From the sequence record MK295203: 64,000 nt of DNA; one strand, 5' to 3'. The notes beneath the pieces are model-generated. The model worked only from the letters and a program-made list of their open reading frames with translations, made no database searches and was not told the DNA's origin. The stretch comes from Escherichia phage vB_EcoM_005. Positions 1 through 64,000 of the stretch are shown one piece after another; positions within the stretch are counted from its first letter, which is position 1, and the number at the start of each line of letters is the position of its first letter. Both the position numbers and the translations under genes were made by a program.

Positions 1-21
1 AATATTTATAAGGAGGCGACT

Positions 22-471
22 ATGGCTTACTCAGGGAAATTTAAACCTACAAACTTACAAAAATATAAAGGTGACTGGAAGAAAATCCAATATCGTTCCT
101 CTTGGGAAGCATGGTTTATGCGTTGGCTTGACAACCATCCTAATGTAGTCCAGTGGAATTCAGAAGAGGTAGTCATTCCTTACTTTTGCAATGCCGAAGG
201 AAAGAAAAGACGATATTTTATGGACTTCTGGGTTAAATTTGATACAGGTCAACAATTCTTTTTTGAAGTCAAACCTTTTAAAGAAACCCATGCTCCTGCT
301 GTTCCTGCTAAAATGACTACGGCTGCTAAAAAGAGATATATCAACGAACACTATACTTGGTCTGTTAATACCGATAAGTGGAAAGCAGCTAAATCTACAG
401 CAGATAAAATGGGTATCACGTTTAGATTGATTACCGAACATTCACTGAAAAAATTAGGATGGAAAGGATGA
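22..471 (+). CDS. head completion protein gp4-like (assigned by size and synteny)
   Basis: 149-aa ORF, SD aaggagg 8 nt upstream; sits upstream of gp2/gp3/gene 1 as in T4; sequence itself not recognised. Confidence 0.5.
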
Positions 472-1295
472 GTATATTTTCCTACATCAATGAGGCTACT
501 GAAACCACAAAGGGTTCCAAGCCTACTCGTTCAGAACAACAATGGATAGCATTAGGTGTCCAGTATGCCGAAGCTAAAGCAAAGGGCGTCTCGGCTAAGA
601 AATTCGCTGAAGATAAAGGCATTAAGTATTCTAGCTTTACATCTGCGATGTCTCGATACTCGAGTCGAATTAAAACTGCTGTACAGGTTGAAAAACTTCA
701 GAAGAAACCTGGCAATAAATTAACCAAAGCCGAACGTCAATTAATTTTGGTGAATAGTTTTAGAAAGAGTATTCGTGATAAGATTGCTAACGAAGGTGCT
801 GCTGTAAACAATAAATCAGCTAAATGGTTTACAGAAACATTAAAGAAAGGAATTCGCGGACACCAGGTATCTAAACCATCTCCTGGTAAGCTTTATGCTT
901 ATATCTATGATGCCAAACACAAGGATACCCTACCATACTGGGACAAATATCCTTTAATCATTTATCTTGGGTTAGGTAAGCATAATTTAATGTACGGGCT
1001 GAACTTACACTATATCCCACCTAAAGCACGACAGCAATTTCTGGAAGAATTGCTGAAGCAATACGCGAGTACGCCTACCATTACGAACTCGACTAAATTA
1101 AAAATCGATTGGAGCAAGGTAAAAGGATTCGCCGGAGCCGATGTGATGATTAAGGCTTATATCCCTGGAAATATCAAGGGACCTTTAGTAGAGATAAAAC
1201 CGTCTGATTGGGCTAATGTAATAGGATTACCACTTCAGCAATTTGTATCTAAAGGTAAGCGTTACTCAGCTCAGAAAGTATGGAAGAATTCATAA
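459..1295 (+). CDS. DNA end protector gp2-like (size and synteny)
   Basis: 278-aa ORF overlapping previous gene; T4 gp2 is about 274 aa and lies between 4 and 3. Confidence 0.5.
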
Positions 1296-1377
1296 TCTAT
1301 TATCCCGGCCAGTTATTGAATGGAACAGACCTAGGACCATTATACACTGTCTGGGACTTAAGCAATATAGGAACCCT

Positions 1378-1968
1378 ATGAACGGTTTATTTAACCAAAC
1401 TAACACTACTAACTTTATCTTAGAGGTTAGTGACGCAGGAATGACGCAGGCATTCAAATTGAACGTACAAGATGTAACACTACCGGGTATCCATATTCCG
1501 GTCTCAGACGTCCCAGGATCGACCCAGGGCATACATCGTGCTAAGCTGCCAGGTTCTACGGTAGAATTCGATCCATTGATTGTGAACTTTCTTGTAGACC
1601 GTGAATTGAAATCATGGCTTGACGTTTATAAGTGGATGTTGTCATTAAACAACTACGTAACACATGATTCAGAAGCCTGGCATCCTAAAGGTCAACCTGA
1701 AGCTATCACCCTCCACATCCTTGATAACAACAAACAAAAAATCGTAATGAGCATTCATTACTACGGTGGTTGGCCATCTGACCTCTCGGAAATCCAGTAC
1801 TCTTATAAAGAGGATTCTGACCCAGCGATAATCGCTACAGCAACATTCAACTTCAAATCGTTTGCTGTAGAAATAGATGGTACAATAGTTACAGGTCGTC
1901 CACAAATTGATTCGTATGCCGAACAACGTGTGGCTCGTATGTCTATGCATCCATCTATGAGAAAATAA
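1378..1968 (+). CDS. tail completion / sheath stabiliser gp3-like (synteny)
   Basis: ORF starting MNGLFNQ after agga SD; stop overlaps the ATG of gene 1. Confidence 0.45.
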   Translation: MNGLFNQTNTTNFILEVSDAGMTQAFKLNVQDVTLPGIHIPVSDVPGSTQGIHRAKLPGSTVEFDPLIVNFLVDRELKSWLDVYKWMLSLNNYVTHDSEAWHPKGQPEAITLHILDNNKQKIVMSIHYYGGWPSDLSEIQYSYKEDSDPAIIATATFNFKSFAVEIDGTIVTGRPQIDSYAEQRVARMSMHPSMRK

Positions 1969-2721
1969 TGAAACTAATATCAATTGTAGGAATCAAACGT
2001 AGCGGTAAGGATACCGTTGCTAACTATGTAATCGAAAATATGGATTCGGTAAAATTTCAGCTCGCAGGTCCTATTAAAAAGTATCTGGCCGAAGCCTATG
2101 AATACATCTCTGATGACCCTGTATTCGACCGTAGTTATATGCCTAAACTCGATTTTAACTGTTTTGAAGGTATCGGTTACGACCGTGAAGAAATCCTTCC
2201 TTTAAAACCATATGATGTTATTGATATCTTTGAAAATGCTATTGTCAAATTGAATAATATCCTTCCTATTCCAGGAATGGACGTTCGTACCGCATATCAT
2301 TATGGTCTTACCCCAGTCCAGTATCTGTCTGAAGAAACAAAAGACCGACTGTTTGAAGTAATAAATAAAAATAACAATTGGTCAGTACGTCGTCTCATGC
2401 AGACCCTTGGGACTGATATTATTGTTAACCAATTTGATAAGATGTATTGGGTTAAGTTGTTCGCTTTAGACTATTTTGATAAAATATACTCTGATGCGAA
2501 ATACTATGTCGTACCTGATGTTCGTCAAACACACGAAATTGATTCGCTCAGAGCGATGGGTGCTACGATTATTCATGTAGTTCGCGCTGAAACCGGTCAA
2601 GTACAAGACTCGCACATCACTGAAGCGGGTCTACCAATTTTACCTGGTGACGTTGTTGTTGAAAATAACGGCACTCTTTCTGAACTATACACCACTATTG
2701 ATAAATTATTAGGAAATAAAA

Positions 2722-2729
<8 letters not shown>
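1968..2729 (+). CDS. 1: deoxynucleoside monophosphate kinase (gene 1)
   Basis: P-loop GIKRSGKDT; strong match to recalled T4 gp1 (WSVRRLMQ.LGTD, MYWVKLFALDY, HITEAGLP). Confidence 0.9.
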
Positions 2730-3422
<693 letters not shown>

Positions 3423-3427
3423 AAAGT

Positions 3428-3456
3428 TGTTTACAAGGTCTATAGGCATGATACTA
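3428..3456 (+). promoter_or_regulatory. T4-type early promoter (GTTTAC -35, 17-bp spacer, TACTAT -10) with inverted repeat ggtctatag/ctatagacc
   Basis: aaaagttGTTTACaaggtctataggcatgaTACTATagacctatcaa; A-rich upstream. Confidence 0.7.
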
Positions 3457-3494
3457 TAGACCTATCAAAACAAACTAACCAAACGGAAATCAAA

Positions 3495-3719
3495 ATGAAA
3501 ACTTATCAAGAATTTATTACCGAAGCTAAAAGACATGAAGATGAACTGCCAATTGTTACAAAAACCTTTGATGGCACACTGGCTGATTTTAAAAAAGTCC
3601 CTAGTGATAAGCTTGCTAAATTGACTGGCTCTATCAATGAAAAAGGTGGCAAGGTCACGTTTTCTGCTGGCGGCATAGCCAATCTTAAAAAACTTTTGAA
3701 AGCCGCTGGCGCTGAATAA
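3495..3719 (+). CDS. internal protein (IP)-like with capsid targeting sequence
   Basis: N-terminus MKTYQEFITEA matches the T4 IPI/IPII/IPIII capsid-targeting signal cleaved by the prohead protease; small basic protein. Confidence 0.7.
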   Translation: MKTYQEFITEAKRHEDELPIVTKTFDGTLADFKKVPSDKLAKLTGSINEKGGKVTFSAGGIANLKKLLKAAGAE

Positions 3720-3720
3720 A

Positions 3721-3993
3721 ATGAAATCATACCAAGAATTTATCACTGAATCTATTCTTAATGAAGAAGTAAAAATTAACAAATCTGTTAAGACCGTGAT
3801 TGATAATATAAATCATCTCTATAACATTGATTTGACTAATCACGTGACTTTAGGCAATAAGCGAAACTTTTTTGTTTTTGATACTTCAGAACTTGACCAG
3901 AATCAAATTAACAATATTGAACGTTTTGCTAATGAAAAAGGACTGCGTCACGAAACGGCTGGTTATAAAAAGTATGCAATTTATCTAAAATAA
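3721..3993 (+). CDS. internal protein (IP)-like with variant capsid targeting sequence
   Basis: N-terminus MKSYQEFITES; immediately follows previous IP-like gene. Confidence 0.6.
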   Translation: MKSYQEFITESILNEEVKINKSVKTVIDNINHLYNIDLTNHVTLGNKRNFFVFDTSELDQNQINNIERFANEKGLRHETAGYKKYAIYLK

Positions 3994-3995
3994 TT

Positions 3996-4025
3996 GTTTA
4001 CAACGGGCTCTAGTGGTGATACTAT
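3996..4025 (+). promoter_or_regulatory. T4-type early promoter
   Basis: GTTTACaacgggctctagtggtgaTACTATagccctatcaa; spacer and downstream repeats partly palindromic. Confidence 0.65.
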
Positions 4026-4061
4026 AGCCCTATCAAAACAAATGAGTGATTGGAGAATAAA

Positions 4062-4247
4062 ATGAAACGTTGCGAATTAATTAGAAATGTTACTGCACTG
4101 GCCGCCGTTACTGCTTTTGGCTTTAGTATGTTTGCAGGATTCATGCTCGATATGCTTTCAACTTCCGAGAATATAATCTCTTTAGTAGTGGCATTTTTAA
4201 TTGGTTCAATCTCTTTTGTTATGGATAAAATCTCTAAAGGTGAGTAA
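4062..4247 (+). CDS. small membrane protein, hypothetical
   Basis: SD ggaga then ATG; two hydrophobic segments. Confidence 0.5.
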   Translation: MKRCELIRNVTALAAVTAFGFSMFAGFMLDMLSTSENIISLVVAFLIGSISFVMDKISKGE

Positions 4248-4248
4248 A

Positions 4249-4629
4249 ATGTATAAAGTGTATGCGGACTACCAAGCTAATCCATCCGAAAAACCAGATT
4301 GTCAAATTGGATGGGCGCATGACACCCTGCTTGAAGCGGTAGATGAAGCTCAAAAATTAGGGTATAGTTATGTAGATATTGTTCAACCAAATGGAACAGT
4401 TATTACTCTTGAAGAATTCAAGAATATCAAAACAAACTTTTTGCTCTTTGCTGGTGATAACTATTATCCTCGTGGCGGTTATGCTGACTTAATTGCAAAA
4501 GCGGCGTCTGAAGATGAACTACGCGATATCATTAAAGAAAACGAGAATAAGCCTCAATATGGGTCTAATCGTTTTGACTGGTGGCAAATTGTTAATGCCA
4601 ATACCCACACAATTGTAGACGAGGGTTAA
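4249..4629 (+). CDS. hypothetical protein
   Basis: 126-aa ORF MYKVYADY..., SD gtgag upstream, tightly packed with neighbours. Confidence 0.5.
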   Translation: MYKVYADYQANPSEKPDCQIGWAHDTLLEAVDEAQKLGYSYVDIVQPNGTVITLEEFKNIKTNFLLFAGDNYYPRGGYADLIAKAASEDELRDIIKENENKPQYGSNRFDWWQIVNANTHTIVDEG

Positions 4630-4914
4630 ATGCTATACGTTAAGGTTACTAATCCAGAGAATGGCTATAACTCCGATCAGGTTGCAGCTGAGTTGTTGAT
4701 TCGCAATTATGGCAAAGATGCTGTTCTTGATGTTCAACAGGTTAATATAGGACGTAGTTCAAGCGATGTTAAGCTCAAAGTTAACAGCCATCGTTATAAT
4801 TCTGTTAACTTTACTTTTTATACCGCAACTGAAAACGGATTGGTCGAATACGACATCTTTAAAAATCCTTTGAAGATTGCTTCTATTAAACTTGATTACA
4901 TTAATATGCTTTAA
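4630..4914 (+). CDS. hypothetical protein
   Basis: 94-aa ORF, start overlaps previous stop (TAAATG). Confidence 0.5.
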   Translation: MLYVKVTNPENGYNSDQVAAELLIRNYGKDAVLDVQQVNIGRSSSDVKLKVNSHRYNSVNFTFYTATENGLVEYDIFKNPLKIASIKLDYINML

Positions 4915-5043
4915 GAATTATGTGATATTATTACTCTATCATTAATACCCTCTATTACCAAAGGTTCTTCCCTCAAAGAACCTTTCATAATAGACAAGGT
5001 CTATTAATCAAACTTACTTTACTTAATTTTATTTGAGGTGTTT

Positions 5044-5310
5044 ATGTTAGTATTAAAATTAGCTTTTTATGACCCAGAAACCAAGACAACAACTACCAAA
5101 CGTTGTTCTATTTCATATGACTGCCAATTTGGCGAAGTTGAGACTGACGGCGAGCCCTTTATGGCAATTGCCGATAGCACATTCGCTAAACCAAAAATAA
5201 TTCCACTAGTTAACGCTGCGGCTTATCTGGTTGCTCCTGAAGAAATGACTTATCATACAATTCAGCACATGGCTAAAGACGATAATGCTCCTGCTGGATT
5301 TGTAATTTAA
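5044..5310 (+). CDS. hypothetical protein
   Basis: ORF after gaggtg SD; ends 5 nt before first tRNA. Confidence 0.45.
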   Translation: MLVLKLAFYDPETKTTTTKRCSISYDCQFGEVETDGEPFMAIADSTFAKPKIIPLVNAAAYLVAPEEMTYHTIQHMAKDDNAPAGFVI

Positions 5311-5315
5311 ATTAA

Positions 5316-5389
5316 GGCCCTGTAGCTCAATGGTTAGCAGCAGTCCCCTCATAAGGGAAAGGTTACCGGTTCAAATCCGGTCTGGGTCA
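5316..5389 (+). tRNA. tRNA with CAU anticodon (Met or lysidine-modified Ile)
   Basis: ggccctgtagctcaatggtt...ccggttcaaatccgg: acceptor stem, D-loop AATGG, T-loop TTCAAATCC, anticodon loop cuCAUaa; no encoded CCA. Confidence 0.7.
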
Positions 5390-5397
5390 TTAACTAC

Positions 5398-5472
5398 GTC
5401 CCGCTGGTGTAATGGATAGCATACGATCCTTCTAAGTTTGCGGTCCTGGTTCGATCCCAGGGCGGGATACCA
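5398..5472 (+). tRNA. tRNA-Arg (UCU)
   Basis: gtcccgctggtgtaatggatagc...ggttcgatcccagggcgggatacca: acceptor stem pairs, T-loop GGTTCGATCC, anticodon loop cuUCUaa, encoded CCA. Confidence 0.75.
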
Positions 5473-5707
5473 AATGAAGACTATTATATAGTCAAGCCGT
5501 CGTATGAAGGACTGATTACCAGCATTCACCGGCGCAACAAACAAGAAACCGGGTCGCTACCGGTAAGTCGTCGGACTGAAGTTCCCTGAATAAGGACTGG
5601 CATTAACAAATCTTTACGATCTGTTAACGTCCCCTTATCTCACAGCTGAAACGGCGCACCGAACACTTGCCTAGCAGGTGGAACCCCGACAAGGTTACCC
5701 TAGGTTA
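5473..5707 (+). ncRNA. candidate small stable RNA(s) downstream of the tRNA genes
   Basis: 235 nt, GC-richer than surroundings, no ORF over 30 codons, ends at a strong terminator; T4 encodes stable RNAs C and D at the equivalent position. Confidence 0.3.
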
Positions 5708-5708
5708 A

Positions 5709-5737
5709 AGGCCCTTCCGAAAGGTTGGGCCTTTTTT
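5709..5737 (+). terminator. rho-independent terminator
   Basis: aggcccttccgaaaggttgggcc + TTTTTT; identical 30-nt copy at 6853-6882. Confidence 0.75.
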
Positions 5738-5774
5738 GTATAAATAGATAAGTTAATTAACACAGGAAACAATA

Positions 5775-6248
5775 ATGAAAACTTACAATGAATTTTTGAA
5801 CGAAAGCGTTCTGACTGAAGCCTCCGCTTCAGATGTTCGCGCTGCAGCAACTGCTGCTATTAAAGCCGGTAAATATTCTTATAAAGATGCTTCTGATGAA
5901 TCTCGGTACAAGTTCTACGACGATATGAGAGCTGAAGGCTTTGTGGGTAACTATGTTACCACCGCCTGGAAAAGCATGGTTGCTTCTGGTGCAGCTTTCG
6001 AAAAAGCTTCTGGTAAACCCGCTCCTAAGGCCGACCCTAAAGCAGCACAAGAAAAAAATATTGCTAAAGGAATTATCTCTAAGTATGAAGCAATTCTTAA
6101 AGAGCTTTTAGTAATCAAAACAGAAGGCCAGAAACTGGCACGAGCACATAGCTTCAAAGATAATCCACATGCTCACGACTTAGAGTATGTTGAAGATATT
6201 CAGAAAATCATCAAAGACCGTATCTGGTCTGCTAAACAAATCAAATAA
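5775..6248 (+). CDS. internal protein (IP)-like with capsid targeting sequence
   Basis: N-terminus MKTYNEFLNESVLTEA; 157 aa, lysine/alanine rich. Confidence 0.6.
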   Translation: MKTYNEFLNESVLTEASASDVRAAATAAIKAGKYSYKDASDESRYKFYDDMRAEGFVGNYVTTAWKSMVASGAAFEKASGKPAPKADPKAAQEKNIAKGIISKYEAILKELLVIKTEGQKLARAHSFKDNPHAHDLEYVEDIQKIIKDRIWSAKQIK

Positions 6249-6250
6249 CG

Positions 6251-6273
6251 AAAGCCCCGTCTGGGGCTTTTTT
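6251..6273 (+). terminator. rho-independent terminator
   Basis: aaagccccgtctggggc + TTTTTT. Confidence 0.75.
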
Positions 6274-6292
6274 GGTTAACTTAGAGAAATAT

Positions 6293-6847
6293 ATGAAACT
6301 TTTAAAATATTTGAGTTGGGTTCTGTTGGTTCCACTGGATTTCATCTCTATGGTTCTGGCCGTTATCCTTGCGCCTTTTGTAGTTCCTTTCCATAATAAA
6401 AAGACCGGTAAATTGCCTTATGGCTTTGATTGGATGATGACATACGATAATCCAATTGACGGTGACAAAGGTCATATTAAACGTTGGGCTAAAATCAGGA
6501 AAATGCCGGGCGGTGTTTATCTCCAGAGGGTAGCTTGGCTATGGCGAAATAAAGCTTATAACTTTGCTTACCATAAACTTGGACGCGATTGTAGCTCAGA
6601 ATTCCATTATCGTGGTAATCCTGACGTTGAATCTGGTTCTCCTGATAAAGCTCATCATGGGTGGCTATGGATGTGGAATGATGAAGCATGGGGAGTCTTT
6701 GCTTCGGTTCCTTATCTTAAGGTTGGAGGTATTACCTTTTATCTTCGCGTGTACTGTGGTTGGAAACTTAAGAGTCTTTTGTCTCGTAAAATCCCTAAGG
6801 CTATGTTAGCCTTCCACATAAACCCGTTCCGGTTCTACAAGAACTGA
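6293..6847 (+). CDS. membrane protein, hypothetical
   Basis: N-terminal TM helix (LSWVLLVPLDFISMVLAVILAPFVVPF), Trp-rich soluble part. Confidence 0.5.
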   Translation: MKLLKYLSWVLLVPLDFISMVLAVILAPFVVPFHNKKTGKLPYGFDWMMTYDNPIDGDKGHIKRWAKIRKMPGGVYLQRVAWLWRNKAYNFAYHKLGRDCSSEFHYRGNPDVESGSPDKAHHGWLWMWNDEAWGVFASVPYLKVGGITFYLRVYCGWKLKSLLSRKIPKAMLAFHINPFRFYKN

Positions 6848-6852
6848 TTCTA

Positions 6853-6880
6853 GGCCCTTCCGAAAGGTTGGGCCTTTTTT
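6853..6880 (+). terminator. rho-independent terminator (repeat of 5709-5737)
   Basis: ggcccttccgaaaggttgggcc + TTTTTT. Confidence 0.75.
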
Positions 6881-6903
6881 GTTTCTAAAAGTTTAAAAAA
6901 GAT

Positions 6904-6932
6904 GTTTACACCTCCTTTAAACATGATACTAT
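6904..6932 (+). promoter_or_regulatory. T4-type early promoter
   Basis: GTTTACacctcctttaaacatgaTACTATagacctatcaa. Confidence 0.7.
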
Positions 6933-6967
6933 AGACCTATCAAAACAACAGAGTGAAGGAGAGTAAA

Positions 6968-7231
6968 ATGGATAATTATGGTGAATTGTTTAATTTCTTT
7001 ATGAAATGCGTTCCGGAAGAATTTGGTGCTACCGTTAACGATATTAAGGTTATCGGTCCTGAACATCCGGTATATGAAACGTATGCTGTAATGGGTAATG
7101 AAGACGGACAATGGTATACAATTAAGGTTGTGGTTAATATGTTCTCAGCTGAAGGTTATGCTAAATCGTCTACCAAAGTTTATCATGATAACGATTTTGA
7201 TGCGGAAGATTATTTCAATAATATGAAATAA
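6968..7231 (+). CDS. hypothetical protein
   Basis: SD aggag then ATG; 87 aa. Confidence 0.5.
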   Translation: MDNYGELFNFFMKCVPEEFGATVNDIKVIGPEHPVYETYAVMGNEDGQWYTIKVVVNMFSAEGYAKSSTKVYHDNDFDAEDYFNNMK

Positions 7232-7235
7232 AAAT

Positions 7236-7265
7236 GTTTACAACCCTCAGAGGACAGGGTATAAT
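7236..7265 (+). promoter_or_regulatory. T4-type early promoter with hairpin spanning the -10
   Basis: GTTTACaaccctcagaggacagggTATAATgtcctc; inverted repeat gaggaca/tgtcctc flanks TATAAT. Confidence 0.65.
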
Positions 7266-7307
7266 GTCCTCATGGATTATAAATCTTAACCAACTGAAGG
7301 AAATACT

Positions 7308-7901
7308 ATGAACACTTTAAAGAAAATCGTTGAATTCATCCGTTCTAAACTGGGTACTGCAATGGCTCAGAACCTGTCAATCGAAGACCAATACACCAAA
7401 GCTGCTTCTACCCTGATTGATAAAATCACTGAACTCCAGACTGCTCATGTTAAGTCTGTGAATGAAGAAAAACGTATTCGTGCGTTGGCTAATGAAAAAG
7501 ACCAGCTCGCTGCTTCTAAAGAACGTGAAATTCGTAAACTGATTGCCGAAGGCGCTGATGTCCAGGTACATGCTAAACTTGGCCTCCTTTATCGTCGTAC
7601 AGCTACTCAGCTTCGTAAGAAAGCTGATGATTATATCGAAATGCGTAATGAAATTAAACTGAAGGTTAAGGAACTTGATGACTCTCGTCAGGAACTGGCT
7701 GTTAAGCTCGAGTACATCCGTGAAACTCGTAATATGGCTGCCCTTGGTATTGCTACTGCTGATGATGTTGTTGAAATTGCTGCACTGACCAAGATTGATA
7801 TCGAAGACACCCTGATGCGTGTAGAAACGTTTAAAGGCCCACAAGTTGGAATGGATACGACTTCTGCTGATATCGAAGACTACATTAATTCACTTAAGTA
7901 A
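7308..7901 (+). CDS. coiled-coil protein, possibly PspA/IM30-like
   Basis: 197 aa, heptad-rich, charged; weak resemblance to phage-shock protein A architecture. Confidence 0.45.
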
Positions 7902-7906
7902 TGTTA

Positions 7907-7927
7907 CCGGGAGACTTCGGTCTCCCT
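7907..7927 (+). terminator. hairpin, weak terminator
   Basis: gggagacttcggtctccc followed by tattt. Confidence 0.45.
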
Positions 7928-7949
7928 ATTTGGAGGAGAGGAGAATATT

Positions 7950-8486
7950 ATGAGTTTATACGACGACCTGATATCAAATATTGATTGGTTTAAACATAGT
8001 GGTCTTTCACATGAAACTAATGCAGTTCTTTATAGAATTCGCCAAGACCTAGGTTATTCAAACGATTTCTTAAGCAGAACATCTAGCCGTGGGCATACTA
8101 CCAAATTACCCTTTATCTTTGCTTTAGCTGAGGACCTTTCTTTTGCAGATGCTTTAGAAATTATTGACCTTGAATTAGGTATACAACGTGTGGAGTTCGC
8201 TGGGCTACGCTATTCAGTATACTCTTTAAATGAACCAAGCGATTATAAACAGCTTGTTGATGCCGACGATGATTACCATTTAGTATGCTATTTGATGTTA
8301 GAAAATGGTGACCACTTTGGTATGGTCGACCGTCGCCCGAGTTATTCGGATATTAAAAATTACGATAAAGATGAGCTTATTATTTTGGCTAATGAGTATA
8401 CATCAGAGATTCGAAAACAACAACGGAAGCTTAATCGTTTTATTGCTGAATGCCGCGAATACGCTAAAGAGGTTCGTAATGTATAA
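7950..8486 (+). CDS. hypothetical protein (C-terminal FIAEC motif)
   Basis: 178-aa ORF, SD ggagga; ends ...NRFIAECREYAKEVRNV. Confidence 0.5.
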   Translation: MSLYDDLISNIDWFKHSGLSHETNAVLYRIRQDLGYSNDFLSRTSSRGHTTKLPFIFALAEDLSFADALEIIDLELGIQRVEFAGLRYSVYSLNEPSDYKQLVDADDDYHLVCYLMLENGDHFGMVDRRPSYSDIKNYDKDELIILANEYTSEIRKQQRKLNRFIAECREYAKEVRNV

Positions 8487-8832
8487 GCCTAGTAAAACCG
8501 ACCCTGGTTACGCATTAGCAGATTATGATATAGCTATTTCATTATTCCTCGGCATTGCTACTAGTATGGTTGCAGGGATAATTGGATTTCTTGTCGGCGG
8601 GATTATTAATGGTATGCCTCGCCATCCGTTTGAAGATATGAGCCTCGCGTGGATTTGGGTTCCAGCTTTAATAGGATACTTTATCCCAGTGGTCTTTGAT
8701 ATTACCCAAACCAATAAAATAAACAAGCCACGTAAAAAGAGATATGCTTTAGAGATGGCTAATTATAATGAGTATGTAAAACAAACCAAACGTAATGACC
8801 TTGAAACCTTTATTAAGGAATGTAAATCATGA
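8479..8832 (+). CDS. small membrane protein (C-terminal FIKEC motif)
   Basis: ATG overlaps upstream stop; two TM helices; ends ...ETFIKECKS. Confidence 0.5.
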   Translation: MYKPSKTDPGYALADYDIAISLFLGIATSMVAGIIGFLVGGIINGMPRHPFEDMSLAWIWVPALIGYFIPVVFDITQTNKINKPRKKRYALEMANYNEYVKQTKRNDLETFIKECKS

Positions 8833-9119
8833 ATAAAATTGAAATTGAAATCCCTGAATACAACAGCGCGCTGTCTGCAGAAAAGGCTATCTATGACCTG
8901 CTGGGTAAAGTAGACACCATCGAATCCAAATGTGAAGAAATCGCAGATGAATATGGTATTGAATTCAGCACAGGTGATTATGGTTCAGGCCGTACATATT
9001 ATCCTGTCGGTTATGAATGCTCCCAGTGGTTTAAAGATGAAATTGAAAACAACGGTGGTGAAGTTGAAAACGGCGTCGTTACAGTTGGTGCTTGGGTCTC
9101 CTCTTCAGCAATGTGCTAA
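8829..9119 (+). CDS. member 1 of tandem small-protein family (C-terminal GAWVSSSAMC)
   Basis: 96-aa acidic ORF; stop followed by taaGGAA and next start. Confidence 0.55.
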   Translation: MNKIEIEIPEYNSALSAEKAIYDLLGKVDTIESKCEEIADEYGIEFSTGDYGSGRTYYPVGYECSQWFKDEIENNGGEVENGVVTVGAWVSSSAMC

Positions 9120-9128
9120 GGAAACGCT

Positions 9129-9410
9129 ATGATGAATGATTACCGTAAAAATAAAGAACTGGCTGAAGCAGTAAATGATATCCATAAAGCTATTCGTCGT
9201 GCTGAGGAAATTGCAAACAAATATGAGACTCATTTTAATATATACCCTGCTCGCGGTATGGGCGGTGACTATTATTCTCCTGGCGCCTTGAAAGCCGACC
9301 TTGCCCACTGGGAAGAATACGGTGAAGCTCAGTATGCTATTGTAAACCAACATGATTACACTACCAGCCTAGAAAATGGTGGATGGGTGTCCTCTTCTTC
9401 TGAATGTTAA
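9129..9410 (+). CDS. member 2 of tandem small-protein family (C-terminal GGWVSSSSEC)
   Basis: 93 aa; same stop-SD junction tgttaaggaa. Confidence 0.55.
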   Translation: MMNDYRKNKELAEAVNDIHKAIRRAEEIANKYETHFNIYPARGMGGDYYSPGALKADLAHWEEYGEAQYAIVNQHDYTTSLENGGWVSSSSEC

Positions 9411-9419
9411 GGAATTATT

Positions 9420-9617
9420 ATGTCTCGTGAACTAGATTGTGCAATCCGTACTGCAGCCGCAGCTATTGAAAACGTTATCCAGATTTGTAAAGAAGAACGC
9501 GAAGAAGCTGATATCTATATCGATGGCGCTCGTGACCTAGAACGACATATCACGCTTTATAACGGTTGTATTACTATTAGTGGTACTTCCTGGGTATCAT
9601 CCTCTTACGAATGCTAA
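9420..9617 (+). CDS. member 3 of tandem small-protein family (C-terminal TSWVSSSYEC)
   Basis: 65 aa; junction tgctaaggaa. Confidence 0.55.
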   Translation: MSRELDCAIRTAAAAIENVIQICKEEREEADIYIDGARDLERHITLYNGCITISGTSWVSSSYEC

Positions 9618-9626
9618 GGAAATAAA

Positions 9627-9836
9627 ATGACTATTGATGAAATTGAAAAACAAATCCGCGAATTAGTACGTAAAGGCCAGTCCGTGGCTGACGAAACAGG
9701 TCAGCACTTCCACGCTGGAGGCGAAGAATATATTCCAGCTTCTAGTCCGGAATATGATGATTACGAATGGGCCCGTGATGATTACGGTATCCCAGATGGT
9801 GAAGGTTTCTGGTTTACATCCTCTATGTCTTGCTAA
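9627..9836 (+). CDS. member 4 of tandem small-protein family (C-terminal GFWFTSSMSC)
   Basis: 69 aa; junction tgctaaggtg. Confidence 0.55.
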   Translation: MTIDEIEKQIRELVRKGQSVADETGQHFHAGGEEYIPASSPEYDDYEWARDDYGIPDGEGFWFTSSMSC

Positions 9837-9846
9837 GGTGATAAAA

Positions 9847-10071
9847 ATGTCTGATATTAATGAATTAGAAAAAGCGGCACTTGAACTGGCTGCACTGTAT
9901 AAGAAAGTAAAAGATATGGCTTCTGCTCAGGATTTCCGTGTTGAGCTCGATGATTATGACGGTGAAGTTCGTCTCGAAGATTGGCTGAATAGCTCTTGTT
10001 ATGGTGAAGAAGCTGGTCGCACCTTCGTTGCTCAGGCCGATGGTAAAATCTGGTATCCTAGCTCATGCTAA
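9847..10071 (+). CDS. member 5 of tandem small-protein family (C-terminal KIWYPSSC)
   Basis: 74 aa from ATG at 9847; degenerate version of the tail motif. Confidence 0.5.
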   Translation: MSDINELEKAALELAALYKKVKDMASAQDFRVELDDYDGEVRLEDWLNSSCYGEEAGRTFVAQADGKIWYPSSC

Positions 10072-10292
10072 AATTAAAGAAAAGATACATTCGTAAAATA
10101 AATGGTCTTCGCGATTATGCTAAAGGTTGGCCATTAAGTATTATTATGGCTGATAGACACCCGCGTTATAATACTGAGATGACTTATTACAAAAAGTACG
10201 ATTCATATTGTCGGTCTAAAGCAGGTCGTTTAGATGGTTCTTATGAAGACTATTTCGGTAAAAAACCTACCCGTATTTCGTTAGGAAAATAA
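10065..10292 (+). CDS. hypothetical basic protein
   Basis: 75-aa ORF overlapping previous stop (ATGCTAA). Confidence 0.4.
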   Translation: MLKLKKRYIRKINGLRDYAKGWPLSIIMADRHPRYNTEMTYYKKYDSYCRSKAGRLDGSYEDYFGKKPTRISLGK

Positions 10293-10322
10293 TTTAATCA
10301 CACGGATGTGGTAGGAGGACTT

Positions 10323-10652
10323 ATGCATAAAGATTCAGTATTCAAATATCTTTTGAAAACAGATAAAGAATTCTATATGAATGGACAAGCTTTCTTGTTC
10401 GTTCGTGGTAAACGTGAGATGTTTTACAAATGCGACCTCTCAATGCACCATCATATGTATCACACCCATGGTGAGCCTATACTGGGGTTCTCTGGTGACG
10501 AAACCAGACATATAGCTATGTACTACGACCATTTTAAGCTCAATGATTGTGGTGACAACGCTCTGGTCTGGAATCCATCTTGGCGTCGTTGGGATACGGT
10601 AGACAACGATAAATTATTTTTAGAATATTGCAGAAGCGATGTACAACTCTAA
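10323..10652 (+). CDS. hypothetical protein (His/Cys-rich)
   Basis: SD aggagga then ATG; motif CDLSMHHHMYHTHGE suggests metal binding. Confidence 0.5.
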   Translation: MHKDSVFKYLLKTDKEFYMNGQAFLFVRGKREMFYKCDLSMHHHMYHTHGEPILGFSGDETRHIAMYYDHFKLNDCGDNALVWNPSWRRWDTVDNDKLFLEYCRSDVQL

Positions 10653-10695
10653 AAATACGTGTTACTATTACCCTACACAAACATGAGGAGAACAT

Positions 10696-10935
10696 ATGTG
10701 GTATTACGCTCCGATGTCCGATAAGTCTAATGAACCGCTACGCATTACTCGTGCCAGGTTTAAAAAGATTTATGGCTTTGCTTATAAGAAGTCTGATTAC
10801 GGTGTTCGTTTTGAAGATGCCCACTGTATCAATGACCCTTATGCAGAAGAAATTTCTAATGAGATAATTCCTATCATTAAGAATAATTCTGATGATATGT
10901 GGGAATTGCATAACGATTACGTCGCTGAAATTTAA
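10696..10935 (+). CDS. hypothetical protein
   Basis: SD gaggag; 79 aa. Confidence 0.5.
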   Translation: MWYYAPMSDKSNEPLRITRARFKKIYGFAYKKSDYGVRFEDAHCINDPYAEEISNEIIPIIKNNSDDMWELHNDYVAEI

Positions 10936-10954
10936 GTTTACTGAGGAAAATATT

Positions 10955-11818
10955 ATGATGTTAGTTATTGGTTCTCGTGCACTGCACCACGCTGGTCTGA
11001 TTGAAAGTAAGCATATCGAAAATTCTGATTGGGATTTCATTGCCGACCAAGGTTCATGGAACCATTTTAAAGCTCGGATGTTTGGTGCCCATGTTTCTGT
11101 GGATAATCCTGATGTCCAGGCTTTTAAATGCATGTACAACGGTAAAGAAACCTATTTTGAAGCATATATCGTTCGTGCTCTGACTAACGTACGAGAAATT
11201 ACCGGCGAGCTTCAAGACGAAGATTTCACCTCAAGTTATCGTCTCCTGAAATATGCCGAAAATCATATTAAAAAGGACCGTCTTACAGGTTTCTATTGGG
11301 CTACGCCTGATATCTGTCTGGCTATCAAAACCTCTCATCGTTTCCTGAAGAATAATCCTTTCTTCTTGAAAACTATGTCCCACATCAAATACCTTCGTAA
11401 TAAAGGTACCACCTTGAATGAAGAACTCCAGGAAATTATGCTGCAACGTCAAAAAGAAACGTTGAGCTATTCCCATCCTAAATTGGATGTAAACAAATCA
11501 TCGTTCTTTAATGATACCATGGAGAAGTTCGAGGCTTTGCCTGAAGCTATTAAATTGGCTGGTGTGTATGAAGAAACCTGTGTCCTGGCACTAGAACGTT
11601 CACAGGTTCCTAATGACTTCAATATTTCACCATCATTAAGTTTCTATATGGCTCTTGAGAAAGTGTGTACCTCAATCACTTCAGGTTGGTTCCGCACTTA
11701 TGCATGGGAAAACTACCAAGCTGTGGTTAATATGTACAAGACTTTAGGTGAAAGTGACTACATTGAACGATTTAAACGTAATCAACATCTTATTAAACCT
11801 TTCAAAAAGGCTGAGTAA
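10955..11818 (+). CDS. hypothetical protein
   Basis: 287 aa from ATG after actgagg SD; no confident family assignment. Confidence 0.5.
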   Translation: MMLVIGSRALHHAGLIESKHIENSDWDFIADQGSWNHFKARMFGAHVSVDNPDVQAFKCMYNGKETYFEAYIVRALTNVREITGELQDEDFTSSYRLLKYAENHIKKDRLTGFYWATPDICLAIKTSHRFLKNNPFFLKTMSHIKYLRNKGTTLNEELQEIMLQRQKETLSYSHPKLDVNKSSFFNDTMEKFEALPEAIKLAGVYEETCVLALERSQVPNDFNISPSLSFYMALEKVCTSITSGWFRTYAWENYQAVVNMYKTLGESDYIERFKRNQHLIKPFKKAE

Positions 11819-12468
11819 TGGGACGGCCTCTAAAAGATTTAACCGGACAGGTTATAAATGGTATTAAATTTTTATCGGTGGCCTATAAAGCCACCGGATC
11901 GCCAACCAAGTGGCTTTTATTGTGCCATTGCGGTGAAGAATTCGTTACCACCGCCTCTAGAATAAAAACAGGAAAAACAAAATCATGCGGCTGTGAAAGA
12001 TACCATTATTCCTTTATAAAGAATAGGTATACATATTCCTCATATTCTGCTATGATTGCTAGATGTACAGACCCTAAACATAAAGCCTATCCCGCCTACG
12101 GTGGTAATGGTATAGTTGTTTGTGACGAGTGGCTTCCTAAAGGAAAGAAAGGGTATTTAAAATTTGTCGAGGATATGGGCGAGAGACCTAAAGGGACTTC
12201 AATAAATCGAATAGGTTCTGTTAAAAGGTATAGCAAAGAAACTTGTGAGTGGGCTCCATTTACAATGCAATCATTTGACCAAAGAACGCGTCATGATTCA
12301 CCGGGTCCTATTTCAGGAGTTGTATATAGAAAAGATAGAAATAAATGGGTAGCTTCTATAACAGTAGAAGGCGAAGCCATAGGGCTATATTATGGTGATA
12401 CTGAAAGCGAAGCGATAGAGGCTAGAAAACAAGCTGAACTTAAATATTTTGGAAGATTTAAGTCATAA
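11818..12468 (+). CDS. HNH homing endonuclease with C-terminal AP2 DNA-binding domain
   Basis: Cys cluster CHCGEEF...CGC and C-terminal AP2-like GVVYRKDRNKWVASITVEGEAIGLYYGDTESEAIEARKQAELKYFG. Confidence 0.65.
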   Translation: MGRPLKDLTGQVINGIKFLSVAYKATGSPTKWLLLCHCGEEFVTTASRIKTGKTKSCGCERYHYSFIKNRYTYSSYSAMIARCTDPKHKAYPAYGGNGIVVCDEWLPKGKKGYLKFVEDMGERPKGTSINRIGSVKRYSKETCEWAPFTMQSFDQRTRHDSPGPISGVVYRKDRNKWVASITVEGEAIGLYYGDTESEAIEARKQAELKYFGRFKS

Positions 12469-12473
12469 AAGTT

Positions 12474-12502
12474 GTTTACAAGGTCTATAGGTGTGATACT
12501 AT
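12474..12502 (+). promoter_or_regulatory. T4-type early promoter
   Basis: near-identical to the 3428 promoter: aaaagttGTTTACaaggtctataggtgtgaTACTATagacctatcaa. Confidence 0.7.
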
Positions 12503-12539
12503 AGACCTATCAAAACAACAGAGTGAAATGGAGAATAAA

Positions 12540-12752
12540 ATGAAACTTTCTAACCAAGCAATCAACATGTTAAACGAAGTTCGTGCAGCTGGTGCTAAAT
12601 GCCTGATGGTTGACACTCGTGATGGAGACCTTCGTCAAGCATTTGGTGAATTGAAATCTGCTGACCTGGTTAAATGTTCAGTTGGTATTGGTAACGCACT
12701 TCGTGTATCCTTATCTCCTAAAGGTAAAATGTACTTTTTCAACAAAAAGTAA
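12540..12752 (+). CDS. hypothetical protein
   Basis: SD ggaga then ATG; 70 aa. Confidence 0.5.
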   Translation: MKLSNQAINMLNEVRAAGAKCLMVDTRDGDLRQAFGELKSADLVKCSVGIGNALRVSLSPKGKMYFFNKK

Positions 12753-12766
12753 GTGAGGAAAATATT

Positions 12767-13357
12767 ATGAACGGTCCAAAAACTTTTAATTCTCAAGCTC
12801 GTGCAGTCGGTGGTTTTGCTCAAGATATCAGTAATGATATGATTAAAAATGAGCCTATGTTCTTTAATTGCGATGCTTATTTTGCTCATAAACACGGCGG
12901 TCCTATTACTCGTAGCTTTATTGAAAACCTGCCTGAAGATTGGCAATGTGGCCCTGATATTGTATTTGATTCCCGTGTACACATGTTAATGCCTGGCTGG
13001 TACCCTGCAATTCCAGGCTTCCACCATGATGATGTACCACGTCCGGATATTCCGGTCGGCCAACACTTTATTACCGCAGGGCAGCCTGATTATGATAATC
13101 CTCGTTACCATTCTGAACATATTCTTGGTCTTGTTAACGCTGGAATTGAGTCCAATGAATTAACCAAGTGGGATGCTCCTGACCGCACGTTGCTCCAGTT
13201 TGATTGGCAGACGTGGCATACCGGTTCTCGTGCAGTAAGTAATGGTTGGCGCTGGTTTGGTCGTGTCTCTCGTAATACTGACCGTGTTAAAAAGATTACT
13301 AATGAAATCCGTGTTAATGCTCAAGTTTATCTGGAATTCCCTATGGAGGGCTGGTAA
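12767..13357 (+). CDS. hypothetical protein, possible Fe(II)/2-oxoglutarate oxygenase-like
   Basis: 196 aa; HHD and downstream WHTGSRAVS could be an HxD...H...RxS facial triad; weak. Confidence 0.45.
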   Translation: MNGPKTFNSQARAVGGFAQDISNDMIKNEPMFFNCDAYFAHKHGGPITRSFIENLPEDWQCGPDIVFDSRVHMLMPGWYPAIPGFHHDDVPRPDIPVGQHFITAGQPDYDNPRYHSEHILGLVNAGIESNELTKWDAPDRTLLQFDWQTWHTGSRAVSNGWRWFGRVSRNTDRVKKITNEIRVNAQVYLEFPMEGW

Positions 13358-13944
13358 TGGCCCTTTATGAACCTGGGTGTATGGGCATTGATGCAAACTT
13401 CATCCGTCGGTCGGAAAATGCTGGAATTATTATCCCAAGTGGTGAGAATATGATTATTAAAAAGTCCTGGCGAAATATCGATGACTGTGATGAAGGAATT
13501 TCAGCCAGTACAATAGATTGGTCAGGTTGTACTGCCGAAATGAAACAGCTTTTAATTGAGGAATATAAAATGGGCTATATTGTAAACGGCTGGCAAGCGG
13601 AACCACATAAAGAACAGACTCCAGACCCATTGATTTGTTATAGCAAAAAATACGGCTTCCGTGCCTGGAGTGATGAATACGACAAATTGGTGAGTTCTAG
13701 ATTCTATGTTTGGATGGGTATATTATTTTTCCCACTCCTAGGGTTTTTCCTGACAACAGATAATGACCTGCCTATTTGTGTATTCGCTTCAGCGATGTCT
13801 GCTGCTATCTTAGGTCTTATCGCATCATTTTTATGGACCTCTGTTATCGAAGTACCTTTTCGTATTTCTAAAGTTAAAAAGGTATATGACGATATCACTA
13901 AGAAAAATACATTAAACTCTTTTATTAAGGAATGCCGTAAATGA
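13357..13944 (+). CDS. membrane-anchored protein (C-terminal FIKEC motif)
   Basis: 195 aa; soluble N-domain then two TM helices; ends ...NSFIKECRK. Confidence 0.5.
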   Translation: MALYEPGCMGIDANFIRRSENAGIIIPSGENMIIKKSWRNIDDCDEGISASTIDWSGCTAEMKQLLIEEYKMGYIVNGWQAEPHKEQTPDPLICYSKKYGFRAWSDEYDKLVSSRFYVWMGILFFPLLGFFLTTDNDLPICVFASAMSAAILGLIASFLWTSVIEVPFRISKVKKVYDDITKKNTLNSFIKECRK

Positions 13945-14177
13945 GCATTGCAATTTATATTAAATCTGAGTCATGTGATTCTTATCTGTATTCCTATGAT
14001 ACCGGAACATCAGAAGAGAAAATTAAAGAAGACTTAGAAAGCGATATGGATATGTTCTGTCCTATTGGTGACTATATGCTTCAAGTGTCTGATAGTGAAA
14101 GTCCATCATCAGAAAATAGACTTCAAATTATTATGCAAGATATTTTTAAACAATCATGGGAACGAGACGATGAGTAA
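13941..14177 (+). CDS. small acidic protein, hypothetical
   Basis: 78 aa ORF overlapping neighbours by ATGA. Confidence 0.45.
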   Translation: MSIAIYIKSESCDSYLYSYDTGTSEEKIKEDLESDMDMFCPIGDYMLQVSDSESPSSENRLQIIMQDIFKQSWERDDE

Positions 14178-14619
14178 GAAAGCTAAGGAATTATCGGCAG
14201 GTATTTTGTTCATGACCGTTGATAAAGAACTAGTTATGGGTCGTGTAACAGGCTCTCGTAATCCAGAGAATATGCGTCATAAATGGGACATTCCTAAGGG
14301 TCATGTCGAACCAGGCGAAGAGCCTATTCAAGCGGCAATGCGCGAAACCGAAGAAGAGATTGGATTCACAGCATACGATCCTGCGTTCCTGAAAGACCTA
14401 GGTGAGTTCAAATATTCAAGCAATAAGAATCTACATCTGTTCTTATATACAGTGCCTGTGGAACACGAGCAGTTCAAGGATTGCAAATGTACGGCTTACC
14501 ATACGTTCCCTGATGGTCGTACTATTCCTGAATTCGATGCGTTCGCTTTGATTAAACGTCCGCAATGGGAATATGTCATGGGCCCGTCGATGTTTAAGGT
14601 TTTAGATTCGCTCTTTTGA
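14170..14619 (+). CDS. nudE: Nudix hydrolase NudE
   Basis: Nudix box GHVEPGEEPIQAAMRETEEEIGF; 149 aa; adjacent to lysozyme e as in T4. Confidence 0.85.
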   Translation: MSKKAKELSAGILFMTVDKELVMGRVTGSRNPENMRHKWDIPKGHVEPGEEPIQAAMRETEEEIGFTAYDPAFLKDLGEFKYSSNKNLHLFLYTVPVEHEQFKDCKCTAYHTFPDGRTIPEFDAFALIKRPQWEYVMGPSMFKVLDSLF

Positions 14620-14649
14620 TATAAATACCTCCTATACTCAGGAGGTATT

Positions 14650-15081
14650 ATGGATATTTTTGATATGTTACGTCAAGACGAAGGTCTTGATTTAAATCTT
14701 TATAAAGACACTGAAGGTTATTGGACTATTGGTATTGGCCAATTGATTACTAAGAACCCTTCTAAAGATGTTGCTCGTGCTGAACTTGATAAGCTTATGG
14801 GTCGAGTTTGTAATGGTCGTATTACTATGGCTGAAGCTGAACAACTCTTTAACCGATCGGTTGAAAATGCTCGTAGAGCTATTCTGCGTAATCCTAAATT
14901 GAAACCTGTTTATGATGTACTGGACGAAGTTCGTCGTTGTGCTTTAATTAACATGGTCTTCCAAATGGGTGAAGCAGGCGTAGCAGGGTTCACTAACTCT
15001 TTACGTATGCTCCAACAGAAACGTTGGAACGATGCGGCAGTTAACCTGGTTTATCGCAGAGAATGTAATTCCTGCATCTAA
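14650..15081 (+). CDS. e: lysozyme (T4 e-type endolysin) with divergent short C-terminus
   Basis: [26 protein letters not shown]...[30 protein letters not shown] matches T4 lysozyme incl. catalytic E11/D20/T26 equivalents; last ~10 aa ([10 protein letters not shown]) do not match T4 and protein is ~20 aa short. Confidence 0.85.
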
Positions 15082-15094
15082 AGAACTTTTGGCG

Positions 15095-15430
15095 ATGTTT
15101 GAATCTGAAGAGTTCACTGAAGAACTGAATGAGAACCTGACCCAGGCCACTCCTCAGGTTATTCGCGTTCGTAACGCTCTGCAGACAGGCATGCAGGCCC
15201 GCGTATCTAAGACTATGAAGCTGGCATTCACCACTTCTAAAAATGAAGACTATGGCGACGGTATTGCAATGAACACTGGACAGTATTATGTCGAGTGGAA
15301 TGGTGAAACCGGTACGGCTAAGATTCGTCAGACACGTGCAGCGGGTGGTAAAATGTTAGACCTTAAACTGAACGTTAAAGAGAAAGACGTCGCGGCTTTG
15401 TTCAAGAATTGGATGAAAACCTACAAATAA
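15095..15430 (+). CDS. hypothetical protein
   Basis: 111 aa from ATG at 15095 (longer track ORF from 15032 overlaps the lysozyme 3' end). Confidence 0.4.
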   Translation: MFESEEFTEELNENLTQATPQVIRVRNALQTGMQARVSKTMKLAFTTSKNEDYGDGIAMNTGQYYVEWNGETGTAKIRQTRAAGGKMLDLKLNVKEKDVAALFKNWMKTYK

Positions 15431-15459
15431 GTTTACATCTCCTAGAATTATGATAGTAT
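15431..15459 (+). promoter_or_regulatory. T4-type early promoter
   Basis: GTTTACatctcctagaattatgaTAGTATatc. Confidence 0.6.
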
Positions 15460-15512
15460 ATCTACAGTTACTTGAACAGACCAATTAAAATATTTACCTT
15501 TAAGGAACCAGT

Positions 15513-16109
15513 ATGAAAACGTATAAAGAATTTATCACCGAAGCTTCTGTAGGAAAGGTCCAAGGCATTAATAAAGATGAGTGGACTTACCGAGGAAACG
15601 GCGTTGACAAAATAGGAAACGGCTTTGACGCTAAAACAGCTCCTATTGAACGGTATTTAGCTACAAAGGCTTCCGATTTTAAAGCTTTCGCTTGGGAAGG
15701 ACTTCGCTGGCGTAACGACCTAAATATTGAAGCTGATGGGCTTAAATTTGGCCATATCCAAGATGTTGTTGCTAGTAACTTGGATGCAGCTTTTATTAAA
15801 GCCGACGGTGACCTTCGTCGCTGGAATTTAAAACTGTTCTCTAAACAGAAAGGTCCGGTATTTGTACCTAAAGCAGGTAAATGGACTATTGATAATAAAT
15901 TGGCTAAAGCGGTTAACTTCGCTGGTCTTGAATTTGCCAAGCACAAATCAGCATGGAAAGGTCTTGATACAATGGCTTTCCGTAAAGAATTTGCTGATGT
16001 TATGACTAAAGCCGGCTTTAAGGCAGAACTAGATACCTCTAAAGGTACGTTTAAAGACGCTAATATTCAGTACGCTTACGCCGTTGCTAATGCAGCCCGT
16101 GGTAATTAA
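15513..16109 (+). CDS. ipIII: internal protein III-like
   Basis: N-terminus MKTYKEFITEAS; 198 aa (T4 IPIII about 194 aa); located between e and denV as in T4. Confidence 0.7.
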   Translation: MKTYKEFITEASVGKVQGINKDEWTYRGNGVDKIGNGFDAKTAPIERYLATKASDFKAFAWEGLRWRNDLNIEADGLKFGHIQDVVASNLDAAFIKADGDLRRWNLKLFSKQKGPVFVPKAGKWTIDNKLAKAVNFAGLEFAKHKSAWKGLDTMAFRKEFADVMTKAGFKAELDTSKGTFKDANIQYAYAVANAARGN

Positions 16110-16137
16110 TAAAGCGATTTACCTTTAAAGGAAACAT

Positions 16138-16440
16138 ATGAAAACCTATCAAGAATTTATCACTGAAGCCCGCGTAACCGCAGGTAAATTAGAAGCCGCT
16201 GTAAATAAAAAGGCCCATTCATTTCATGATTTGTCAGATAAAGACCGTAAGAAACTTGTAAGCCTTTATATTGACAAAGAGCGTATTCTCGCTCTCCCGG
16301 GCGCTAATGAAGGTAAACAGGCCAAGCCTTTGAATTCTGTCGAAAAGAAAATTGATAACTTTGCTTCTAAGTTTGGTATGTCTATGGATGACCTTCAGCA
16401 AGCGGCTACCGAAGCAGCTAAAGCAATTAAAGGTAAATAA
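16138..16440 (+). CDS. ipII: internal protein II-like
   Basis: N-terminus MKTYQEFITEARV; 100 aa; leader shared with ipIII (tttacctttaaaggaa). Confidence 0.7.
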   Translation: MKTYQEFITEARVTAGKLEAAVNKKAHSFHDLSDKDRKKLVSLYIDKERILALPGANEGKQAKPLNSVEKKIDNFASKFGMSMDDLQQAATEAAKAIKGK

Positions 16441-16442
16441 CA

Positions 16443-16471
16443 GTTTACTTTTACAATAGCTGTGATATAGT
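16443..16471 (+). promoter_or_regulatory. T4-type early promoter
   Basis: GTTTACttttacaatagctgtgaTATAGT. Confidence 0.55.
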
Positions 16472-16500
16472 GTTCTCACACAAACATGGAGAACACTAAA

Positions 16501-16917
16501 ATGACTCGTATCAACCTTACCTTAGTATCTGAATTGGCTGACCAACACTTAATGGCTGAATATCGCGAATTACCACGTGTTTTCGGTGCAGTTCGTAAGC
16601 ATGTTGCTAATGGTAAACGTGTTCGTGATTTTAAAATTAGCTCTACTTTTATCCTTGGTACAGGCCATGTTACATTCTTTTACGATAAGCTTGAGTTCTT
16701 ACGTAAACGCCAAATCGAGCTTATAGCCGAATGTTTAAAACGTGGTTTTAATATCAAGGACACTACGGTCCAGGACATTAGTGATATTCCTCAGGAATTC
16801 CGTGGTGACTATACTCCACACGAAGCTTCTATTGCTATATCTCAGGCCCGTTTGGACGAAAAAATTGCACAACGCCCTACCTGGTACAAACATTATGGTA
16901 AGGCTATTTACGCTTAA
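16501..16917 (+). CDS. denV: endonuclease V, pyrimidine-dimer DNA glycosylase
   Basis: [41 protein letters not shown]... essentially identical to recalled T4 endo V over 138 aa. Confidence 0.95.
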
Positions 16918-16959
16918 TTAAATCCGTGATAGAATACTTCTATCAACTTAAGGAATAAT

Positions 16960-17259
16960 ATGAAAACTTATCAAGAATTTATTACAGAAGCCAAAGCTCC
17001 TAAAGCATTTCAAATTGGGGTTCAAGGCAATTTAGACCAAGAATATGTTGATGCTATTGTAGCAAGCCTCGGTAAACAGGGTGTACAAGTGGATTTGGTT
17101 GATTTTACCAAAGGTAATACTTTTAATATTGTTACGTCTAAAGGCTCTTTAGCTAAAGTTAAAAAGGCTTTTGGTGTAGCACAAGCCTACGAAATCGACC
17201 ACTCTGAATTAGAAAATAAAGGTCGCCAGAACACAATTAAAGGTTCTGGTTCTTTCTAA
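16960..17259 (+). CDS. internal protein (IP)-like with capsid targeting sequence
   Basis: N-terminus MKTYQEFITEAKAP; 99 aa; an extra IP relative to T4 at this locus. Confidence 0.6.
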   Translation: MKTYQEFITEAKAPKAFQIGVQGNLDQEYVDAIVASLGKQGVQVDLVDFTKGNTFNIVTSKGSLAKVKKAFGVAQAYEIDHSELENKGRQNTIKGSGSF

Positions 17260-17423
17260 TAAAGGCAAGCCGACCCTCTCCTCATGAACGTCGCGTCCTC
17301 TGAGTGATGGACCTTTCCCTACCTGTAATAAGGTCGAGCCCAAGTGCGGTAAAGGGTTTACATACGGATACATGGACGAATTATGTGCCAAGGAATGGCC
17401 CCACAACTTAAAAAGAGACAATT

Positions 17424-17969
17424 ATGAAAACGTTTTTAACCGGTAGTTATCTATCCCTGATGAATGCTTTTGCAAACCATTCTGATGCTAGAGTAGAACA
17501 CATTTGTAATAGTGGGTTTTATGTACCTGATTCACAAACCCTGTTTAAAGAATGCTGCACCTTAAAACTTGATGGTGGGCGCCAATCCGGTAAAACTAAA
17601 GCAGTATCCATTTTTGCCACAGAATGGTTAGCTAATGGCGGCTCTATTGTTATTTTATCTAATAACACAGCATATGCCAATGTTTCGGCTACTGCAATCC
17701 GAAAGGAATATTTTAATAACCATACAGAAAGTATTAAGTACCGTTTGTACACTGATTCTGTTCGTAGTTTTATTGGTAATACTGCATGCAAATTCCGTGG
17801 ATTATCGCTTTCACGTGTTCTGTATATAATTGATGAGCCTGTTAAAACACCTAATATGGATAAGATTTATGATGCCCATATAAAGGTGGTGCAACATTGC
17901 TGTCATGCATCATGTGTCGAAACCAATCAAACTGCGCGTCCTCTGTTCTTTGTGATAGGAATGCAATGA
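17424..17969 (+). CDS. P-loop NTPase-like protein, hypothetical
   Basis: Walker A-like GGRQSGKT; 181 aa; Cys-rich C-terminus. Confidence 0.45.
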   Translation: MKTFLTGSYLSLMNAFANHSDARVEHICNSGFYVPDSQTLFKECCTLKLDGGRQSGKTKAVSIFATEWLANGGSIVILSNNTAYANVSATAIRKEYFNNHTESIKYRLYTDSVRSFIGNTACKFRGLSLSRVLYIIDEPVKTPNMDKIYDAHIKVVQHCCHASCVETNQTARPLFFVIGMQ

Positions 17970-18262
17970 TGACTGATGAAGAACTTTTTGAGTTCTGTTA
18001 TTTCTCACGTAAGGTTCGAAGAGAGGACCTTACTAAAAATTTCGAGTATGCTTATTTCTATCCATTAGAATATGTATTCATGACAGGGCCCTTTAAGGGC
18101 TCTCGTTTTAGATGTCATGCTCCAAGCATCCGATTAATGAAACAGGTTCCTTACTTCACCCTCGAGTTCATCTCAGGGCCTTGTAAGGGTATTATTACTC
18201 GCAGTCTCTTAACTTATGACCAAGAGATTCATATGATTTCTGGCTGGAAGAAATATGTCTAA
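17966..18262 (+). CDS. hypothetical protein
   Basis: 98 aa from ATG overlapping previous stop (ATGA). Confidence 0.45.
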   Translation: MMTDEELFEFCYFSRKVRREDLTKNFEYAYFYPLEYVFMTGPFKGSRFRCHAPSIRLMKQVPYFTLEFISGPCKGIITRSLLTYDQEIHMISGWKKYV

Positions 18263-18473
18263 ATTGACAATTGAAGGCTCTGATGAAGCTCTGAAGATGT
18301 TTGTTGACTGGTTCCACGAACAGGGCGAACAAGGCTTTTTGGAATGTTGGGATGGCGGACAATGGAATGGTAAAGAAATTGTTTACCCGACTACGTATAT
18401 CTCTGTTCGTGGTGGATATGACGGCCTTCATTTGGTTGAATACGATATTGCATCTGATGAGGAAGTGAAATGA
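18255..18473 (+). CDS. hypothetical protein
   Basis: 72 aa, Trp-rich acidic. Confidence 0.45.
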   Translation: MSKLTIEGSDEALKMFVDWFHEQGEQGFLECWDGGQWNGKEIVYPTTYISVRGGYDGLHLVEYDIASDEEVK

Positions 18474-18748
18474 TTGAAGATATTAAGGGTTATAAGCCGC
18501 ATACCGACGATAAAATCAGTAAAGTGAACGCTATCAAAGATGCCGAAGTTCGATTAGGGCTAATCTTTAAAGCCTTGGAAGAAGAATATGTTGAAGCCTT
18601 TACATGCTCGGGTGTTGATAAAATGAGTGATGAAGAATTCAACCTCACCCATGAACGCCTAGCCCAGATTCGTACGGCAATAGAACGCTTGAAAGAAGCA
18701 AGCATGTGGGCGTGTCGTTCCGTTTTCCAACCCGAGGAAAAATACTAA
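18470..18748 (+). CDS. hypothetical protein
   Basis: 92 aa, ATGA overlap with upstream gene. Confidence 0.45.
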   Translation: MIEDIKGYKPHTDDKISKVNAIKDAEVRLGLIFKALEEEYVEAFTCSGVDKMSDEEFNLTHERLAQIRTAIERLKEASMWACRSVFQPEEKY

Positions 18749-18753
18749 AAGCA

Positions 18754-18782
18754 GTTTACATCTCCTGTAGACGTGATACTAT
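18754..18782 (+). promoter_or_regulatory. T4-type early promoter with inverted repeat (18761-18770 / 18794-18803)
   Basis: GTTTACatctcctgtagacgtgaTACTATaaacctatcaactacaggaga. Confidence 0.7.
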
Positions 18783-18810
18783 AAACCTATCAACTACAGG
18801 AGATTACAAA

Positions 18811-19269
18811 ATGTCAGAAATTAATTCAGAAGTATTCATCCGCCGCAACAAATTACGTCGTCAGTTCGAAACCGAATTCCGTGAACTGAATGCGTCCATC
18901 AAAAAAGCCGCCATTAAGAGCGGAGTCCCAGCCTTCTTTATTAAGTACTCTAATCACTTGTTGGACCGTGCTATCCAACGTGAAATCGACGAAAAATACG
19001 TTTTTGCTTTATTCAAGCAACTCCATAACCATGTTAAAGAAATCCACGAATTCTTAATCCAGGAACCTCTGCCTGATGTAGAATCCGAAATTGTCCCTGG
19101 TAAAGTGTATCGTCCATTGCGTCTCGAAATTACCGATAAAACCTTATGGCTAGGTATGACAGTAGACCGTAAACATCCTGATAAAGGATATTCCCTTAAA
19201 TGCCGTATGGCATTTGTTAACTCTAAACGTTTAGAAGGTAAAACCAGCACGAAAGTAATCTATCTTTAA
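18811..19269 (+). CDS. regB: endoribonuclease RegB
   Basis: SEVFIRRNKLRRQFETEFRE...HLLDRAIQREIDE.YVF...YRP.RLEITD..LWLG...LKCRMA matches recalled T4 RegB. Confidence 0.9.
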   Translation: MSEINSEVFIRRNKLRRQFETEFRELNASIKKAAIKSGVPAFFIKYSNHLLDRAIQREIDEKYVFALFKQLHNHVKEIHEFLIQEPLPDVESEIVPGKVYRPLRLEITDKTLWLGMTVDRKHPDKGYSLKCRMAFVNSKRLEGKTSTKVIYL

Positions 19270-19281
19270 TAATGAGGTCTC

Positions 19282-19821
19282 ATGAAAAAAGTATTAGCCA
19301 CTTTACTATTGACAGTTAGTATGTCTGCCCATAGCGTAGAGCCTACTTTCAGTAATGAACAACTCGATAATTTACATTATGCGTATGCTTTCGGTGAACA
19401 ATACCAAAAGTCGGGAAAGTTCAAAGAAAACCCTAATCAAAAAGGATTAGGATATATCATGGCCGGATTACTATGGCAGGAATCATCCGCCGGAATTAAT
19501 CAAGGTTTAAATAAAGATAAGCACCATGCTTATGGCATGTTCCAAAATTACTTGCCTACGTTAAGAAGTCGTGTTCAACAGGTAGGTTGGAAGATGTCAG
19601 ACAAAGAAATAATTCGTATGGTCCAAAAACGACAGAACAGTGCCTCTTGGGCCTACATTGAACTGTCTTATTGGATTGATGTTCACAAAGGTGACCTGAG
19701 AAAAGCGATTGCTTCTTATAATGCGGGCTGGAATGTCAAAGCAGGCAGTAAATATGCTTCTGAAGTTCTAGAAAAGGCCAATTACCTAAAATCTAAAAAG
19801 ATGTTTGAGGCGGTATATTAA
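19282..19821 (+). CDS. secreted lytic-transglycosylase-like protein
   Basis: signal peptide MKKVLATLLLTVSMSAHS; catalytic-type motif LLWQESSAG typical of SLT domains. Confidence 0.5.
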   Translation: MKKVLATLLLTVSMSAHSVEPTFSNEQLDNLHYAYAFGEQYQKSGKFKENPNQKGLGYIMAGLLWQESSAGINQGLNKDKHHAYGMFQNYLPTLRSRVQQVGWKMSDKEIIRMVQKRQNSASWAYIELSYWIDVHKGDLRKAIASYNAGWNVKAGSKYASEVLEKANYLKSKKMFEAVY

Positions 19822-20079
19822 ATGATTAAGCAGATGACTATAGCGCTTATGTTGATCGCTCCGGGAGTATTAGCGTCACAAGTTGATGATAGCAATAATT
19901 CAATTGTCGAGTATGCTACCCGTACAGTCCGAATGAAAGAGAAAACTCTTTCTAAAAGATACGAGCAACGTCTAAACGTTACTGAATGTATTCCATCTGA
20001 TAAAAAGTACAAAGAAATGTGCGCGTCTATGGTAGACAGACTCGTTGATTCTTACAATCGAGGATTAAACTCTAAATGA
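19822..20079 (+). CDS. secreted small protein, hypothetical
   Basis: signal peptide MIKQMTIALMLIAPGVLASQ. Confidence 0.45.
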   Translation: MIKQMTIALMLIAPGVLASQVDDSNNSIVEYATRTVRMKEKTLSKRYEQRLNVTECIPSDKKYKEMCASMVDRLVDSYNRGLNSK

Positions 20080-20543
20080 TTATCGATTATATTAAGGGCG
20101 ATATCGTCGCCCTGTTTCTTCAAGGTAATAATGTTGCACACGGGTGCAACTGTTTCCACACAATGGGTTCAGGTGTAGCCGGACAATTGGCTAAGGCTTA
20201 TCCACCTATTCTCTCTATCGATAAAACCACTTATTTAGGCAATTTGGAAAAACTTGGCACGTTTACTCAAGCCACAGGTAATAATGGCCAAATTTGCTAT
20301 AATTTATACACCCAATACGAACCAGGTCCTAATCTTGATTACGGTGCTTTAGTAAACTGTATGATAGAATTAAACCGTACCGCAAAGGGTCTTTTGTTTA
20401 AACCAAGAATTTATATTCCTCGCATCGGTTGTGGTATTGCTGGCGGTGATTGGGACAAGGTTTATCAATTGATTAATTTGTTTACTCCTGATATTAATTT
20501 AGTGGTGGTAGATTATGAAAGCCCATTACCCGCATCCGTTTGA
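20076..20543 (+). CDS. Macro-domain protein (ADP-ribose binding / hydrolase-like)
   Basis: 155 aa; N-terminal I.GDIV + NNVAHGCN, MGSGVAG and RIGCGIAGGDW resemble Macro-domain Gly-rich loops. Confidence 0.55.
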   Translation: MIIDYIKGDIVALFLQGNNVAHGCNCFHTMGSGVAGQLAKAYPPILSIDKTTYLGNLEKLGTFTQATGNNGQICYNLYTQYEPGPNLDYGALVNCMIELNRTAKGLLFKPRIYIPRIGCGIAGGDWDKVYQLINLFTPDINLVVVDYESPLPASV

Positions 20544-20727
20544 CCCTAAAAACAAAGCGGAAATTATTCGACGCTGGACCGAAACCCGAGTAACTAAATG
20601 CCCTATAAAAAGTCAACACAACACCGATAAATGGTATATCGGTGAATACGTTGAATATACTTTTATAGATAAAAATAAACGTAAACAGCATGTAGAAGAA
20701 TATTGCTTAAAGGTGCAATGGTTATGA
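20515..20727 (+). CDS. hypothetical protein
   Basis: 70-aa ORF overlapping neighbours. Confidence 0.4.
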   Translation: MKAHYPHPFDPKNKAEIIRRWTETRVTKCPIKSQHNTDKWYIGEYVEYTFIDKNKRKQHVEEYCLKVQWL

Positions 20728-20909
20728 GTCTGAGTAAAGAACAGAAAGATAAATTGTTTGAGCTTATCCACGAGCTTTTGGATGAGCATGCAGAAGCAAA
20801 CGCTTTTTACGATGAATATGGCCCTATAGATGCCGAACACCAGGAAGAATTCGCCAGTCGGTTTGATGAGAAAGAAAACGAATTAATTGCTTATGTAAAT
20901 AGTCTTTAA
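20703..20909 (+). CDS. hypothetical acidic protein
   Basis: 68-aa ORF (internal ATG at 20724 also possible). Confidence 0.45.
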   Translation: MLKGAMVMSLSKEQKDKLFELIHELLDEHAEANAFYDEYGPIDAEHQEEFASRFDEKENELIAYVNSL

Positions 20910-20918
20910 GAAGGTAAT

Positions 20919-21491
20919 ATGGCCCAACTTTATTTTCACTACGCAGCAATGAATTCCGGGAAGACCGCTTCATTGCTAACAGCCGCTCATAACTACAAAG
21001 AACGTGGTATGGGCGTACTCCTTTTAAAGCCTGCGATAGACAATAGAGAATCAAGCCATAGCATTTCGTCTCGTATAGGGATTAGCCAAGAAGCTAATGC
21101 AGTGACTCCGGATATGGACCTATACGAGTTCTATCGTTGGGCTGAATCTCAAAAAGATATCCACTGTGTGTTTGTGGATGAAGCGCAGTTCTTAGAACCT
21201 GTACAGATAAAACAACTGGCAAAGATAGTAGACAATTATAATGTTCCAGTTATGTGCTATGGACTAAGAACTGATTTTCAGGGTAAACTGTTTCCTGGCT
21301 CTGCTGAATTACTCGCTACAGCAGATAAACTCGTTGAGTACAAAGGTGTGTGCCATTGCGGCCGTAAAGCTACTATGACGGCTCGTATCCAAGATGGTAT
21401 CGCAATTAAGGACGGAGCCCAAGTTTCTATAGGTGGCAACGATTCTTACGTGTCATTGTGCAGGAAGCACTGGATAGAAATAACGAGTTGA
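20919..21491 (+). CDS. tk: thymidine kinase
   Basis: P-loop MNSGKT, VDEAQF, C-terminal zinc ribbon CHCG...C..H; 190 aa. Confidence 0.9.
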   Translation: MAQLYFHYAAMNSGKTASLLTAAHNYKERGMGVLLLKPAIDNRESSHSISSRIGISQEANAVTPDMDLYEFYRWAESQKDIHCVFVDEAQFLEPVQIKQLAKIVDNYNVPVMCYGLRTDFQGKLFPGSAELLATADKLVEYKGVCHCGRKATMTARIQDGIAIKDGAQVSIGGNDSYVSLCRKHWIEITS

Positions 21492-21553
21492 GGGTACTAT
21501 GGACCTAAATTCAAAGATTTTAATTCTAGCGTTCGCTGTGGCTATTTCTTATA

Positions 21554-21760
21554 TTGTTCTTTTGCCTATCATGGATGGTGTGGCTTACTAAAAGAGAGAT
21601 AGAGGTTGTAGCAGCGACGTATAATGCTAATAATAAAGAGTGTCCTAATAAAAATGGGATGGATTTAATTAAAGCGCATTATATGCTTTCCATTACCTCG
21701 CCTATACAGAGGAATTGGGTTGAATATAATTTTAACGACGTGTTCTATTCTTATTTGTAG
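21554..21760 (+). CDS. hypothetical small protein
   Basis: 68-aa ORF, hydrophobic N-terminus. Confidence 0.35.
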   Translation: MFFCLSWMVWLTKREIEVVAATYNANNKECPNKNGMDLIKAHYMLSITSPIQRNWVEYNFNDVFYSYL

Positions 21761-21871
21761 TAAGCTTAAAAAGCTATAAATAATAATACTAACCGTAGAG
21801 CTTTAGCTTTTGGTAATCGCTATCGGTTAAGGCCGAAAGGCAAATAGTATAAAACAACAAAGGACTTTTGT

Positions 21872-22186
21872 ATGGATATTTTCCGTACAGCGGCTTGTAT
21901 CCTTATGGCGGGATGTTTAAGCCCTACAGTTTCACTAGCAAATGATACCAATGATAAATTGATGGATGCGTTTGCTAGTAGTGCGATGCCTGTTTATGCG
22001 CAAATGAGTAGACCTAGCGTAAAGGCCTCCGAAGACTATTGGGCCTATGTTACGGCTTCCTGGAAGATTTCAAGTTGTCGGACTATAGAAGCGTGCTCAA
22101 TTGAAGGTCGTGCCATCGGAGAGCGTTATGCAAAACTATTCAGCCCATTTAGAAACCAAAAGCTATGCAAGACACAAAGCGTATGA
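21872..22186 (+). CDS. lipoprotein, hypothetical (possibly 5' part of a frameshifted gene)
   Basis: lipobox ILMAGC; overlaps the next ORF (22101-22436) in another frame. Confidence 0.45.
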   Translation: MDIFRTAACILMAGCLSPTVSLANDTNDKLMDAFASSAMPVYAQMSRPSVKASEDYWAYVTASWKISSCRTIEACSIEGRAIGERYAKLFSPFRNQKLCKTQSV

Positions 22187-22436
22187 CTTCTATTATGTAG
22201 AAGTTCAAGGACCTCTGGACCAATTTAGTGAGCAATATCTTGGATTCAGTGGCAAAGAATATAAAGCATCATTACCGTCTGCTTCAGACTTGCCTAAGGA
22301 CCCGGTAGATTTTCTTGACGAGCTTCTTAAAGCATCTGATAAAATCTATGGCACCCTTCCTAAGGCCATCCAGTCGACTTTGGACGATATCACTGGCGTC
22401 TTTTACCAGACTAAGTATTTGCTGACGTTAGAATAA
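22101..22436 (+). CDS. hypothetical protein (possibly 3' part of the same gene)
   Basis: ORF in +1 frame relative to 21872-22186; ends at terminator. Confidence 0.4.
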   Translation: MKVVPSESVMQNYSAHLETKSYARHKAYDFYYVEVQGPLDQFSEQYLGFSGKEYKASLPSASDLPKDPVDFLDELLKASDKIYGTLPKAIQSTLDDITGVFYQTKYLLTLE

Positions 22437-22438
22437 TC

Positions 22439-22467
22439 AAAGGTCCCACTTCGGTGGGACCTTTTTC
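22439..22467 (+). terminator. rho-independent terminator
   Basis: aaaggtcccacttcggtgggacc + TTTTT. Confidence 0.8.
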
Positions 22468-22475
22468 GTTTAGGT

Positions 22476-22504
22476 GTTTACATCCTCTAGGAACATGATA
22501 CTAT
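22476..22504 (+). promoter_or_regulatory. T4-type early promoter
   Basis: GTTTACatcctctaggaacatgaTACTATagacctatcaa. Confidence 0.7.
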
Positions 22505-22532
22505 AGACCTATCAACTAATGAGGAGAACAGT

Positions 22533-22769
22533 ATGAAACTTACAAGTACTACGGTTTCATTAGAATATGAAATCAACGGTCGTATCCTTGAGATTAAGAT
22601 ATTCGACGACCGAAGTATCTTCGCTGATTATCGAGGATACAGAATTCGTCTAGAAAAGGACGAGCTCAAGGAACCGTGGCTCCTTAAAGACACATTAAAG
22701 GGTTGTGGGTGTAAACTGAACACCACCCAGGCCCAAGAATTAATTTCTACCATCAACAAATACTGGTGA
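22533..22769 (+). CDS. hypothetical protein
   Basis: SD gaggag; 78 aa. Confidence 0.5.
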   Translation: MKLTSTTVSLEYEINGRILEIKIFDDRSIFADYRGYRIRLEKDELKEPWLLKDTLKGCGCKLNTTQAQELISTINKYW

Positions 22770-22773
22770 TATT

Positions 22774-22956
22774 ATGTTAACTACTGAACAGATTGAACAA
22801 ATCCTTAAACTCGCTACTGCTGTTGAACGCGATTCGTATGATATTGCAGTAGAACAATGTGAAGGCTATTCATATTCCGGAATAGAGCAGTGTAAACGAG
22901 ATTTGGCTAACTCTAAAGCAGCATTGGTTGGGTATCTTAATGAGTTGAAAGCATAA
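22774..22956 (+). CDS. hypothetical protein
   Basis: 60 aa. Confidence 0.4.
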   Translation: MLTTEQIEQILKLATAVERDSYDIAVEQCEGYSYSGIEQCKRDLANSKAALVGYLNELKA

Positions 22957-23000
22957 TGGCTGATGGCACAGGAGCATGAGATGATTTACTATCTTGAACC

Positions 23001-23186
23001 TTGGGCTTGGCTAACTTTGTTCTAGAACCTGAGACATTAGCCGGTTCTGGTGATGATATGACTGTTGAAGTGGTAGAATGGAATCTCATTAAAGGTGGGA
23101 TTGTTCTGGAACAAGATGACGAGGTCATTTATCTGGATGCAAGCCAAGTTGAAGAGCTTTATAGTATTTTAAAACACAACCGGTGA
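23001..23186 (+). CDS. hypothetical acidic protein
   Basis: 61 aa. Confidence 0.4.
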   Translation: MGLANFVLEPETLAGSGDDMTVEVVEWNLIKGGIVLEQDDEVIYLDASQVEELYSILKHNR

Positions 23187-23189
23187 TTT

Positions 23190-23372
23190 ATGAAAACCGA
23201 AGAAAAGCATTTAAAACTTGAAGAGCTTATCGAGATATATTCTGGAGCAGTGGCCAGATTTGAAACTGCGTTTTGCAATGATTACCCAGCTAGTGAATGC
23301 AGCAGGCTTTCTAAAGAAGAAGATGAAGCTCTTAAAGAGTTGTTAAATTTTATTAAACAAAATGTGAAATGA
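23190..23372 (+). CDS. hypothetical protein
   Basis: 60 aa. Confidence 0.4.
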   Translation: MKTEEKHLKLEELIEIYSGAVARFETAFCNDYPASECSRLSKEEDEALKELLNFIKQNVK

Positions 23373-23382
23373 GGAACGGAAA

Positions 23383-23844
23383 ATGATTATTGAAACATCT
23401 GGGCTGTTTGGTGACCTGACTGCTGAAGTAGTTGATAATGCAATTGTGCTTTCACAAGAAGACGATAAAATCGTACTGACTATCCAAGATATCAAACCAC
23501 TTTACGATTTAAAGGTTTTGGACAAACACGAATATCTTAAGGGTAGTTTTAGAGGTGTATTTGATATTAACGATGATATGTGGGCCCAGATTTATAACCA
23601 TGACAACGGGTTTAATTTGGAAACGGATGCAGAATGTCTAAGCATTAGTGATTCCGCTAATTTCTTTAAATGTATTTTTAAACTGTTCCAGGAAGAATGC
23701 AAGCCGGAAGTTGAATGGAAAGTCCCTGGCCAAGATGCGGTAATTCGTTCTATCGACGGTGAAAATGAAGTGGTATTTACTAAGGACGAGCTTAAAGTTT
23801 TAGTCTCTTATCTGAACTCTGTTATCCCAACTATGAACGCTTAA
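23383..23844 (+). CDS. hypothetical acidic protein
   Basis: 153 aa, SD ggaacgga. Confidence 0.5.
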   Translation: MIIETSGLFGDLTAEVVDNAIVLSQEDDKIVLTIQDIKPLYDLKVLDKHEYLKGSFRGVFDINDDMWAQIYNHDNGFNLETDAECLSISDSANFFKCIFKLFQEECKPEVEWKVPGQDAVIRSIDGENEVVFTKDELKVLVSYLNSVIPTMNA

Positions 23845-23853
23845 GGAAATATT

Positions 23854-24207
23854 ATGGTTATCAATACAAGGTGTTCTGTGCTTGCAGGTAGTACTATTTT
23901 CGGCTTAACTGTTGCAGGTGCCGGTATATTGGAGCAGTTCTTTGTATTGAGTACTCCTGTTGGTTTAAGTTTAGGTTTTATTTTAGGACTGGTTACACTG
24001 GCTCTTATTCTGGCGGTAGCTGTTGGTATTGTGTATTGTATAATGAGTTTCTGGGCCTGGTATGATTTACGTAAAGAAGAAAAAGAATGGGAACTAATTA
24101 AAGCTAAACGTGAAGGAAAGGAAATTAAAGAAAATATCGTTATTCAATATATCAAAGCTCGTAAATCTAAGGTCTGTCCGGTAATCCACTTCGAGGACAA
24201 AGAATGA
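23854..24207 (+). CDS. membrane protein, hypothetical
   Basis: three hydrophobic helices then basic tail. Confidence 0.5.
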   Translation: MVINTRCSVLAGSTIFGLTVAGAGILEQFFVLSTPVGLSLGFILGLVTLALILAVAVGIVYCIMSFWAWYDLRKEEKEWELIKAKREGKEIKENIVIQYIKARKSKVCPVIHFEDKE

Positions 24208-25115
24208 GAACAGTTATGAAAGGCTACTTCGGTAGCCACCTTTATGGAACAAGTACTCCGGAATCTGATGTCGATTTTAAAGAAATCTTTGTTCCACATC
24301 CGCGTGATATTCTGTTAGGTACGGCTATGAACCATACCAACCTGAATACGAATAACACAGCTTCTAAAAACACTAAAGATGATGTTGACCACGAGCTTTA
24401 CAGCCTGAAATATTTCTTTAAACTAGCGGCTGAAGGCGAAACCGTTGCTCTGGATATGCTCCACACTCCACCTGAATTGGTGGTTAAATCTGATTTACCT
24501 GATGTATGGAAATTTATCCAGGATAACCGTTCTCGGTTCTATACAACCAACATGAAAGCCTATTTAGGGTATGTCCGTAAGCAAGCTTCTAAGTATGGTG
24601 TTAAAGGTTCTCGGGTAGAAGATATCAAACACAGACTCCCTGAAAACGAGTTCTGTGAATGGGTATTCCATAACCACGAGAAAACAGGTCCTCAAACGTT
24701 CTATACTGTTCTTGGACGTAAGTACCAAACCACCTTGTCTTTAATCGAGCTCAAGCAATCTCTGAATAAGCTCGATGCGGAATATGGTGAACGTGCTCGT
24801 AAGGCTGAAGCCAATGAAGGTATTGACTGGAAAGCTCTGAGCCATGCTTATCGGGCTGGATACCAGTTGAAGGAAATCTATCAAACTGGTGACCTCCAAT
24901 ATCCTTTACGTACAGCACCGTTTATCCTTGAAATCAAACAAGGGCTTCATGCTTTTAAAGATGTACAGGCCGAACTTGAAGCTATCGTTGATGAAGTCGA
25001 AACTAATGCTATCTGGGCCGCTAAGAATGGTATGCCTGAGAAGGTAGACATGAAGTTCTGGGACAAGTTCGTCGAAGAGGTTTACCTAGAAAACCATAAC
25101 TCGTATTATAAATGA
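24204..25115 (+). CDS. Pol-beta superfamily nucleotidyltransferase (MNT/KNTase-like)
   Basis: N-terminal GSHLYGTSTPESDVDF = G-S-x3-G-x5-SDVD nucleotidyltransferase signature; 303 aa. Confidence 0.6.
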   Translation: MRTVMKGYFGSHLYGTSTPESDVDFKEIFVPHPRDILLGTAMNHTNLNTNNTASKNTKDDVDHELYSLKYFFKLAAEGETVALDMLHTPPELVVKSDLPDVWKFIQDNRSRFYTTNMKAYLGYVRKQASKYGVKGSRVEDIKHRLPENEFCEWVFHNHEKTGPQTFYTVLGRKYQTTLSLIELKQSLNKLDAEYGERARKAEANEGIDWKALSHAYRAGYQLKEIYQTGDLQYPLRTAPFILEIKQGLHAFKDVQAELEAIVDEVETNAIWAAKNGMPEKVDMKFWDKFVEEVYLENHNSYYK

Positions 25116-25116
25116 T

Positions 25117-25139
25117 AAAAGGCCTTCGGGCCTTTTTTG
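25117..25139 (+). terminator. rho-independent terminator
   Basis: aaaggccttcgggcc + TTTTTT. Confidence 0.8.
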
Positions 25140-25157
25140 GGTTTAGTGCAAAAAAGA

Positions 25158-25186
25158 GTTTACACCCTCGTAGAGCATGTTATTAT
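25158..25186 (+). promoter_or_regulatory. T4-type early promoter
   Basis: GTTTACaccctcgtagagcatgtTATTAT. Confidence 0.6.
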
Positions 25187-25223
25187 GGACCTATCAAATC
25201 TACTGAGTGAAATGGAGAATATA

Positions 25224-26204
25224 ATGTTAACTATCAAAATCAACAAAGGTATCTATCGCGGTAATGAAATCTCTGGTACGTTCATGAGTTCAGGTAAAAC
25301 CTGGTTCCCTAATAAAATTCATGAATCCGAAGCTCACCTCGGTGACGGCAAGGTATTCGTACAGATTGATGGTGTTGAACGTGGTGTATGGGTGTTCAAA
25401 TGTGACGTTGAAACGGAAGGTGCTGAAGCTCCTGTAGTGGTTACTGAATCCGCTGAAGAAATGAAGCATCGCATCAACAAACGTTTTAAAGTAATGAACA
25501 TGATGACTAACGGAATCATCGATGGTAAAATTCGTTCCCTTATCATCTCTGGTGCCGCAGGTATTGGTAAAACGTATTCTTTGGATAAAGCATTACAAAA
25601 TGCCCACGAAAATGAAACTATCGAATATAAATCAATCAACGGAAAGATTAGTGGAATCGGTCTTTACGAGCAGCTTTGGAATAACCGCGGCCCTAATAGT
25701 GTTCTTCTTATCGATGATGTTGATGTATTCTCTGATATGGATATCCTGAACCTGTTAAAAGCAGCATTGGATACCGGTGAAAAACGTAAGGTGTGCTGGA
25801 GCACTTCAAGTTCTTACCTCGATGATAAAAATATCGATAAAGAATTCGAATACGAAGGCACCATCGTGTTCATCACCAACGTTGATATTGACCGTGAATT
25901 AGAGCGTGGAACTAAACTTGCTCCACACCTCCAGGCTTTAGTATCTCGTTCAGTTTACTTAGACCTCGGAGTTCACTCGAACGAAGAGATTATGGTTCGT
26001 GTTGAAGACGTTATCCTGTCCACTGATATGATGCAAAATCGAGGTCTGACTGATGCTGAGACTTATCAAGCTTTAGCATGGATGAAGGCTAATGTATCTC
26101 GTCTTCGTAACGTATCATTACGTACAGCTCTTTATCTGGCAGACTTCATTGCCACCGATAAAAATGACTGGAACGAAATCGCTGAAGTTACACTTCTGAA
26201 ATAA
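25224..26204 (+). CDS. P-loop ATPase (AAA-like)
   Basis: Walker A GAAGIGKT, Walker B VLLIDDVD; 326 aa. Confidence 0.6.
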   Translation: MLTIKINKGIYRGNEISGTFMSSGKTWFPNKIHESEAHLGDGKVFVQIDGVERGVWVFKCDVETEGAEAPVVVTESAEEMKHRINKRFKVMNMMTNGIIDGKIRSLIISGAAGIGKTYSLDKALQNAHENETIEYKSINGKISGIGLYEQLWNNRGPNSVLLIDDVDVFSDMDILNLLKAALDTGEKRKVCWSTSSSYLDDKNIDKEFEYEGTIVFITNVDIDRELERGTKLAPHLQALVSRSVYLDLGVHSNEEIMVRVEDVILSTDMMQNRGLTDAETYQALAWMKANVSRLRNVSLRTALYLADFIATDKNDWNEIAEVTLLK

Positions 26205-26214
26205 AGGTGAAATT

Positions 26215-26556
26215 ATGTTCGAACAATTTAGTTACGACCTTATAAAAGCAGAGTTGAAGTACTCTAATGCCATGAAACAGTCCGTCGAGGACTATGATAA
26301 TGAATTTAAATACAAATTCGCCGAGAAGGTTTATAAAACTGATTGTGAAGAAGGAGACTATAAGAGACTGGCCTTGGCAGCTAAGACTCAGGCCTTAATA
26401 AATCTAGACCGCAAACAGGTAAAGTTGGCAGGCGACTTCCGAGGTGAACTCTGCGCCATCAGGAATGAATACCTTATTCGTATTAAACACCAACGGAAAG
26501 AGAACACCCAATCTGCGTGGTTTAGTGGACAATCAGGTGAAAAAAGTTTCTATTAG
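26215..26556 (+). CDS. hypothetical protein
   Basis: 113 aa. Confidence 0.5.
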   Translation: MFEQFSYDLIKAELKYSNAMKQSVEDYDNEFKYKFAEKVYKTDCEEGDYKRLALAAKTQALINLDRKQVKLAGDFRGELCAIRNEYLIRIKHQRKENTQSAWFSGQSGEKSFY

Positions 26557-26558
26557 TT

Positions 26559-26587
26559 GTTTACATCTCCAGTAGAAATGATACTAT
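26559..26587 (+). promoter_or_regulatory. T4-type early promoter with inverted repeat (ctccagtag / ctactggag)
   Basis: GTTTACatctccagtagaaatgaTACTATagacctatcaactactggagg. Confidence 0.7.
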
Positions 26588-26613
26588 AGACCTATCAACT
26601 ACTGGAGGTTATC

Positions 26614-27039
26614 ATGAACGCTAAAGATATTTTTTCACTGATTAATTTCAACAACGGTAATTTCAAATCTGAAAAACAAAGCAAGTTCTTTAACGACGTT
26701 GCTTGTGGTAATGAGATTACCGTATCTGGAGGAGAGATTTACAAAAGCCGTTGGAACTGGATTGTTATCATCGATTCAGTTGGTATTGTAGAGCTCTATA
26801 AAAATACTAACAAAAAACGTACTCTTCACTGGAGTCGTGAAACCAATCAATCTTATCAAGCTGAACGTAACAAACGTTTAATGCCTACTGAATCTGACCT
26901 GGCAAATGTTAAATCTGATATCGCTTATTTCGATAATCTGATTGCCGAGGAACAAGCGGTTATTGATAAGTTTGACGAAATCAAAGCTTGTAAAGAGATT
27001 CCTGAATTCATGGAGCGTTTAAAGACGGTTCTCGCATAA
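26614..27039 (+). CDS. hypothetical protein
   Basis: 141 aa. Confidence 0.5.
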   Translation: MNAKDIFSLINFNNGNFKSEKQSKFFNDVACGNEITVSGGEIYKSRWNWIVIIDSVGIVELYKNTNKKRTLHWSRETNQSYQAERNKRLMPTESDLANVKSDIAYFDNLIAEEQAVIDKFDEIKACKEIPEFMERLKTVLA

Positions 27040-27102
27040 ACGCTTTATACCAAGGATGGTATAATGGTTCTAGGTTCTTAATTACTTACTGAGGAAATTA
27101 TT

Positions 27103-27948
27103 ATGTCACAGGCAATTAATCAAATTCGTTCTGAAGTTAAAAAAGTTATTAAATTTGGTCGTATTCCACTGAATAAAGAAGTGGTTGAAAAGGTTTTGGC
27201 CATGATGTGGGAAAAGTTTGAAGTTTGTATTTCTGTAGATGAATTCACTAAAATCTTTGACAAGACTAAAGGTTTGTTTACGTTAGAAGACCGAGTCATG
27301 AAATCTCTTCACAGGGCCGGTATGTTGACTCGTGCTAACGCCAGAATTATTCTTAGAAATTATAACAAAGGCTATGACCTCTACGGTCGTTTAATCCCGG
27401 CGATGTCATTTGATGAAGTTGTTAAAGACCTTAATGCCAACCAACGACGTCTACTGGCTCTTGGCGCTCGCCTTGCAAAAGGTCTTGATAAACAAATGAC
27501 CTTTAAGACCAATGGTTCAGGCGATTGGATTATCTTTAGTATTGTTAACCACCCCAGAAATGAAAATGAGTATACTATTTCCCATTACAGTGGATGTCAA
27601 TACGACAACTGGAAGTTCCATCTGCGCTTAGCCCTGTCTGAATTAGAACAGCATGGTGTTCTTAGTTTTGGTGATGCCGAAACTGGAGTGGGTCAGCGTA
27701 TTAAACTTTATAAAATTAAAGACCTGGCTGAAGAGCCTTCAGAACAAGCTCCTAAACCGGAACCTGTGCCAGTGCGCAGCAATGAGAAGCATCAATCCCA
27801 GATTGAGTATTTTAGCAATTTGCTTACTTGCTTGAATGTTACAATCCAACAACAAGATGATGAGATTTTCCGACTCTCTGGTCTGAATGCTAAAGCTAAG
27901 GCTGAACGTCAAAAATATATCGATATCCTAAATCTTCTTAAGGATTAA
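27103..27948 (+). CDS. hypothetical protein
   Basis: 281 aa; leader actgaggaaattattatgtcacaggc shared with gene at 34276. Confidence 0.5.
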   Translation: MSQAINQIRSEVKKVIKFGRIPLNKEVVEKVLAMMWEKFEVCISVDEFTKIFDKTKGLFTLEDRVMKSLHRAGMLTRANARIILRNYNKGYDLYGRLIPAMSFDEVVKDLNANQRRLLALGARLAKGLDKQMTFKTNGSGDWIIFSIVNHPRNENEYTISHYSGCQYDNWKFHLRLALSELEQHGVLSFGDAETGVGQRIKLYKIKDLAEEPSEQAPKPEPVPVRSNEKHQSQIEYFSNLLTCLNVTIQQQDDEIFRLSGLNAKAKAERQKYIDILNLLKD

Positions 27949-27949
27949 T

Positions 27950-28165
27950 ATGGCTACTTTAATTATTGGTTCTATTTTTGGATACCTTGTGATAGGATTC
28001 ATTACTACCGTATTAATCCATAAATTCGATGGCCATTTTGAAAGAGGTGACAAGTATGATGCAGTATTCACTACCCTTGCATGGCCTATATTCTGGATTG
28101 TATGTATTGTTTTGGTAGTAGTGTGGCCTATGGCTAAATTCTATGAAAAATTATTTGGACTTTAA
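27950..28165 (+). CDS. small membrane protein
   Basis: two TM helices, 71 aa. Confidence 0.5.
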   Translation: MATLIIGSIFGYLVIGFITTVLIHKFDGHFERGDKYDAVFTTLAWPIFWIVCIVLVVVWPMAKFYEKLFGL

Positions 28166-28166
28166 T

Positions 28167-28949
28167 ATGAACATTAAAACACGTAAAGAATATTCTCGAT
28201 ATGATTTTGATACCACACGTCGTATCGCTATTGACCGTCTGGCAGACTTTGGCCATATTTGTAATGGTAATTATACTTATGGTGTAGGTCGTAAAGGAAC
28301 TTATATTGGTTCTTTGAACGATTATTGCCGTTGCCCGGCCCACCTGTTTGGTGCAACATTGCGAGCTAATATCAAAGACCTCTTGGCTACAGCAGGGCGT
28401 ATTTCTACGGTTCCTGTTAATATCAAAAATATTAATTTTACAGCTCGTAACCTGGTCATTAATATTTTGGCAGACGGTATTCAAGTTCGTTTCCGTCCTA
28501 CCTCAAAAGGTAATAAAGCCCTTCGTGAAGCATTTGAAACCGTTAATGTTAAACTAACTCGCGAATATCTTTTGTCTTACGCCCCTTATCAATCCCAACA
28601 AAAGGAACCACAAATGGAACGTCGTATCTCTATCTCTACATCTGCGGTATCATGTGACAGCGTAGGCCAGTATGCAGCCTATGACAAATTCAAAACCACC
28701 GCTGTGCCGAGTCCATTCAATTCCAAACCGTATCATTGGAAAATTGCACCTGATAATTCTATGGTGGTTACTAACCCTACGATGAAACCTATCGAGAAGT
28801 ATCATGAGGACTACATCCAGGAATCAATCCACCGTTTAAACGGTCAAATCGAAGATGAGAAAAAGAGTATCCAAGACGTATTGATTCGTATCAAGAACAT
28901 GGAACTCCAGCGTGACAAGCTCCGCGCGGCAGTATTAGCTCTAAAATAA
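28167..28949 (+). CDS. hypothetical protein
   Basis: 260 aa from ATG at 28167. Confidence 0.5.
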   Translation: MNIKTRKEYSRYDFDTTRRIAIDRLADFGHICNGNYTYGVGRKGTYIGSLNDYCRCPAHLFGATLRANIKDLLATAGRISTVPVNIKNINFTARNLVINILADGIQVRFRPTSKGNKALREAFETVNVKLTREYLLSYAPYQSQQKEPQMERRISISTSAVSCDSVGQYAAYDKFKTTAVPSPFNSKPYHWKIAPDNSMVVTNPTMKPIEKYHEDYIQESIHRLNGQIEDEKKSIQDVLIRIKNMELQRDKLRAAVLALK

Positions 28950-28950
28950 T

Positions 28951-28980
28951 GTTTACATCCAAGGATGGATGGAGTATAAT
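28951..28980 (+). promoter_or_regulatory. T4-type early promoter
   Basis: GTTTACatccaaggatggatggagTATAAT. Confidence 0.6.
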
Positions 28981-29008
28981 CCTTTTATCAACTACTGAGG
29001 AGAATATC

Positions 29009-29920
29009 ATGACTCGTACTGAATACATCAATGCCTTTACTACGTATATCACTGCTGCCACCCCTCCATTAACCCCATACGAGGTAATAGTTTCTAATAT
29101 CAATAAATGGGTAGACCAAATTGATGAAGCACTATCTGGTTGTTTCAAAGATGAAATCGAAAAGATTGCGAGTCGTTTGTTTATTTCTGATATCACGGAA
29201 ACTTTTAAAGGTTCTCGTTTGCTTTCACGCCTGGTCAATAAGGACATCCTTTCAGAGTTTGGCAAAGAGAAACATCCAGGTTCCAGCCATGTTGTTAGCT
29301 ATCAATGGTTTGGTGACGTTTTAAAAAGCTATGTCAAAATTAAAGGTGCCGATCCTAGTGGCCTATTTCCACAACGTTGGGCTGGTGAATTTAAGGCTAA
29401 CTCCGCATTAATTCTAAAAGCAGCAACCAAAACCTTTGTAAAGGGTGATTGTCGTACTATCCACCCTATGGCTAATTGCATGATTAAAACAAACAGCTAT
29501 AAAGGGAAGGTACTTATTTCTATTATTTGGTCGCCTAGTCGGAAACCTAAAGAAGTTGAAGTTTCGAAATACCACGATATTTCCTACAATACCCTGAATA
29601 TGGTAGAACAGGCTTTAGCTTTGATGGATACAGTAGAGAAATATGAGATTCAAGAAATCAAACACCACTTAGGCTGGAAAGGATATGAAGTTTTAGTAAC
29701 AGTTCGCGAAATCAAATGCCCTGTTCCAAAAACCGACGCTGAAATTTATCAAGAAAAATGTGAGGAAATTGTGAACACTGATAAAGAGCCTGCAACCTTA
29801 GAAGACCTGATTGATGAGCTGAATAGCCCGAGGCTATTGGCCTGTGCACAAATTACTAAATCCAAGTTACCAGAAGTCGTTGCGGACCGTCTTGAACAGG
29901 CTCTGGAGCTGCTGAAATGA
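29009..29920 (+). CDS. hypothetical protein
   Basis: 303 aa from ATG after actgaggag SD. Confidence 0.5.
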   Translation: MTRTEYINAFTTYITAATPPLTPYEVIVSNINKWVDQIDEALSGCFKDEIEKIASRLFISDITETFKGSRLLSRLVNKDILSEFGKEKHPGSSHVVSYQWFGDVLKSYVKIKGADPSGLFPQRWAGEFKANSALILKAATKTFVKGDCRTIHPMANCMIKTNSYKGKVLISIIWSPSRKPKEVEVSKYHDISYNTLNMVEQALALMDTVEKYEIQEIKHHLGWKGYEVLVTVREIKCPVPKTDAEIYQEKCEEIVNTDKEPATLEDLIDELNSPRLLACAQITKSKLPEVVADRLEQALELLK

Positions 29921-30249
29921 AACAACGTTTAGCTGAAGATATTGCTTCAACAACCAATACAGGTTTATTGGAATTTATTAAAGCCGAGGATGTTGAAGCT
30001 GAATTGGTTGGTAAGATTCATGGTGATGAGTATAGTGATGTCGTTAATTGGGACGCTGTGATGGCCATGGTTGAACGTCGTGAAAAAGCTTCTAAGAACG
30101 TTCCGAACTGTCCTATGTGTGGAACTGAACAGGTCCAGTTGGTTCAATGGCGGCATAATCCACTTCAGTATAAATGTCGCATGTGTAAACACAAATTTGA
30201 GCGAGACGAAAATGGCAAAGCGCAAAGAATATGTAGAGGCGGCCGATAA
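29917..30249 (+). CDS. zinc-ribbon protein, hypothetical
   Basis: CPMCG...CRMCKHKF four-Cys motif. Confidence 0.5.
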
Positions 30250-30448
30250 GGCGGTCCGCGAACTTACTCTAGCTTATTATAAAGAGCACGGTAAATTTCC
30301 TGACAGTTATTCAGTTTTAAAATCTGCTTTAACTCGCTCGTATAATAATATACTATCTGATGTGTATGATTTAAAATATGAGCACATGGAAAAATATGGA
30401 ACAGAACTTGACCGTTCTGAAGCATTCAAACAAATATTAGGAATTTAA
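30212..30448 (+). CDS. hypothetical protein
   Basis: 78 aa from ATG at 30212; overlaps upstream ORF by 38 nt. Confidence 0.4.
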
Positions 30449-30449
30449 A

Positions 30450-30614
30450 ATGGATGTGATGCCGGAAAAAGGTGTATTTGATGATGAGAAGATTGCTGAA
30501 CTCCTGGCTTCTCTTGGACGTGAATCTCAGGTAGGTTTGACTATGCCTCAGGTATTTGCTCCGGACGGAACTTCTATTGGTGGCTTTGACCAATTGCGAG
30601 CATATTTCAAATGA
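30450..30614 (+). pseudogene. nrdC: nrdC (phage glutaredoxin/thioredoxin) 3' remnant lacking the CxxC active site
   Basis: 54-aa ORF MPEKGVFDDEKIAELL...GLTMPQVFAPDG..IGGFDQL..YFK matches the C-terminal part of recalled T4 NrdC; upstream portion replaced by unrelated ORF. Confidence 0.6.
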
Positions 30615-30901
30615 TTGAATTAAATGAACAGACTATTTTTCTAGGTGATGGTACCGAAGATGACCTGGAATATAAACTATACGAATATATGGTTTGGCTG
30701 GCTAAAGCAGAAGGTATTGACTTTGCTGTAGCTCACCCGTATGGCGAGAACACCGTTGTAATCGGTGGCACTGCTTATGAAGTCCAATGGCAATACGTTG
30801 GGCTTGAATCCGAAGAATTTGAAGAAGATGAACACGGTGATTGGCACCCAGTCGGCCCTTGGTACTGGGAAGATGGTGAACCCGATTTTGAAGTAGCATA
30901 A
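30611..30901 (+). CDS. hypothetical acidic protein
   Basis: 96 aa, Trp/Glu rich. Confidence 0.45.
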   Translation: MIELNEQTIFLGDGTEDDLEYKLYEYMVWLAKAEGIDFAVAHPYGENTVVIGGTAYEVQWQYVGLESEEFEEDEHGDWHPVGPWYWEDGEPDFEVA

Positions 30902-31257
30902 AGGCCGTCTGATTGAACATTCGCTTTATGAACTTTCGGATTCAGGTTCTTTACCTGACCTAGAATCCGATTTGATTAAAGCTGCTGCTGACTATATCCA
31001 TTGGCTTGAAGCTCAACTTCGCTTTGCTGATAAGGCGTTCTGATGAAAACTAAATTAGTCTATACCGAAAAGTTGGATGGCAGTAAGGTCTGGAAACTTC
31101 TTATCAAAGGAAGTCCTACCGACCAGTTTATGGCCACCTGTGTAGGATTGTATACTCGCCCTACCAAAAAGATGATTCGTCAATTTAAACGGTTGCATCG
31201 TTCGTTCTATAATGTTTAATAAATACCTATATCTAATTATTATTAAAGGTATAGGTC

Positions 31258-32232
31258 ATGCAAGATTTCGGACATTGGGCGGTATTTGAAGAAACCGATA
31301 TTAAAAACCATATTGGATTTGTATACGTAATCACTTTTGAAGATGGCAAAAAATATGTAGGTGCTAAAAAGATTTGGAAACGAATTAAAGCTGCACCTTG
31401 CACATTTAAACGCGGCCCTAAAAAAGGATTTGAAGAATCTGATTGGAAAACCTATACCTCATCATCTAATGAACTAAACGCAATGATAGAAAAGGGTATA
31501 AGTCCTAAAGAGTACCTTATTGTAGGATGGTATCCTACTTGGGGTAAAACTCTTATGGCAGAAATGGAAATGCAATTAGCCAATGATGTTTTACGAGACC
31601 CTATGTGGCTTAACAAGCAAATTGGCGGACATTTCAACCCTAACTGCTTTGACGATTTAACCGCTGACGAAGTTGGCAAGTATATTAAATCTGGGTGGCA
31701 ATTTGGTCGTTCTAAAACAGAAAAACATTCTGTTACCTATAATTGCTCTAAATTTACTATATGGGACTATCAAGAAAATAAAGCAGTGGAAGTTCTAAAT
31801 CAAAATGAGTTTGCTCGTAATAATGATTTAAGTAGCAACCATCTAACTAGACTACTTCAAGGAACTCTCGACCTTATTAAAGATCGCTGGGGACTTCCAC
31901 CAGATATTGCTCGTCAGCGTTATAAATTTCAGGACGTTTCTTCAGGAACAAAATTTTTATCTAATTCTGAGTTAGAAGAATTTTACGGTATGACTCGCGG
32001 TCAGGCTAACAAAGCCGTTAAAGATGGAAGAGCCGTTAAATTGGTAGTCGAAAGCAAAGAAGACCACATTAAAAAACTTGGCTCTATCGAATTGGTAAAA
32101 ACCGAAAAGACAAAAGTTACGTCTCAAGTAATGCTTAACAGTTTTAAAGATATAGTTAATCCTATGACCACTGCCGAAAAATCAGAAATGATTGAATGGT
32201 TGGAAAGTTATATAACTTATTTGAAATCTTAA
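31258..32232 (+). CDS. GIY-YIG homing endonuclease-like protein
   Basis: N-terminal GFVYVITFEDGKKYVGAKK (GIY...YIG pattern) with downstream conserved R/E/N; 324 aa. Confidence 0.6.
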   Translation: MQDFGHWAVFEETDIKNHIGFVYVITFEDGKKYVGAKKIWKRIKAAPCTFKRGPKKGFEESDWKTYTSSSNELNAMIEKGISPKEYLIVGWYPTWGKTLMAEMEMQLANDVLRDPMWLNKQIGGHFNPNCFDDLTADEVGKYIKSGWQFGRSKTEKHSVTYNCSKFTIWDYQENKAVEVLNQNEFARNNDLSSNHLTRLLQGTLDLIKDRWGLPPDIARQRYKFQDVSSGTKFLSNSELEEFYGMTRGQANKAVKDGRAVKLVVESKEDHIKKLGSIELVKTEKTKVTSQVMLNSFKDIVNPMTTAEKSEMIEWLESYITYLKS

Positions 32233-32373
32233 TGAGGAAATCGCTTAAATGATTAATTTTTATGGCTATACATTTTATGCTTTAGCCGAATCTCTGAACG
32301 ATGCGGTTCGTATTATGGGTGTTGAGTATCCTGCTCAATGGATATTTGTTGTAACTAATACATGGACTATCGT

Positions 32374-32589
32374 ATGAACAAATTTCGTAATGCCGTTTCC
32401 GATATCCTGGCTAATATCACATTAGTTCTGTTTATCGTATGCCTTTTAATCCTGGCTATTCCGTTTGGATTGCTGTTCATGATTATTGGTGCTCTGAGTA
32501 CTGAAAAAGGTCTTGAAGGGTCCGAGTTCGACAAACGAATCCAGGCTGTTCATAGTGTTATTTCTAAAATGATGAAGGTGAAAGAATGA
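32374..32589 (+). CDS. small membrane protein
   Basis: single long hydrophobic stretch. Confidence 0.45.
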   Translation: MNKFRNAVSDILANITLVLFIVCLLILAIPFGLLFMIIGALSTEKGLEGSEFDKRIQAVHSVISKMMKVKE

Positions 32590-32885
32590 AACGTTTTGAA
32601 GAATATGTAGCTACTAATTGGACCGCATGGGACAAGTTTGGTGATGATTGGTACTTCCATGACTGTGACCTGAACCCGGAATTCTTTGTCGATAAGGAAG
32701 AAGACCTTAAAGACATCTATGCTCTGTCAGAGATTCATGGTATTAAACCAACCGTTTATTTCTCTTTCGATGACACAGGTTTTCTTGTACAGGTTTACGT
32801 CCCATACAACACTAATGATGACGAAGAAGTTATCAAAACTTGGGACTACCAAGGAGTTATTTCCTATGGACCAAAAGTTAACTAA
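32586..32885 (+). CDS. hypothetical protein
   Basis: 99 aa. Confidence 0.45.
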   Translation: MKRFEEYVATNWTAWDKFGDDWYFHDCDLNPEFFVDKEEDLKDIYALSEIHGIKPTVYFSFDDTGFLVQVYVPYNTNDDEEVIKTWDYQGVISYGPKVN

Positions 32886-33084
32886 AATCGAAATCTACGG
32901 TATCCCTGAGACAGTCATGGATGACAAGCCTCTTATAGTATCATTGGCCAAACGTGCCGGCTTCAAGAGCTTAGCGATACGCTATCCTGTCATATTTGTC
33001 GATAATAAGAAAATAGAAAATATTCCTGCCTTTAAGTCACTTTTGATTGAACTTGGTTATGACCGAGATTTAATTGAAGATTAG
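32866..33084 (+). CDS. hypothetical protein
   Basis: 72 aa from ATG after ggag SD. Confidence 0.4.
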   Translation: MDQKLTKIEIYGIPETVMDDKPLIVSLAKRAGFKSLAIRYPVIFVDNKKIENIPAFKSLLIELGYDRDLIED

Positions 33085-33085
33085 T

Positions 33086-33114
33086 GTTTACTTCCTCTCC
33101 TCACGTGTTATAGT
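33086..33114 (+). promoter_or_regulatory. T4-type early promoter with 13-nt inverted repeat (tctcctcacgtgt / acacatgaggaga)
   Basis: GTTTACttcctctcctcacgtgtTATAGTctatcctatcaacacatgaggaga. Confidence 0.65.
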
Positions 33115-33143
33115 CTATCCTATCAACACATGAGGAGAACATT

Positions 33144-33320
33144 ATGACTATCCAAGATAAAGAAATTAAAGTCAACCAGTATTATTCAATCAACGGCAAA
33201 GCTGTTCTAGTAACTGAAATATCTAGCCTGGATGTGTGGTATACCATAATTGACCTTAATATTAAAATGATTTGTGACCGTGGTGTATTTTGTTCGATAG
33301 CTAAGGAAATCAAATTATGA
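33144..33320 (+). CDS. hypothetical small protein
   Basis: 58-aa ORF after SD gaggag (below track threshold). Confidence 0.35.
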   Translation: MTIQDKEIKVNQYYSINGKAVLVTEISSLDVWYTIIDLNIKMICDRGVFCSIAKEIKL

Positions 33321-33571
33321 GCCTGAAATTACATTCAATGAAAAATGTCGTCACCCTTAATCTTGATGATGAACGTTTGATTTTTATCACCACCACAGAT
33401 AAAAATATTGAAATCGCTAACGGCCCGAAAACTTATTGCTGTCCTGTTAAGAATTGGAAACGCGTAACATTTCTTACTCTGGCCGAACGCCTGAAAGATA
33501 TTAAGTTAGATTTGGATGTCAAAGATGTCCAATATATTAAAAATCTTATTGGATACAAACTGCTGAGGTAA
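33317..33571 (+). CDS. hypothetical protein
   Basis: 84 aa. Confidence 0.45.
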   Translation: MSLKLHSMKNVVTLNLDDERLIFITTTDKNIEIANGPKTYCCPVKNWKRVTFLTLAERLKDIKLDLDVKDVQYIKNLIGYKLLR

Positions 33572-33573
33572 CT

Positions 33574-33867
33574 ATGGGTAAAACTATTCGTCGTAAAGAA
33601 TTGTCTGTAAAAGATTTTTATTATTCTGGACGCCGTAAAGCACCGGACGGCGTAAGTCAGGATTTGGTTGAAGAAAATATCTTCCGTTCTGACAAGTGGA
33701 AACGTATGAGAGGCGTTGATTCCGAAGTTAAGAATGAAATGAACCGCCAACTTCGTAAAGAAGTGAGAAAGCTGAAAAAAGATGTTTACAACGACGATGA
33801 ACCTGATTACAATACTTCTCATCGAGTTGCAAAACGTAAATCAAACGAGTGTTATCGTTACAGCTGA
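33574..33867 (+). CDS. hypothetical basic protein
   Basis: 97 aa, Lys/Arg-rich. Confidence 0.45.
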   Translation: MGKTIRRKELSVKDFYYSGRRKAPDGVSQDLVEENIFRSDKWKRMRGVDSEVKNEMNRQLRKEVRKLKKDVYNDDEPDYNTSHRVAKRKSNECYRYS

Positions 33868-34006
33868 GGAAAATATGAATATTAAACGAATGCTTTTTAA
33901 GCAAGGGTTATATACTTTAAATTCTGCTCCAAAAGGCGATACAACCAAGGGGTCAGTAAATGACTGGGTTAAATTCATTGATGAAAATGGCAATTGGAAA
34001 ATTTAA

Positions 34007-34207
34007 ATGAATCCTGAATCTAAATTATCACAGCGAATTGCTGAAGCTCGTCGTCAGTTCTTTGAAAATATGATGGCTCAAGGTATTGATGACGAAGTTT
34101 TTCTGAACTGGTTTTGGAATCACAAATATTCAGCTTGTTCAGGCGCTTTGTTAATTTCCGCAGCAATGATGTATGAAGGCTGGAAAGGTGCTAAAGCACA
34201 AAAATAG
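34007..34207 (+). CDS. hypothetical protein
   Basis: 66 aa. Confidence 0.4.
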   Translation: MNPESKLSQRIAEARRQFFENMMAQGIDDEVFLNWFWNHKYSACSGALLISAAMMYEGWKGAKAQK

Positions 34208-34236
34208 TTTACAAACTCTTGGGACCAGAGTATAAT
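34207..34236 (+). promoter_or_regulatory. T4-type early promoter with hairpin around -10
   Basis: GTTTACaaactcttgggaccagagTATAATggtcc; ggacca/tggtcc inverted repeat. Confidence 0.6.
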
Positions 34237-34275
34237 GGTCCTACGGATTATAACTTTAAAACTGAGGAAATTATT

Positions 34276-34605
34276 ATGTCACAAGCTATTAAAAACGTAC
34301 TGAACTCTTTCGCTTTCGATAAAGTAAACGAACTGATGAAAACTGGTTTTGTAACTCCTCAGGTTCTTGACCAATGGGTTGCTGAACTGTTACCAATCAT
34401 GCACTCTAAAGACCAGAAAATTGGTAAGAATGGTATTCGTGAAATCCTGGTTCAATATATCCTTGATGAATTCGATGTCGCAGCCTTTGGTGTCGAATCT
34501 AAAGCTTGGGCCCCTGGTGAAATCTCTGATAAAACTATCCGTCGTATGAAGAACCAGCGTAAGAAAAAATTCGTTGACCTTAAAATTGTTAAGGCGGCGA
34601 AATGA
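34276..34605 (+). CDS. hypothetical protein
   Basis: 109 aa; leader shared with 27103 gene. Confidence 0.5.
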   Translation: MSQAIKNVLNSFAFDKVNELMKTGFVTPQVLDQWVAELLPIMHSKDQKIGKNGIREILVQYILDEFDVAAFGVESKAWAPGEISDKTIRRMKNQRKKKFVDLKIVKAAK

Positions 34606-34868
34606 TTAAAATAAAACTCTCTAATTACGATAAAAACTTGGAAATGATTGCTATGAAAGAAGAACTCCTGAATGATGTCCGCTTTACAGGTTATGCAGTT
34701 CAATTTAATGGTGATGGGGTTCTTCAAATTGAAGGCGACCACTTTATTATTGAATACGAATTTAAACAGTATTGGCTTTACGCGAAGGACGAAGTTGGCG
34801 GTGTTGATTACGTCGACGAGTTCGATAACCTAGATGATGCCTTGGAAGGAGCTCGATTCCTACAATGA
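34602..34868 (+). CDS. hypothetical protein
   Basis: 88 aa. Confidence 0.45.
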   Translation: MIKIKLSNYDKNLEMIAMKEELLNDVRFTGYAVQFNGDGVLQIEGDHFIIEYEFKQYWLYAKDEVGGVDYVDEFDNLDDALEGARFLQ

Positions 34869-35128
34869 AACCCATATCCACCACCCTCGCCTACGAAGGT
34901 CTCGGATTTTTCTTAATAGATAACTGTATGGATGTTGAGTTTGTTTGTGGTGAGACTTCTTTAGTATGGAAGTCTCATATTTCCAAATACAACCATCGTG
35001 AATATCCAGGTCTTTTTAAAGAATTTTGTGGATATATGTCTGAACACGGGTGTACTGATACAATTTCTTATTCCGAGTTCATACAAATCCTTGAAACAGT
35101 ATTTCAGGCTTATTGCTTACTCCGTTGA
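34865..35128 (+). CDS. hypothetical protein
   Basis: 87 aa. Confidence 0.45.
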   Translation: MKPISTTLAYEGLGFFLIDNCMDVEFVCGETSLVWKSHISKYNHREYPGLFKEFCGYMSEHGCTDTISYSEFIQILETVFQAYCLLR

Positions 35129-35194
35129 TGCTTTAAAAGGGTCTTCAAATACTATGATATAATAGACCTATGATTTGAGTTATCTGAGGTAACA

Positions 35195-35752
35195 ATGACC
35201 AAAATTAAACTGACTAAAAATAATTATGTAAATAACAAGGAGCTTCTTAAAGCTATTACAAGTTGGAAGCAGGAATTATATGCTAATACCGACCCTAATA
35301 AAATCATTAGACAAAATGATACTATAGGATTGGCTATTATGCTTATAGCAGAAGGCCTCAGCAAGCGTTTCAACTTCTCAGGATATACCCAATCTTGGCG
35401 GCAGGAAATGATAGCTGATGGAATCGAAGCTTCGATTAAAGGTCTTCACAACTTCGACGAAACAAAATATGACAACCCACATGCATATATCACTATGGCT
35501 TGTTTTAATGCCTTCGTTCAGCGTATCAAAAAAGAACGTAAAGAAATGGCAAAGAAATATAGCTACTTCGTCCATAATGTCTATGACAGCAATGATGACG
35601 ACATGGTAGGTATTGCAGATGAAACCTTTATCCAAGATATCTACGACAAAATGACTCAGTATGAAACCTCTTTAACTAAAGCACCAGGGTCTGATAAGAG
35701 TGCCGAACCTAAAGTTGGTGAACTGGATTTTTTATATGGAACATCAGATTAA
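35195..35752 (+). CDS. 55: late-transcription sigma factor gp55
   Basis: [79 protein letters not shown] strongly matches recalled T4 gp55. Confidence 0.9.
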
Positions 35753-35966
35753 TATCACTCCACTTTTAGATGGAATGGAAGACTTCGAAGCACTCCCTTA
35801 TTTTATTAAATTGATATTACGGGATGTTAAAGGCCTTCCTATTGATATTGACCCACTTAACGTCAGGAATATTGAATTCACTTCTCCTGACAATAACGTA
35901 GATTATCGTTATCATGTTGAGAACGCTAATTTCTACTTCACTATTGAATTGACTCCAAAGGATTAA
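35736..35966 (+). CDS. hypothetical protein
   Basis: 76 aa from ATG overlapping the gp55 3' end. Confidence 0.4.
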
Positions 35967-35967
35967 T

Positions 35968-36279
35968 ATGCAAAGCCATGACATTTCTCAATTGACTGAT
36001 GAGCAAATTGAAGAAGCCCAGCAACGTTTAGAAGAGCACAATATTAAAGAAGCTAATTCTCAAGCGGCTAAGATTCTTAAGAAGAATGCTCGTGAAATCC
36101 GTCGTTTAAATCTCCATGCCCAAGGCGCTGTACTTGAAAACAACTTTGAAGCATATAAGTACGCTTTAATTAAATTACGTGGTATTTACCGTCAACCTGT
36201 TACTGATGAACTTGTTCAATTGATGTGGGAATCTACCCGCAAACAAATTTGGGAAATCGTCAATGGCTCTAGTAAATAA
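35968..36279 (+). CDS. hypothetical protein
   Basis: 103 aa. Confidence 0.45.
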   Translation: MQSHDISQLTDEQIEEAQQRLEEHNIKEANSQAAKILKKNAREIRRLNLHAQGAVLENNFEAYKYALIKLRGIYRQPVTDELVQLMWESTRKQIWEIVNGSSK

Positions 36280-36463
36280 ACCCTTTAAACGGCTTCTTAT
36301 TGGAGCCGCCTTTAGACTTCGCTCATACGGTAATATCTGTATTAAGCAGTCCGAAACCGAATACAAAATGATGGGCCAATATTCTGATGGTATTTTTAAG
36401 ATTGAGCCTGTAGCCAAGGTTTGGGTAGATTCGCACCAACTTAAGAAATGGTGGCAACGATGA
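36263..36463 (+). CDS. hypothetical protein
   Basis: 66 aa. Confidence 0.4.
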   Translation: MALVNKPFKRLLIGAAFRLRSYGNICIKQSETEYKMMGQYSDGIFKIEPVAKVWVDSHQLKKWWQR

Positions 36464-36684
36464 TAACATGGACAGGTGGCTAATGAAAGACGAATACGAA
36501 AAAGTTTAAGAGGTTGTATGAATGACGAATTCGATGGATTTTGATAAGATTAAATCTGACAAAAACGAGATGATTCTTCAATTTGAAGCCGCTCGTATTA
36601 AAGCAGAAAACGAAGGTACTATTACATATAAGCCTATCAAGTTCAGGTCTTCTCATGAACCTCTGTATGGTGTATTAGTTGGTA

Positions 36685-36707
36685 AAGGAGCTTAGGCTCC
36701 TTTTTTG
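36685..36707 (+). terminator. rho-independent terminator
   Basis: aaaggagcttaggctcc + TTTTTT. Confidence 0.75.
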
Positions 36708-36735
36708 CTTTCTGAATGGATGATAAAATAAATCT

Positions 36736-37491
36736 ATGAAATACATCACATACCTGACAATATATTCCGGGACTAAGCTTCCACCGTTTTATATAGGGTC
36801 TACCACTTTGGAGAAGCATTTAAAAGGATACCACGGGAGTGTCCTTTCTAAAGCATATAAAGAAATCTATAAAAATGAGCTTTTAGAGCACCCAGAATTA
36901 TTTGACTCATGTATTGTAAGTGAACACCCTACAAGAGAAGAGGCTTTAGAAGCTGAAAGAATGTACCAGTTAAGAACCGATGCGGCCCAAAATCCTCTAT
37001 TCTTTAATAGGGCTGTCGCAGCTCCTAAAGGATTCTTTGGGCTTTCGCTACCTAAAGAGCAACACCCTCTTTACGGCTCTCATAATGCTAAAGGGTATAT
37101 TCATTCCTATAATCCTGTTACATTGGAACAAACCTTTGCACCTACAGTCCCCGAAGGATATGTAGAAGGTCGTTCACCTAATTATAAAGCATCTAGTCAT
37201 AATAAGGGCAGGAAGTGGTATAACAATGGTGTTGACAAAGGATTATTTGTAGAAGGAAAACAACCCGAATCTTGGGTTCTTGGTGGTTTTCTAACCGATG
37301 AGCATAAGAAAAACTTGAAAAGAACTGATGGGATATATGACGGCAATTATCACAATTTAGTTTATAAAATTTTTAAGCCTACCGTTACAATTGTTAGACC
37401 TAAGAAAATCTGGGTTAATGACGGCATAAAAAGCTTTATGATTTCTGAGATAGAATTTAATAGTGAAATACATTATAAAGGTAGATTATGA
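36736..37491 (+). CDS. GIY-YIG (Seg-like) homing endonuclease
   Basis: N-terminal YITYLTIYSGTKLPPFYIGST (GIY...YIG), downstream conserved Glu/Asn; 251 aa; lies between 55 and 47 where T4 carries a-gt. Confidence 0.6.
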   Translation: MKYITYLTIYSGTKLPPFYIGSTTLEKHLKGYHGSVLSKAYKEIYKNELLEHPELFDSCIVSEHPTREEALEAERMYQLRTDAAQNPLFFNRAVAAPKGFFGLSLPKEQHPLYGSHNAKGYIHSYNPVTLEQTFAPTVPEGYVEGRSPNYKASSHNKGRKWYNNGVDKGLFVEGKQPESWVLGGFLTDEHKKNLKRTDGIYDGNYHNLVYKIFKPTVTIVRPKKIWVNDGIKSFMISEIEFNSEIHYKGRL

Positions 37492-38510
37492 AAATTTTGA
37501 ATATAGGCGATTTGCATATCGGAGTAAAAGCCGACGACCCCTGGATTCAAGAAATCCAGCTTAACGGTATTAAACAGGCGGTAGAATATTCTAAAGCAAA
37601 CAATATTGATACGTGGATTCAATATGGTGATTGGTTCGATGTACGCAAGGCTATCACCCATAAATGTATGGAATTTAATCGTGGTCTAGTGGAAATTATC
37701 AGTGATGCAGGTATTAAAGTCCACGTTATAATTGGCAACCACGATGCAACGTTTAAAAATAGCATAACTCCTAATGCGGTTTCTGAACTTCTTACTCAGT
37801 ATGAAAATTTTACTATTTACGAGAAACCTACTACGGTTAACTTTGATGGCACTGAAATTGATTTGATTCCATGGATGTGTGAAGAAAACACGACTGATAT
37901 CATGGACCATATCAAAAATACTACTGCAGATTTCTGTATAGGTCACTGGGAATTAAATGGTTTCTATTTCTATAAAGGAATGAAATCTCACGGTTTAGAA
38001 CCTGATTTCCTTAAGAAGTATAAGCAAGTATGGTCTGGCCACTTCCACACCATTTCCGATGCAGCAAACGTTAAGTATATTGGTACGCCATGGACCCTGA
38101 CTGCAGGTGATGAAAATGACCCTCGCGGCTTCTGGATTTTCGATACAGAAACTCATAAGATGGATTTTGTCATCAATGAAACCTGTTGGCACCGTAAGAT
38201 TCATTATCCTAACGCGACTATCGATTACAAAGATTTTACAAATATCGCAGTTCGTGTTATAGTCGATAAAATCGATGACGGGCTTACTAAGTTCGAATCT
38301 GAACTTGAAAAGGTTGTCCACTCTTTACGTATTGTGTCTAAGGTAGATAACAGTGTTGATATCGATGATTCTGAAGAGGAAGATGAAGTCAAGTCCCTCT
38401 TGGACATGATGTATGATTATATCGATGCCCTTCCTGACGGCCACACTGAAGACGATGTTAAAGCCCTTAAGACTATGGCTGCACAACTTTATAATGAGGT
38501 TACACGATGA
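37488..38510 (+). CDS. 47: recombination endonuclease subunit gp47 (Mre11-like)
   Basis: calcineurin-like phosphoesterase motifs GDLH, GDWFD, GNHD, GHWE/GH.H; 340 aa; followed by gp46. Confidence 0.9.
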   Translation: MKILNIGDLHIGVKADDPWIQEIQLNGIKQAVEYSKANNIDTWIQYGDWFDVRKAITHKCMEFNRGLVEIISDAGIKVHVIIGNHDATFKNSITPNAVSELLTQYENFTIYEKPTTVNFDGTEIDLIPWMCEENTTDIMDHIKNTTADFCIGHWELNGFYFYKGMKSHGLEPDFLKKYKQVWSGHFHTISDAANVKYIGTPWTLTAGDENDPRGFWIFDTETHKMDFVINETCWHRKIHYPNATIDYKDFTNIAVRVIVDKIDDGLTKFESELEKVVHSLRIVSKVDNSVDIDDSEEEDEVKSLLDMMYDYIDALPDGHTEDDVKALKTMAAQLYNEVTR

Positions 38511-38770
38511 CTTTAGACGAATTCAAAAAATCAGGCCTCGAACTAGAACACGACTGTATCGTTATTGATGACGATGGACAGCCTAGTACAATCAAGTTCT
38601 GGTTCGAGGCCGTGAGCACCCGTGATACCAACGAGCTTATTAAAGTCTATGTTGCCACCGATTGGGCTGTGGAATTTAGCTTTAATGTAATGGTAGATGA
38701 TACTCCAGAAACATTAATCCATATGGCTGAATCATGCATCAAGGATGCTTATAACGATGAAGACTTTTAA
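38507..38770 (+). CDS. hypothetical protein
   Basis: 87 aa between 47 and 46. Confidence 0.45.
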   Translation: MTLDEFKKSGLELEHDCIVIDDDGQPSTIKFWFEAVSTRDTNELIKVYVATDWAVEFSFNVMVDDTPETLIHMAESCIKDAYNDEDF

Positions 38771-40241
38771 GTTAAAGAAAGTAACGTATAAAAATATTAT
38801 GTCGGTAGGCCAGCAACCTATTACAATCCAACTTGATAAGGTCCAAAAGACCTTAGTCACCGGTAAAAATGGCGCTGGGAAATCTACGTTCCTTGAAGCC
38901 GTTACATTTGCTCTGTTCGGTAAGCCTTTTCGTGATGTTAAGAAAGGGCAATTAATTAACTCAAGTAATAAGAAAGACCTTTTGGTCGAACTGTGGATGG
39001 AATATGATGGCAAAGAATACTACATCAAACGTGGGCAAAAACCCAACGTTTTTGAAATCTCTTGTGACGGTGAACGTCTTGATGAATCTGCCAGCAGTAA
39101 AGACTTCCAAGCGGAATTTGAACAGCTTATCGGAATGTCCTACACAAGCTTCAAACAGATTGTCGTACTTGGTACAGCAGGGTATACCCCTTTCATGGGT
39201 TTGTCGACCCCTGCGCGAAGAAAGCTCGTCGAAGACCTCTTAGAGGTTTCTGTATTAGCGGATATGGATAAGCTGAACAAATCTTTGATTCGTGAGACTA
39301 ATAGCCAAATCCAAGTAATCGACGTTAAACAGGATTCTATTACCCAGCAAATTAAAATTTATAATGACAACGAAGAACGTCAGCGTAAATTATCCGGGGT
39401 CATCGTCGATGATGACCCTAGCGACTCTATGAGTGACCTGAGTAATAAAGGATTTGCAATCAAGAATGATATGGCAACCTTTACTAAGGTCGTGAAATTA
39501 TACGAAACCGGCGGTAGTTGTCCTACATGTATGCAAGGATTGGAAGAGCACGGAAATATCCTTACTAAAATTAAGGATAAGAATTTTGAGCTTCAAAAAT
39601 CTTTGGATAAGATTAATGAGCAGTACCAAGAACTCAAGCTCATTAAGGACCAAGTAACCGAACAACGTAATAAAGCGTTGGCTATTAAATCTCAGATAGC
39701 TACTCATAAGCAACAAGCCATTACTGCCGTAGAGAAAGCTAAAAAAGTTAAAGTATTAATCGACCAAGCAGCTGCTGAGTTCGTAAGTAATGCCGAAGAG
39801 ATTGCCGCGCTTCAAGCAGAGCTTGATAAAATCGTCTCTACCAAATCGTCCTTAGTAATGGAAAAATATCATCGTATTATGGAAGCCGACTACGTCTTTA
39901 CACTGGACGAAGAGTTCAATGAGACGATTAAATCACGTGGACGTGAAGACTTTAGTTATGCTTCATTTTCACAGGGTGAGAAAGCACGTATTGATATCGC
40001 ACTACTTTTTACATGGCGTGATATTGCTTCTAAGGTATCAGGTGTTAATATCAGCACGTTAATTCTTGATGAGGTATTTGACAGTGCTACTGACGCTGAA
40101 GGCGTTAAGACCATTGCAACCATCTTGAATAGCCTTGAGGATACGAACGTGTTCATTATTTCTCACCGAGACCATGACCCACAAGCTTATGGCCAGCATC
40201 TTCAAATGAAGAAAGTTGGACGATTCACGGTGATGGAATGA
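38757..40241 (+). CDS. 46: recombination endonuclease subunit gp46 (Rad50/SbcC-like ATPase)
   Basis: Walker A GKNGAGKST, coiled-coil middle, signature/Walker B FSQGEKARIDIALLF...LILDEVFD; matches recalled T4 gp46 ends. Confidence 0.9.
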   Translation: MKTFKLKKVTYKNIMSVGQQPITIQLDKVQKTLVTGKNGAGKSTFLEAVTFALFGKPFRDVKKGQLINSSNKKDLLVELWMEYDGKEYYIKRGQKPNVFEISCDGERLDESASSKDFQAEFEQLIGMSYTSFKQIVVLGTAGYTPFMGLSTPARRKLVEDLLEVSVLADMDKLNKSLIRETNSQIQVIDVKQDSITQQIKIYNDNEERQRKLSGVIVDDDPSDSMSDLSNKGFAIKNDMATFTKVVKLYETGGSCPTCMQGLEEHGNILTKIKDKNFELQKSLDKINEQYQELKLIKDQVTEQRNKALAIKSQIATHKQQAITAVEKAKKVKVLIDQAAAEFVSNAEEIAALQAELDKIVSTKSSLVMEKYHRIMEADYVFTLDEEFNETIKSRGREDFSYASFSQGEKARIDIALLFTWRDIASKVSGVNISTLILDEVFDSATDAEGVKTIATILNSLEDTNVFIISHRDHDPQAYGQHLQMKKVGRFTVME

Positions 40242-40429
40242 GTGATTTTATAACAGGCCAGCATCTGTTGGCCGTTCCTGAACTAAAGCGGTATGTTTTA
40301 GTTAATAACTTCTCTGGAGACGAACATCTTGTTACTGAAGATTATCTCCGAAATGCTTTTAAGTCAGAGTATGATAGAATCATGTCGAACAGGAACCCTG
40401 CCTGGTTCGTTTATGAATACTTTGATTAA
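40238..40429 (+). CDS. hypothetical protein
   Basis: 63 aa. Confidence 0.4.
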   Translation: MSDFITGQHLLAVPELKRYVLVNNFSGDEHLVTEDYLRNAFKSEYDRIMSNRNPAWFVYEYFD

Positions 40430-40491
40430 ACGTTAAGTGCTTTAAAATATTGATTTATAATACATCTACCAACCAAATGAGAGAAAATATT

Positions 40492-40905
40492 ATGTTTGCC
40501 AACGCTATTACTGTTAAAGATATCCAAGTTAAAACCATTCGTACTGATTCCAACCCACATAATCAAAACCGTATCCGTAAATCATGGGTACTGAATATTG
40601 ATACCAACTCTGCACGTCGCCTGCAATCTCTTCCACAAGAAACTAAGTTCATGCTCTACGGTATCATTGATAACGACGTATCCGATAAGTGGGTAGAAAT
40701 TATGCGTCGCCACTATAATGATTCACTGGCCGCAGGTGCTAAACTGGTTATCGACCGTGATGGTTCTGAACGTCTCGAAGATGATTATTGCGTAGATTTT
40801 GACGAACAACTGCTTGAAGCTGGTGCTATTGTTGCTTCCCAGATTCCAGAGTATATTGAATCTCTGCCTGAATCCATTCGTAAACAAATGATCGTTATTG
40901 CTTAA
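40492..40905 (+). CDS. rpbA: RNA polymerase-binding protein RpbA-like
   Basis: 137 aa directly upstream of gene 45 as in T4. Confidence 0.6.
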   Translation: MFANAITVKDIQVKTIRTDSNPHNQNRIRKSWVLNIDTNSARRLQSLPQETKFMLYGIIDNDVSDKWVEIMRRHYNDSLAAGAKLVIDRDGSERLEDDYCVDFDEQLLEAGAIVASQIPEYIESLPESIRKQMIVIA

Positions 40906-40933
40906 TTAATTTTTGACTTGATAAGGAAACATT

Positions 40934-41632
40934 ATGAAATTCTCTAAAGAAACTCTGAACATTCTGAAAAACTTCTCCGGTATTAACCCAGGTATCATGC
41001 TTAAACCTGGTAACACTATTCTAACTCGTTCAGTAACGGGTGCAAGTTATGGTGAAGCTACTGTAAATGACACCTTTGATATCGAAGCCGCAATTTATGA
41101 TTTGAACGGCTTCTTAAGTATTCTGTCATTGGTATCTGATAGTGCTGAAGTTTCGGTAAGTGAAGACCAAACCACTTTAATTATTAAAGACCAACGTTCA
41201 ACTATTAAGTGGCCTATTGCCGACCCAAGCACAATTGCATTCCCAAGCAAAGCTATTCCGTTCCCAGTGGCTGAAGTTATTTTTGACCTTAAAGCTGAAG
41301 ATTATCAACAGTTGATGCGGGTGTCCTCTGGACTGAGTATTGATACATTTGCTATTACTGTAGACAATGGTAAAATTGTAATCAATGGTTACAAACAAGT
41401 TGATGATAAGGACCTGGCACGCCCATTGTATTCCTTAGTGGTTGCAGACCATGATGGCCCTGAATTCAAATTCATTATTAACAAAACTAATATGAAAATG
41501 ATGCCGGCCGATTACCATGTTCTGTTATGGGCACGCGGTGAAGGTCAGGACGCTCGTTTCGCTGCTAAGTTTGAAGGTTCACAAGCTTCTTACGTATTAG
41601 CTATGGAAGCAGGCTCAAGCCACTCGTTCTAA
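40934..41632 (+). CDS. 45: sliding clamp gp45
   Basis: NFSGINPGIMLKPG..ILTRSV.G..YGEA...D..D.EAAIYDLNGFLSILSLV matches recalled T4 gp45; 232 aa. Confidence 0.95.
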   Translation: MKFSKETLNILKNFSGINPGIMLKPGNTILTRSVTGASYGEATVNDTFDIEAAIYDLNGFLSILSLVSDSAEVSVSEDQTTLIIKDQRSTIKWPIADPSTIAFPSKAIPFPVAEVIFDLKAEDYQQLMRVSSGLSIDTFAITVDNGKIVINGYKQVDDKDLARPLYSLVVADHDGPEFKFIINKTNMKMMPADYHVLLWARGEGQDARFAAKFEGSQASYVLAMEAGSSHSF

Positions 41633-42096
41633 TGTATATATGTTATCATAATACGATAACCAACACTAAAACCAAGTGTGTCTATCATTATTTTGGTAGA
41701 CACCGTGTTACTGCTGAAGAATACTACGGTACAGGTAAGTTTGTTAAGAAATGCAAACGAGAAAATGCTATTACTCCAGGTCTTTGGGAGTTTTGTGTTG
41801 AAGTTATCCATACAGTGGATACGTTTAAAGAAGCCAAGATTATTGAAGAAGAGCTTGTTAAAGAAGGCATATCAAAATATGGTATCCTTTGTGTTAATAA
41901 GAATCCTGGTGGTGATGGCGGTGTGGATTACCACACCGAAGAATCTAAACGTAAAATGTCAGAAACTAGAACAGGAAAATCAAGAATATTTTCCGAAAGT
42001 CATAAAGAAAATTTAAGTAAACGAGCCAGAAAATACTCTGATGTTTGGTCCGAACCTGTATATTCAAATCTTAAAACCATTTGGCTGGAAACAGGT
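41632..42096 (+). mobile_element. GIY-YIG endonuclease-like module, in-frame with downstream gene 44 (no stop codon)
   Basis: CVYHYFGRH...YYGTGKF (GIY/YIG), FCVEVIH..EAKIIEEELV, NKNPGG, then NUMOD3-like HTEESKRKMSETRTGKSR...SESHKENLSKRARKY; ATG overlaps gene 45 stop. Confidence 0.55.
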
Positions 42097-43068
42097 ATGT
42101 TATTAAATGGTTTAACTATTAATGAAAACGACTTCATGTGGGAACAGAAATATCGTCCAGGTACTTTATCTGAGTGTATTCTGCCTGCGCATGATAAAGA
42201 AACCCTCCAAGCCATTGTTAATAAGGGCCTAATCCCTAACATTATCCTAGTCTCTGCTTCACCAGGCACAGGTAAAACTACCGTAGCTAAAGCATTGTGT
42301 GCTGATACAAATTCAGATATGCTGTTTGTTAACGGTTCTGACTGCCGTATTGATTTCGTTCGTAACGAACTTACTCGTTTTGCATCTTCTAAATCTATCG
42401 AAGGTAAGCGTAAGGTAATTGTTATCGACGAATTCGACCGCGCTGGTGTTGCTGAAGCTCAACGTCACCTTCGTTCGTTCTTAGAAGCCTATTCCTCAAA
42501 CTGTTCTGTAATTATTACAGCAAACAATATTGATGGTATTATCGGTCCACTTCAATCCCGTTGTCGTGTTATTAAATTTGGTGAAGCCACTCCAGCCGAC
42601 CAAACATCCATGATGAAAGAAATGATTCATCGTGCTGTAGCAATCTGTAAAAACGAAAATATCGAAGTCGAAGACCTTAAAGTTATTGCCGCTTTAGTTA
42701 AACAAAACTTTCCTGACTTCCGTAAAACAGTTAACCAACTGGACCGTTACTCATCCAGTGGTAAAATCGATACAGGCATTTTGAGTATTGTAATGAATAC
42801 CAATTCGCCTATCGATGAAGTAGTGGCTGCACTTAAAGATAAAAACTTTAAAGAACTCCGTGCATTAGCTCCACGCCATGTCAATGACTATTCCAACTTT
42901 ATTATGTCACTGGCTAACGAACTCTATGGTAAATTGCCTGGACCAAGCATTGTTAGAATGTATGAAATTGTCGGTGAAAATAACCAATACCACGGTATTG
43001 CGGCTAACCCAGAAATTCACATGACTTATCTGTTCATCCAACTTGCTCTGGAGCTCCAATGGCTATAA
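42097..43068 (+). CDS. 44: clamp loader large subunit gp44 (coordinates from internal ATG)
   Basis: EQKYRPGTLSECILPAHDKET, Walker A SPGTGKTT, VIDEFDR, SRC motif QSRC; near-collinear with recalled T4 gp44. Confidence 0.9.
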   Translation: MLLNGLTINENDFMWEQKYRPGTLSECILPAHDKETLQAIVNKGLIPNIILVSASPGTGKTTVAKALCADTNSDMLFVNGSDCRIDFVRNELTRFASSKSIEGKRKVIVIDEFDRAGVAEAQRHLRSFLEAYSSNCSVIITANNIDGIIGPLQSRCRVIKFGEATPADQTSMMKEMIHRAVAICKNENIEVEDLKVIAALVKQNFPDFRKTVNQLDRYSSSGKIDTGILSIVMNTNSPIDEVVAALKDKNFKELRALAPRHVNDYSNFIMSLANELYGKLPGPSIVRMYEIVGENNQYHGIAANPEIHMTYLFIQLALELQWL

Positions 43069-43631
43069 GTCTTTTTGATGATGACGTTGAACTGAACGAA
43101 CATGAAGTTGCTTGGAAACAACGTAACGATGCTGCTATTCAAGCCTTGGCCGATTCATTTAAAGAAAAGGCTGAAAACGAATTGTTTGCCATTATGAACG
43201 ATATCACATATGGTAAGAACCAACGTAACTTGGCTCAGTCGGAAAACTACAATCAATTTTGGCTCGATAATAGTTTGAGCCAACATGTGGATTGCATTAT
43301 GCAGGCTGCAATGGTTAACTGTTTGAAACTTGATGACCAAAGTCATTTCAACTATCTTTTACATGCCGTTCCTAAGGGTAAGAGATTTGGTAAATGGGCT
43401 AAGGCCCATGATGATGAAGTTAGTGTAGTTTTTATTACTCGTTTATTGATGAAATACCATTCAATTAATAATGATGACGCTTATCGTTATCTCGAGACTT
43501 ATAAAATTAAAGGCCATCTTCCGGCAGTGCTTAAGAAGATGAAAGGGTTGGTTACTGACGAATTCCTGAAATCCGTAACCAAAAATGTTAAAGAACAAAA
43601 AGACTTGAAAAAGAAAGCATTGGAATGGTAA
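43059..43631 (+). CDS. 62: clamp loader small subunit gp62
   Basis: 190 aa, overlaps gene 44 stop, position between 44 and regA. Confidence 0.85.
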   Translation: MAISLFDDDVELNEHEVAWKQRNDAAIQALADSFKEKAENELFAIMNDITYGKNQRNLAQSENYNQFWLDNSLSQHVDCIMQAAMVNCLKLDDQSHFNYLLHAVPKGKRFGKWAKAHDDEVSVVFITRLLMKYHSINNDDAYRYLETYKIKGHLPAVLKKMKGLVTDEFLKSVTKNVKEQKDLKKKALEW

Positions 43632-43637
43632 ATTAAA

Positions 43638-44000
43638 ATGATTGAAATTACTCTGAAACAACCTGAAGACTTCTTGAAAGTGAAAGAGACCCTAACTCGT
43701 ATGGGTATCGCTAATAATAAAGAAAAGAAACTATATCAATCCTGCCACATTCTGCAAAAGCAAGGGCTATATTATATCGTCCACTTTAAAGAGATGTTGC
43801 GTATGGACGGCCGTCAAGTTGATATCGATGGTGAAGACTACCAACGTCGTGATTCAATTGCCCAGCTTCTTAAGGAGTGGGGACTGATTGATATTGTAGA
43901 TGAATCTGAACTGTTCGAAATCACCAATAACTTCCGTGTCATTTCCTTTAAGCAGAAAAATGACTGGGAACTACTGTCTAAGTACACCATTGGTAATTAA
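43638..44000 (+). CDS. regA: translational repressor RegA
   Basis: 120 aa; MIEITLKQPEDFLKVKETLTRMGIANNKEKKLYQSCHILQKQGLYYIVHFKEMLRMDGRQVDID matches recalled T4 RegA. Confidence 0.9.
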   Translation: MIEITLKQPEDFLKVKETLTRMGIANNKEKKLYQSCHILQKQGLYYIVHFKEMLRMDGRQVDIDGEDYQRRDSIAQLLKEWGLIDIVDESELFEITNNFRVISFKQKNDWELLSKYTIGN

Positions 44001-44120
44001 TATGATTCTTGAAATTTATAAGTTACTACATCCGGGACAGCAAGTCTTCCAGGCTATGATTAGAACTAAAGACGAATATGGCAATCCGTCTATTAAACGT
44101 TTTACAATAGAAATTTAAGC

Positions 44121-44142
44121 AAAGGGACTTCGGTCCCTTTTG
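44121..44142 (+). promoter_or_regulatory. hairpin upstream of gene 43: terminator and/or gene 43 translational operator
   Basis: aaagggacttcggtcccttt then tgg; lies ~55 nt upstream of the gene 43 SD. Confidence 0.5.
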
Positions 44143-44199
44143 GAGTATAATGATTCATCAACAAACAAAAGACAATCACTCGTCTATAAAGGAAATGAA

Positions 44200-46812
44200 A
44201 TGCAAGAATTCTATTTGACAGTCGAACAAATCGGTGATAATATTCTCGAACGTTACATCGATAAAAATGGTAACGAACGTAGTCGTGAAGTTCCTTACAA
44301 GCCTACAATGTTTATGCATGCTAATCCAGAGCAAGCCGTAAAATACATTGATATCTATGGTAAGGGTTGTGTTAAGAAAGAATTCGACTCTATGCGTGAT
44401 GCATCCCAATGGATGAAACGTATGGACGATATGGGTCTCGAAGCCCTGGGTATGGACGACTATAAATTAGCCTATTTGTCTGATACCTATCGTAAAGAAA
44501 TCAAATACGATTCTTCTAAGATTCGTATTGCTAACTTCGACATCGAGGTAACATCTCCTGATGGATTCCCTGAACCAGCTCAGGCTAAACATCCTATCGA
44601 TGCCATTACCCACTACGACTCGATTGACGATAAATTCTATGTATTCGACCTTTTAGTTTCACCTTATGGTACCGTTGAAGAGTGGTCTATTAAAATCGCT
44701 GAGAAACTCCAAGAAGAAGGTGGTGACGAAGTTCCACAAGAAATCATTGACAAAATCGTTTATCTTCCGTTTAATTCCGAAGAAGAAATGATGCTTGAGT
44801 ATCTGAATTTCTGGCAGCAGAAAACTCCTGTTATTTTGACTGGTTGGAACGTTGAGTCGTTTGACGTACCATACGTTTATAACCGTCTGAAAAATCTGTT
44901 TGGTGAGAACACTGCTAAGCGATTAAGCCCACACCGTAAGACTCGTGTTAAAGTTATCGAGAACATGTATGGTGCTCGTGAAATTATTACACTGTTCGGT
45001 ATCTCTGTTCTGGATTATATCGACCTTTATAAAAAATTCAGCTTTACCAACCAGCCTTCTTATTCTTTGGATTATGTTTCTGAATATGAATTGAAAGTAG
45101 GTAAGTTGAAATATGATGGTCCAATCTCCAAGTTACGTGAGACGAACCACCAACGATATATTTCCTATAACATTATCGACGTATATCGTGTAGTGCAGAT
45201 TGATATGAAACGCCAGTTCATTCTTCTGAGTTTGGACATGGGTTATTATGCTAAGATGCAGATTCAGTCGGTGTTCAGTCCAATTAAGACTTGGGACGCT
45301 ATTATCTTTAATAGCCTTAAAGAACAAGGCAAGGTCATTCCACAAGCTCGTTCACACGTGGTCCAACCTTATCCTGGTGCTTTCGTTAAGGAACCTATTC
45401 CTAACGCATACAAATATGTAATGAGTTTTGACCTTACATCTCTGTACCCGAGTATTATTCGACAAGTGAATATAAGCCCAGAGACCATCGCAGGCACATT
45501 CGCTAATGCACCGATACATGAATATATTGCCGGAACAGCTCCGCGTCCTAGCGACGTCTACAGTTGCTCTCCTAACGGCATGATGTACTATAAAGACCGT
45601 GATGGTGTGATTCCTACAGAAATCACTAAGGTGTTCTTACAACGTAAAGAACATAAAGGTTATATGCTTGCAGCTCAACGTAATGGCGAGTTAATTAAAG
45701 AAGCATTAGAAAATCCTAATCTGTCAGTTGATAGTCCACTGGATATCGATTATCGTTTTGACTTCTCTGACGAAATCAAAGCCAAGATTAAAACGCTGTC
45801 AGCACCTTCTTTAAAAGAAATGTTGTTCAGAGCCGAACGTACTGAAGTCGCAGGTATGACTGCTCAGATTAACCGTAAGTTGCTTATCAACTCCCTTTAT
45901 GGTGCACTTGGTAACGTATGGTTCCGTTACTATGACCTCAGGAACGCAACTGCAATCACACTGTTTGGTCAAATGGCCCTCCAATGGATTGAACGTAAGG
46001 TTAACGAATATCTGAACAGCGTGTGTAAGACTGAAAATCAGAAGTTCGTGCTCTATGGTGATACTGACTCCATTTATGTTAAGGCAGATGCAATCATCAA
46101 TAAAGTAGGCGAAGATAAATTCCGTGACACTAACCACTGGGTCGACTTCTTAGATAAATTTGCACGTGAACGTATGGAACCGGCTATTGATGCAGGCTTC
46201 CGTGAGATGTGCGAGTACATGAACAACAAACAACACTTGATGTTCATGGACCGAGAAGCTATCGCAGGTCCTCCACTTGGTTCTAAAGGTCTTGGTGGAT
46301 TCTGGACAGGCAAGAAACGTTATGCACTTAACGTTTGGGACATGGAAGGCACTCGTTATGCCGAACCACACTTGAAAATCATGGGTCTCGAAACTCAGAA
46401 ATCAAGTACACCTAAAGCGGTTCAGAAAGCTCTGAAAGAATGTATCCGTCGTATGCTTCAGGAAGGCGAGGCATCTTTGCAAGAATATTTCAAACAGTTT
46501 AATAAGGAATTTAACGAACTGGACTATGTAAGCATTGCAGCAGTATCCAGTGCTAACAACATCGAGAAATATAATGAAGGCGGATTGGTATATGTACTGC
46601 CACTTAAAGAAGGCAACCCATTCGGTGAAGCCTGTATGGCATGGCCGTCAGGTATTGAACTTCCGATTCAGATTCGTGACCAAGTCCTCCGTTGGATGGA
46701 CTACAACGTACTGTTCCAAAAGACCTTTATCAAGCCTCTGACTGGTTTTACCGAGTCTGCTAAAATCGACTACGAGAAAAAAGCAACATTATTTGACATG
46801 TTTGACTTTTAA
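44200..46812 (+). CDS. 43: DNA polymerase gp43 (family B)
   Basis: exo motifs FDIEV, YNIID; pol motifs DLTSLYPSII, KKRY (GKKRYALNVWDMEG), YGDTDS; very close to recalled RB69/T4 gp43. Confidence 0.95.
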   Translation: MQEFYLTVEQIGDNILERYIDKNGNERSREVPYKPTMFMHANPEQAVKYIDIYGKGCVKKEFDSMRDASQWMKRMDDMGLEALGMDDYKLAYLSDTYRKEIKYDSSKIRIANFDIEVTSPDGFPEPAQAKHPIDAITHYDSIDDKFYVFDLLVSPYGTVEEWSIKIAEKLQEEGGDEVPQEIIDKIVYLPFNSEEEMMLEYLNFWQQKTPVILTGWNVESFDVPYVYNRLKNLFGENTAKRLSPHRKTRVKVIENMYGAREIITLFGISVLDYIDLYKKFSFTNQPSYSLDYVSEYELKVGKLKYDGPISKLRETNHQRYISYNIIDVYRVVQIDMKRQFILLSLDMGYYAKMQIQSVFSPIKTWDAIIFNSLKEQGKVIPQARSHVVQPYPGAFVKEPIPNAYKYVMSFDLTSLYPSIIRQVNISPETIAGTFANAPIHEYIAGTAPRPSDVYSCSPNGMMYYKDRDGVIPTEITKVFLQRKEHKGYMLAAQRNGELIKEALENPNLSVDSPLDIDYRFDFSDEIKAKIKTLSAPSLKEMLFRAERTEVAGMTAQINRKLLINSLYGALGNVWFRYYDLRNATAITLFGQMALQWIERKVNEYLNSVCKTENQKFVLYGDTDSIYVKADAIINKVGEDKFRDTNHWVDFLDKFARERMEPAIDAGFREMCEYMNNKQHLMFMDREAIAGPPLGSKGLGGFWTGKKRYALNVWDMEGTRYAEPHLKIMGLETQKSSTPKAVQKALKECIRRMLQEGEASLQEYFKQFNKEFNELDYVSIAAVSSANNIEKYNEGGLVYVLPLKEGNPFGEACMAWPSGIELPIQIRDQVLRWMDYNVLFQKTFIKPLTGFTESAKIDYEKKATLFDMFDF

Positions 46813-46814
46813 GT

Positions 46815-46843
46815 GTTTACATACCACATGGAACGTGGTAGTA
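46815..46843 (+). promoter_or_regulatory. T4-type early promoter
   Basis: GTTTACataccacatggaacgtggTAGTATccttcctatcaa. Confidence 0.6.
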
Positions 46844-46875
46844 TCCTTCCTATCAACTACTTAGAGGAAATTACA

Positions 46876-47112
46876 ATGGAAGCTTTAATCGTTAGTGCTG
46901 GTGTTTTAGGATTCGGTTCTCTGGCTATTATGTTCATTGGTTACTTTTTACCATGGATTTTAGCTCTTCTGCGAGGCACTCGTAGTAATGTAGGAATTTT
47001 CTTCCTTAATCTCCTGTTAGGTTGGACGATGATTGGTTGGGTAGTGGCTTTAATCTGGGCTATCGCTGCTGAACGTAAATCAAATGCACAAATCATTATT
47101 GTTAAACAGTAA
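46876..47112 (+). CDS. imm: Imm-like small membrane protein (superinfection immunity family)
   Basis: 78 aa, two TM helices (LIVSAGVLGFGSLAIMFIGYFLPWILALL / GIFFLNLLLGWTMIGWVVALIWAI); directly after gene 43 as T4 imm. Confidence 0.55.
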   Translation: MEALIVSAGVLGFGSLAIMFIGYFLPWILALLRGTRSNVGIFFLNLLLGWTMIGWVVALIWAIAAERKSNAQIIIVKQ

Positions 47113-47121
47113 GGGAATCCA

Positions 47122-47622
47122 ATGAAAAAGTTAATTATCGCAATGAGTATGCTCCTATCAGGTTGCGCAGTCCAATATGGTGATGCAGTTTCGGCCGATG
47201 AAGTTGGTAAAGCTCGTATCGCAGCTGAACAGAAACAATTCGATGGCGAAATGAAATTCCGTGCAGGTTCAGGACTTGTGTATACCCGAGCTAATAATCA
47301 ATGTGGTAATAACTGTGCAAAATATGCTCAACATGAAATCGAATTCCAACGTGAACAAGAGTCCAAGCGTGAAGCGGTACTAGCCAAACACCAGGCAGAA
47401 ATGAAGCGCCAAGATGATTTGTATAAAAAGCAGAAATTGTATGCGATGTGCGTAAACCATATCAATCTACAGATTTCTATCCATGAGGCCCGTTATTACG
47501 AAATGCTCGAAACCGAGAGCTTTGATAAGGCCCGTGATTATAAGAAACAAATCAATAAGCTCAAGACCAAAGTGCCGGCAGCAATAGAACAGTGTATCGA
47601 AATCGGTAAAGATAAGATTTAA
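47122..47622 (+). CDS. lipoprotein, hypothetical
   Basis: signal peptide with lipobox LLSGC; coiled-coil rich mature part. Confidence 0.5.
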   Translation: MKKLIIAMSMLLSGCAVQYGDAVSADEVGKARIAAEQKQFDGEMKFRAGSGLVYTRANNQCGNNCAKYAQHEIEFQREQESKREAVLAKHQAEMKRQDDLYKKQKLYAMCVNHINLQISIHEARYYEMLETESFDKARDYKKQINKLKTKVPAAIEQCIEIGKDKI

Positions 47623-47682
47623 GCAGTATCAATTTATTAAAAATAGTGTATAATGTACCTACATTCACTTGAGGAACAGATA

Positions 47683-49356
47683 ATGAAAAAGGTTGTTATT
47701 TTAGGCGCAGGTCTTGGCTCACGGTTGTATCCAATTACTAACGAAATCCCGAAGGTATTGGTTAACTACAAACAACATACAGTACTAAAACATTTATATG
47801 ATTTGTATAGTAACCAATCAGATGAAATTATTCTGGTTATTCACAGCAAATTTAACGACCTCGTTAAAGGCTATATTAAATCCATTAACATGATTAATAG
47901 TGATAAGCCTAAATTCACTATTCGTAACGTAGATGTGGCCAATGGTTCAGCTCATGCTATCGATTGCATTGCTGAAGATATCATTGGCCATAACGTCCTG
48001 TTTAACTGGTGTGACATCATTCCTGAGGGTCATAAAGTTGAGTGGGATAACGACTACTGTTATACCTACGGGACTGACTGTCGTTTTACATTTGAAGAAC
48101 CGTACTTGCGTGAAATTGGTACTGGCGGTGGCGTGGTTGGTTTGTATCAGGTGGCTAATTGGACAGGTTTCGACCGTTCTAATTATGGTGAAGACCTTGC
48201 CGATAACCTAGATTCAATGGTCTATTTGACTGAACGTAAGCTAGACTTTGTAGTTGATGTCGGTGACAAATTGAAACTGGCTAAGGCCCATGAAGAATCC
48301 GAAATTAACCGTGAATTTAATAAATTAGAGTTCACTGAGAATCTGGCTATTAAAGTACCAACTAACGAATTAGGTAAAGAAATCCAATCTAAAGAAATCA
48401 ATTGGTATAATTCTATTGATTCTGAATTTGTTCCGAGCATTGTAGACTTTGCTCCAGGCGAATTCATTAAAATGGAACGTATCTTTGGTCGCACCATGGC
48501 AGATGCCTACCGGTTTATGTCTAAAGAAACTAAAGTCCTCATGGTTTATAAGGTCATTAGTGCATTACGTTCATTCGGTGGAACTATCGATAACCCATCT
48601 GATGAGCAATGGTATTCCGATGTTAAGAAAGAAGTATTGGACAAGGTCCTGATTCGTAATGCTTCTATTGCCGGATTGATTGAAGGCTTTGCTCCACAGG
48701 GTATTACCCATGTCAATGACTTTAAGGTAGGCGACCCTGAAAAACTTCTTCGTCATGCACTAGAAATTCTGTCTGAACATAAAGAACCGTACCAACTTAT
48801 TCATGGCGACCCGCACTACAGTAATATTATGTTGTCTGACGAAGGTGATATTAAAATCATCGACCCACGTGGTTATTTTGGTAATAGTTCTAAAGGCCCT
48901 GCGATTTATGATGAAGCTAAGGTGCTTTATTCTATCGATGGTTATGACAAATTTAACTCTGACCCTCTATGGGGTGGCTTAACCCGTAACGGAACTCGTG
49001 TATTCGTTGATATTGAAAAGGTCATGCCTTTAGACGATATTCCGATGTGTACATTTAAGCACAAGCTCTGGATTGCTGTTATCTGGATGGCATTGGCAGG
49101 TTACTTTAAAAATAACCCTCTGAAAGCTCTGGGTGCTTATTACAATGGGCTATATCAACTGAGCGTGCTGCTGAAGCGGCATCCTCGTAAGCGTAAGCTT
49201 ATCACAGGTGAATTTGTCGATGAAGTTCGTGACCCTATTACGGCTCAAATTATCACTCGTTGTCCTGATAAGTGGGTTTTGCTTGACCAAGAAACTGGTG
49301 TAAAATATAAACCTACAGGTTCTACTGAACTCCACAAACAATGGAAGAAAATTTAA
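47683..49356 (+). CDS. bifunctional sugar/alcohol-1-phosphate nucleotidyltransferase + kinase (LicC/LicA- or MurU/AmgK-like fusion)
   Basis: N-terminal VILGAGLGSRLYPITNEIPKVLV (nucleotidyltransferase G-x-G-x-R-L loop); C-terminal HGDPHYSNIML and IKIIDPRGYFG (protein-kinase-like HGD...N and IDxE/D motifs of choline/aminoglycoside-type kinases). Confidence 0.7.
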   Translation: MKKVVILGAGLGSRLYPITNEIPKVLVNYKQHTVLKHLYDLYSNQSDEIILVIHSKFNDLVKGYIKSINMINSDKPKFTIRNVDVANGSAHAIDCIAEDIIGHNVLFNWCDIIPEGHKVEWDNDYCYTYGTDCRFTFEEPYLREIGTGGGVVGLYQVANWTGFDRSNYGEDLADNLDSMVYLTERKLDFVVDVGDKLKLAKAHEESEINREFNKLEFTENLAIKVPTNELGKEIQSKEINWYNSIDSEFVPSIVDFAPGEFIKMERIFGRTMADAYRFMSKETKVLMVYKVISALRSFGGTIDNPSDEQWYSDVKKEVLDKVLIRNASIAGLIEGFAPQGITHVNDFKVGDPEKLLRHALEILSEHKEPYQLIHGDPHYSNIMLSDEGDIKIIDPRGYFGNSSKGPAIYDEAKVLYSIDGYDKFNSDPLWGGLTRNGTRVFVDIEKVMPLDDIPMCTFKHKLWIAVIWMALAGYFKNNPLKALGAYYNGLYQLSVLLKRHPRKRKLITGEFVDEVRDPITAQIITRCPDKWVLLDQETGVKYKPTGSTELHKQWKKI

Positions 49357-49739
49357 TGTCGCATCGAGTAGAAAATAAGCCCCATTTATGTTTTGACATC
49401 GATAATACAATCACGGTTTGGAACCATGACCGTGATTACGAAAACTTTAAACCGGACACCGAAATGGTGTCCATGATTAATAAGCTTTATGATGAAGGGT
49501 ACGAGATTACATTGTTCACTGCTCGTGGTATGACTTCATGTGGCCCTGGTCGAATCTTGGTTGAAGTAGTTCCTGCATTGGTTAAGAACCTTGAAAAGAT
49601 TGGATTGAAATATCATAATCTGCTTACACATAAGCCGAGTTATACTTTTATCATCGATGACCGAGCAATCCGTCCTGACCACTTTAAAGAAATGGTTCGT
49701 GAAGGAACTCTTGAAACCTATAAGGCATATCATCCATGA
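49356..49739 (+). CDS. HAD-superfamily phosphatase
   Basis: motif I FDIDNTIT (DxDxT), motif II TLFTARG; 127 aa; TAATG overlap with upstream gene. Confidence 0.6.
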   Translation: MSHRVENKPHLCFDIDNTITVWNHDRDYENFKPDTEMVSMINKLYDEGYEITLFTARGMTSCGPGRILVEVVPALVKNLEKIGLKYHNLLTHKPSYTFIIDDRAIRPDHFKEMVREGTLETYKAYHP

Positions 49740-50272
49740 AACCAAAAATCATTGTTATCGACGGCCCGGATAATTCCGGGAAGTCCACTTTAATTGAATC
49801 ACTTTTATCTGATAAGAAATATCGTCTTATTGATTTTCCTAAAAAGATTAACGGTAAATGCATTTCATTAGGGACCGATAATGACAAGGCTTTAGTCGAG
49901 ACGTTGTATAAGTTTTTAGACCCTAATTTTGTCTACATCTTAGACCGTGGGTATCCTAGTAATATTGTTTACTCGGGATTCCTTCGTGGTGAAATGGACC
50001 CTTATGTAGAACTGGAAGATTGGAAAGGGTTTAAATCTGAATTCAATATTATTGAGGTTATTTTAACCCGTAACCCATTAGATGAAGACTTCGAAGATGA
50101 CCTTATTAAATTAACCAAAGATGAGTTCAACCTAACTATCCGGCAGTATGAAACATGTTTTGAAAACGTGTTTAAAATCTTAAATCACGACGGCCATAAT
50201 AATTTGCTTAATGTTGATATGGTAGAATTAAAACGTCTGAATGAATATATTGAAAATAAGGTGAATAAATGA
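49736..50272 (+). CDS. P-loop kinase (thymidylate/deoxynucleoside kinase-like)
   Basis: Walker A IVIDGPDNSGKST, downstream DRGYPS; 178 aa. Confidence 0.55.
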   Translation: MKPKIIVIDGPDNSGKSTLIESLLSDKKYRLIDFPKKINGKCISLGTDNDKALVETLYKFLDPNFVYILDRGYPSNIVYSGFLRGEMDPYVELEDWKGFKSEFNIIEVILTRNPLDEDFEDDLIKLTKDEFNLTIRQYETCFENVFKILNHDGHNNLLNVDMVELKRLNEYIENKVNK

Positions 50273-50967
50273 AACACATTACCGCTGTTAGTTTTGAAAA
50301 CGCGTTTAAGCAAATGAACGAAGAAATCCTGGAAGCTCCACAGTTTGCAGTTGATTCTCGTATCGGCCGTTGTTATGAAATTGGTTCTGCTTCGGTAGAA
50401 GTACTGGATGCAAGCACCTATAAATTCACCGACCCTCGTATTAATCGTATCAACTATGATTATGCCGAATCTTTCTGGAAATTTATGATTTCTGGTGGTA
50501 CTGATGCCGCCGAAGCATTTAAGGAATACCCTAATGTTGCTAAGTTCATTGATAAGCCGAAAAGTGACGTATTGCCTGCAAACTTCAACACTTTCTATGG
50601 ACCTCGAATTGTGGCCCAACTCCCAGCCCTACTTAAAGAGCTTAAAGAAAAGCCTAACTCGAGACGAGTTGTGTTCCAAATTCTCCAAGAACAAGACCAA
50701 GCTCTCCTTGATTCTGACGAATCCTTAGAATATCCGTGTACCGATTCGGTAACATATTATATTCGTGATGGACGTCTGTATGCACACACTCATATGCGTT
50801 CACAGAACTGTGCTATCGTTATGCAGCTGGATTTCTATCTGCAGGGTAAACTGATGGCCTTTATTGCTGAACAGTGTGGTGTTGGTCTGGGTACGTATTC
50901 CCATACTATGGTTAGTGCACACGTGTTTGAACGTGATTTTGACTACGTTCGAGGATTCCTGAAATGA
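50269..50967 (+). CDS. 42: dCMP hydroxymethylase (gene 42; thymidylate-synthase fold)
   Basis: active-site region EYPCTDSVTYYIRDGRLYAHTHMRSQN aligns with recalled T4 gp42 MCTNTVQYLIRDKKINAVVNMRSND; Cys followed by Thr rather than TS-type PCH. Confidence 0.75.
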   Translation: MKHITAVSFENAFKQMNEEILEAPQFAVDSRIGRCYEIGSASVEVLDASTYKFTDPRINRINYDYAESFWKFMISGGTDAAEAFKEYPNVAKFIDKPKSDVLPANFNTFYGPRIVAQLPALLKELKEKPNSRRVVFQILQEQDQALLDSDESLEYPCTDSVTYYIRDGRLYAHTHMRSQNCAIVMQLDFYLQGKLMAFIAEQCGVGLGTYSHTMVSAHVFERDFDYVRGFLK

Positions 50968-51758
50968 GTCTGTTTATCGTTCCTATTTTCAGTATGCGTA
51001 GTTACGAAACAGGTGAATATGCCGTCCTTAAGGACGGTAATTTTCAACTCCATTTAAACCGTGCTCGCCCAGGTGATTATCTGGCTTATCCTAGAAATTC
51101 GAGCGATATCAAAGAATGTATTGAATTGTTTCCTGAACTGAATTTTGTGCCACTTTGGTATAAAGAAAATGCTTATGAAACTCGTAAACATTTTTGGTCT
51201 GAAAATGAGTTCGTCGTTGATTCATTAATTGAATACTATGACTGTTCAGGCTTAGTAACCGATATCACAGGTTATGATGGCACTCAGACTGTACAATTCA
51301 ACTTTAACATTACAATGGACCCTGAAGTTCCTCGTTATTATATCGATGAGTTTATTGATATCGACGTGTCTTCAGTTGAACGTTCGATTTATACTACAGT
51401 CCTGAATCAATGCCAGAAAGACGTCCTGGTGTCACGAGGTGCGTCCTCTGATAAGATTTTTGTAGACCAAAAGGTAATTAATCCCGCAGTAATTGAGCGT
51501 TACTCTGAAGGTCTAGCGCCTATTAAAATTGATGGTATTTTCCATCCATTCCGTATCTCAGATAAATGCTACCAATTCGAAAGAGTTGTAGACCAAGCTG
51601 CGGCCGTATATTATCAGATTCTGAAATCAAGACCTCATATCATTTATCATGAGAATCCTGGTTTAGTATTCCATCCTGGTCTGGCTGAATTCATTTATTT
51701 CGGTGCCCACATCCATTCTGAGCACGAAATGCCAAGTTATGAGGACGTAGTATGCTAG
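50964..51758 (+). CDS. hypothetical protein in the position of T4 beta-glucosyltransferase; candidate DNA sugar transferase
   Basis: 264 aa between gene 42 and uvsX; no similarity to recalled T4 b-gt; acidic DID motif. Confidence 0.4.
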   Translation: MSLFIVPIFSMRSYETGEYAVLKDGNFQLHLNRARPGDYLAYPRNSSDIKECIELFPELNFVPLWYKENAYETRKHFWSENEFVVDSLIEYYDCSGLVTDITGYDGTQTVQFNFNITMDPEVPRYYIDEFIDIDVSSVERSIYTTVLNQCQKDVLVSRGASSDKIFVDQKVINPAVIERYSEGLAPIKIDGIFHPFRISDKCYQFERVVDQAAAVYYQILKSRPHIIYHENPGLVFHPGLAEFIYFGAHIHSEHEMPSYEDVVC

Positions 51759-51883
51759 GTCCTTTATTGCTTTTTATAATTTTGTTATTATTCTCTTTCG
51801 GAGCCTTGTTATTATTATGCTGGCTCGAGAAACGAGAAGTCCGGAAGATAGTCGATAAGGCTATCAACCGAGGAATAAAATAA
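51752..51883 (+). CDS. small membrane protein, hypothetical
   Basis: 43-aa ORF MLGPLLLFIILLLFSFGALLLLCW... below track threshold. Confidence 0.3.
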   Translation: MLGPLLLFIILLLFSFGALLLLCWLEKREVRKIVDKAINRGIK

Positions 51884-51960
51884 CGCTGTAAATGTGAAGT
51901 GATATAATTACCCTATCTTAAAACGTGAGTAAAATATAATGGTGCCTATGGAAAAATATA

Positions 51961-53133
51961 ATGTCCGATTTAAAATCCCGTTTGATTAAAGCTTCTACTT
52001 CTAAAATGACTGCCGACCTGACCAAATCTAAATTGTTTAATGGTCGTGACGAAGTTCCTACTCGTATCCCTATGCTGAATATTGCATTAGGTGGTGCGTT
52101 GAATGCAGGCTTACAATCAGGTTTGACAATCTTTGCTGCTCCATCTAAACACTTTAAAACGTTGTTTGGACTTACCATGGTTGCGGCATATATGAAGAAA
52201 TATCCAGACGCAATTTGTTTGTTCTATGACTCTGAGTTCGGTGCTTCAGAATCTTATTTCCGTTCGATGGGTGTTGATTTGGAACGTGTGGTTCATACAC
52301 CAATCCAGTCGGTCGAACAGCTTAAAGTTGATATGACTAACCAGTTAGAAGAAATTACTCGTGGCGAAAAGGTTATTATCTTTATCGACTCCATTGGTAA
52401 TACTGCTTCTAAGAAAGAAACCGAAGATGCTTTGAACGAGAAAGTTGTAGGTGATATGACTCGTGCTAAGTCACTGAAATCTCTGTTCCGTATCGTAACA
52501 CCTTATCTGACCATCAAGGATATCCCTTGTGTAGCAATTAACCACACTGCTATGGAAATTGGTGGAATGTATCCTAAAGAGATTATGGGTGGCGGTACTG
52601 GTATTCTGTACTCTGCTTCTACCGTGTTCTTTATCTCTAAACGTCAGGTTAAAGATGGTACTGAGCTCACTGGTTATGACTTCACACTGAAGGCTGAGAA
52701 ATCTCGTACGGTTAAAGAGAAGTCAACGTTCCCTATCACCGTTAACTTCGAAGGTGGCATTGACCCGTTTAGTGGATTGCTTGAAATGGCTACTGATATC
52801 GGCTTTGTCGTGAAACCTAAAGCAGGTTGGTATAATCGTGCATTCCTTGACGAAACCACGGGTGAAATGGTTCAAGAAGAAAAAGCATGGCGTGCTAAAG
52901 CTACCGATTGTGTTGAGTTCTGGGGACCGCTGTTTAAACATGCTCCGTTCCGTGAAGCAATCGAGAATAAGTATAAGCTTGGTGCAATTAATTCTATTAA
53001 AGAAGTTGACGATGCAGTGAACGACCTTATTAACTCTCGTGTCTCTAAGAACGTTGCTGTTAAATTAGGTGGAAATACCCAAAGCGCCGCTGATATCGAA
53101 AACGATTTAGAAGAGATGGATTTAGATGACTGA
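51961..53133 (+). CDS. uvsX: recombinase UvsX (RecA-like)
   Basis: MSDLKSRLIKASTSKMTADLTKSKLFN...IPMLNIALGG; Walker A-like GLTIFAAPSKHFKT; 390 aa. Confidence 0.95.
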   Translation: MSDLKSRLIKASTSKMTADLTKSKLFNGRDEVPTRIPMLNIALGGALNAGLQSGLTIFAAPSKHFKTLFGLTMVAAYMKKYPDAICLFYDSEFGASESYFRSMGVDLERVVHTPIQSVEQLKVDMTNQLEEITRGEKVIIFIDSIGNTASKKETEDALNEKVVGDMTRAKSLKSLFRIVTPYLTIKDIPCVAINHTAMEIGGMYPKEIMGGGTGILYSASTVFFISKRQVKDGTELTGYDFTLKAEKSRTVKEKSTFPITVNFEGGIDPFSGLLEMATDIGFVVKPKAGWYNRAFLDETTGEMVQEEKAWRAKATDCVEFWGPLFKHAPFREAIENKYKLGAINSIKEVDDAVNDLINSRVSKNVAVKLGGNTQSAADIENDLEEMDLDD

Positions 53134-53455
53134 TTTATCTGATTTAGATAATTTCGTTAAAGATACCGAAGAGGGTCCTAGTGACCCTCGGTATTATGAG
53201 AAATCATTAGATATAATCCGTAAGTCAATGGGTTCTGTTAAGCAGGAAATTATGCTTACTTTACCCGATGGCACTGCTCACATCGTTTATGTGATGAATA
53301 TTGTTATTGAGAAAGATGGAAAAGTGTCGGTTGATTTCGGAACACCTTCCGAAGACCGAAAAGAAGAGCTAGCGCTTCATGTAGAAAAATGTGTTACAAT
53401 GCAAATACAAGAAGAACTGGATAAAATTAAATCTAAGAGGTGGTGGAAATGGTAG
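53126..53455 (+). CDS. 40: gp40-like head vertex assembly protein (synteny)
   Basis: 109-aa ORF between uvsX and 41. Confidence 0.5.
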   Translation: MTDLSDLDNFVKDTEEGPSDPRYYEKSLDIIRKSMGSVKQEIMLTLPDGTAHIVYVMNIVIEKDGKVSVDFGTPSEDRKEELALHVEKCVTMQIQEELDKIKSKRWWKW

Positions 53456-54881
53456 AAACTATTTTGGCTCAACTGCTAGGCAATAGTGATTATTTCACTA
53501 AGGTCTGGCCTTATATGAATGATTCTTATTTTGACCAGGGTCCTGCAAAGACCCTTTTCAAAGAAATTAAAAAACACGTCAATGAATATAATGCAGTGCC
53601 TTCTAAGAACGCATTGAGCATTGCATTAGATAACAGTACGCTTTCAGAAGTTGAACATCAGGGCGCTAAAGAGCTTTTAAGTTCACTGAATGCCGGACCT
53701 GAAGACCAAGAATGGTTGGTTAAAGAGACGGAGAAATACGTTCAGAAAGCAGCGATGTATAATGCAACTTCAAAAATCATTGAAATCCAAACTAATGCCG
53801 ACCTTCCGGTTGAGCAACAAAATAGAAAACTTCCAGGTATTGGTGCTATTCCTGGATATCATGCGTGATGCATTATCGATTTGTTTCGATTCTGAATTAG
53901 GTCATGACTGGATGGATGACTATGAAGAACGATTCAAAAGTTATTCCGATAAAGCACGTAAGGTTCCGTTCCGTCTTAATATTCTGAATAAGATTACCAA
54001 GGGTGGTGCCGAGTTTGGTTACTGAAAACGTATTGTTGGCAGGAACAAACGTAGGTAAGTCTCTTGGCCTGTGTTCATTGGCTGCTGATTACCTTCAATC
54101 AGGTTACGATGTTCTTTATATCTCCATGGAGATGGCAGAGGAAGTATGTGCTAAGCGTATAGATGCCAACCTTCTGGATGTATCGCTGGATGATATCGAT
54201 GATGGTCATGTCTCTTGGCCTGAATATAAAGCTAAGATGGATAAATGGCGTTCAACTGCTACCTTAGGTCGTTTAAAGATTAAACAGTATCCTACTGGTG
54301 GTGCTAATGCCGATACCTTCCGTGCATTATTAAACGAATACAAGCTCAAACAAAACTTTGTGCCGCAGGTCGTTATCGTCGACTACTTGGCCATTTGTGC
54401 ATCGTCTCGTACTAAAGTTTTCTCTGAAAACAGTTACGGATTGATTAAGATGGTAGCCGAAGAACTACGTGGACTGGCAGTAGAGAAGAAATTATTGTTG
54501 TGGACAGCAGCCCAGACTACTCGTGGTGCGAACGTTGCGGCCGAAATCGATATGGCTGATATTGCTGAATCATTTGGTATTGCACATACTGCAGACTTCA
54601 TGTTAGGTGTGGTCGAGACAGAAGAGTTTGCTCAGATGGGTATGCAAATGGTTAAGCAGCTTAAATCTCGTTACGGCGATAAGAGCTACTACAACAAATT
54701 TAAGATTGGCGTTAAGAAAGGAAACCAACGTTGGTATGAAGTTGAAGACGATTCCAACCCAGGCCCGGTGAACACTGTTCGTGAGGCTACAGGTGAGATG
54801 AATCGTCAAGCCGAGGTCAATCGTCAGACGCGTGTTAATAGAAGTGATTTAGACGATTTAGCAGCATCTATCAAATTTTAA
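53440..54881 (+). pseudogene. 41: replicative helicase gp41 (DnaB-like), split across three frames by two +1 shifts
   Basis: segments 53440-53868, 53870-54025 and 54003-54881 each align with consecutive parts of recalled T4 gp41 (..GAIP|DIMR.. and ..GGAE|TG.. junctions); Walker A GTNVGKS in third segment. Confidence 0.85.
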
Positions 54882-54902
54882 GGAGCTTCGGCTCCTTTTT
54901 TG
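54881..54902 (+). terminator. rho-independent terminator
   Basis: aggagcttcggctcct + TTTTT. Confidence 0.8.
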
Positions 54903-54910
54903 TTTTAAGG

Positions 54911-54939
54911 GTTTACATCTCCTATAGGCATGATACTAT
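54911..54939 (+). promoter_or_regulatory. T4-type early promoter
   Basis: GTTTACatctcctataggcatgaTACTATagacctatcaa. Confidence 0.7.
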
Positions 54940-54963
54940 AGACCTATCAACTTGGAGAACAAA

Positions 54964-55281
54964 ATGAAAACCATCGATTGCAAAGCAGAACATAAAGTGT
55001 ATTACCATGGAAGTTGTAGTGTTGCTAATATCGGTAATATGCTTTGTCCTCCTGAGGAAACAGGAGTTCTGTCTGAAACCGGTCGTAAGAAAAACCTAAA
55101 TCGTGTGTTCTTTACTGAAGATATCGGTTTGGCTAAGATTTATGCAGGACGCGCAGCTCGTTCAGTGGGAGGAGAACCTCGTCTTTATCGTGTAATTGCT
55201 CCGGTAGATGTGGTTTGTTTAAATGATACTAAAGGCGCCACAGTTTATCATGCTGAATGGGCCTTCTGTGAGGAAATCTAA
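54964..55281 (+). CDS. hypothetical protein
   Basis: 105 aa, SD ggaga. Confidence 0.5.
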   Translation: MKTIDCKAEHKVYYHGSCSVANIGNMLCPPEETGVLSETGRKKNLNRVFFTEDIGLAKIYAGRAARSVGGEPRLYRVIAPVDVVCLNDTKGATVYHAEWAFCEEI

Positions 55282-55476
55282 ATGCCCGAATCAATTAAAG
55301 TAAAATTTGTCGGCCATTTCGCCAACGGTGATACTGCTACCAAAGAAGTTTCAGTACGTGAAAATGATATTGTGTGGGTGGCCACTCAATTCGCTGAAGT
55401 CAATGGCATTCTAGTCAAGGCCTACGTCGACGACGTAGAAGTTTATGAACACGATGCTCGCATTGAGGAAATCTAA
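55282..55476 (+). CDS. dmd: Dmd-like antitoxin (inhibitor of RnlA/LsoA)
   Basis: 64 aa; VWVATQFAEVNGILVKAYVDDVEV resembles recalled T4 Dmd core; position right after gene 41. Confidence 0.55.
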   Translation: MPESIKVKFVGHFANGDTATKEVSVRENDIVWVATQFAEVNGILVKAYVDDVEVYEHDARIEEI

Positions 55477-55617
55477 ATGGAAGAATTTGAATGTGTAGTA
55501 TGTGGCTGTTCAGTCTATGAAGACCAAGCGGTATTTGATGCTTGGGATAACGCAACCTGTTTAGACTGTGACGGCGAATTCGAAGAAATTGCCCATAAAC
55601 ATGAAGGTGAGGAATAA
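55477..55617 (+). CDS. small zinc-ribbon protein
   Basis: 46-aa ORF with CVVCGC...CLDCDG. Confidence 0.35.
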   Translation: MEEFECVVCGCSVYEDQAVFDAWDNATCLDCDGEFEEIAHKHEGEE

Positions 55618-55857
55618 ATGAATATTACCTTAATGAAACCAACTCCCAGTTCTTTTTGGAACAAATCTTTTGGTAAGCATAATATGTTTATCCAACGTAC
55701 TGTAAGCAACTGGGAACTGGTTCTTTCAGTCGGTCACAACGATTATGAACAAGAATACGTAGAGTTCTTCGAATTTCCTGTGAAGCCTACTAAGCGTCAG
55801 ATTCGTCAGACAAAACGTAAATTCCGTAAAATTTATTTGGAAGATTCGTTAAAATAA
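55618..55857 (+). CDS. hypothetical protein (KPTKRQIRQ tail; paralog of 56645-56866)
   Basis: 79 aa. Confidence 0.45.
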   Translation: MNITLMKPTPSSFWNKSFGKHNMFIQRTVSNWELVLSVGHNDYEQEYVEFFEFPVKPTKRQIRQTKRKFRKIYLEDSLK

Positions 55858-55858
55858 A

Positions 55859-55888
55859 GTTTACAACGGTCTATGGTAGTGATACTAT
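55859..55888 (+). promoter_or_regulatory. T4-type early promoter
   Basis: GTTTACaacggtctatggtagtgaTACTATagacctatcaa. Confidence 0.7.
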
Positions 55889-55916
55889 AGACCTATCAAC
55901 TAACGAGGAGTTAAAA

Positions 55917-56210
55917 ATGAAAAAGTTATTAATCGCAGCAATCCTTACAGTAGCATCATGTGGCACGGCTCCAGTAACTGCCGGATTGGATAAAGACCTT
56001 TGTGAATGGTCTATGACTGCAGACCAAGAATCGGTTGAACATCAGATTTATGCCGATATCATGAACATCACTAAACGCGACCGCCCTGATATGGCTAAAG
56101 AAGTGTCAGACCAATTAGCTTCAGGTGGTGTTATGCAATATAACTATGTTTTGTATTGCGATGCCAATTTCGATAACAAAAATATCGTTAAAGAGGTGAC
56201 AGATGAATAA
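55917..56210 (+). CDS. sp: Spackle (Sp) periplasmic protein, superinfection exclusion
   Basis: 97 aa, signal peptide ending ASCG; DKDLCEWSMTADQ...IMNI.KRDRP.M...SGGVMQYNYVLYCD.NF.NKNI matches recalled T4 Sp. Confidence 0.75.
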   Translation: MKKLLIAAILTVASCGTAPVTAGLDKDLCEWSMTADQESVEHQIYADIMNITKRDRPDMAKEVSDQLASGGVMQYNYVLYCDANFDNKNIVKEVTDE

Positions 56211-56643
56211 GATTAACAGAAATTTAGTTATCAAAAAACTTTGTTGTAAAAATCCAAATGCACAAGCATACAGGATGTTTTGGAGCGACGACCACCAATA
56301 CCTGGGTTATTTTCTTGTTGATAGTGATGATAGAATTACAATGGCCCATAAACTTCTTAACAGAGAATTAAACCATTGGCAAGAACTTATTGCGGTGAGG
56401 TCTAAATTATTTTCATGTAATGCAATGCATCAATTGGTTTATTTTTTCGCTGAAGGTATTCCTGACAAGGTTGAGTTTGATGGATTCGAATTTAAAGATA
56501 TCTTCCCGGACAACGAATTGAACGACTGCGTTAATATGGATATCCCTAGCAAGTACATCAAAAATAGTCTGTTGAAAATTCTGGAAGCCCCGGTTTATTC
56601 AATTGATGACCAAATTTTTAATGCTTTTATGAATCGAGGTTAA
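56203..56643 (+). CDS. hypothetical protein
   Basis: 146 aa. Confidence 0.5.
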   Translation: MNKINRNLVIKKLCCKNPNAQAYRMFWSDDHQYLGYFLVDSDDRITMAHKLLNRELNHWQELIAVRSKLFSCNAMHQLVYFFAEGIPDKVEFDGFEFKDIFPDNELNDCVNMDIPSKYIKNSLLKILEAPVYSIDDQIFNAFMNRG

Positions 56644-56644
56644 T

Positions 56645-56866
56645 ATGTTTGTCTTAACTCAATTCTCTAAAGCAGTGTATAGTTACTCTTGTCAATGGGA
56701 AGTCTTTATCGATTCTCCTTCACCTAAGTACGGTGTTTTTGGACGAGTAACTACTCAAGCTTATGTTGCACGGCCTACTAAGCGTCAGATTCGTAAACTT
56801 AAAAAGGCTCATCGCCAACTGATTAAAAGAAGGGAACAATATGAGTGCAATGTGTACGGGCTCTAA
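56645..56866 (+). CDS. hypothetical protein (RPTKRQIRK tail)
   Basis: 73 aa. Confidence 0.45.
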   Translation: MFVLTQFSKAVYSYSCQWEVFIDSPSPKYGVFGRVTTQAYVARPTKRQIRKLKKAHRQLIKRREQYECNVYGL

Positions 56867-57032
56867 GATTTCTGTATTCGAGTTATTCGAAGAATATGAA
56901 ATCGTATCAAAAGACCAAGAAGCTATCCATATTATTGCTGGTGATGGTGTGACTTGGATTATTCCACTGTACCACGAAGATACCTATGAAGTCACTGATG
57001 CAAATGGTGATAAAGCTATTTTCGTAATATAA
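56841..57032 (+). CDS. hypothetical protein
   Basis: 63 aa. Confidence 0.4.
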   Translation: MSAMCTGSKISVFELFEEYEIVSKDQEAIHIIAGDGVTWIIPLYHEDTYEVTDANGDKAIFVI

Positions 57033-57048
57033 ATAAGGCCAGGAGCCT

Positions 57049-57210
57049 ATGAAATCTTTTAAAGAAGTTATGAACGAAGATATGGTCGCAGGCGATGCAG
57101 GTGGTAATCCTACTGCTATTGCCTCCGGAACTACCTCAGGCGCAGTCGTCAACAAAGGGCCTGAACAAATCCCATCTAAAAAGCGTAAAGAAAAATCCGA
57201 AAACGAATGA
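57049..57210 (+). CDS. hypothetical small protein
   Basis: 53-aa ORF after SD aggag; in same frame as the downstream endonuclease fragment, separated by a single TGA. Confidence 0.35.
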   Translation: MKSFKEVMNEDMVAGDAGGNPTAIASGTTSGAVVNKGPEQIPSKKRKEKSENE

Positions 57211-57246
57211 TATAATGGCTCTATTAATTTAGAGTATGATAAGTAC

Positions 57247-57777
57247 ATGGGTTCAGGAGGGCCTTTAAGTAGGGCAAAGGAAAAATACGGGCTGGAAAAT
57301 TTCGAAAGAGAAATTCTAGAGTTTTTCCCTAATGAAGACCTAATGAACGAAGCTGAGGCAGCTATAGTAACTAAAGAATTTATTAAAAGACCCGATGTTT
57401 ATAATGCTGTGCCGGGCGGCAGAAGTTTTAGAGTAGGCCCGACGGAAAATTATGATTCTAAACGGCATTCAGAAGTCCAGATAAAAAGCTGGGATAATCC
57501 TGAAAAAAGGGCCAAGCAAGCCAAAACTATAAAAGCTATCGCATGGAAAGAATGGGATAATTTAGAGGAAGTAAAAATCCGACATAAAGAATCCTGCAGT
57601 AAAGCACAAAGAAAACATAAAGCCTGGAAAGATTATAATGTATTAAAAGAGATTTGGGTTAAATTAGGAAAACCTGGATACGGTAGGTTTAATAATGAAT
57701 TAATTAAGCTTGGTTACGAAAAAAGAAATTACCAAAGAATGGTAGATGCTTTTAATAAAGAGGAAGAACTAGTATGA
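57247..57777 (+). pseudogene. GIY-YIG homing endonuclease, N-terminally truncated
   Basis: begins at the YIG half (KYMGSGG...GLENFEREILEFF) with no GIY strand upstream; C-terminal module shared with the two HNH endonucleases. Confidence 0.5.
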
Positions 57778-58041
57778 GTTTTGTAGACAGAGAATTTGCT
57801 TTAAGAGCTTTTCAAACACTGCCAAAATTTAGACAAGTTACCGGAAGCGATTTTAAGCTTAACGCAAGGTGCCCTATTTGTGGTGACTCACAGAAAGACG
57901 AACATAAAGCTCGTTTTTGGGCTTATCCTGTGAATGATGGTGGCATTATGTTGCACTGCTTCAATTGCGATGCTAGTTTAGGAATTAAGAAGTATCTATA
58001 CGAATACGAGCCTGATTTATATCGTTAAGATGCCTGTCATC

Positions 58042-58245
58042 GAAAAGCTTAATTTCTGTGAACGATTAGATAGAATGCCAAACGACCATCCTATTATCAA
58101 ATATGTGACACTACGTTGCATTCCTGAAAACAAATGGAATCGTGAAAAGCTTAATTTCTGTGAACGATTAGATAGAATGCCAAAGGACCATCCTATTATC
58201 AAATATGTAACACTACGTTGCATTCCTGAAAACAAATGGAATCGC
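58042..58245 (+). repeat. tandem duplication, 2 x 102 bp (in-frame, 34 codons)
   Basis: 58042-58143 and 58144-58245 differ at ~3 positions. Confidence 0.9.
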
Positions 58246-58248
58246 TTA

Positions 58249-58597
58249 TGGTTTACTAAAGAATGGCCGGCATTGGTGAACTCTGTCAATCCAGGGACCT
58301 ATTCTAAATTGAAATGCCTGAGCCTCGTTTGGTTATTCCAATTTTCAATAAGAATAAACAAATTGAAAGTTTTCAGGGTCGAGCCTTACGTAAAGATGCT
58401 CCACAAAAATATATTACAATACGTTGTGGTTTACTAAAGAATGGCCGGCATTAGTTAACTCTGTGAATCCAGGGACCTATTCTAAAGAAATGCCTGAACC
58501 TCGTTTGGTTATTCCAATTTTCAATAAGAATAAACAAATTGAAAGTTTTCAGGGTCGAGCCTTACGTAAAGATGCTCCACAAAAATATATTACAATA
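58249..58597 (+). repeat. tandem duplication, 2 x ~172 bp, copies differ by a 2-nt indel
   Basis: 58249-58421 and 58427-58597; first copy has ctaaattgaaatg vs ctaaagaaatg. Confidence 0.9.
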
Positions 58598-58693
58598 AGT
58601 TGGTGTGGGTAATGGAAGGCCCTATTGACTCTTTGTTTGTTCCGAATGCAATAGCAATTACTGGCGGGTCGTTGGACTTGGCTATGGTTCCAT

Positions 58694-58788
58694 GTAAAGA
58701 AACTCGTGCCTGGGTAATGGACAATGAACCCCGCCATCCGTTGTAAAGAAACACGTGCCTGGGTAATGGACAATGAACCCCGCCATCC
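58694..58788 (+). repeat. tandem duplication, 2 x 46 bp with 49-bp period (frameshifting)
   Basis: gtaaagaaac(t/a)cgtgcctgggtaatggacaatgaaccccgccatcc at 58694 and 58743. Confidence 0.9.
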
Positions 58789-58817
58789 TGACACAATTAA
58801 GCGTATGCAACGATTAG

Positions 58818-59471
58818 TTGATGCTGGCGAAAGGGTTCTATTCTGGGACAAGAGGAAAATTAAGAGGTTCTAAGCGGTCTTTATCATATTATACGGAAGA
58901 ACACCATGTTATACCTAGATGTATGAATGGTTCTGATGATAAAAACAATTTAGTTGCTTTATTGCCAAGAGAACACTTTGTAGCTCATAGGCTTTTAACA
59001 AAAATATATCCCGAAGTAAAAGGTCTACATTATGCTGTTAATTTAATGAGATATAATAAAGGAGTTAAATTAACTAGTAGAACTATAGCCACGTTAAGAG
59101 AAAATAACGCTAAAGCATTTTCAGGAAAAAATAACCCGATGTTTGGTAAACCTTCCTGGATTAGAGGGATGAAAACTCCTGAAGAAACTAAAGCCAAAAT
59201 GCGCCTGGCTCATAAAGATAAAATTATATCTGATGAAGCCAAGGCCAATATGAGTAAAGCTAGAAAAGGAAGATTTAGTGGTAAAGATTCCCCTAGATAT
59301 GGTTTGCCAAATCCTAGGCGTGGAGAAATATGGAATAGTTACGATATGCTTTATGAATTATGGGTTTACAATAATAAACCTAAACGCACCAAATTTAATA
59401 AAATAGCTGTTGATAATGGATATCCTGATATTTGTTATCGACGAATGATAGAAAACTTTAATAGGAAATAA
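58818..59471 (+). CDS. HNH homing endonuclease (Mob-like); 5' end uncertain
   Basis: HNH motif EEHHVIPRCMNGSDDKNNLVALLPREHFVAH; NUMOD-like repeats; track ORF start overlaps primase-derived sequence. Confidence 0.65.
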   Translation: MMLAKGFYSGTRGKLRGSKRSLSYYTEEHHVIPRCMNGSDDKNNLVALLPREHFVAHRLLTKIYPEVKGLHYAVNLMRYNKGVKLTSRTIATLRENNAKAFSGKNNPMFGKPSWIRGMKTPEETKAKMRLAHKDKIISDEAKANMSKARKGRFSGKDSPRYGLPNPRRGEIWNSYDMLYELWVYNNKPKRTKFNKIAVDNGYPDICYRRMIENFNRK

Positions 59472-59475
59472 TATA

Positions 59476-59613
59476 ATGGCATTTTTTAACGAATGTAGTG
59501 GTTTGATTTCTGGTGTTGATAAAGCTGAGGAAGCTTATTTTAATGCTCTGATTCACGAAGATAATTTATTTATTCGCTTTAATCTAACAGTTTATAATTA
59601 TCTAACTTATTAA
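59476..59613 (+). pseudogene. dCTPase (gene 56) N-terminal fragment
   Basis: MAFFNECSGLISGVDKAEEAYFNALIHED then unrelated tail; 54 nt identical to the start of the next copy. Confidence 0.6.
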
Positions 59614-59636
59614 TGAATTGAAAAAGGAAAAATATA

Positions 59637-60056
59637 ATGGCACACTTTAACGAATGCGCAAACCTGATTGCTGGTGTTGATAAAGCTGAGGAAGCTTATT
59701 TTAATGCTCTGATTCACGAAGATAAGGACCCTCTGCAGGTTATGTTGCGTGAACAGAAAGATTGTATTGACGATGAATTCCGTGAACTTCTGACTTCCCT
59801 CGGTGAAATGTCTAAAGGTGAGAAAGATGCATCTGCTGTATGGAAAAAATGGAAAGCCCGTTACCCGGAAGCACAAGCCAAACCTATTTCAGAAATGTCT
59901 CCTGAAGACCAGCTTGAAATTAAATTTGAACTCATTGATATTATGCACTTCGTATTCAATATGGCTATTGGCTTGAATATGTCGGCTGAAGAAATGTTTA
60001 AACTTTATTACCTGAAAAATAAACACAACTTTGAACGCCAGGACAATGGATATTAA
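59637..60056 (+). CDS. 56: dCTP pyrophosphatase gp56 copy A (MazG-like), apparently lacking a middle segment
   Basis: MAHFNECA..I.GVDKA...DPLQVML then REQKDCIDDEFRELLTSLGEMS.GEK.ASAVWKKWKARY...EMSPEDQLEIKFEL.D..HFV.NM..GL.M.AEE.FKLYYLKNK.NF.RQD.GY, matching recalled T4 gp56 ends. Confidence 0.75.
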   Translation: MAHFNECANLIAGVDKAEEAYFNALIHEDKDPLQVMLREQKDCIDDEFRELLTSLGEMSKGEKDASAVWKKWKARYPEAQAKPISEMSPEDQLEIKFELIDIMHFVFNMAIGLNMSAEEMFKLYYLKNKHNFERQDNGY

Positions 60057-60106
60057 TTTCAAATCCGTTCTTAAAGAAAAGTTCCCGCAATGGGAACTTT
60101 TAGAAG
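60008..60106 (+). repeat. 99-bp direct repeat, copy 1 (3' end of dCTPase copy A plus junction)
   Basis: identical to 60430-60528. Confidence 0.9.
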
Positions 60107-60480
60107 ATAAACCTGAATATAACCGTCATCCTGATGACTTGGCTACTGCAGGTGAAGTTGTTGATTGGTTGCGCAATCAGAAAGATTATATTGATGATGA
60201 ATTCCGCGAACTTCTGACTTCTCTTGGTGGCATGAGCAATGGCGAAAAAGATGCGAGCGCTGTATGGAAGCCTTGGAAAGCTCAACATGCTGAACGTCGT
60301 GAAACCCTGATTAACGATTTGTCTCCTGAAGACCAGCTCGAAATTAAATTCGAAATGATTGATATTCTGCACTTTGTTCTGAATATGTTCCAAGGTCTTG
60401 GACTGACTGCTGAAGAAATCTTTAAACTGTATTACCTGAAAAATAAACACAACTTTGAACGCCAGGACAATGGATATTAA
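60046..60480 (+). CDS. dCTP pyrophosphatase gp56 copy B (diverged paralog/allele), lacking the N-terminal segment
   Basis: YNRHPDDLATAGEVVDWLRNQKDYIDDEFRELLTSLG... ; ~75 percent nt identity to copy A body, identical 99-bp 3' end. Confidence 0.7.
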   Translation: MDINFKSVLKEKFPQWELLEDKPEYNRHPDDLATAGEVVDWLRNQKDYIDDEFRELLTSLGGMSNGEKDASAVWKPWKAQHAERRETLINDLSPEDQLEIKFEMIDILHFVLNMFQGLGLTAEEIFKLYYLKNKHNFERQDNGY

Positions 60481-60528
60481 TTTCAAATCCGTTCTTAAAG
60501 AAAAGTTCCCGCAATGGGAACTTTTAGA
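60430..60528 (+). repeat. 99-bp direct repeat, copy 2
   Basis: identical to 60008-60106; runs into the start of the HNH ORF. Confidence 0.9.
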
Positions 60529-61311
60529 GGTCATGATTACTTAAAAATTATAGATAAGTATAAACTAAACGTCCATACCAAATCTAAAACTGAAGCTCAT
60601 CATATACTTCCGAAGTGTGCATTTCCAGAATACAGCGATTTTAAAATCTCTCCTTGGAATAGGGTGTATCTTCCTATATACCAACACATATATGTTCATT
60701 ATCTTTTGTGCTCAACTAAGGTGTCGGGTTTGCTTAATGCATTCCAGAGAATGACACTAACAAATAGTGCCCAGTTTAAGAAGCTTTCTGATTTAGAGAA
60801 AGACCTTACTATTAAGTTATGGGCCGATAAACGTGGGGAGTGGATAGAGCAAGACATTCTCCGTAAAAGAAAATCCTTTATGTATTCTAATTTTGATTTC
60901 TGGTATAATGACTGGATTTCGCGGGATATGCCTCGCTATCGAAGATATTGGGGAGTTTTGGTTGAAGAAAATAATCCGGAAGTTTTAGGTACCCACAAAA
61001 ATAGTTTATTGACAGTGGTAAAAGATTTTTGTTTGAGATACGCAGAAGAACATAATTTATCTGAAGAAGAAGTTTTGAGTCTTCAAAAATTAAAACAGTC
61101 TTCAGAAAAAGCTTTAAAAGATAAAGGAAAAACTTTAAGTAAAACTGCTAGAGGCAATCAACTCAAATGGAATTATGAAACTGAGCTTAGGAATTTATGG
61201 ATTGCTAATAACAAACCAAAATATGTGAATTTCAGAAAGCTAGTGGTTAGCTTAGGCTACCCGGATGAAAATTATATAAACATGATAAAGAGGTTTGAAA
61301 ATGGGTTCTGA
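60514..61311 (+). CDS. HNH homing endonuclease (Mob-like)
   Basis: HNH motif EAHHILPKC...NRVYLPIYQHIYVHY; C-terminal module similar to the 58818 endonuclease; ATG lies inside the 99-bp repeat. Confidence 0.65.
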   Translation: MGTFRGHDYLKIIDKYKLNVHTKSKTEAHHILPKCAFPEYSDFKISPWNRVYLPIYQHIYVHYLLCSTKVSGLLNAFQRMTLTNSAQFKKLSDLEKDLTIKLWADKRGEWIEQDILRKRKSFMYSNFDFWYNDWISRDMPRYRRYWGVLVEENNPEVLGTHKNSLLTVVKDFCLRYAEEHNLSEEEVLSLQKLKQSSEKALKDKGKTLSKTARGNQLKWNYETELRNLWIANNKPKYVNFRKLVVSLGYPDENYINMIKRFENGF

Positions 61312-61456
61312 GATGTTGCTTTGGGCCATAGTCTTCCTTTTATTCTTAATTGGGTTGGGGATTTATAGAATTACTGGCCTATTAGAACGACAGTTTAAAG
61401 ATGGCCAGTAATTAAGTTATAAATACACCTGTAATTAAACAACAAAGGAGTTAATT

Positions 61457-61690
61457 ATGGGTGGTTTCGTTAATATCAAAACCTTTACGCATCCGGCCGG
61501 TGAAGGTAAAGAAGTTAAAGGTACCGAGGTTTCTGTCCCGTTTGAGATTTATTCAAACGAGCACCGTATTGCAGACTCTCATTATCAGACTTTCCCTTCA
61601 GCCGTTGCAGCCTACTCAACCGTAGTGACTGATGCTGCTGACTGGAAGACCAAAAACGCGGCGATGTTTACGCCAACTGATATTGTTTAA
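61457..61690 (+). CDS. soc: small outer capsid protein Soc
   Basis: GFVNIKTF....G.KEVKGTEVSVPFEIYSNEHRIADSHYQTFPSAVAAYSTV matches recalled T4 Soc (YVNIKTF...AHYQTFPSEKAAYSTV). Confidence 0.8.
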   Translation: MGGFVNIKTFTHPAGEGKEVKGTEVSVPFEIYSNEHRIADSHYQTFPSAVAAYSTVVTDAADWKTKNAAMFTPTDIV

Positions 61691-61693
61691 TTA

Positions 61694-61720
61694 TAAGGAA
61701 CCTTCGGGTTCCTTTTTTTG
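61694..61720 (+). terminator. rho-independent terminator
   Basis: aaggaaccttcgggttcctt + TTTTTTT. Confidence 0.8.
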
Positions 61721-61729
61721 GTTTTAAGG

Positions 61730-61759
61730 GTTTACTTTTTAGGAAGGTTGTGTTAAGAT
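61730..61759 (+). promoter_or_regulatory. T4-type early promoter (weaker -10 TAAGAT)
   Basis: GTTTACtttttaggaaggttgtgtTAAGAT. Confidence 0.45.
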
Positions 61760-61785
61760 GGTATTATCTTATAGAGGAGAACACT

Positions 61786-61995
61786 ATGTTAAATCGTTGG
61801 ATTAAACCAAATAAAACTTTGGATGAAATTATCGCTAATCATGTATTGAAAAAGTACTTTTATACTCCTTGGTATACCGAAGTTATTGTCCATTCATTTA
61901 TGATGCATGAAGACGGTTCTATCGAATTTAATGCCGAAATCCGTCACGAGACTGATGATATTGATAAGGTTGAATTTAAACGAGGTTTCTTATGA
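61786..61995 (+). CDS. hypothetical protein
   Basis: 69 aa from ATG after gaggaga SD. Confidence 0.45.
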   Translation: MLNRWIKPNKTLDEIIANHVLKKYFYTPWYTEVIVHSFMMHEDGSIEFNAEIRHETDDIDKVEFKRGFL

Positions 61996-62321
61996 TTCGT
62001 TGGCTTAAGAATTTTTTCAAGATTACCCCTGGCGAAGGGCCGGTTCCTATTAGTCCATCAGACGTTAAGTTAAGGGAATATGTTTATGTGGGCGATGGTA
62101 TGATGGAAGAAGTTATCCGTCAACCTGAAAAAGCCGGTAATGTAGGCCCGGGTGCCCTTCCTTTGAATTCTAAAAAGTTTAAAGAGCATCTAGAAGCTCG
62201 TCGCACAAGCCATATTGATACTACTCCTATTATGGTTGCGGCTGCTGTCAGTTCTTGGACCGGTGATTCGTCTTATTCTGACTCAGGAAGCTGTGGCTCA
62301 TCGTCCGGCTCGTGTGATTAA
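61992..62321 (+). CDS. hypothetical protein
   Basis: 109 aa, Ser/Gly/Cys-rich C-terminus. Confidence 0.45.
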   Translation: MIRWLKNFFKITPGEGPVPISPSDVKLREYVYVGDGMMEEVIRQPEKAGNVGPGALPLNSKKFKEHLEARRTSHIDTTPIMVAAAVSSWTGDSSYSDSGSCGSSSGSCD

Positions 62322-62521
62322 TGAAACCTTTATCATGGCTTAAAGATTGGCTAGACCGTCCTGGCGATTATCTTGATGACGGGTGGTTAGACCAAGCCAA
62401 TGCAGAAATGAAACGTGACTCCGAAGAATGGATTCTTAAAGGTATCCGTGAAGAACGTGAAAAGAAATTAGAACGCGAAGCCCTTAGGATTATGCGTGAT
62501 ATCTATGGGGATAAATCATGA
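62321..62521 (+). CDS. hypothetical protein
   Basis: 66 aa. Confidence 0.4.
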
Positions 62522-62671
62522 CTATTAAAGAGGCTGAAGAACGTGCTAAAGAGGCATTGGATTTGCTTCTTAAAATCGGTAGTAAAATGATGGAAGAAAA
62601 CGAGAAATACATCCAAGAAAATAAAATTCCGGATGGCCCTTTAGTAGGTAAACTAAGAAGAGGAAAACATA

Positions 62672-63064
62672 ATGAAAGTCTATGAACTAGAATTCTTTGT
62701 TCGTGATTCTGCCAGACAAACACGTCCTTATGATGCTACGCCGTGTCTTATCCTTGTCGATAATGGTACGAATTCTATAACCCAGTTAGAAACACGATTA
62801 AAAGATATTTGTTATCGTTATCCGGCAGACCCATATACCGAAGGAACAATGGACCTTTTCTATAAAGATACCGATAGAATGTCCAATGAACGTCTTAAAG
62901 GCCGTACTTATCTGATTTCCGCTACCGAAGACCTTACTGAAGTCGAACGTCAGATTTGGAAACACTTTGATATTGGATTGCGCTTTACCATGACTGAAGA
63001 CGCTATTTTTGATGCTAAGGTACGAGCTCGTATGTACGAATACGGTCCTATCGGTGGTTACTAA
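62672..63064 (+). CDS. hypothetical protein
   Basis: 130 aa, SD gaagagga. Confidence 0.5.
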
Positions 63065-63252
63065 TGGACTTATTTGATATGTTTGTCATTCCGGACCCTG
63101 AGCCTGAAACAACTCAGGAGCCGCCTGTTGACCTTGTCAACGAACTTGATATTATTATACAGAAGCATGGTTTTAAGTTGCCTAAAGATGCTCTTAGCGA
63201 CCTAGCTTCTTATTACTTAGACCCTCCACCCTGGGCCCCTTGGGTAAAATAA
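63064..63252 (+). CDS. hypothetical acidic protein
   Basis: 62 aa. Confidence 0.4.
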   Translation: MDLFDMFVIPDPEPETTQEPPVDLVNELDIIIQKHGFKLPKDALSDLASYYLDPPPWAPWVK

Positions 63253-63254
63253 AG

Positions 63255-63283
63255 TTTTACACCTCCTCCCTTCATGTTATAAT
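63255..63283 (+). promoter_or_regulatory. T4-type early promoter with inverted repeat (acctcc / ggaggt)
   Basis: TTTTACacctcctcccttcatgtTATAATgacctctaaatcactggaggt. Confidence 0.6.
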
Positions 63284-63307
63284 GACCTCTAAATCACTGG
63301 AGGTCAT

Positions 63308-63877
63308 ATGAACATCGAACAAAAATGTCTTTATCAAGACCGAATCAATTCCAAATTCTCAAAACACGAACAGAATCTTTTAGAAAAATGTCTGGATGCT
63401 AAAAAGGACCCTAACTTCCATTACGACCTTGATAAGCTAGTTCGTAAGCATGTTACTTCAGCGGTTCCGGTAGAGCTTTATCGTGGGATTACCCCTATGG
63501 AACTTGAGCAACTTGAAGTTCTTTCTGTTGGGTGTCAGTGGTCTCCTGGCCGGGTTACTTCTTTTAGTACACAATACTCTCAGGCTCGTCAGTTCGCAGG
63601 GGCATGGGAATATGGAACCAGAACCATTTTAAGTCTCAGGAATGCTCCATTCATTTTTGACTACTATAACCATGCTATCGACCTTGTTCTTGCAGGGAAT
63701 GTGGATGAGCTTGAAATAGATGAAACCCGTATCGACCTCTACGATATGGTAGAAACTGAATGTGAGTTCATGGTCTCTAGCCTATCACGATTTGAGATTG
63801 TTGAAATCGAAACCATCAAAAGAGACCCGTACGAAATCGAGTACAAAACAATTCATTTAAAAATGTTGAATTTTTAG
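63308..63877 (+). CDS. ADP-ribosyltransferase, ModA/ModB-like (R-S-E class)
   Basis: candidate catalytic triad elements LYRG (Arg), SFSTQ (Ser-x-Ser) and ETECEF (E-x-E); 189 aa; located after soc as mod genes in T4. Confidence 0.55.
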   Translation: MNIEQKCLYQDRINSKFSKHEQNLLEKCLDAKKDPNFHYDLDKLVRKHVTSAVPVELYRGITPMELEQLEVLSVGCQWSPGRVTSFSTQYSQARQFAGAWEYGTRTILSLRNAPFIFDYYNHAIDLVLAGNVDELEIDETRIDLYDMVETECEFMVSSLSRFEIVEIETIKRDPYEIEYKTIHLKMLNF

Positions 63878-63906
63878 TTTACAGGCAAGGAAGCTTGTGG
63901 TACTAT
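63877..63906 (+). promoter_or_regulatory. T4-type early promoter
   Basis: GTTTACaggcaaggaagcttgtggTACTATctttctatcaa. Confidence 0.6.
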
Positions 63907-63931
63907 CTTTCTATCAACTGAGGAGAATAAT

Positions 63932-64000
63932 ATGTTATATCCAAGCCATAAATTAGCAGAATTTATCAACAACGCCAAATGCGACGATTTCCGTGAGAAT
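63932..64000 (+). CDS. start of next gene (partial, runs off window)
   Basis: SD gaggag then ATG; 23 codons visible. Confidence 0.4.
   Translation, partial: MLYPSHKLAEFINNAKCDDFREN

Follow-up and report, generated by a model that had tools for sequence, protein, structure and literature searches.

Five consecutive small genes in a Dhakavirus (T4-like, Straboviridae) are genuine, expressed-type members of an old family of paralogous phage genes, whose products end in a conserved W-x-S-S-S-x-x-Cys tail. Arrays of such genes lie upstream, on the same strand, of a gene for a protein with a predicted nucleotidyltransferase (NTase) fold. As this pairing recurs across very different phages and the predicted fold is toxin-like, the NTase is likely the partner of the small proteins. 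Tentatively, and with slightly less than even confidence, we favour the explanation that the small proteins are cognate binding partners of the downstream NTase, acting as inhibitors, regulators or specificity subunits with the tail as shared contact.

The array and its C-terminal tail

The window, that is, the whole stretch of 64,000 nucleotides analysed here, was compared with other phage genomes over positions 8000-11000, which share 97.9% identity with Salmonella phage vB_SalM_ABTNLsp5 and match 240 phage records. The array occupies an accessory region, bordered by a homolog of T4 e.6 (7308-7901) on one side and nudE/e on the other, which corresponds to the 'e-tRNA' region of T4. The array and its upstream surroundings are listed below, dN/dS being the median per ORF against orthologs in related phages.

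5316-5472: tRNA-Met and tRNA-Arg genes, 3.4 kb upstream
7237..7265, + strand: sigma-70-like promoter, the best match 5' of the co-oriented gene string (TTTACA-17-TATAAT, 11/12; a consensus match only)
8829..9119, + strand: paralog 1 (type A), 96 aa, pI 4.05, tail GAWVSSSAMC, phrog_899 (E=3.4e-23), dN/dS 0.23
9129..9410, + strand: paralog 2 (type B), 93 aa, tail GGWVSSSSEC, core motif YPARGMGGDYYSP, phrog_899 (E=2.6e-20), dN/dS 0.21
9420..9617, + strand: paralog 3 (type C), 65 aa, tail TSWVSSSYEC, phrog_4882 (E=2.4e-36), dN/dS 0.05
9627..9836, + strand: paralog 4 (type D), 69 aa, tail GFWFTSSMSC, phrog_899 (E=9.3e-13), dN/dS 0.25
9847..10071, + strand: paralog 5 (type E), 74 aa, internal DWLNSSC and terminal KIWYPSSC, phrog_899 (E=7.4e-10), dN/dS 0.15

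The original prediction described five consecutive acidic ORFs with a common tail and a terminal Cys, and this is borne out by the ORF coordinates, the translated tails, which all fit W-x-[STP]-S-S-(x-x)-Cys, and pI values of 4.05-5.06. The W-x-S-S-S-x-x-Cys end (Cys last, W at -7, S at -4 and -3) is exact in ORFs 1-4 and shortened to W-Y-P-S-S-C in ORF5. The mechanical ORF list gives a longer ORF5 that starts from the ATG at 9754; this in-frame start would overlap ORF4, and the start used here is the SD-proximal ATG at 9847, as annotated in the closest relative. Tail codons vary among orthologs at wobble positions (TCC/TCT/TCA/TCG/AGT/AGC for serine; TGC/TGT; GTA/GTC/GTG). Taken with dN/dS values of 0.05-0.25, this synonymous variation demonstrates protein-level selection on the motif, in agreement with the earlier claim.

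A single stop-SD-start arrangement had been proposed for every junction. This is accurate for three of the four internal junctions, wherein TAAGGAA-N5-ATG is exact (one of them with TGT, not TGC); the fourth reads TAAGGTGATAAAAATG. Stop, SD and start are closely spaced, and terminator prediction gives none on the + strand from 7265 to 12700; this operon-like packing supports the array and the downstream gene forming a module. In contrast, the suggested pairing of the tcctct codons with the Shine–Dalgarno sequence found no support, as the junction folds range from -2.8 to -8.0 kcal/mol with z values of -1.06 to +1.67 versus shuffles. A hairpin of this type was rejected as a special feature: in the MFE structures AGGA pairs with a nearby UCC/UUC, but the pairing partner varies by junction and the energies are shuffle-like.

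The tail is the sole feature common to all five paralog types, and its expected conservation in related phages was confirmed. Among 183 family sequences, 170 end in Cys and another 8 have one residue beyond it. Within the 170 Cys-ending members, W at -7 (163), S at -4 (166) and S at -3 (165) are nearly invariant, position -5 is S, A or P, and position -9 is G. Orthologs of all five types with intact tails were found in Mosigvirus, Karamvirus, Marfavirus, Moonvirus, Aeromonas phages and a 366-kb Erwinia phage. Type E orthologs carry both motif copies in Karamvirus, Marfavirus, Moonvirus, Aeromonas and Phapecoctavirus phages. Similarly, a W-x-S-S-x(0-2)-C unit is present two or three times in 15 of the 170 members. 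Such repetition suggests that the tail acts as a unit, like a binding motif would, which argues for contact with a partner.

The family had been reported as unrecognised, and searches of Pfam, NCBIfam, PADLOC and PDB sequence profiles with the small proteins indeed returned no match. Likewise, no paper was found on DUF7275, DUF7277, phrog_899 or RB69ORF139c. A possible assignment to DUF4279 was judged noise, being limited to 7 of 84 members at E values of at least 0.026, and structure matches of a small protein in BFVD were restricted to uncharacterised phage relatives. PHROGs place ORFs 1, 2, 4 and 5 in phrog_899 and ORF3 in phrog_4882 with no function recorded for either; the five ORFs are thereby included, but the family is split in two, and the tail and the association with the downstream gene are unannotated there. 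When 1.84 billion cluster representatives were searched with a profile, 168 clusters were retrieved at E <= 1e-3, each of 72-138 aa, with the alignment reaching the very last residue in nearly all.

In the family consensus, a long helix ending in A-E-x-I-A-D-E-x-G is followed by F-x-F and A-Y-G-M-G-G-T-Y-x-P; a variable acidic segment, in which a second W occurs, then leads to the terminal G-G-W-x-S-S-S-x-x-C. The core of long helix, F-x-F and YGMGGTYYP is common to types A, B and D. Using an HMM built solely from distant metagenomic members, ORF2, ORF1 and ORF4 score 69, 58 and 37 bits at full length and, after removal of the tail, still 51, 45 and 22 bits. The Y-G-M-G-G-T-Y-Y-P loop is missing from ORF3 and ORF5, which score 3-6 bits; outside the helix and the tail, ORF3 resembles the core family only weakly. 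Judging from their sequences, both are minimal derivatives that retain the helix and the tail. Earlier, the N-terminal modules were thought to be hypervariable. This view has to be revised: averaged per column, conservation among orthologs amounts to 0.82-0.92 in the bodies, compared with 0.92-0.99 over the final eight residues, so the bodies are diverged between paralogs, yet not hypervariable.

An AF2 model of ORF1 based on a 24-sequence alignment (pLDDT 88.6, pTM 0.73) consists of a helix (14-42), a small sheet, a strand (88-91) that contains W-V-S from the tail, and then a short terminal helix. As the model places the tail W and the two residues after it in a beta strand, part of the 'tail' may be structural, which counts against a dedicated regulatory contact. 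The model also bears on the idea that the small proteins are RiPP-like precursors, the Ser-rich tail and terminal Cys (S at -3, C at 0, compare AviCys/lanthionine motifs) being dehydrated and cyclised. Types A-D do have an invariant S-x-x-C-COOH spacing, but in type E the Cys directly follows S-S; further, the body is a confidently folded domain and not a leader peptide, and the neighbourhoods lack Lan-type or radical-SAM enzymes. The folded body and the missing enzymes make this idea highly improbable.

Gene order with an NTase-like gene

The original prediction postulated a common partner for the tails, and a concrete candidate is now available. The gene lies downstream of the array in the window, in the following context.

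10065..10935, + strand: three small ORFs between the array and the candidate partner, of 75, 114 and 79 aa (phrog_7065, 9796 and 3723)
10955..11818, + strand: candidate partner, a DUF7277+DUF7275 protein of predicted Pol-beta-type NTase fold, nearest MenT/AbiEii toxins
11818-12468: HNH homing-endonuclease ORF inserted right after the partner gene and absent in the closest relative

The three intervening ORFs do not belong to the tail family and are part of the same gene string. A partner-first scan of viral contigs yielded 80 loci at 38-94% identity. The family HMM finds matches at 71 of these, without exception on the same strand and nearly always upstream, and tail-bearing ORFs are visible by eye at several of the other loci. 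When a simple tail pattern is used, small ORFs around the partner gene match in 218 of 1090 cases upstream on the same strand, in 4 of 927 downstream, and in 8 of 4373 on the opposite strand, the latter serving as the chance control for the motif. At least one upstream same-strand tail ORF is found at 74 of the 80 loci, with 1-6 per array.

Starting instead from the small proteins leads to the same gene. A DUF7277+DUF7275 protein of ~300 aa is encoded immediately 3' of the small gene on three contigs, and on three others it comes after additional small paralogs. In distant contexts the partner is downstream in seven of eight contigs, and the eighth stops too early to tell. Independent tandem arrays of 3-4 tail-bearing paralogs precede the partner gene at four loci. 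The arrangement occurs in Phapecoctavirus, Otagovirus, Lazarusvirus and a 366-kb Erwinia phage; individual phages that show it are phAPEC8 (three), phiPsa315, Acinetobacter phage Berthold and Erwinia phage Hallingskeid. Collectively, the gene order is kept well beyond T4-like synteny. The module is common, and the phages with it include T4-like, phAPEC8-like, Otagovirus and jumbo phages. The database holds 1717 partner homologs at E < 1e-5, and the partner is found in 732 of 50,697 phage records versus 3 of 72,556 plasmid records.

Some features of the loci count against the small proteins being regulators of the enzyme. In Streptomyces and Gordonia phages, the partner is shorter and has no recognisable small proteins, and these are likewise missing at four loci that form one gammaproteobacterial-phage lineage. 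From the last tail ORF to the partner the median distance is 333 nt, often occupied by unrelated ORFs; in the window, it is 883 nt with three ORFs. Further, no natural fusion of a small protein with the NTase occurs among 120 partner homologs. A covariation of partner residue W278 (SGWFR motif) with the tails was also considered and rejected: a W-to-R lineage lacks small ORFs, but one locus (L082) combines R with six tail ORFs.

These observations need to be weighed against a rather unlikely alternative, wherein the small proteins hit host targets without the NTase, as acidic decoys, nucleic-acid mimics or anti-defence proteins, or by means of a host factor that reads the tail, and the synteny reflects co-regulation in an early accessory region. 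Strong acidity (median pI of the family 4.46), the location of the array within the hyperplastic e-tRNA early region of a T4-like genome and the unrelated ORFs that commonly intervene before the partner would all suit such a role. However, the pairing is kept on unrelated phage backbones with wholly different surrounding genes, tail ORFs are essentially absent downstream of the partner or on the other strand, and comparison with PADLOC, Pfam and PDB links the small proteins to no known anti-defence protein.

The state of the partner gene in the window may appear to favour the same alternative. The gene carries an in-frame 102-nt deletion at ~11521, with a loss of 34 codons that include a nearly invariant Y-x-x-D-H-D-x-x-H ... 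P-A-Y stretch. The enzyme of this isolate is thus probably impaired, as judged from the lost residues, while none of the five small genes is damaged. The deleted bases are present in all 25 of the best phage records, and relatives of 97-99% identity keep the full gene, so the deletion is private and recent. It therefore says little for action on host targets and does not discriminate between the models.

The candidate enzyme and its relation to the small proteins

By sequence, the partner matches only DUF7275 and DUF7277 in PDB and Pfam searches, the latter up to E 10, with no match to DUF1814/AbiEii or PF10127, and PADLOC gives none. Its predicted structure is more informative. The bi-lobed NTase fold superposes on MenT structures, and the fold comparison scores are 10.2 for the MenT1 toxin (147 residues aligned), 8.5 for ANT(2''), 8.5 for TglT/MenT3, 7.8 for MenT4, 7.4 for JHP933 and 7.1 for LnuA. 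The Pol-beta motif G-[GS] ... D-x-[DE] is represented by G5, S6, D24 and D26, which are invariant in 41 partner sequences, at a spacing of 17 residues versus the canonical 9-13. The predicted fold and these invariant residues identify the partner as a putative nucleotidyltransferase closest in fold to the DUF1814/AbiEii/MenT toxins. On this model, it is a fold relative of these toxins and not a sequence-level member. DUF1814/AbiEii/MenT toxins extend tRNA 3' ends, and are bacterial toxins and abortive-infection effectors that disable tRNAs. The fold also resembles small-molecule NTases (ANT(2'') and LnuA), which counts against regulation of an enzyme with a tRNA substrate.

In the explanation that we tentatively favour, the small proteins and the DUF7277/DUF7275 NTase from the same gene string would work together, as a module of one MenT-like enzyme and 1-6 small acidic proteins. 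The conserved tail would contact the enzyme, for example by filling the acceptor or active-site cleft, and the diverged bodies could tune affinity, timing or target choice. The analysis shows the family, its conserved tail, purifying selection, the conserved gene order and the predicted fold of the enzyme; from gene order and the predicted fold we infer physical binding, inhibition or another direction of regulation, and any tRNA substrate. One difficulty is that arrays of 2-6 paralogs are unexplained by simple neutralisation, for which one inhibitor would be enough per enzyme.

The retention of several paralogs would fit better with the small proteins being substrates, with the NTase nucleotidylylating the tail Ser (or Cys) and switching paralogous effectors on or off. 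We regard this as unlikely. The S-S-S-x-x-Cys tail would then be a covalent acceptor for the MenT-like enzyme, maybe with subsequent chemistry at the terminal Cys, and the array a set of enzyme-armed effectors belonging to a protein-modifying branch of the tRNA-toxin family, an equally doubtful proposition. Consistent with it are the invariant hydroxyl-rich S-S-S beside the terminal Cys, the conserved partner gene with its predicted NTase fold, and the many paralogs with one tail, which resemble 'one enzyme, many substrates' rather than 'many inhibitors, one enzyme'. However, the nearest structural relatives of the partner target tRNA 3' ends or small molecules, not proteins. Further, the terminal spacing differs in type E (SSC), and internal copies of the motif exist.

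The terminal Cys could alternatively be a metal or redox ligand, with several tails, maybe together with two cysteines of the partner, forming a shared metal site or a disulfide-linked hetero-oligomer. The cysteine in question is the sole one in 91 of the 170 members, some members have 2-3 W-x-S-S-x-C units, and C242 and C271 of the partner are invariant. Nevertheless, there is no His/Cys cluster inside any single protein and the proteins are presumably cytoplasmic and reduced, and we consider such a site improbable.

If the favoured explanation is right, phages would carry a MenT/AbiEii-type NTase with a dedicated, expandable set of small regulators that have a new fold and an unusual, invariant C-terminal Cys motif. 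This would provide a testable link between phage accessory genes and tRNA or translation conflict, and a defined peptide motif for mutation. Several of the module-carrying phages are used or proposed for therapy. The syntenic e-tRNA region of T4 has neither the small-protein gene nor the partner gene, and this absence may explain the lack of study.

Comparison with known systems

RNA-repair NTases of the RlaP/CCA-adding type are likewise phage-encoded Pol-beta NTases, and at a few loci the phage module adjoins RNA ligase, PNK, PTH2 or tRNA genes. Unlike RlaP, the partner has no PF10127 match. A link to RNA repair through adjoining Rnl1, PNK, PTH2 and tRNA genes was rejected, as RNA ligase or PNK lies within 4 kb at just 3 of 80 loci and tRNA genes at 6 of 80.

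MntA nucleotidylylates HepT, and GlnD nucleotidylylates PII, on a hydroxyl residue. HepT-MntA (a type VII toxin–antitoxin system) and GlnD-PII resemble the phage module in pairing an NTase gene with a gene for a small protein that has a conserved hydroxyl-bearing motif. The resemblance is an analogy only, and the phage small proteins have no HEPN or PII homology.

Among systems with DUF1814 NTase toxins, AbiEi/AbiEii, MenA3/MenT3 and MenA4/MenT4 use COG5340 antitoxins. These are large proteins of wHTH-plus-kinase-like architecture, which have no counterpart in the phage module.

The closest parallel is MenA1-MenT1 of Mycobacterium tuberculosis, wherein a short ORF also lies upstream of a MenT-like NTase gene. 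MenA1, a 68-aa antitoxin with a long central helix, is the product of a gene upstream of MenT1 and obstructs the active site of that toxin (PMC10435456), a known precedent for the explanation favoured here. MenA1 has no sequence or fold similarity to the phage small proteins, which counts against a regulatory role for the latter. MenAT1 is chromosomal whereas the module described here is phage-borne, with a partner that lacks a DUF1814 HMM match. Finally, the C-terminus of MenA1 is dispensable, whereas the phage module has 1-6 paralogs with an invariant C-terminal W-x-S-S-S-x-x-Cys.

Start of ORF5 and variant small proteins

The fourth and fifth of the small acidic paralogs lie close together:
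9627-9836 (+), ORF4
9847-10071 (+), ORF5
The ORF5 frame is open upstream as far as an ATG at 9754, overlapping ORF4 (9754-9846), and a mechanical ORF call from this ATG gives a product of 105 aa. Orthologs and the position of the Shine-Dalgarno sequence support 9847 rather than 9754 as the start.

A divergent small-protein branch of about 110-140 aa is located within arrays of tail ORFs (those bearing the C-terminal W-x-[STP]-S-S-(x-x)-Cys). Its members end in ...EESAQYGxDYGW[NDG][VIL], without a terminal Cys, and have W-E-A-S-G-x-C internally:
L095 2088-2504 (phiPsa315), divergent branch
L100 574-912, divergent branch
Weak hits also occur in L054, L056, L065, L068 and L070. The phage RB69 ortholog of type A, the paralog-1 class (P0038, RB69ORF139c, 71 aa), stops after the mid-protein W, without the tail; it may be a frameshifted copy.

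Homologs of the candidate partner without tail ORFs, and translation-related neighbours

In the actinobacteriophage loci L096 and L097, no tail-bearing ORF was found upstream of the shorter homolog of the NTase-like candidate partner gene. Downstream of this homolog lies a conserved ORF of ~100 aa, the start of which overlaps the NTase stop and which may represent an alternative partner:
L096 4130-4468 (Streptomyces phage Annadreamy), ~100-aa ORF
L097 4100-4390 (Gordonia phage Cucurbita), ~100-aa ORF
L074, L075, L077 and L091 form the only lineage of gammaproteobacterial phages in which tail ORFs are missing; a 179-aa ORF directly upstream of the partner takes their place, and KICTSITSGRFR replaces the usual KVCTSITSGWFR in the partner itself.

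Genes for peptidyl-tRNA hydrolase (PTH2) and peptide deformylase are also present in two unrelated contigs carrying both tail ORFs and partner (L011 4918-5334; L101 1-125 and 773-1213), which hints at a translation-related neighbourhood, in a sample of two contigs too small to weigh.

Promoter-like elements

Two copies of one promoter-like element, TTTACA-16-TACTAT preceded by a TG, lie at 6905-6932 and 12475-12502, and 12494-12542 is also similar to a second site in a relative's genome (L001 4927-4973, 94%). The strongest sigma-70-like site (11/12) is at 7237-7265, upstream of the e.6 homolog.

The candidate partner gene and its 3' flank in the window

10955-11818 (+), NTase-like DUF7277/DUF7275 gene
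11818-12468 (within 11764-12473), HNH homing-endonuclease ORF (phrog_374, E=1e-61)
The NTase-like gene carries a private in-frame deletion of 102 nt (34 codons), with its junction at about 11521 (within 11495-11550). The lost segment includes the nearly invariant YxxDHDxxH...PAY, and the deleted bases are kept in 25 of the 25 best-scoring phage records. Directly 3' of this gene the HNH ORF is inserted, its ATG overlapping the NTase-like stop; the closest relative lacks this ORF. Beside the insertion, recoding has affected the final ~55 nt of the NTase gene, a pattern expected when homing is accompanied by co-conversion.

Follow-up and report, generated by a model that had tools for sequence, protein, structure and literature searches.

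The truncated endolysin of Escherichia phage vB_EcoM_005 is very probably an artefact of assembly or of record preparation, a technical cause to which comparison of its sequence with those of its relatives points. On the same comparison, the real phage would most likely carry a normal 164-residue endolysin and, behind it, a normal 132-residue gene starting MKTYNEFIAE. The positions given below are those of the window, ie the whole 64-kb stretch of the record that was analysed. The window is of Dhakavirus type (the JS98/JS10/AnYang group), and its best matches share 93-97% identity with it across the region.

The endolysin gene and the 99-bp hole

The open reading frames around e lie in a T4-like order, with nudE at 14065-14619, e at 14650-15081, an ORF of 132 or 111 codons that starts at 15032 or 15095 and ends at 15430, and then ORFs with MKTY-type starts. 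The features of the boundary are as follows.

14650..15081, + strand: gene e, T4-type GH24 endolysin, from the ORF list and identical to AZV01002.1; 133 native residues followed by 10 that are out of frame, then a stop
15049..15050, no strand: junction of the 99-bp hole, from alignments with AnYang, JS10 and phage 04086 and from 23 records with both flanks
15049..15081, + strand: ten codons that had been called unrelated, and a stop; the 5' part of the downstream gene in the e frame, from the window letters and the AnYang translation
15050..15430, + strand: remainder of the Dhakavirus internal-protein-like gene (phrog_15461), codons 7-132 and stop, from the alignment of relatives and a profile match
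15032..15430, + strand: annotated 132-codon ORF, AZV01003.1, whose first six codons derive from e, read in a different frame
15095..15430, + strand: 111-codon ORF of the sequence-only reading, which starts MFESEEF at Met22 inside the same gene; in SHP1 too the annotated start is this internal Met

The product of e has 143 residues, 21 fewer than the 164-residue enzymes of T4 and the Dhakaviruses. It aligns to T4 lysozyme without gaps over residues 1-133 at about 70% identity, and true similarity stops at ...AAVNL (Leu133). The sequence-only reading, in which a T4-like enzyme gives way to ten other residues and ends about 20 residues early, was correct in this respect. A search of the PDB with the e product returned T4 lysozyme (E = 4e-63), and in the gapless alignment the catalytic residues Glu11, Asp20 and Thr26 (T4 numbering) are kept. 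The Pfam profile PF00959 also matches the product (E = 1.1e-11, 45.6 bits, cut-off 22.3), with the match confined to profile positions 2-103 of 125. Residues 134-164, of the C-terminal lobe, are encoded neither by the window e ORF nor in any of the six frames of the window. When the C-terminal 31 residues of the relatives were compared by tblastn with the six frames of the 64-kb window, only chance matches were obtained (best E = 0.05), none of them near e, which bears out the earlier statement that a T4-like C-terminus is found in no downstream frame. No second T4-type lysozyme gene was found in the 64-kb window. The deposited annotation of the phage agrees with the ORFs described here, listing AZV01002.1 with 143 residues and AZV01003.1 with 132.

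Alignment with AnYang, JS10 and phage 04086 showed that exactly 99 bp are missing at 15049|15050. The gap is clean, the flanks are near-identical, and nothing has been inserted at the junction. The missing bases comprise what remains of codon 134 of e together with codons 135-164 and its stop, followed by codons 1-6 of the next gene (MKTYNE), so that the last 31 codons of e and its stop fall within them. Both flanks of the junction are matched in 23 phage records, and every one of these has exactly 99 extra bases there, with 96-99% identity of the flanking DNA. Phage 04086 is 100% identical to the window over the 150 bp 5' of the junction and then continues into a normal e C-terminus. A search for microhomology at the ends of the deletion found none.

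The ten odd residues of e result from translating codons 7-16 of the downstream gene in the frame of e: GTT TAT CGC AGA GAA TGT AAT TCC TGC ATC TAA in e corresponds to TTT ATC GCA GAG AAT GTA ATT CCT GCA TCT in the frame of the gene. They had been called unrelated, and they are indeed unlike T4 lysozyme, but their source is the neighbouring gene, out of frame. A simple frameshift had been discounted, and that stands, as does the absence of the C-terminus. The proposal that sequence had been replaced does not, since no foreign DNA has been added, 99 bp of the relatives' sequence are gone and the DNA downstream is the usual neighbour. The comparison with the endolysins of related phages that had been suggested as a check has the relatives keeping the full C-terminus, and the window alone 99 bp short.

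The downstream internal-protein-like gene

In the relatives the gene after e is a conserved ORF of 132 residues, which in AnYang starts MKTYNEFIAE. AnYang e, of 164 residues (L001 1151-1645), overlaps this ORF (1632-2030) by 14 nt. The downstream gene of the window falls in phrog_15461 (E = 8.5e-88), a family with no assigned function, and a Pfam search with it gave no match. The earlier view that the ORF after e resembled nothing recognisable has therefore to be given up, the family being conserved in the Dhakaviruses. From the alignments the gene is evidently the known, conserved internal-protein-like gene, with its start removed by the same hole.

The T4 internal head proteins IPI, IPII and IPIII carry an N-terminal capsid-targeting sequence of the MKTYQEFIAE type, which is cleaved by the prohead protease. 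A start of the form MKTY[N/K]EFI[A/T]E is present in 13 of the 14 other listed copies of the gene after e, and the fourteenth (SHP1) is annotated from an internal Met. In the window, the motif MKTY-x-EFI-x-E is absent from the N-terminus of both the annotated and the 111-codon forms because the hole took codons 1-6, and FIAE is its sole remnant. It had been remarked that the 111-codon ORF has no internal-protein-type start; this is true of the window copy, which starts MFESEEF, but not of the 13 listed orthologues. The ATG at 15032 from which AZV01003.1 is annotated is, on the same alignments, evidently an accidental start created by the hole.

Four other ORFs of the window have an MKTY-type start, at 3495, 15513, 16138 and 16960. 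On the 3' side of 15430 there are ORFs starting MKTY(K/Q)EFITEA at 15513-16109 and 16138-16440, then denV (16486-16917) and another such ORF at 16960-17259. With the ORF at 5775 included, at least five ORFs with MKTY-x-EF-type starts lie in two clusters, as is usual for T-even phages, which have internal-protein genes in several copies. The internal-protein-like ORF itself ends ...NWMKTYK* (15413-15430), so that a capsid-targeting-like MKTYK stands before its stop, about 80 nt upstream of the start of ipIII (MKTYKEFITEA, 15513). In JS10 and JS98 the same ORF lies after ipIII, not before it (JS10 L002 2359-2757). Its place on the other side of ipIII in these phages, together with the terminal MKTYK, suggests that cassettes have been shuffled in the internal-protein cluster, perhaps by way of the repeats that encode MKTY.

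Recurrence of the hole across the window

The whole 64-kb window was compared separately with two relatives, AnYang and C6. Against these it has 18 separate gaps, each amounting to a net loss of precisely 99 bp, C6 being locally different at 23015. One is the e junction, where the last base before the hole is 15049; the others are listed below, none with a strand, and the first coordinate in each line is the last base before the hole. Where no other remark is made, the entry comes from the AnYang/C6 comparison.

13142..13144: net 99-bp hole, 100 bases replaced by G, inside the relatives' 242-codon ORF (AnYang/C6 comparison)
19927..19931: net 99-bp hole
22138..22140: net 99-bp hole
23015..23017: net 99-bp hole versus AnYang; C6 is locally different here
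24613..24614: net 99-bp hole; ORF of 314 codons versus 347 in AnYang
27012..27013: net 99-bp hole; ORF of 149 codons versus 182 in AnYang
28541..28543: net 99-bp hole
29883..29885: net 99-bp hole, in the gene annotated nrdC.4 in C6
30452..30456: net 99-bp hole, right after an ATG; start of the nrdC thioredoxin gene by hand-mapped C6 coordinates
32919..32921: net 99-bp hole, in the glutaredoxin gene by hand-mapped C6 coordinates
39397..39399: net 99-bp hole, gene 46 (recombination endonuclease subunit; AnYang/C6 comparison)
39875..39876: net 99-bp hole, the second in gene 46; ORF of 507 codons versus 573 in AnYang
44016..44018: net 99-bp hole
46586..46587: net 99-bp hole, gene 43 (DNA polymerase); deposited protein of 870 residues versus 903
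51604..51608: net 99-bp hole; ORF of 271 codons versus 304 in AnYang
59744..59746: net 99-bp hole, gene 56 (dCTPase); deposited protein of 139 residues versus a 172-residue annotated CDS in AnYang
62809..62811: net 99-bp hole; ORF of 135 codons versus 168 in AnYang

In the typical hole 100 bases of the reference are replaced by a single base. At 11 junctions the filler base can be aligned with neither flank, and there six have G, five have T and none has A or C; fillers restricted to G and T would not be expected of random biological junctions. Three further gaps have the same single-base look and a different size: 103 bases are replaced by one at 11520, 209 by one at 18746 and 167 by one at 30895, with net losses of 102, 208 and 166 bp, respectively. 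As a control, AnYang and C6 were compared with each other over about 78 kb; there were 10 gaps, none of 97-102 bp. A search for a motif common to the 18 lost segments gave nothing above background, and the positions of the holes, with coordinates checked by hand, showed no periodicity against a fixed line width or 100-bp bins.

The proteins encoded across the holes are shortened correspondingly. Five ORFs are 33 codons below their AnYang counterparts (209 versus 242, 314 versus 347, 149 versus 182, 271 versus 304 and 135 versus 168), and gp46 is down by twice 33 codons, with two holes. The DNA polymerase ORF measures 897 codons from stop to stop, compared with 930 in AnYang, and the 33-residue stretch that it lacks starts after residue 796 of RB69 gp43. 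The deposited polymerase (AZV01064.1) has 870 residues, the figure being 903 in 11 of the 14 listed relatives, and the deposited dCTPase (AZV01087.1), with 139, is about 33 short. Since the shortened proteins are the deposited ones, the holes are in the public record and did not arise when the window was cut from it. Holes within single genes keep the reading frame, 99 being divisible by three, and go unseen unless relatives are compared. The hole at the e boundary takes in parts of two genes that overlap in different frames; hence the visible truncation of e, and hence the fact that this hole could be noticed from the raw sequence.

The record is also alone in these features. It is 155,101 bp long, compared with 168-172 kb in its relatives, and the truncated e protein occurs on one contig only. 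It had been allowed that a short C-terminus might be a normal variant among related phages; the cluster of e at 90% identity has 59 members, and the 14 listed besides the window protein are all of 162-164 residues with a conserved C-terminus. The e junction was found in none of the 50,697 phage records of INPHARED, and its 22-mer was found in none of IMG/VR, the JGI metagenomes and the GTDB genomes. Contigs stitched together from a mixed lysate were also considered and are not supported, as identity to AnYang showed no consistent shift at the junctions; the low identity values seen near some of them came from nearby indels in the ungapped comparison with AnYang.

Origin of the holes

The artefact is preferred because 18 losses of equal length fall in unrelated coding sequences, genes 43, 46 and 56 included, with non-random fillers and in one record only. 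An anomaly of the same size at unrelated places is what was found, with 18 net 99-bp gaps in the window and none in the AnYang-C6 control, and no independent sequence repeats the junction. The biology would also be implausible, with a DNA polymerase lacking 33 codons, a dCTPase lacking about 33 and a gp46 with two such losses. Against the artefact it can be said that the lost segments share no motif, that the holes have no periodicity, and that a size that is a multiple of three would also fit selection for tolerated deletions, though selection would account neither for such uniformity nor for these genes. The proposed course of events is that a technical step dropped a stretch of fixed length again and again at joins between contigs or segments, the usual event being the replacement of 100 bases by one, for a net loss of 99. 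One such hole would have fallen on the boundary of e and the internal-protein-like gene, removing the last 31 codons of the former and the first six of the latter. With the two genes overlapping in different frames, e would have acquired ten out-of-frame residues and a stop, and its neighbour would have lost its MKTYNE start. Inside single genes the same step would have taken out 33 codons in frame and been overlooked. That overlaps of k = 99 were trimmed twice, or that gap placeholders were collapsed, is speculation as to the cause.

A genuine 99-bp deletion in a viable phage, which would have a truncated endolysin or none and would lyse its host by other means (for instance with the tail lysozyme gp5 or with a fragment of residual activity), is very improbable. 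The retention of Glu11, Asp20 and Thr26 would be in its favour, as would the fact that e-defective T4 phages can be rescued by mutations in gene 5. Residues 134-164 of T4 lysozyme are, however, part of the C-terminal lobe, so that the fragment is unlikely to fold, and the window offers no second T4-type lysozyme gene in its place. A real deletion would also leave the same exact size at 17 other unrelated sites, genes 43, 46 and 56 among them, as a coincidence, and the junction recurs in no independent genome searched. There is equally little to be said for a narrower version, in which the loss at the e boundary is real though the other holes are artefacts; this would give a natural T-even phage that has no complete soluble endolysin and lyses its host by another enzyme, and an internal-protein-like gene expressed with a new N-terminus in which the site for the protease is still present.

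Deletion mutants appear in T-even phage stocks of high titre, and the assembler could have picked the allele of a defective sub-population of the lysate that was complemented in trans. This too is a slight chance, as it leaves the 18 deletions of one length and the G/T-only fillers unexplained, and co-assembled minority variants would not yield one consistent contig with all of the deletions. Least probable of all is a recombinational replacement of the 3' end of e by foreign sequence bringing a new ORF. G+C is slightly higher downstream of the 15049|15050 junction, and the internal-protein cluster is shuffled among the relatives, JS10 having the ORF after ipIII; but what follows the junction is the DNA that normally adjoins e, as 23 relatives show at 96-99% identity, and with only 99 bp gone and nothing added we reject the replacement.

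Other features of the window

Gene 56 (dCTPase) at 59637-60056 is followed at 60031-60480 by a second, divergent copy with a truncated 5' end and about 74% identity to the AnYang gene, and then by an HNH-like ORF at 60514-61311. The doublet looks like a partial duplication of the target associated with a homing endonuclease; a mis-join in a faulty assembly could also have produced it.

At 41632-43068 an ORF of 478 codons has about 155 N-terminal residues with NUMOD-like repeats running in frame into the gp44 clamp loader. The gp44 part matches the Pfam families Gp44_lid, Gp44_C and AAA; the N-terminal part is GIY-YIG-like by eye and has no Pfam GIY-YIG match. AnYang and C6 have only 67 bp at the position of the extension. 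The ORF could be an extension made by the ORF caller, a real fusion, or the outcome of a hole that removed a stop and a start.

Insertions specific to the window, compared with AnYang and C6, lie at 31258-32232, 36736-37491, 58818-59471, 11818-12468, 57247-57777 and 5775-6248. They are a GIY-YIG endonuclease of the SegE type (Pfam E = 7.8e-34), another ORF that is GIY-YIG-like by eye with no Pfam match, an ORF that matches Pfam NUMOD3 and has an HNH-like HH motif, two ORFs with no Pfam match, and an extra ORF with the capsid-targeting-type start MKTYNEFLNE.

Use of the record

The e gene of the phage is almost certainly an unremarkable Dhakavirus orthologue of that of T4, and the gene next to it an unremarkable conserved internal-protein-like gene; only the record is unusual. 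The biological significance of the truncation is nil, and the value of the result is as a warning about data quality: a public RefSeq genome has many 99-bp holes, and its annotated DNA polymerase, gp46, dCTPase and endolysin are shortened. A TifA homologue from this record has been used experimentally (PMC10853763). Comparative or cloning work that starts from the record should check for holes first, and other oddities near the listed junction coordinates are suspect and should be discounted likewise.

Comparison with known systems

Junction errors of fixed length are known in assembly, for example where an overlap of k-mer length is trimmed twice or gap placeholders are collapsed. The record resembles these in its holes of one size at unrelated places, its fillers of a non-biological kind, a genome about 15 kb short and the essential genes that are hit; it differs in that a specific mechanism for vB_EcoM_005 is a guess from general knowledge. 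The gene after e is like the T4-type internal proteins in that the relatives' ORF has the MKTY[N/K]EFI[A/T]E start and adjoins ipIII and ipII. Its similarity to IPI-III is in the start only, and packaging of its family into the head is putative. Compared with the endolysins of T4 and the Dhakaviruses, the window e is without residues 134-164 and has ten out-of-frame residues instead. Like T4 gene e and the Dhakavirus orthologues (AnYang QAU03593.1, WG01 AND75791.1), it occupies the same slot between nudE and the internal-protein cluster.

Follow-up and report, generated by a model that had tools for sequence, protein, structure and literature searches.

Three intact CTS-bearing internal-protein genes at the e-denV locus of Escherichia phage vB_EcoM_005

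The 64,000-nucleotide stretch of Escherichia phage vB_EcoM_005 analyzed here (record MK295203; hereafter the window) belongs to a T-even phage of the JS98-like genus Dhakavirus; its e-denV internal-protein (IP) locus holds, by sequence comparison, three intact IP cassettes. The window is 93-97% identical to Dhakavirus (JS98-like, Tevenvirinae) genomes. Phage 04086 matches perfectly across 200 nt, but its locus is a different one. Judging from the structure of the genes, their homology, the conserved CTSs and the polymorphism of the cassettes, the three CTS proteins are very probably packaged, cleaved by gp21 and injected; the first two likely block GmrSD nucleases, the Ip7-like protein likewise acts in anti-defense against a different target, and the cassettes vary by recombination at the leader-CTS repeat. 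The three-gene arrangement is already known and annotated in relatives and is one more example of a hypervariable locus. It adds little as a discovery, the families, the position and the variability all being present in RefSeq annotations and the T4 literature. Among the three genes, only the Ip7-like one belongs to a family without an assigned target (T4 Ip1-3 all block GmrSD-type nucleases), and the cassette polymorphisms among close relatives form a clean natural panel for host-range tests.

Gene content and CTS conservation

The gene order in the window is nudE-e-[IP]-ipIII-ipII-denV-IP-vs.8. The features of the locus are as follows, with an arrow marking predicted cleavage sites.

14620..14627, + strand: late-promoter motif TATAAATA of T4 type, lying before e; no second motif of this kind was seen near the locus
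14650..15081, + strand: truncated lysozyme gene e, normal through residues 1-133 and then ending in 10 aa read out of frame; the last 31 codons are absent
15049..15050, no strand: junction of a 99-nt gap, without microhomology
15050..15430, + strand: fourth CTS gene (JS98 orf114 / MX01 gp115 family, phrog_15461), without its first six codons MKTYNE, reading from FIAE↓NVIPAS
15413..15430, + strand: CTS-like codons ATGAAAACCTACAAATAA, reading MKTYK and then a stop, at the 3' end of the orf114-family gene; kept in JS98, ABTNLsp5, AnYang and MX01
15432..15459, + strand: early-promoter-like site ahead of ipIII, TTTACA-16-TAGTAT, TG-extended (a consensus match only)
15493..15507, + strand: ipIII leader tttacctttaaggaa, including the Shine-Dalgarno sequence
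15513..16109, + strand: ipIII orthologue, 198 aa, by PHROG match and identity to T4
15513-15542, + strand: CTS of ipIII, codons 1-10, with predicted gp21 cleavage ITE↓A
16118..16133, + strand: ipII leader tttacctttaaaggaa, which contains the 10-nt palindrome CCTTTAAAGG
16138..16440, + strand: ipII orthologue, 100 aa, CTS MKTYQEFITE↓A, by PHROG match and identity to T4
16444..16471, + strand: early-promoter-like site ahead of denV (motif match)
16501..16917, + strand: denV (endonuclease V), not a CTS protein; 97% amino acid identity to T4 DenV
16907..16935, + strand: early-promoter-like site directly ahead of the Ip7-like gene, TTTACG-17-TAGAAT (motif match)
16960..17259, + strand: Ip7-family internal head protein, 99 aa, CTS MKTYQEFITE↓A, phrog_2667

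A first-pass annotation, made from the letters and an ORF list, had described three CTS-bearing IP genes around denV, one more than in T4. All three ORFs are intact at these positions, encoding 198, 100 and 99 aa, and the excess over T4 is correct for the e-denV locus, where T4 has only ipIII and ipII and nothing between denV and vs.8. The ipIII product begins MKTYKEFITEA, read directly from the ORF listing, and belongs to the IPIII family (phrog_5341, E 2e-114 across residues 1-198, in PHROG profiles), with 88.6% amino acid and 90.5% nucleotide identity to T4 ipIII; its predicted mature form has 188 aa and a pI of 9.6. The ipII product, beginning MKTYQEFITEA, is assigned to the IPII family in the same way (phrog_7857, E 4.8e-54 across residues 1-100) and is closer still to its T4 counterpart (93.1% amino acid, 93.4% nucleotide identity), with a predicted mature form of 90 aa and pI 9.7. 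Between ipII and the third CTS gene sits denV, whose ORF spans 16486-16917 with the true start at 16501. The third CTS protein begins MKTYQEFITEAKAP and is a full-length member of phrog_2667 (internal head protein / Ip7; E 2.7e-43 across residues 1-99), with a predicted mature form of 89 aa and pI 9.0. Together the predicted mature products of the three genes range from 9.5 to 20.8 kDa in size and from 9.0 to 9.7 in pI.

Six CTS-tagged proteins had been counted in the window as a whole. A degenerate CTS-coding DNA pattern matched at six positions (3495, 3721, 5775, 15513, 16138 and 16960) and at none in 100 dinucleotide-preserving shuffles of the sequence, so the count of six CTS ORFs holds, far beyond chance. 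The three that lie outside the e-denV locus are all downstream of 57B:

3495..3719, + strand: CTS ORF downstream of 57B, 74 aa, phrog_8765 "internal virion protein"
3721..3993, + strand: CTS ORF, 90 aa, MKSYQEFITE↓S, Ip9 family; 86 of 90 residues identical to MX01 gp141, annotated "Ip9"
5739: late-promoter motif TATAAATA belonging to the 157-aa CTS ORF (from a motif search)
5775..6248, + strand: CTS ORF, 157 aa, MKTYNEFLNE↓S, phrog_2280

All CTS ORFs of the window thus fall in two IP loci, e-denV or 57B-tRNA. The idea of an expanded set of injected cargo is right in number (six, against three in T4), but such a set is normal for the genus and not peculiar to this window. Pfam gave no family above threshold for any of seven CTS proteins, and a sequence search of the PDB with the 74-aa protein returned chance-level matches only.

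Conservation of the CTS follows what is known of its function in T4, where targeting relies on residues Y4 and F7 and processing on I8 and E10, where cleavage by the gp21 protease follows the Glu of (L/I)-x-E, and where the first 10 residues of IPIII are sufficient to bring a protein, foreign ones included, into the prohead core (PMC9026906). Y4, F7, I/L8 and E10 are kept in all six CTSs of the window and are followed by Ala or Ser. The predicted gp21 prohead-protease site is I-T-E↓A in the three genes of the locus and I/L-x-E↓A/S in all six, which bears out the conservation of the cleavage site that the first-pass annotation had proposed to check. The predicted mature products of all six ORFs are basic (pI 8.0-9.7).

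The similarity among these genes extends only slightly beyond the CTS. The leader tttacctttaaaggaa is exact upstream of ipII (16118-16133) and one A shorter upstream of ipIII, in agreement with the near-identical leaders noted earlier, as is the shared MKTY[QK]EFITEA start of both proteins, which can be read directly. Leader and CTS together form a 62-nt direct repeat that a repeat search found in three copies, two of them with 79% and 65% identity to the ipIII copy. Across the six CTS genes, the first 33 nt are 67-94% identical and the next 90 nt are 24-40% identical, which is background, so that paralogue similarity is limited to the leader and 11 codons.

Gaps of about 99 nucleotides and predicted expression signals

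The first-pass annotation did not note a fourth CTS gene, which lies at 15050-15430, after e and before ipIII; its first six codons are missing from the window. The damage to this gene and to e has a single source, a 99-nt gap between 15049 and 15050 that both truncates e and removes the start of the orf114-family gene; the missing nucleotides are present in all 23 of the 23 relatives that cover the stretch fully. Exact-sequence look-ups returned no entry for either the truncated lysozyme or the IPIII encoded here. Gaps of the same size occur at 16 junctions between 11.5 and 47 kb when the window is compared with ABTNLsp5 and MX01:

11521, 13143, 15049, 19928, 22139, 23752, 23870, 24613
27012, 28543, 29884, 30453, 32920, 39398, 39875, 46586

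The gap is 99 nt at 14 of the 16 junctions and 100-102 nt at the other two. Fifteen junctions were seen against both relatives and one (29884) against ABTNLsp5 only. At several of them about 100 nt have apparently been replaced by a single base, and a further 99-nt gap is implied within the 324-aa ORF at 31258, which has 357 aa in relatives. A constant gap size at so many sites speaks for a technical artifact of assembly or processing and against a biological cause, and the gaps are almost certainly technical. We considered whether the deletion at 15049 could be a real event producing an endolysin-defective phage and rejected this once gaps of equal size had been found in 15 or more places. 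In the real phage the number of CTS genes is probably four at the e-denV locus and seven in the window. Since ipIII, ipII, denV and the Ip7-like gene are all free of such gaps, the three-gene finding stands. Users of this window of MK295203 should be aware that systematic gaps of about 99 nt break genes.

Motif matches suggest how the IP genes may be expressed. Late transcripts that extend across the IP genes probably start from the late-promoter motif at 14620, and early-promoter-like sites precede ipIII, denV and the Ip7-like gene. No convincing terminator was found in 14500-17600, and an Rfam scan of 14000-18000 at E<=1 gave no RNA family. A structured RNA in the 169-nt spacer after the Ip7-like gene (17258-17426) was considered and rejected, as shuffled versions of the spacer fold equally well (z = -0.32); in addition, a portion of the spacer aligns with T4 vs.8 at the 5' end of that gene.

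Expected roles of the three proteins

By analogy with T4, the CTS would dock each IP into the scaffolding core of the assembling prohead, the gp21 prohead protease would remove it after Glu10 (I-T-E↓A), and the small basic mature protein would remain in the head with the DNA and be injected into the next host. The gp21 protease and gp22 scaffold genes lie outside the 64-kb window; both are described as part of the core gene set in T4-related phages (PMC9026906). The literature searched yielded neither virion proteomics nor injection data on any Dhakavirus IP. In T4, Ip1, Ip2 and Ip3 each inhibit one variant of the GmrSD-family type IV enzymes without cross-protection (PMC12373910), and ECOR17 is a host on which T4 requires IPIII, a protein that works in the cytoplasm (PMC9391042). 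Because the ipIII and ipII products are about 90% identical to T4 proteins with GmrSD targets, their homology with T4 Ip3 and Ip2 makes it most likely that they inhibit certain modification-dependent (type IV) restriction nucleases of the GmrSD family. Genome comparisons point to an arabinosylated hydroxycytosine-type modification in Dhakaviruses and not to glucosyl-hmC (PMC13326640), and the nucleases that these phages face may therefore differ from those blocked by T4 Ip2 and Ip3.

For the Ip7-like protein, most likely an anti-defense agent of the first minute against a different target, the argument is by analogy only. Relatives of this protein occur in 282 phage records from several genera. 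The genes at the same position in other Dhakaviruses (JS98 orf112, MX01 gp111 and AnYang gp052, all annotated "internal head protein") encode proteins about 96-100% identical to it, and gp023 of Klebsiella phage F48 (Marfavirus), also located after denV, is 75% identical. Identity falls to 49-51% over the full length for the Ip7 proteins of CC31, T2 and MX01 (57B locus) and to about 47% for a relative in RB69, annotated "internal head protein" and likewise found at the 57B locus. A family alignment of 16 sequences, reaching down to 47% identity, has 27 invariant columns distributed along the protein; conservation from end to end indicates that the family is under selection as a protein and is not a mere tag.

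Searches of the PDB by sequence returned chance-level matches only and no solved relative of the Ip7-like protein. An AlphaFold model computed from the family alignment reaches a pLDDT of 74.6 overall and about 85 across residues 12-90. The CTS is disordered in this model, and the predicted core is a beta-alpha-beta-beta-alpha-beta fold to which a C-terminal helix is added. Foldseek matched this model in the PDB only to generic ferredoxin/ACT-like structures (best E 9e-3, TM 0.4-0.54), and IPI* was absent among the best 50 matches. Such generic matches provide no mechanistic lead, and the target proposed for the protein is pure analogy. The literature searched gives no function for any Ip7 family member.

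The Ip7-like protein might instead be packaged by its CTS and play a structural part, neutralizing or organizing DNA in the head or aiding head assembly. Its mature form is basic (pI 9.0) and its generic predicted fold offers no hint of an inhibitor, both of which would suit such a part; T4 IPs are present at about 300 copies per head and IPIII mutants have slower head assembly and a smaller burst (PMC9026906), and the lysines of the internal proteins touch DNA phosphates (PMC3012670). We nevertheless consider a structural role unlikely, because a specific nuclease has been identified as the target of each of the three T4 IPs (PMC12373910), T4 can do without its IPs on laboratory hosts (PMC9026906), and the scattered occurrence of the genes, the fast turnover of cassettes and their shifts from one locus to the other fit arms-race genes better than a structural requirement.

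It is very improbable that the third ORF merely inherited its leader and CTS by recombination and is a cassette in decay or else a protein of the cytoplasm whose tag has no meaning: paralogue similarity does stop after the leader and 11 codons, recombination at leader/CTS repeats clearly occurs, and a possible fossil CTS start lies at 15413-15430, but the ORF is intact and conserved over its full length in those 282 records with its 27 invariant columns, its core fold is predicted with confidence (pLDDT of about 85 across residues 12-90), none of the CTS residues that T4 requires has been lost (PMC9026906), and in T4 the 10-residue CTS alone brings foreign proteins into the head. The first-pass annotation had named CTS similarity restricted to the first few codons, arising by shared leader recombination without packaging, as evidence against its own proposal. 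The restriction is real, but it does not count against packaging, because such confinement is what defines a CTS and ten residues suffice for packaging in T4.

Returning to anti-defense as the preferred role, a more specific version can be put forward tentatively and may well prove wrong. The post-denV Ip7 paralogue of Dhakaviruses and Marfavirus F48 could be a dedicated injected inhibitor of a modification-dependent nuclease that attacks the non-glucosyl (arabinosyl-type) cytosine modification of these phages. It would then have diverged from the Ip7 of the 57B locus, with which it shares 50% identity and which MX01 carries alongside it, so as to deal with another variant of the enzyme.

Cassette turnover and comparison with known systems

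The CTS genes of the e-denV locus differ in number and order among the phages compared:

T4: ipIII, ipII, denV (2 CTS genes)
JS98: ipIII, orf114, denV, Ip7-like (3 CTS genes)
ABTNLsp5: orf114-like, ipIII, denV, 119-aa CTS ORF, Ip7-like (4 CTS genes)
MX01: gp115, ipIII, ipII, denV, Ip7-like (4 CTS genes)
AnYang: orf114-like, ipIII, ipII, denV, 119-aa CTS ORF, Ip7-like (5 CTS genes)
The window: decapitated orf114-like, ipIII, ipII, denV, Ip7-like (3 intact CTS genes)

MX01 is colinear with the window over 13941-17408, the only differences being the 99-nt gap and a 13-nt intergenic indel. In JS98 the orf114 gene follows ipIII, whereas in the window it precedes it, and in Klebsiella phage F48 the order is IP-denV-IP-Ip7-like. 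The shared leader-plus-CTS repeat would support homologous recombination through which cassette number and order vary among relatives. The 119-aa CTS ORF of ABTNLsp5 and AnYang, missing here, is bounded by a 35-nt leader/CTS repeat, and this flanking of the cassette directly shows the shared repeat at work in the gain and loss of cassettes. The CTS-like codons at 15413-15430 are possibly the fossil start of a lost downstream cassette. On a larger scale, the ipIII-ipII-denV block is 90-93% identical to T4 in nucleotide sequence, against 65-75% for the flanking nudE, e and vs.8, and looks like a mosaic block recently exchanged between genera.

IPIII and IPII of T4 are the nearest known counterparts of the first two proteins, encoded at the same e-denV locus in the same order, with lengths within 5 aa and CTSs that differ from those of the window at position 9 only (T for A). 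T4 ipII is preceded by a promoter with a long inverted repeat, whereas ipII of the window, starting 28 nt after the ipIII stop, has neither a promoter of its own nor a stem-loop. T4 IPI* (a GmrSD inhibitor with an NMR structure; PMC3012670) is a small injected protein delivered by its CTS, as is predicted for the third protein, but the two have no sequence similarity past the CTS. The closest known system for the third protein is the Ip7 family (CC31 ip7, MX01 gp140 "Ip7", the internal head proteins of T2 and RB69, PHROG 2667), whose members likewise have 99-102 aa and the same CTS. The Ip7 genes of CC31, T2 and RB69 and MX01 gp140 lie downstream of 57B, whereas the paralogue described here follows denV, a placement common to the window, JS98 orf112, MX01 gp111, AnYang gp052 and Klebsiella phage F48 gp023. 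MX01 has both paralogues, gp140 at the 57B locus and gp111 after denV.

The locus as a whole conforms to the hypervariable IP loci known from T-even phages (Repoila et al., 1994; Comeau et al., 2007; via PMC2839356, PMC3012670). T-even IP genes occupy two highly variable loci with more than 30 IP variants and early-promoter-associated elements; only the CTS is conserved between T-even IPs, the genes are gained, lost and reshuffled among close relatives, and the hypervariability of both loci has been on record since 1994 (PMC2839356, PMC3012670). The e-denV locus of the window follows the same pattern, with no material difference.

Recurrent gaps of about 99 nt

Alignment to the related genomes ABTNLsp5 and MX01 shows that a segment of about 99 nt is missing from the window at each of 16 junctions.

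Junctions: 11521, 13143, 15049, 19928, 22139, 23752, 23870, 24613, 27012, 28543, 29884, 30453, 32920, 39398, 39875 and 46586

The missing segment is exactly 99 nt at 14 of these and 100-102 nt at the other two; all are visible against both relatives except the gap at 29884, which is seen against ABTNLsp5 only. At several junctions a single base apparently stands in for the roughly 100 nt, and no Ns are present. The gaps disrupt several conserved genes, including e, nrdC and nrdC.8. Because their size is so constant, they point to an artefact of assembly or processing.

Lysozyme e and a fourth CTS gene

One such gap falls within 14650-15430 and affects two genes, cutting lysozyme e short at residue 133 and removing the MKTYNE start of a fourth gene with a capsid targeting sequence (CTS), a member of the JS98 orf114 / MX01 gp115 family (phrog_15461). 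In related phages the two genes overlap, the stop codon of e sharing bases with the second gene's ATG. The window's copy terminates in ...NWMKTYK*: at 15413-15430 a sequence resembling a CTS start (ATGAAAACCTACAAA) runs into TAA, and the same ending is kept in JS98, ABTNLsp5, AnYang and MX01. These CTS-like codons may represent what is left, as a fossil, of the 5' end of a downstream cassette that has been lost.

A SegE-type protein at the gene 49 position

At 31258-32232 the window encodes a SegE-type GIY-YIG protein (Pfam PF19835, E 7.8e-34) of 324 aa, compared with 357 aa in relatives. ABTNLsp5 and MX01 instead carry gene 49 (endonuclease VII) at this site, and the ABTNLsp5 gene 49 ORF has no tblastn match anywhere in the window. 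The SegE-type protein was found in at least E33, 04086, ABTNLS3, PSD9, LQ5, FB and Bp7; in E33, the sole genome examined for position, it also occupies the gene 49 site.

Internal protein loci in relatives and in T4

The leaders of the internal protein genes ipIII (15491-15503) and ipII (16117-16128), TATTTACCTTTAA, form a 13-nt perfect complement to the last codons of ipII (16427-16439, TTAAAGGTAAATA), and the palindrome CCTTTAAAGG lies within the ipII leader; this may be due to chance.

MX01 has two paralogues of the Ip7 internal head protein family, one per internal protein locus (45389-45697 and 32646-32945), which are 50% identical to each other. The window, in contrast, has an Ip7-family copy at the denV locus only, and its 57B locus holds a 74-aa phrog_8765 protein and Ip9 in place of the second MX01 copy. 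Phage 04086, a poorly annotated Dhakavirus, represents another variant of the e-denV locus: within 4200-5430, denV apparently follows e almost directly, without ipIII or ipII, and denV is in turn followed by two distinct CTS ORFs, one 119 aa and the other 85 aa long.

Between T4 and the window, the ipIII-ipII-denV block (15413-16917) is 85-93% identical at the nucleotide level, whereas the flanking nudE, e and vs.8 are only 65-75% identical. This higher identity in the block than in its flanks suggests that ipIII-ipII-denV is a mosaic block swapped between Tequatrovirus and Dhakavirus.

Follow-up and report, generated by a model that had tools for sequence, protein, structure and literature searches.

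The window, the whole 64-kb stretch of DNA analyzed here, belongs to a T-even phage of the Bp7/IME08 type: over 3 kb surrounding the gene under study, it is 97-98% identical to Escherichia phages AnYang, EcWhh-1, C6, Bp7, and IME08, T-even members of the genus Dhakavirus. An open reading frame on the + strand at 20076..20543 starts with ATG and encodes a product of 155 amino acids, as given by both the open reading frame listing and a direct reading of the DNA, in agreement with a first-pass annotation made from the sequence. That annotation also placed the gene in the regB-tk interval, and PHROG matches of the neighbors bear this out, giving the gene order regB-vs.1-vs-tk.4-tk.3-tk.2-tk as in T4 and Bp7; T4 differs in having an additional small gene, tk.1, ahead of tk. 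What the first-pass annotation missed is that this is a named and long-annotated gene, carried in Bp7 as tk.4 with the RefSeq product name "phosphatase." The features to which we refer are the following.

18755..18782, + strand: sigma-70-like promoter match upstream of regB, from a consensus scan only (9/12 matches plus an extended TG).
20076..20079, + strand: ATGA, in which the stop codon of vs overlaps the start codon of tk.4, read directly from the sequence and the same in T4 and Bp7.
20076..20543, + strand: tk.4/adfM coding sequence, a 155-amino-acid stand-alone macrodomain, from the open reading frame, Pfam, PHROG 335, identity to T4 Tk.4, and the Bp7 annotation.
20139..20183, + strand: loop 1, H22-G36 (HGCNCFHTMGSGVAG), with conserved His22, Asn25, and Thr29 and the G31-S-G33 phosphate-binding turn, from the homolog alignment.
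20313..20315, + strand: codon CAA of Gln80 (NLYTQ), at the position of the catalytic residues TARG1 K84, DarG K80, and SCO6735 Gln85, from profile alignments.
20421..20453, + strand: loop 2, R116-W126 (RIGCGIAGGDW), the Gly-rich diphosphate-binding loop, from homolog and PDB alignments.

The open reading frame is clearly a real gene and not a chance one, since relatives of its protein were found by tblastn in 2,742 of 50,697 phage records and a search of a large protein database returned 356 relatives at an E value of ≤0.001, the best at 1.3e-99. Its G+C content is 39.1%, against 38.9% for the window, and no second copy (paralog) of tk.4 is present in the 64-kb window. The ATGA overlap suggests that translation of tk.4 is coupled to that of vs, and at its 3' end the gene shares 29 nucleotides with the start of the next gene, tk.3. 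The promoter match upstream of regB faintly hints that the co-oriented group regB-vs.1-vs-tk.4 may have an early promoter there and is offered as a lead only; the promoter and terminator scan around tk.4 that gave this match returned fewer promoter-like sites than did shuffled sequence.

By synteny and sequence, the gene is orthologous to T4 tk.4 (adfM). The two proteins, each of 155 amino acids, are 53% identical over their full length (T4 Tk.4, NP_049723; E = 1e-62), and they have in common the slot between vs and tk.3, their clade, and identical HGCNCFHTMGSGVAGQ and NLYTQ motifs, with a difference in loop 2, which reads RIGAGIGKGNW in T4 and RIGCGIAGGDW in the window protein. We surveyed genomic context at 79 IMG/VR loci with family members together with Vibrio phage BBMuffin, T4, and the window, searching the flanks locally. 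All 25 members that are at least 52% identical to the window protein (the window and T4 counted) lie in the vs.1-to-tk interval, as do five distant T4-like members, and vs.1 and tk stand on either side of the gene in 30 of 30 T-even-context loci. A neighbor-joining tree of 85 sequences, which has no bootstrap and is indicative only, likewise places the window and T4 proteins in one T-even clade.

Profile and structural evidence identifies the product as a genuine Macro domain with a predicted three-layer α/β/α fold built around a central mixed β-sheet. The first-pass annotation had proposed a Macro domain from the arrangement of Gly-rich motifs, and an HMM search sustains the proposal: Pfam Macro (PF01661) matches residues 22 to 132 with 32.7 bits (gathering score, 22) and covers profile positions 2 to 117 of 118. 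The protein also matches PHROG 335, labeled "phosphatase," at an E value of 7e-67. Sequence searches of the PDB returned BT1257 (2FG1/2AFC), SCO6735 (5E3B), yeast Poa1p (6LFU), Mycobacterium tuberculosis DarG (5M3I), and human TARG1/OARD1, and with a 45-sequence profile these matches reach E values of 6e-20 to 1.5e-9. The AlphaFold2 model, computed from an alignment of 44 homologs with the T4 sequence left out, has a mean pLDDT of 94.1 and a pTM of 0.88 and consists of seven strands alternating with five helices. When this model was compared to the PDB with Foldseek, the top matches were TARG1, Poa1p, BT1257, M. tuberculosis DarG, and Thermus aquaticus DarG, all at a probability of 1.00, with TARG1 the best (E = 3.7e-10, TM 0.76/0.83); macrodomains were the top ones among the matches listed, out of 151 PDB matches at an E value of ≤0.001.

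The two Gly-rich motifs singled out by the first-pass annotation are found at residues 23 to 36 (GCNCFHTMGSGVAG) and 116 to 126 (RIGCGIAGGDW) and correspond to the two predicted ADP-ribose-binding loops of the domain. Both loop signatures are present (N25 and G31-S-G33 in the first, G118-C-G-I-A-G-G124 in the second), conserved in the family, and aligned to those of TARG1, BT1257, and SCO6735. Residues H22, G23, N25, G33, A35, D49, G61, N76, Y78, T79, Q80, G84, P115, G118, G120, and W126 are invariant in 45 homologs, and Gln80 together with Asn25 occurs in 81 of 81 phage family members. N25 lies opposite the active-site Asn of DarG and of the PhiKZ protein AdfM, while His22 and Thr29 correspond to His23 and Ser30 of Poa1p, a register that is fixed unambiguously by the PDB chains of the Poa1p mutants H23A and S30A.

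The position of Q80 sets the character of the predicted active site. In profile-to-PDB alignments, Q80 (NLYTQ) falls opposite the Gln of the BT1257 motif NMIGQ and the first Lys of the TARG1 motif ITKK, which by chain numbering is Lys84, and in an alignment of BT1257 with SCO6735 the matching Gln is chain residue 105 of the latter, that is, native Gln85. One automatic alignment, made with hhalign, is shifted by one residue near Gln80, and the T-[K/Q] register is backed by a gap-free HMM alignment to TARG1. SCO6735 Gln85 is the counterpart of TARG1 Lys84 and DarG Lys80, and the Q85A substitution abolishes activity (PMC9411070). As Q80 is aligned with SCO6735 Gln85, the active site of the window protein is, on this alignment, Gln-type, as in SCO6735 and BT1257, and not Lys-type, as in DarG and TARG1. 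SCO6735 strips thymidine-linked ADP-ribose off DNA and rescues cells from DarT (PMC9411070).

Both of these Gln-type proteins, SCO6735 from Streptomyces coelicolor and BT1257 from Bacteroides, are cellular ALC1/TARG1-like macrodomains and not phage encoded. BT1257 is the best PDB sequence match in both single-sequence and profile searches (E = 6e-20 for the latter), with SCO6735 at a profile E value of 2.7e-17, and they have in common with the window protein the catalytic Gln position, the PRIGCG.AGG.W loop, and an Ala where TARG1 has Asp125. They differ from it in the mobile loop that follows the Gln, of 13 to 14 residues versus 8 in the window protein, and SCO6735 additionally has Val25 and Lys34 where the window protein has Gly23 and Ser32, and a Lys89 that has no counterpart. 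TARG1 is the best structural match (TM 0.76 to 0.85) and agrees with the window protein in the length of the loop that follows the catalytic position, but its Lys84/Asp125 dyad is replaced by Gln80/Ala122, with A122 of the window protein directly opposite Asp125. In the neighbor-joining tree described above, again without bootstrap, the phage family adjoins SCO6735/BT1257 and next TARG1, and DarG and PhiKZ gp104 are the most distant. By these comparisons, the T-even Tk.4 family is nearer to SCO6735, BT1257, and TARG1 than to DarG, a placement that goes beyond the literature consulted.

The likeness to DarG, the antitoxin of DarTG2 (known from T. aquaticus and M. tuberculosis; 5M3E and 5M3I), lies in the fold (Foldseek E = 2e-8 to 3e-7), in the conserved Asn, and in the proposed reaction and the opponent, DarT2, while the catalytic Lys80 of DarG is Gln80 in the window protein. 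DarG profiles were the only defense-system profiles matched (PADLOC E = 5.8e-6; NCBIfam NF048014), through their macrodomain part only, which speaks for a role against DarTG2. We rejected the identification of the window protein as a DarG antitoxin itself: it scores 20.3 bits against the 250-bit equivalog cutoff of NF048014, and the matches extend over positions 4 to 138 of 338 (NCBIfam) and 3 to 142 of 329 (PADLOC), the C-terminal DarT-binding domain being absent. Gln80 stands in the column of T. aquaticus K80, where M. tuberculosis DarG, PhiKZ gp104, and TARG1 have Lys, and no darT gene is adjacent, the neighbors being vs and tk.3.

A stand-alone phage macrodomain that counters DarTG2 has been described in PhiKZ gp104, the chimallivirus AdfM, for which N23 and K78 are putative active-site residues (Cell Rep 2026, PMC13309987). 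The window protein is 20% identical to it (E = 0.004; hhalign probability, 96%). The PDB matches of PhiKZ gp104 are exclusively DarG macrodomains (E = 9e-25 to 9e-18), and its K78 is the Lys of a DarG-type PTK motif; the window protein, unlike PhiKZ gp104, has its best matches in BT1257, TARG1, and SCO6735 and has a Gln. We rejected close homology of the two on the grounds of the 20% identity and the different PDB neighborhoods. T-even Tk.4, of the Gln type, and PhiKZ gp104, of the Lys type, are separate lineages that bear the one name AdfM and appear to do the same job in different phages.

The functional evidence is genetic and comes from T4 only. In a T4 transposon library (HIDEN-SEQ) grown on DarTG2-expressing E. 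coli, tk.4 was the single significant hit, a clean tk.4 knockout was DarTG2 sensitive, and the gene was renamed adfM, for anti-DarT factor Macrodomain; tk.4 was nonessential without a defense system and scored on DarTG2 only (bioRxiv 10.1101/2025.11.20.689424). Removal of ADP-ribose from DNA by T4 Tk.4 is the explicit inference of the authors of that study (bioRxiv 10.1101/2025.11.20.689424). DarT2 ADP-ribosylates single-stranded DNA at TNTC motifs, on the second thymidine, so that replication is blocked, and the DarG2 macrodomain reverses this modification (PMC9411070, PMC13309987). With moderate confidence, we favor the explanation that the window gene encodes a stand-alone macrodomain ADP-ribosyl-hydrolase that counters DarTG2 without linkage to a toxin gene. 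The suggestion in the first-pass annotation that the protein could reverse ADP-ribosylation agrees with the published T4 ortholog, but the target there is the DNA modification made by host DarT2 and not the marks of the phage's own Alt and Mod enzymes.

We hypothesize the following course of events. The gene would be expressed together with the overlapping, co-oriented regB, vs.1, and vs, with an early timing that is taken from knowledge of T4. Once host DarTG2 is triggered, DarT2 would place ADP-ribose on thymidine of phage single-stranded DNA and block replication. The phage enzyme would then hold the ADP-ribose by loops 1 and 2 and hydrolyze the C1''-N3 bond of ADP-ribosyl-thymidine (C1'' being that of the distal ribose) by means of Gln80 with His22, Asn25, and Thr29, not by means of a Lys. 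Thymidine would thereby be restored, the action of DarT2 undone, and replication could proceed. Both the DNA de-ADP-ribosylation chemistry and its transfer from T4 to a 53%-identical ortholog are what we infer by analogy.

Several observations weigh against this explanation. The identity to T4 Tk.4 is only 53%, and the predicted protein is mildly acidic (pI 5.5) and is without the long, Lys-bearing mobile loop of SCO6735 or equivalents of the Val25 and Lys34 that SCO6735 uses on DNA. The sole biochemically characterized family member is, moreover, a phosphatase. Adpp, a Macro protein of Vibrio phage Gary (KNV71_gp137), converts ADPR-1''-phosphate to ADP-ribose in vitro, as measured by LC-MS, and Adps and Namat then rebuild NAD+ after an attack by the RES-domain defense aRES (bioRxiv 10.64898/2026.01.28.702374). 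Adpp belongs to the PHROG 335 family and has the same constellation of His, Asn, Gln, and Gly-loop residues as the window protein, so these residues do not discriminate between the two activities, and sequence alone cannot separate them. It is set apart from the window protein by the location of its gene between Adps and Namat, by a 15-residue loop after the Gln, and by arginines at positions 29 and 32; in the 64-kb window no NARP1 partner accompanies tk.4, which falls in a separate clade.

The main alternative is that the window protein is an ADPR-1''-phosphate phosphatase of the Adpp/Poa1p kind, as its main or a second activity, turning ADPR-1''-phosphate made by RES-domain NAD+ phosphorylases, whether the aRES defense or RES toxins, into ADP-ribose. 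Such an activity need not exclude one against DarT2. The historic annotations of the family ("phosphatase," "A1pp motif," and "Poa1p-like") fit with it, as do the place of Poa1p among the top sequence and fold matches and the correspondence of its His23 and Ser30 to His22 and Thr29. The guess in the first-pass annotation that the protein acts on NAD-derived molecules resembles this activity of a distant relative. A close relative of Gary Adpp, BBMuffin gp178 (94% identical to it and one of the tblastn hits), shares 38% identity with the window protein (E = 4e-28) and has the AH.CNC, Y.Q, and GCG.AGGDW motifs in common with it. The gp178 gene lies between ribose-phosphate pyrophosphokinase-like and nicotinate phosphoribosyltransferase-like genes, an arrangement that has been named NARP1-AP (bioRxiv 10.64898/2026.01.28.702374). 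The aRES defense occurs in E. coli, Klebsiella, and Enterobacter, and Adpp is required to overcome it, but only as one of three: Adpp, Adps, and Namat are all needed, and loss of any one abolishes the effect (bioRxiv 10.64898/2026.01.28.702374).

The genomic surroundings of the family speak against this alternative for the T-even members. Homologs of Adps and Namat are absent from the 64-kb window at an E value of ≤1, and neither occurs within 4 kb at the 30 T-even-context loci. Of roughly 51 distant members, about 10 do have a Namat-like or Adps-like gene no more than 4 kb away, and none of these has T-even flanks. Most of these NARP1-linked members stand apart, seven of them forming their own clade in the neighbor-joining tree (no bootstrap), and the loop after the Gln is longer in 9 of 10 (11 to 15 residues), with Gln in place of His22 in 5 of 10, whereas His22 and a loop of 8 residues are found throughout the enterobacterial T-even clade. 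The sole reported phenotype of the T4 ortholog is, furthermore, on DarTG2. On balance, we regard a phosphatase role for the window protein as possible but rather unlikely.

An equally tentative idea, which we think improbable but worth stating, combines the two: T-even Tk.4 may be a dual-purpose "C1''-eraser" that, with one and the same Gln-type active site, takes thymine-linked ADP-ribose off DNA, against DarTG2, and the 1''-phosphate off ADPR-1''-phosphate, against RES-type NAD+ phosphorylases. Shared or dual specificity would be chemically plausible because each of the two reactions cleaves a bond at the C1'' atom of the distal ribose. On this view, the T-even and NARP1-linked clades arose by sub-specialization, in loop length and in His22 or Gln, from one promiscuous ancestor, and that ancestor would have come from an SCO6735/BT1257-like cellular macrodomain and not from a DarG antitoxin.

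The remaining alternatives fare far worse. That the window protein neutralizes DarT2 mainly by binding or inhibition instead of by catalysis has some precedent, in that SCO6735, DarG, and TARG1 inhibit DarT in vitro even when catalytically dead (PMC9411070) and the other anti-DarT factors AdfA and AdfB are proposed binders. That Gln80, Asn25, and the two ADP-ribose loops are strictly conserved over the 81 diverse members argues, however, for selection on catalysis, and the protein has no counterpart of the C-terminal DarT-binding domain of DarG; we consider this mode of action very unlikely.

We see just as little prospect that the protein erases or tunes the ADP-ribosylation made by the phage itself, that is, by Alt, ModA, and ModB on host proteins or by ModB in RNAylation. 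The first-pass annotation pointed to a ModA/B-like gene at 63308, and the open reading frame at 63308..63877 indeed matches PHROG 832, "RNA polymerase ADP-ribosylase" (E = 7e-37), which puts a Mod-type ADP-ribosyltransferase in the same window; SCO6735 and TARG1, moreover, act on protein substrates as well (PMC9411070). The two genes are unlinked, however, with 43 kb between them, many family members reside in phages of other types, and T4 tk.4 is dispensable without a defense system and scored only on DarTG2. The Alt and Mod enzymes of T4 modify arginine, and cleavage of arginine-linked ADP-ribose is not known for TARG1-type macrodomains. Degradation of soluble ADP-ribose-derived immune signals or toxins (e.g., cyclic ADPR isomers of Thoeris or O-acetyl-ADPR) has been proposed for most phage Macro domains by a comparative-genomics survey, was also raised in the first-pass annotation, and would suit the one family member, P0118, that is fused to a Nudix domain, but it is highly improbable here, as the tk.4 family offers no experimental example, the T4 NADAR protein (AdfN) turned out to act on DNA, and the system on which T4 tk.4 shows its phenotype modifies DNA.

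The public record already contains the gene and its Macro domain, as well as the part that the T4 ortholog plays against DarTG2. For the gene in this window, its identity, macrodomain fold, orthology, synteny, and active-site composition are established by the present analysis. Thousands of phage genomes carry the gene under the name tk.4, "phosphatase," or "macro domain protein," and we suggest that its labeling in Bp7/IME08-type phages should become adfM-like, anti-DarTG2 candidate, a label that is relevant to the choice of therapeutic phages against DarTG2-carrying hosts. Two points reach beyond the literature consulted: two macrodomain lineages share the name AdfM, and the Tk.4 family also includes the phosphatase Adpp, so that substrate specificity becomes a directly testable question within one family. 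If the dual-purpose idea were true, a single protein of 155 amino acids would blunt two unrelated NAD-consuming defenses.

The immediate surroundings of tk.4 (adfM), the stand-alone macrodomain gene, and a distant Mod-type ADP-ribosyltransferase gene in the window comprise the following features:

19282-19821, + strand: vs.1, 179 aa, PHROG 600 (function unknown)
19822-20079, + strand: vs, directly upstream of tk.4
20095-20113, + strand: 8-bp G+C-rich hairpin (AGGGCGATATCGTCGCCCT) with a trailing T-rich tract, flagged as terminator-like
63308-63877, + strand: ModA/B-like ORF, 189 aa, PHROG 832 "RNA polymerase ADP-ribosylase" (E = 7e-37)

The vs gene of the window phage encodes only 85 aa, versus 118 aa in its near relative Bp7, with 99 nt (33 codons) missing cleanly and in frame after approximately nt 19928. 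The region spans 3001 nt in the window and ∼3098 nt or more in all 15 close relatives among the matches listed, each of which aligns to the window in two or three pieces, and from these split, longer alignments the deletion seems private to the window phage. A transposon library of T4 showed its strongest depletion in minimal medium at vs (HIDEN-SEQ, bioRxiv 10.1101/2025.11.20.689424), so the 99-nt deletion could have a phenotype. Upstream, Vs.1 reads as having a hydrophobic, signal-peptide-like N terminus, and its "LLWQESSAG" stretch appears to recall lytic transglycosylase catalytic motifs.

The terminator-like hairpin lies 20 nt into the tk.4 coding sequence, where it encodes the conserved peptide KGDIVAL, and it may be a codon coincidence. 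Downstream, the interval between tk.4 and tk holds three small genes in T4 (tk.3, tk.2, and tk.1) but only tk.3 and tk.2 in Bp7 and the window phage (20919 region). The PHROG 832 match bears out the first-pass annotation of a ModA/B-like gene at 63308, which is unlinked to tk.4, the two being 43 kb apart.

At ten loci, genes for distant members of the macrodomain family are embedded in, or border, NAD-rebuilding NARP1 genes (Adps-like, Namat-like):

L004 (Vibrio phage BBMuffin), 4132-7138: NARP1-associated family locus
L031, L042, L043, L062, L064, L070, L071, L073, L077: further NARP1-associated family loci

In these members (n = 10) the loop after the catalytic Gln tends to be longer (11 to 15 residues), and half (5/10) carry Gln in place of His at position 22. 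In the metagenomic protein P0118 (247 aa), a family macrodomain carries a fused NUDIX domain at its C terminus (PF00293, E = 3.8e-13), an architecture which suggests that free ADP-ribose derivatives are substrates of some relatives. Several T-even phages, including Shigella phage SHFML-26, Citrobacter phages CkP1 and CF1, and Klebsiella phage vB_Kpn_AM_K2, encode truncated or split tk.4 homologs of 92 to 130 aa (loci L029 and L030; proteins P0037, P0062, P0064, and P0071), a pattern that fits an accessory gene discarded where it is not required.
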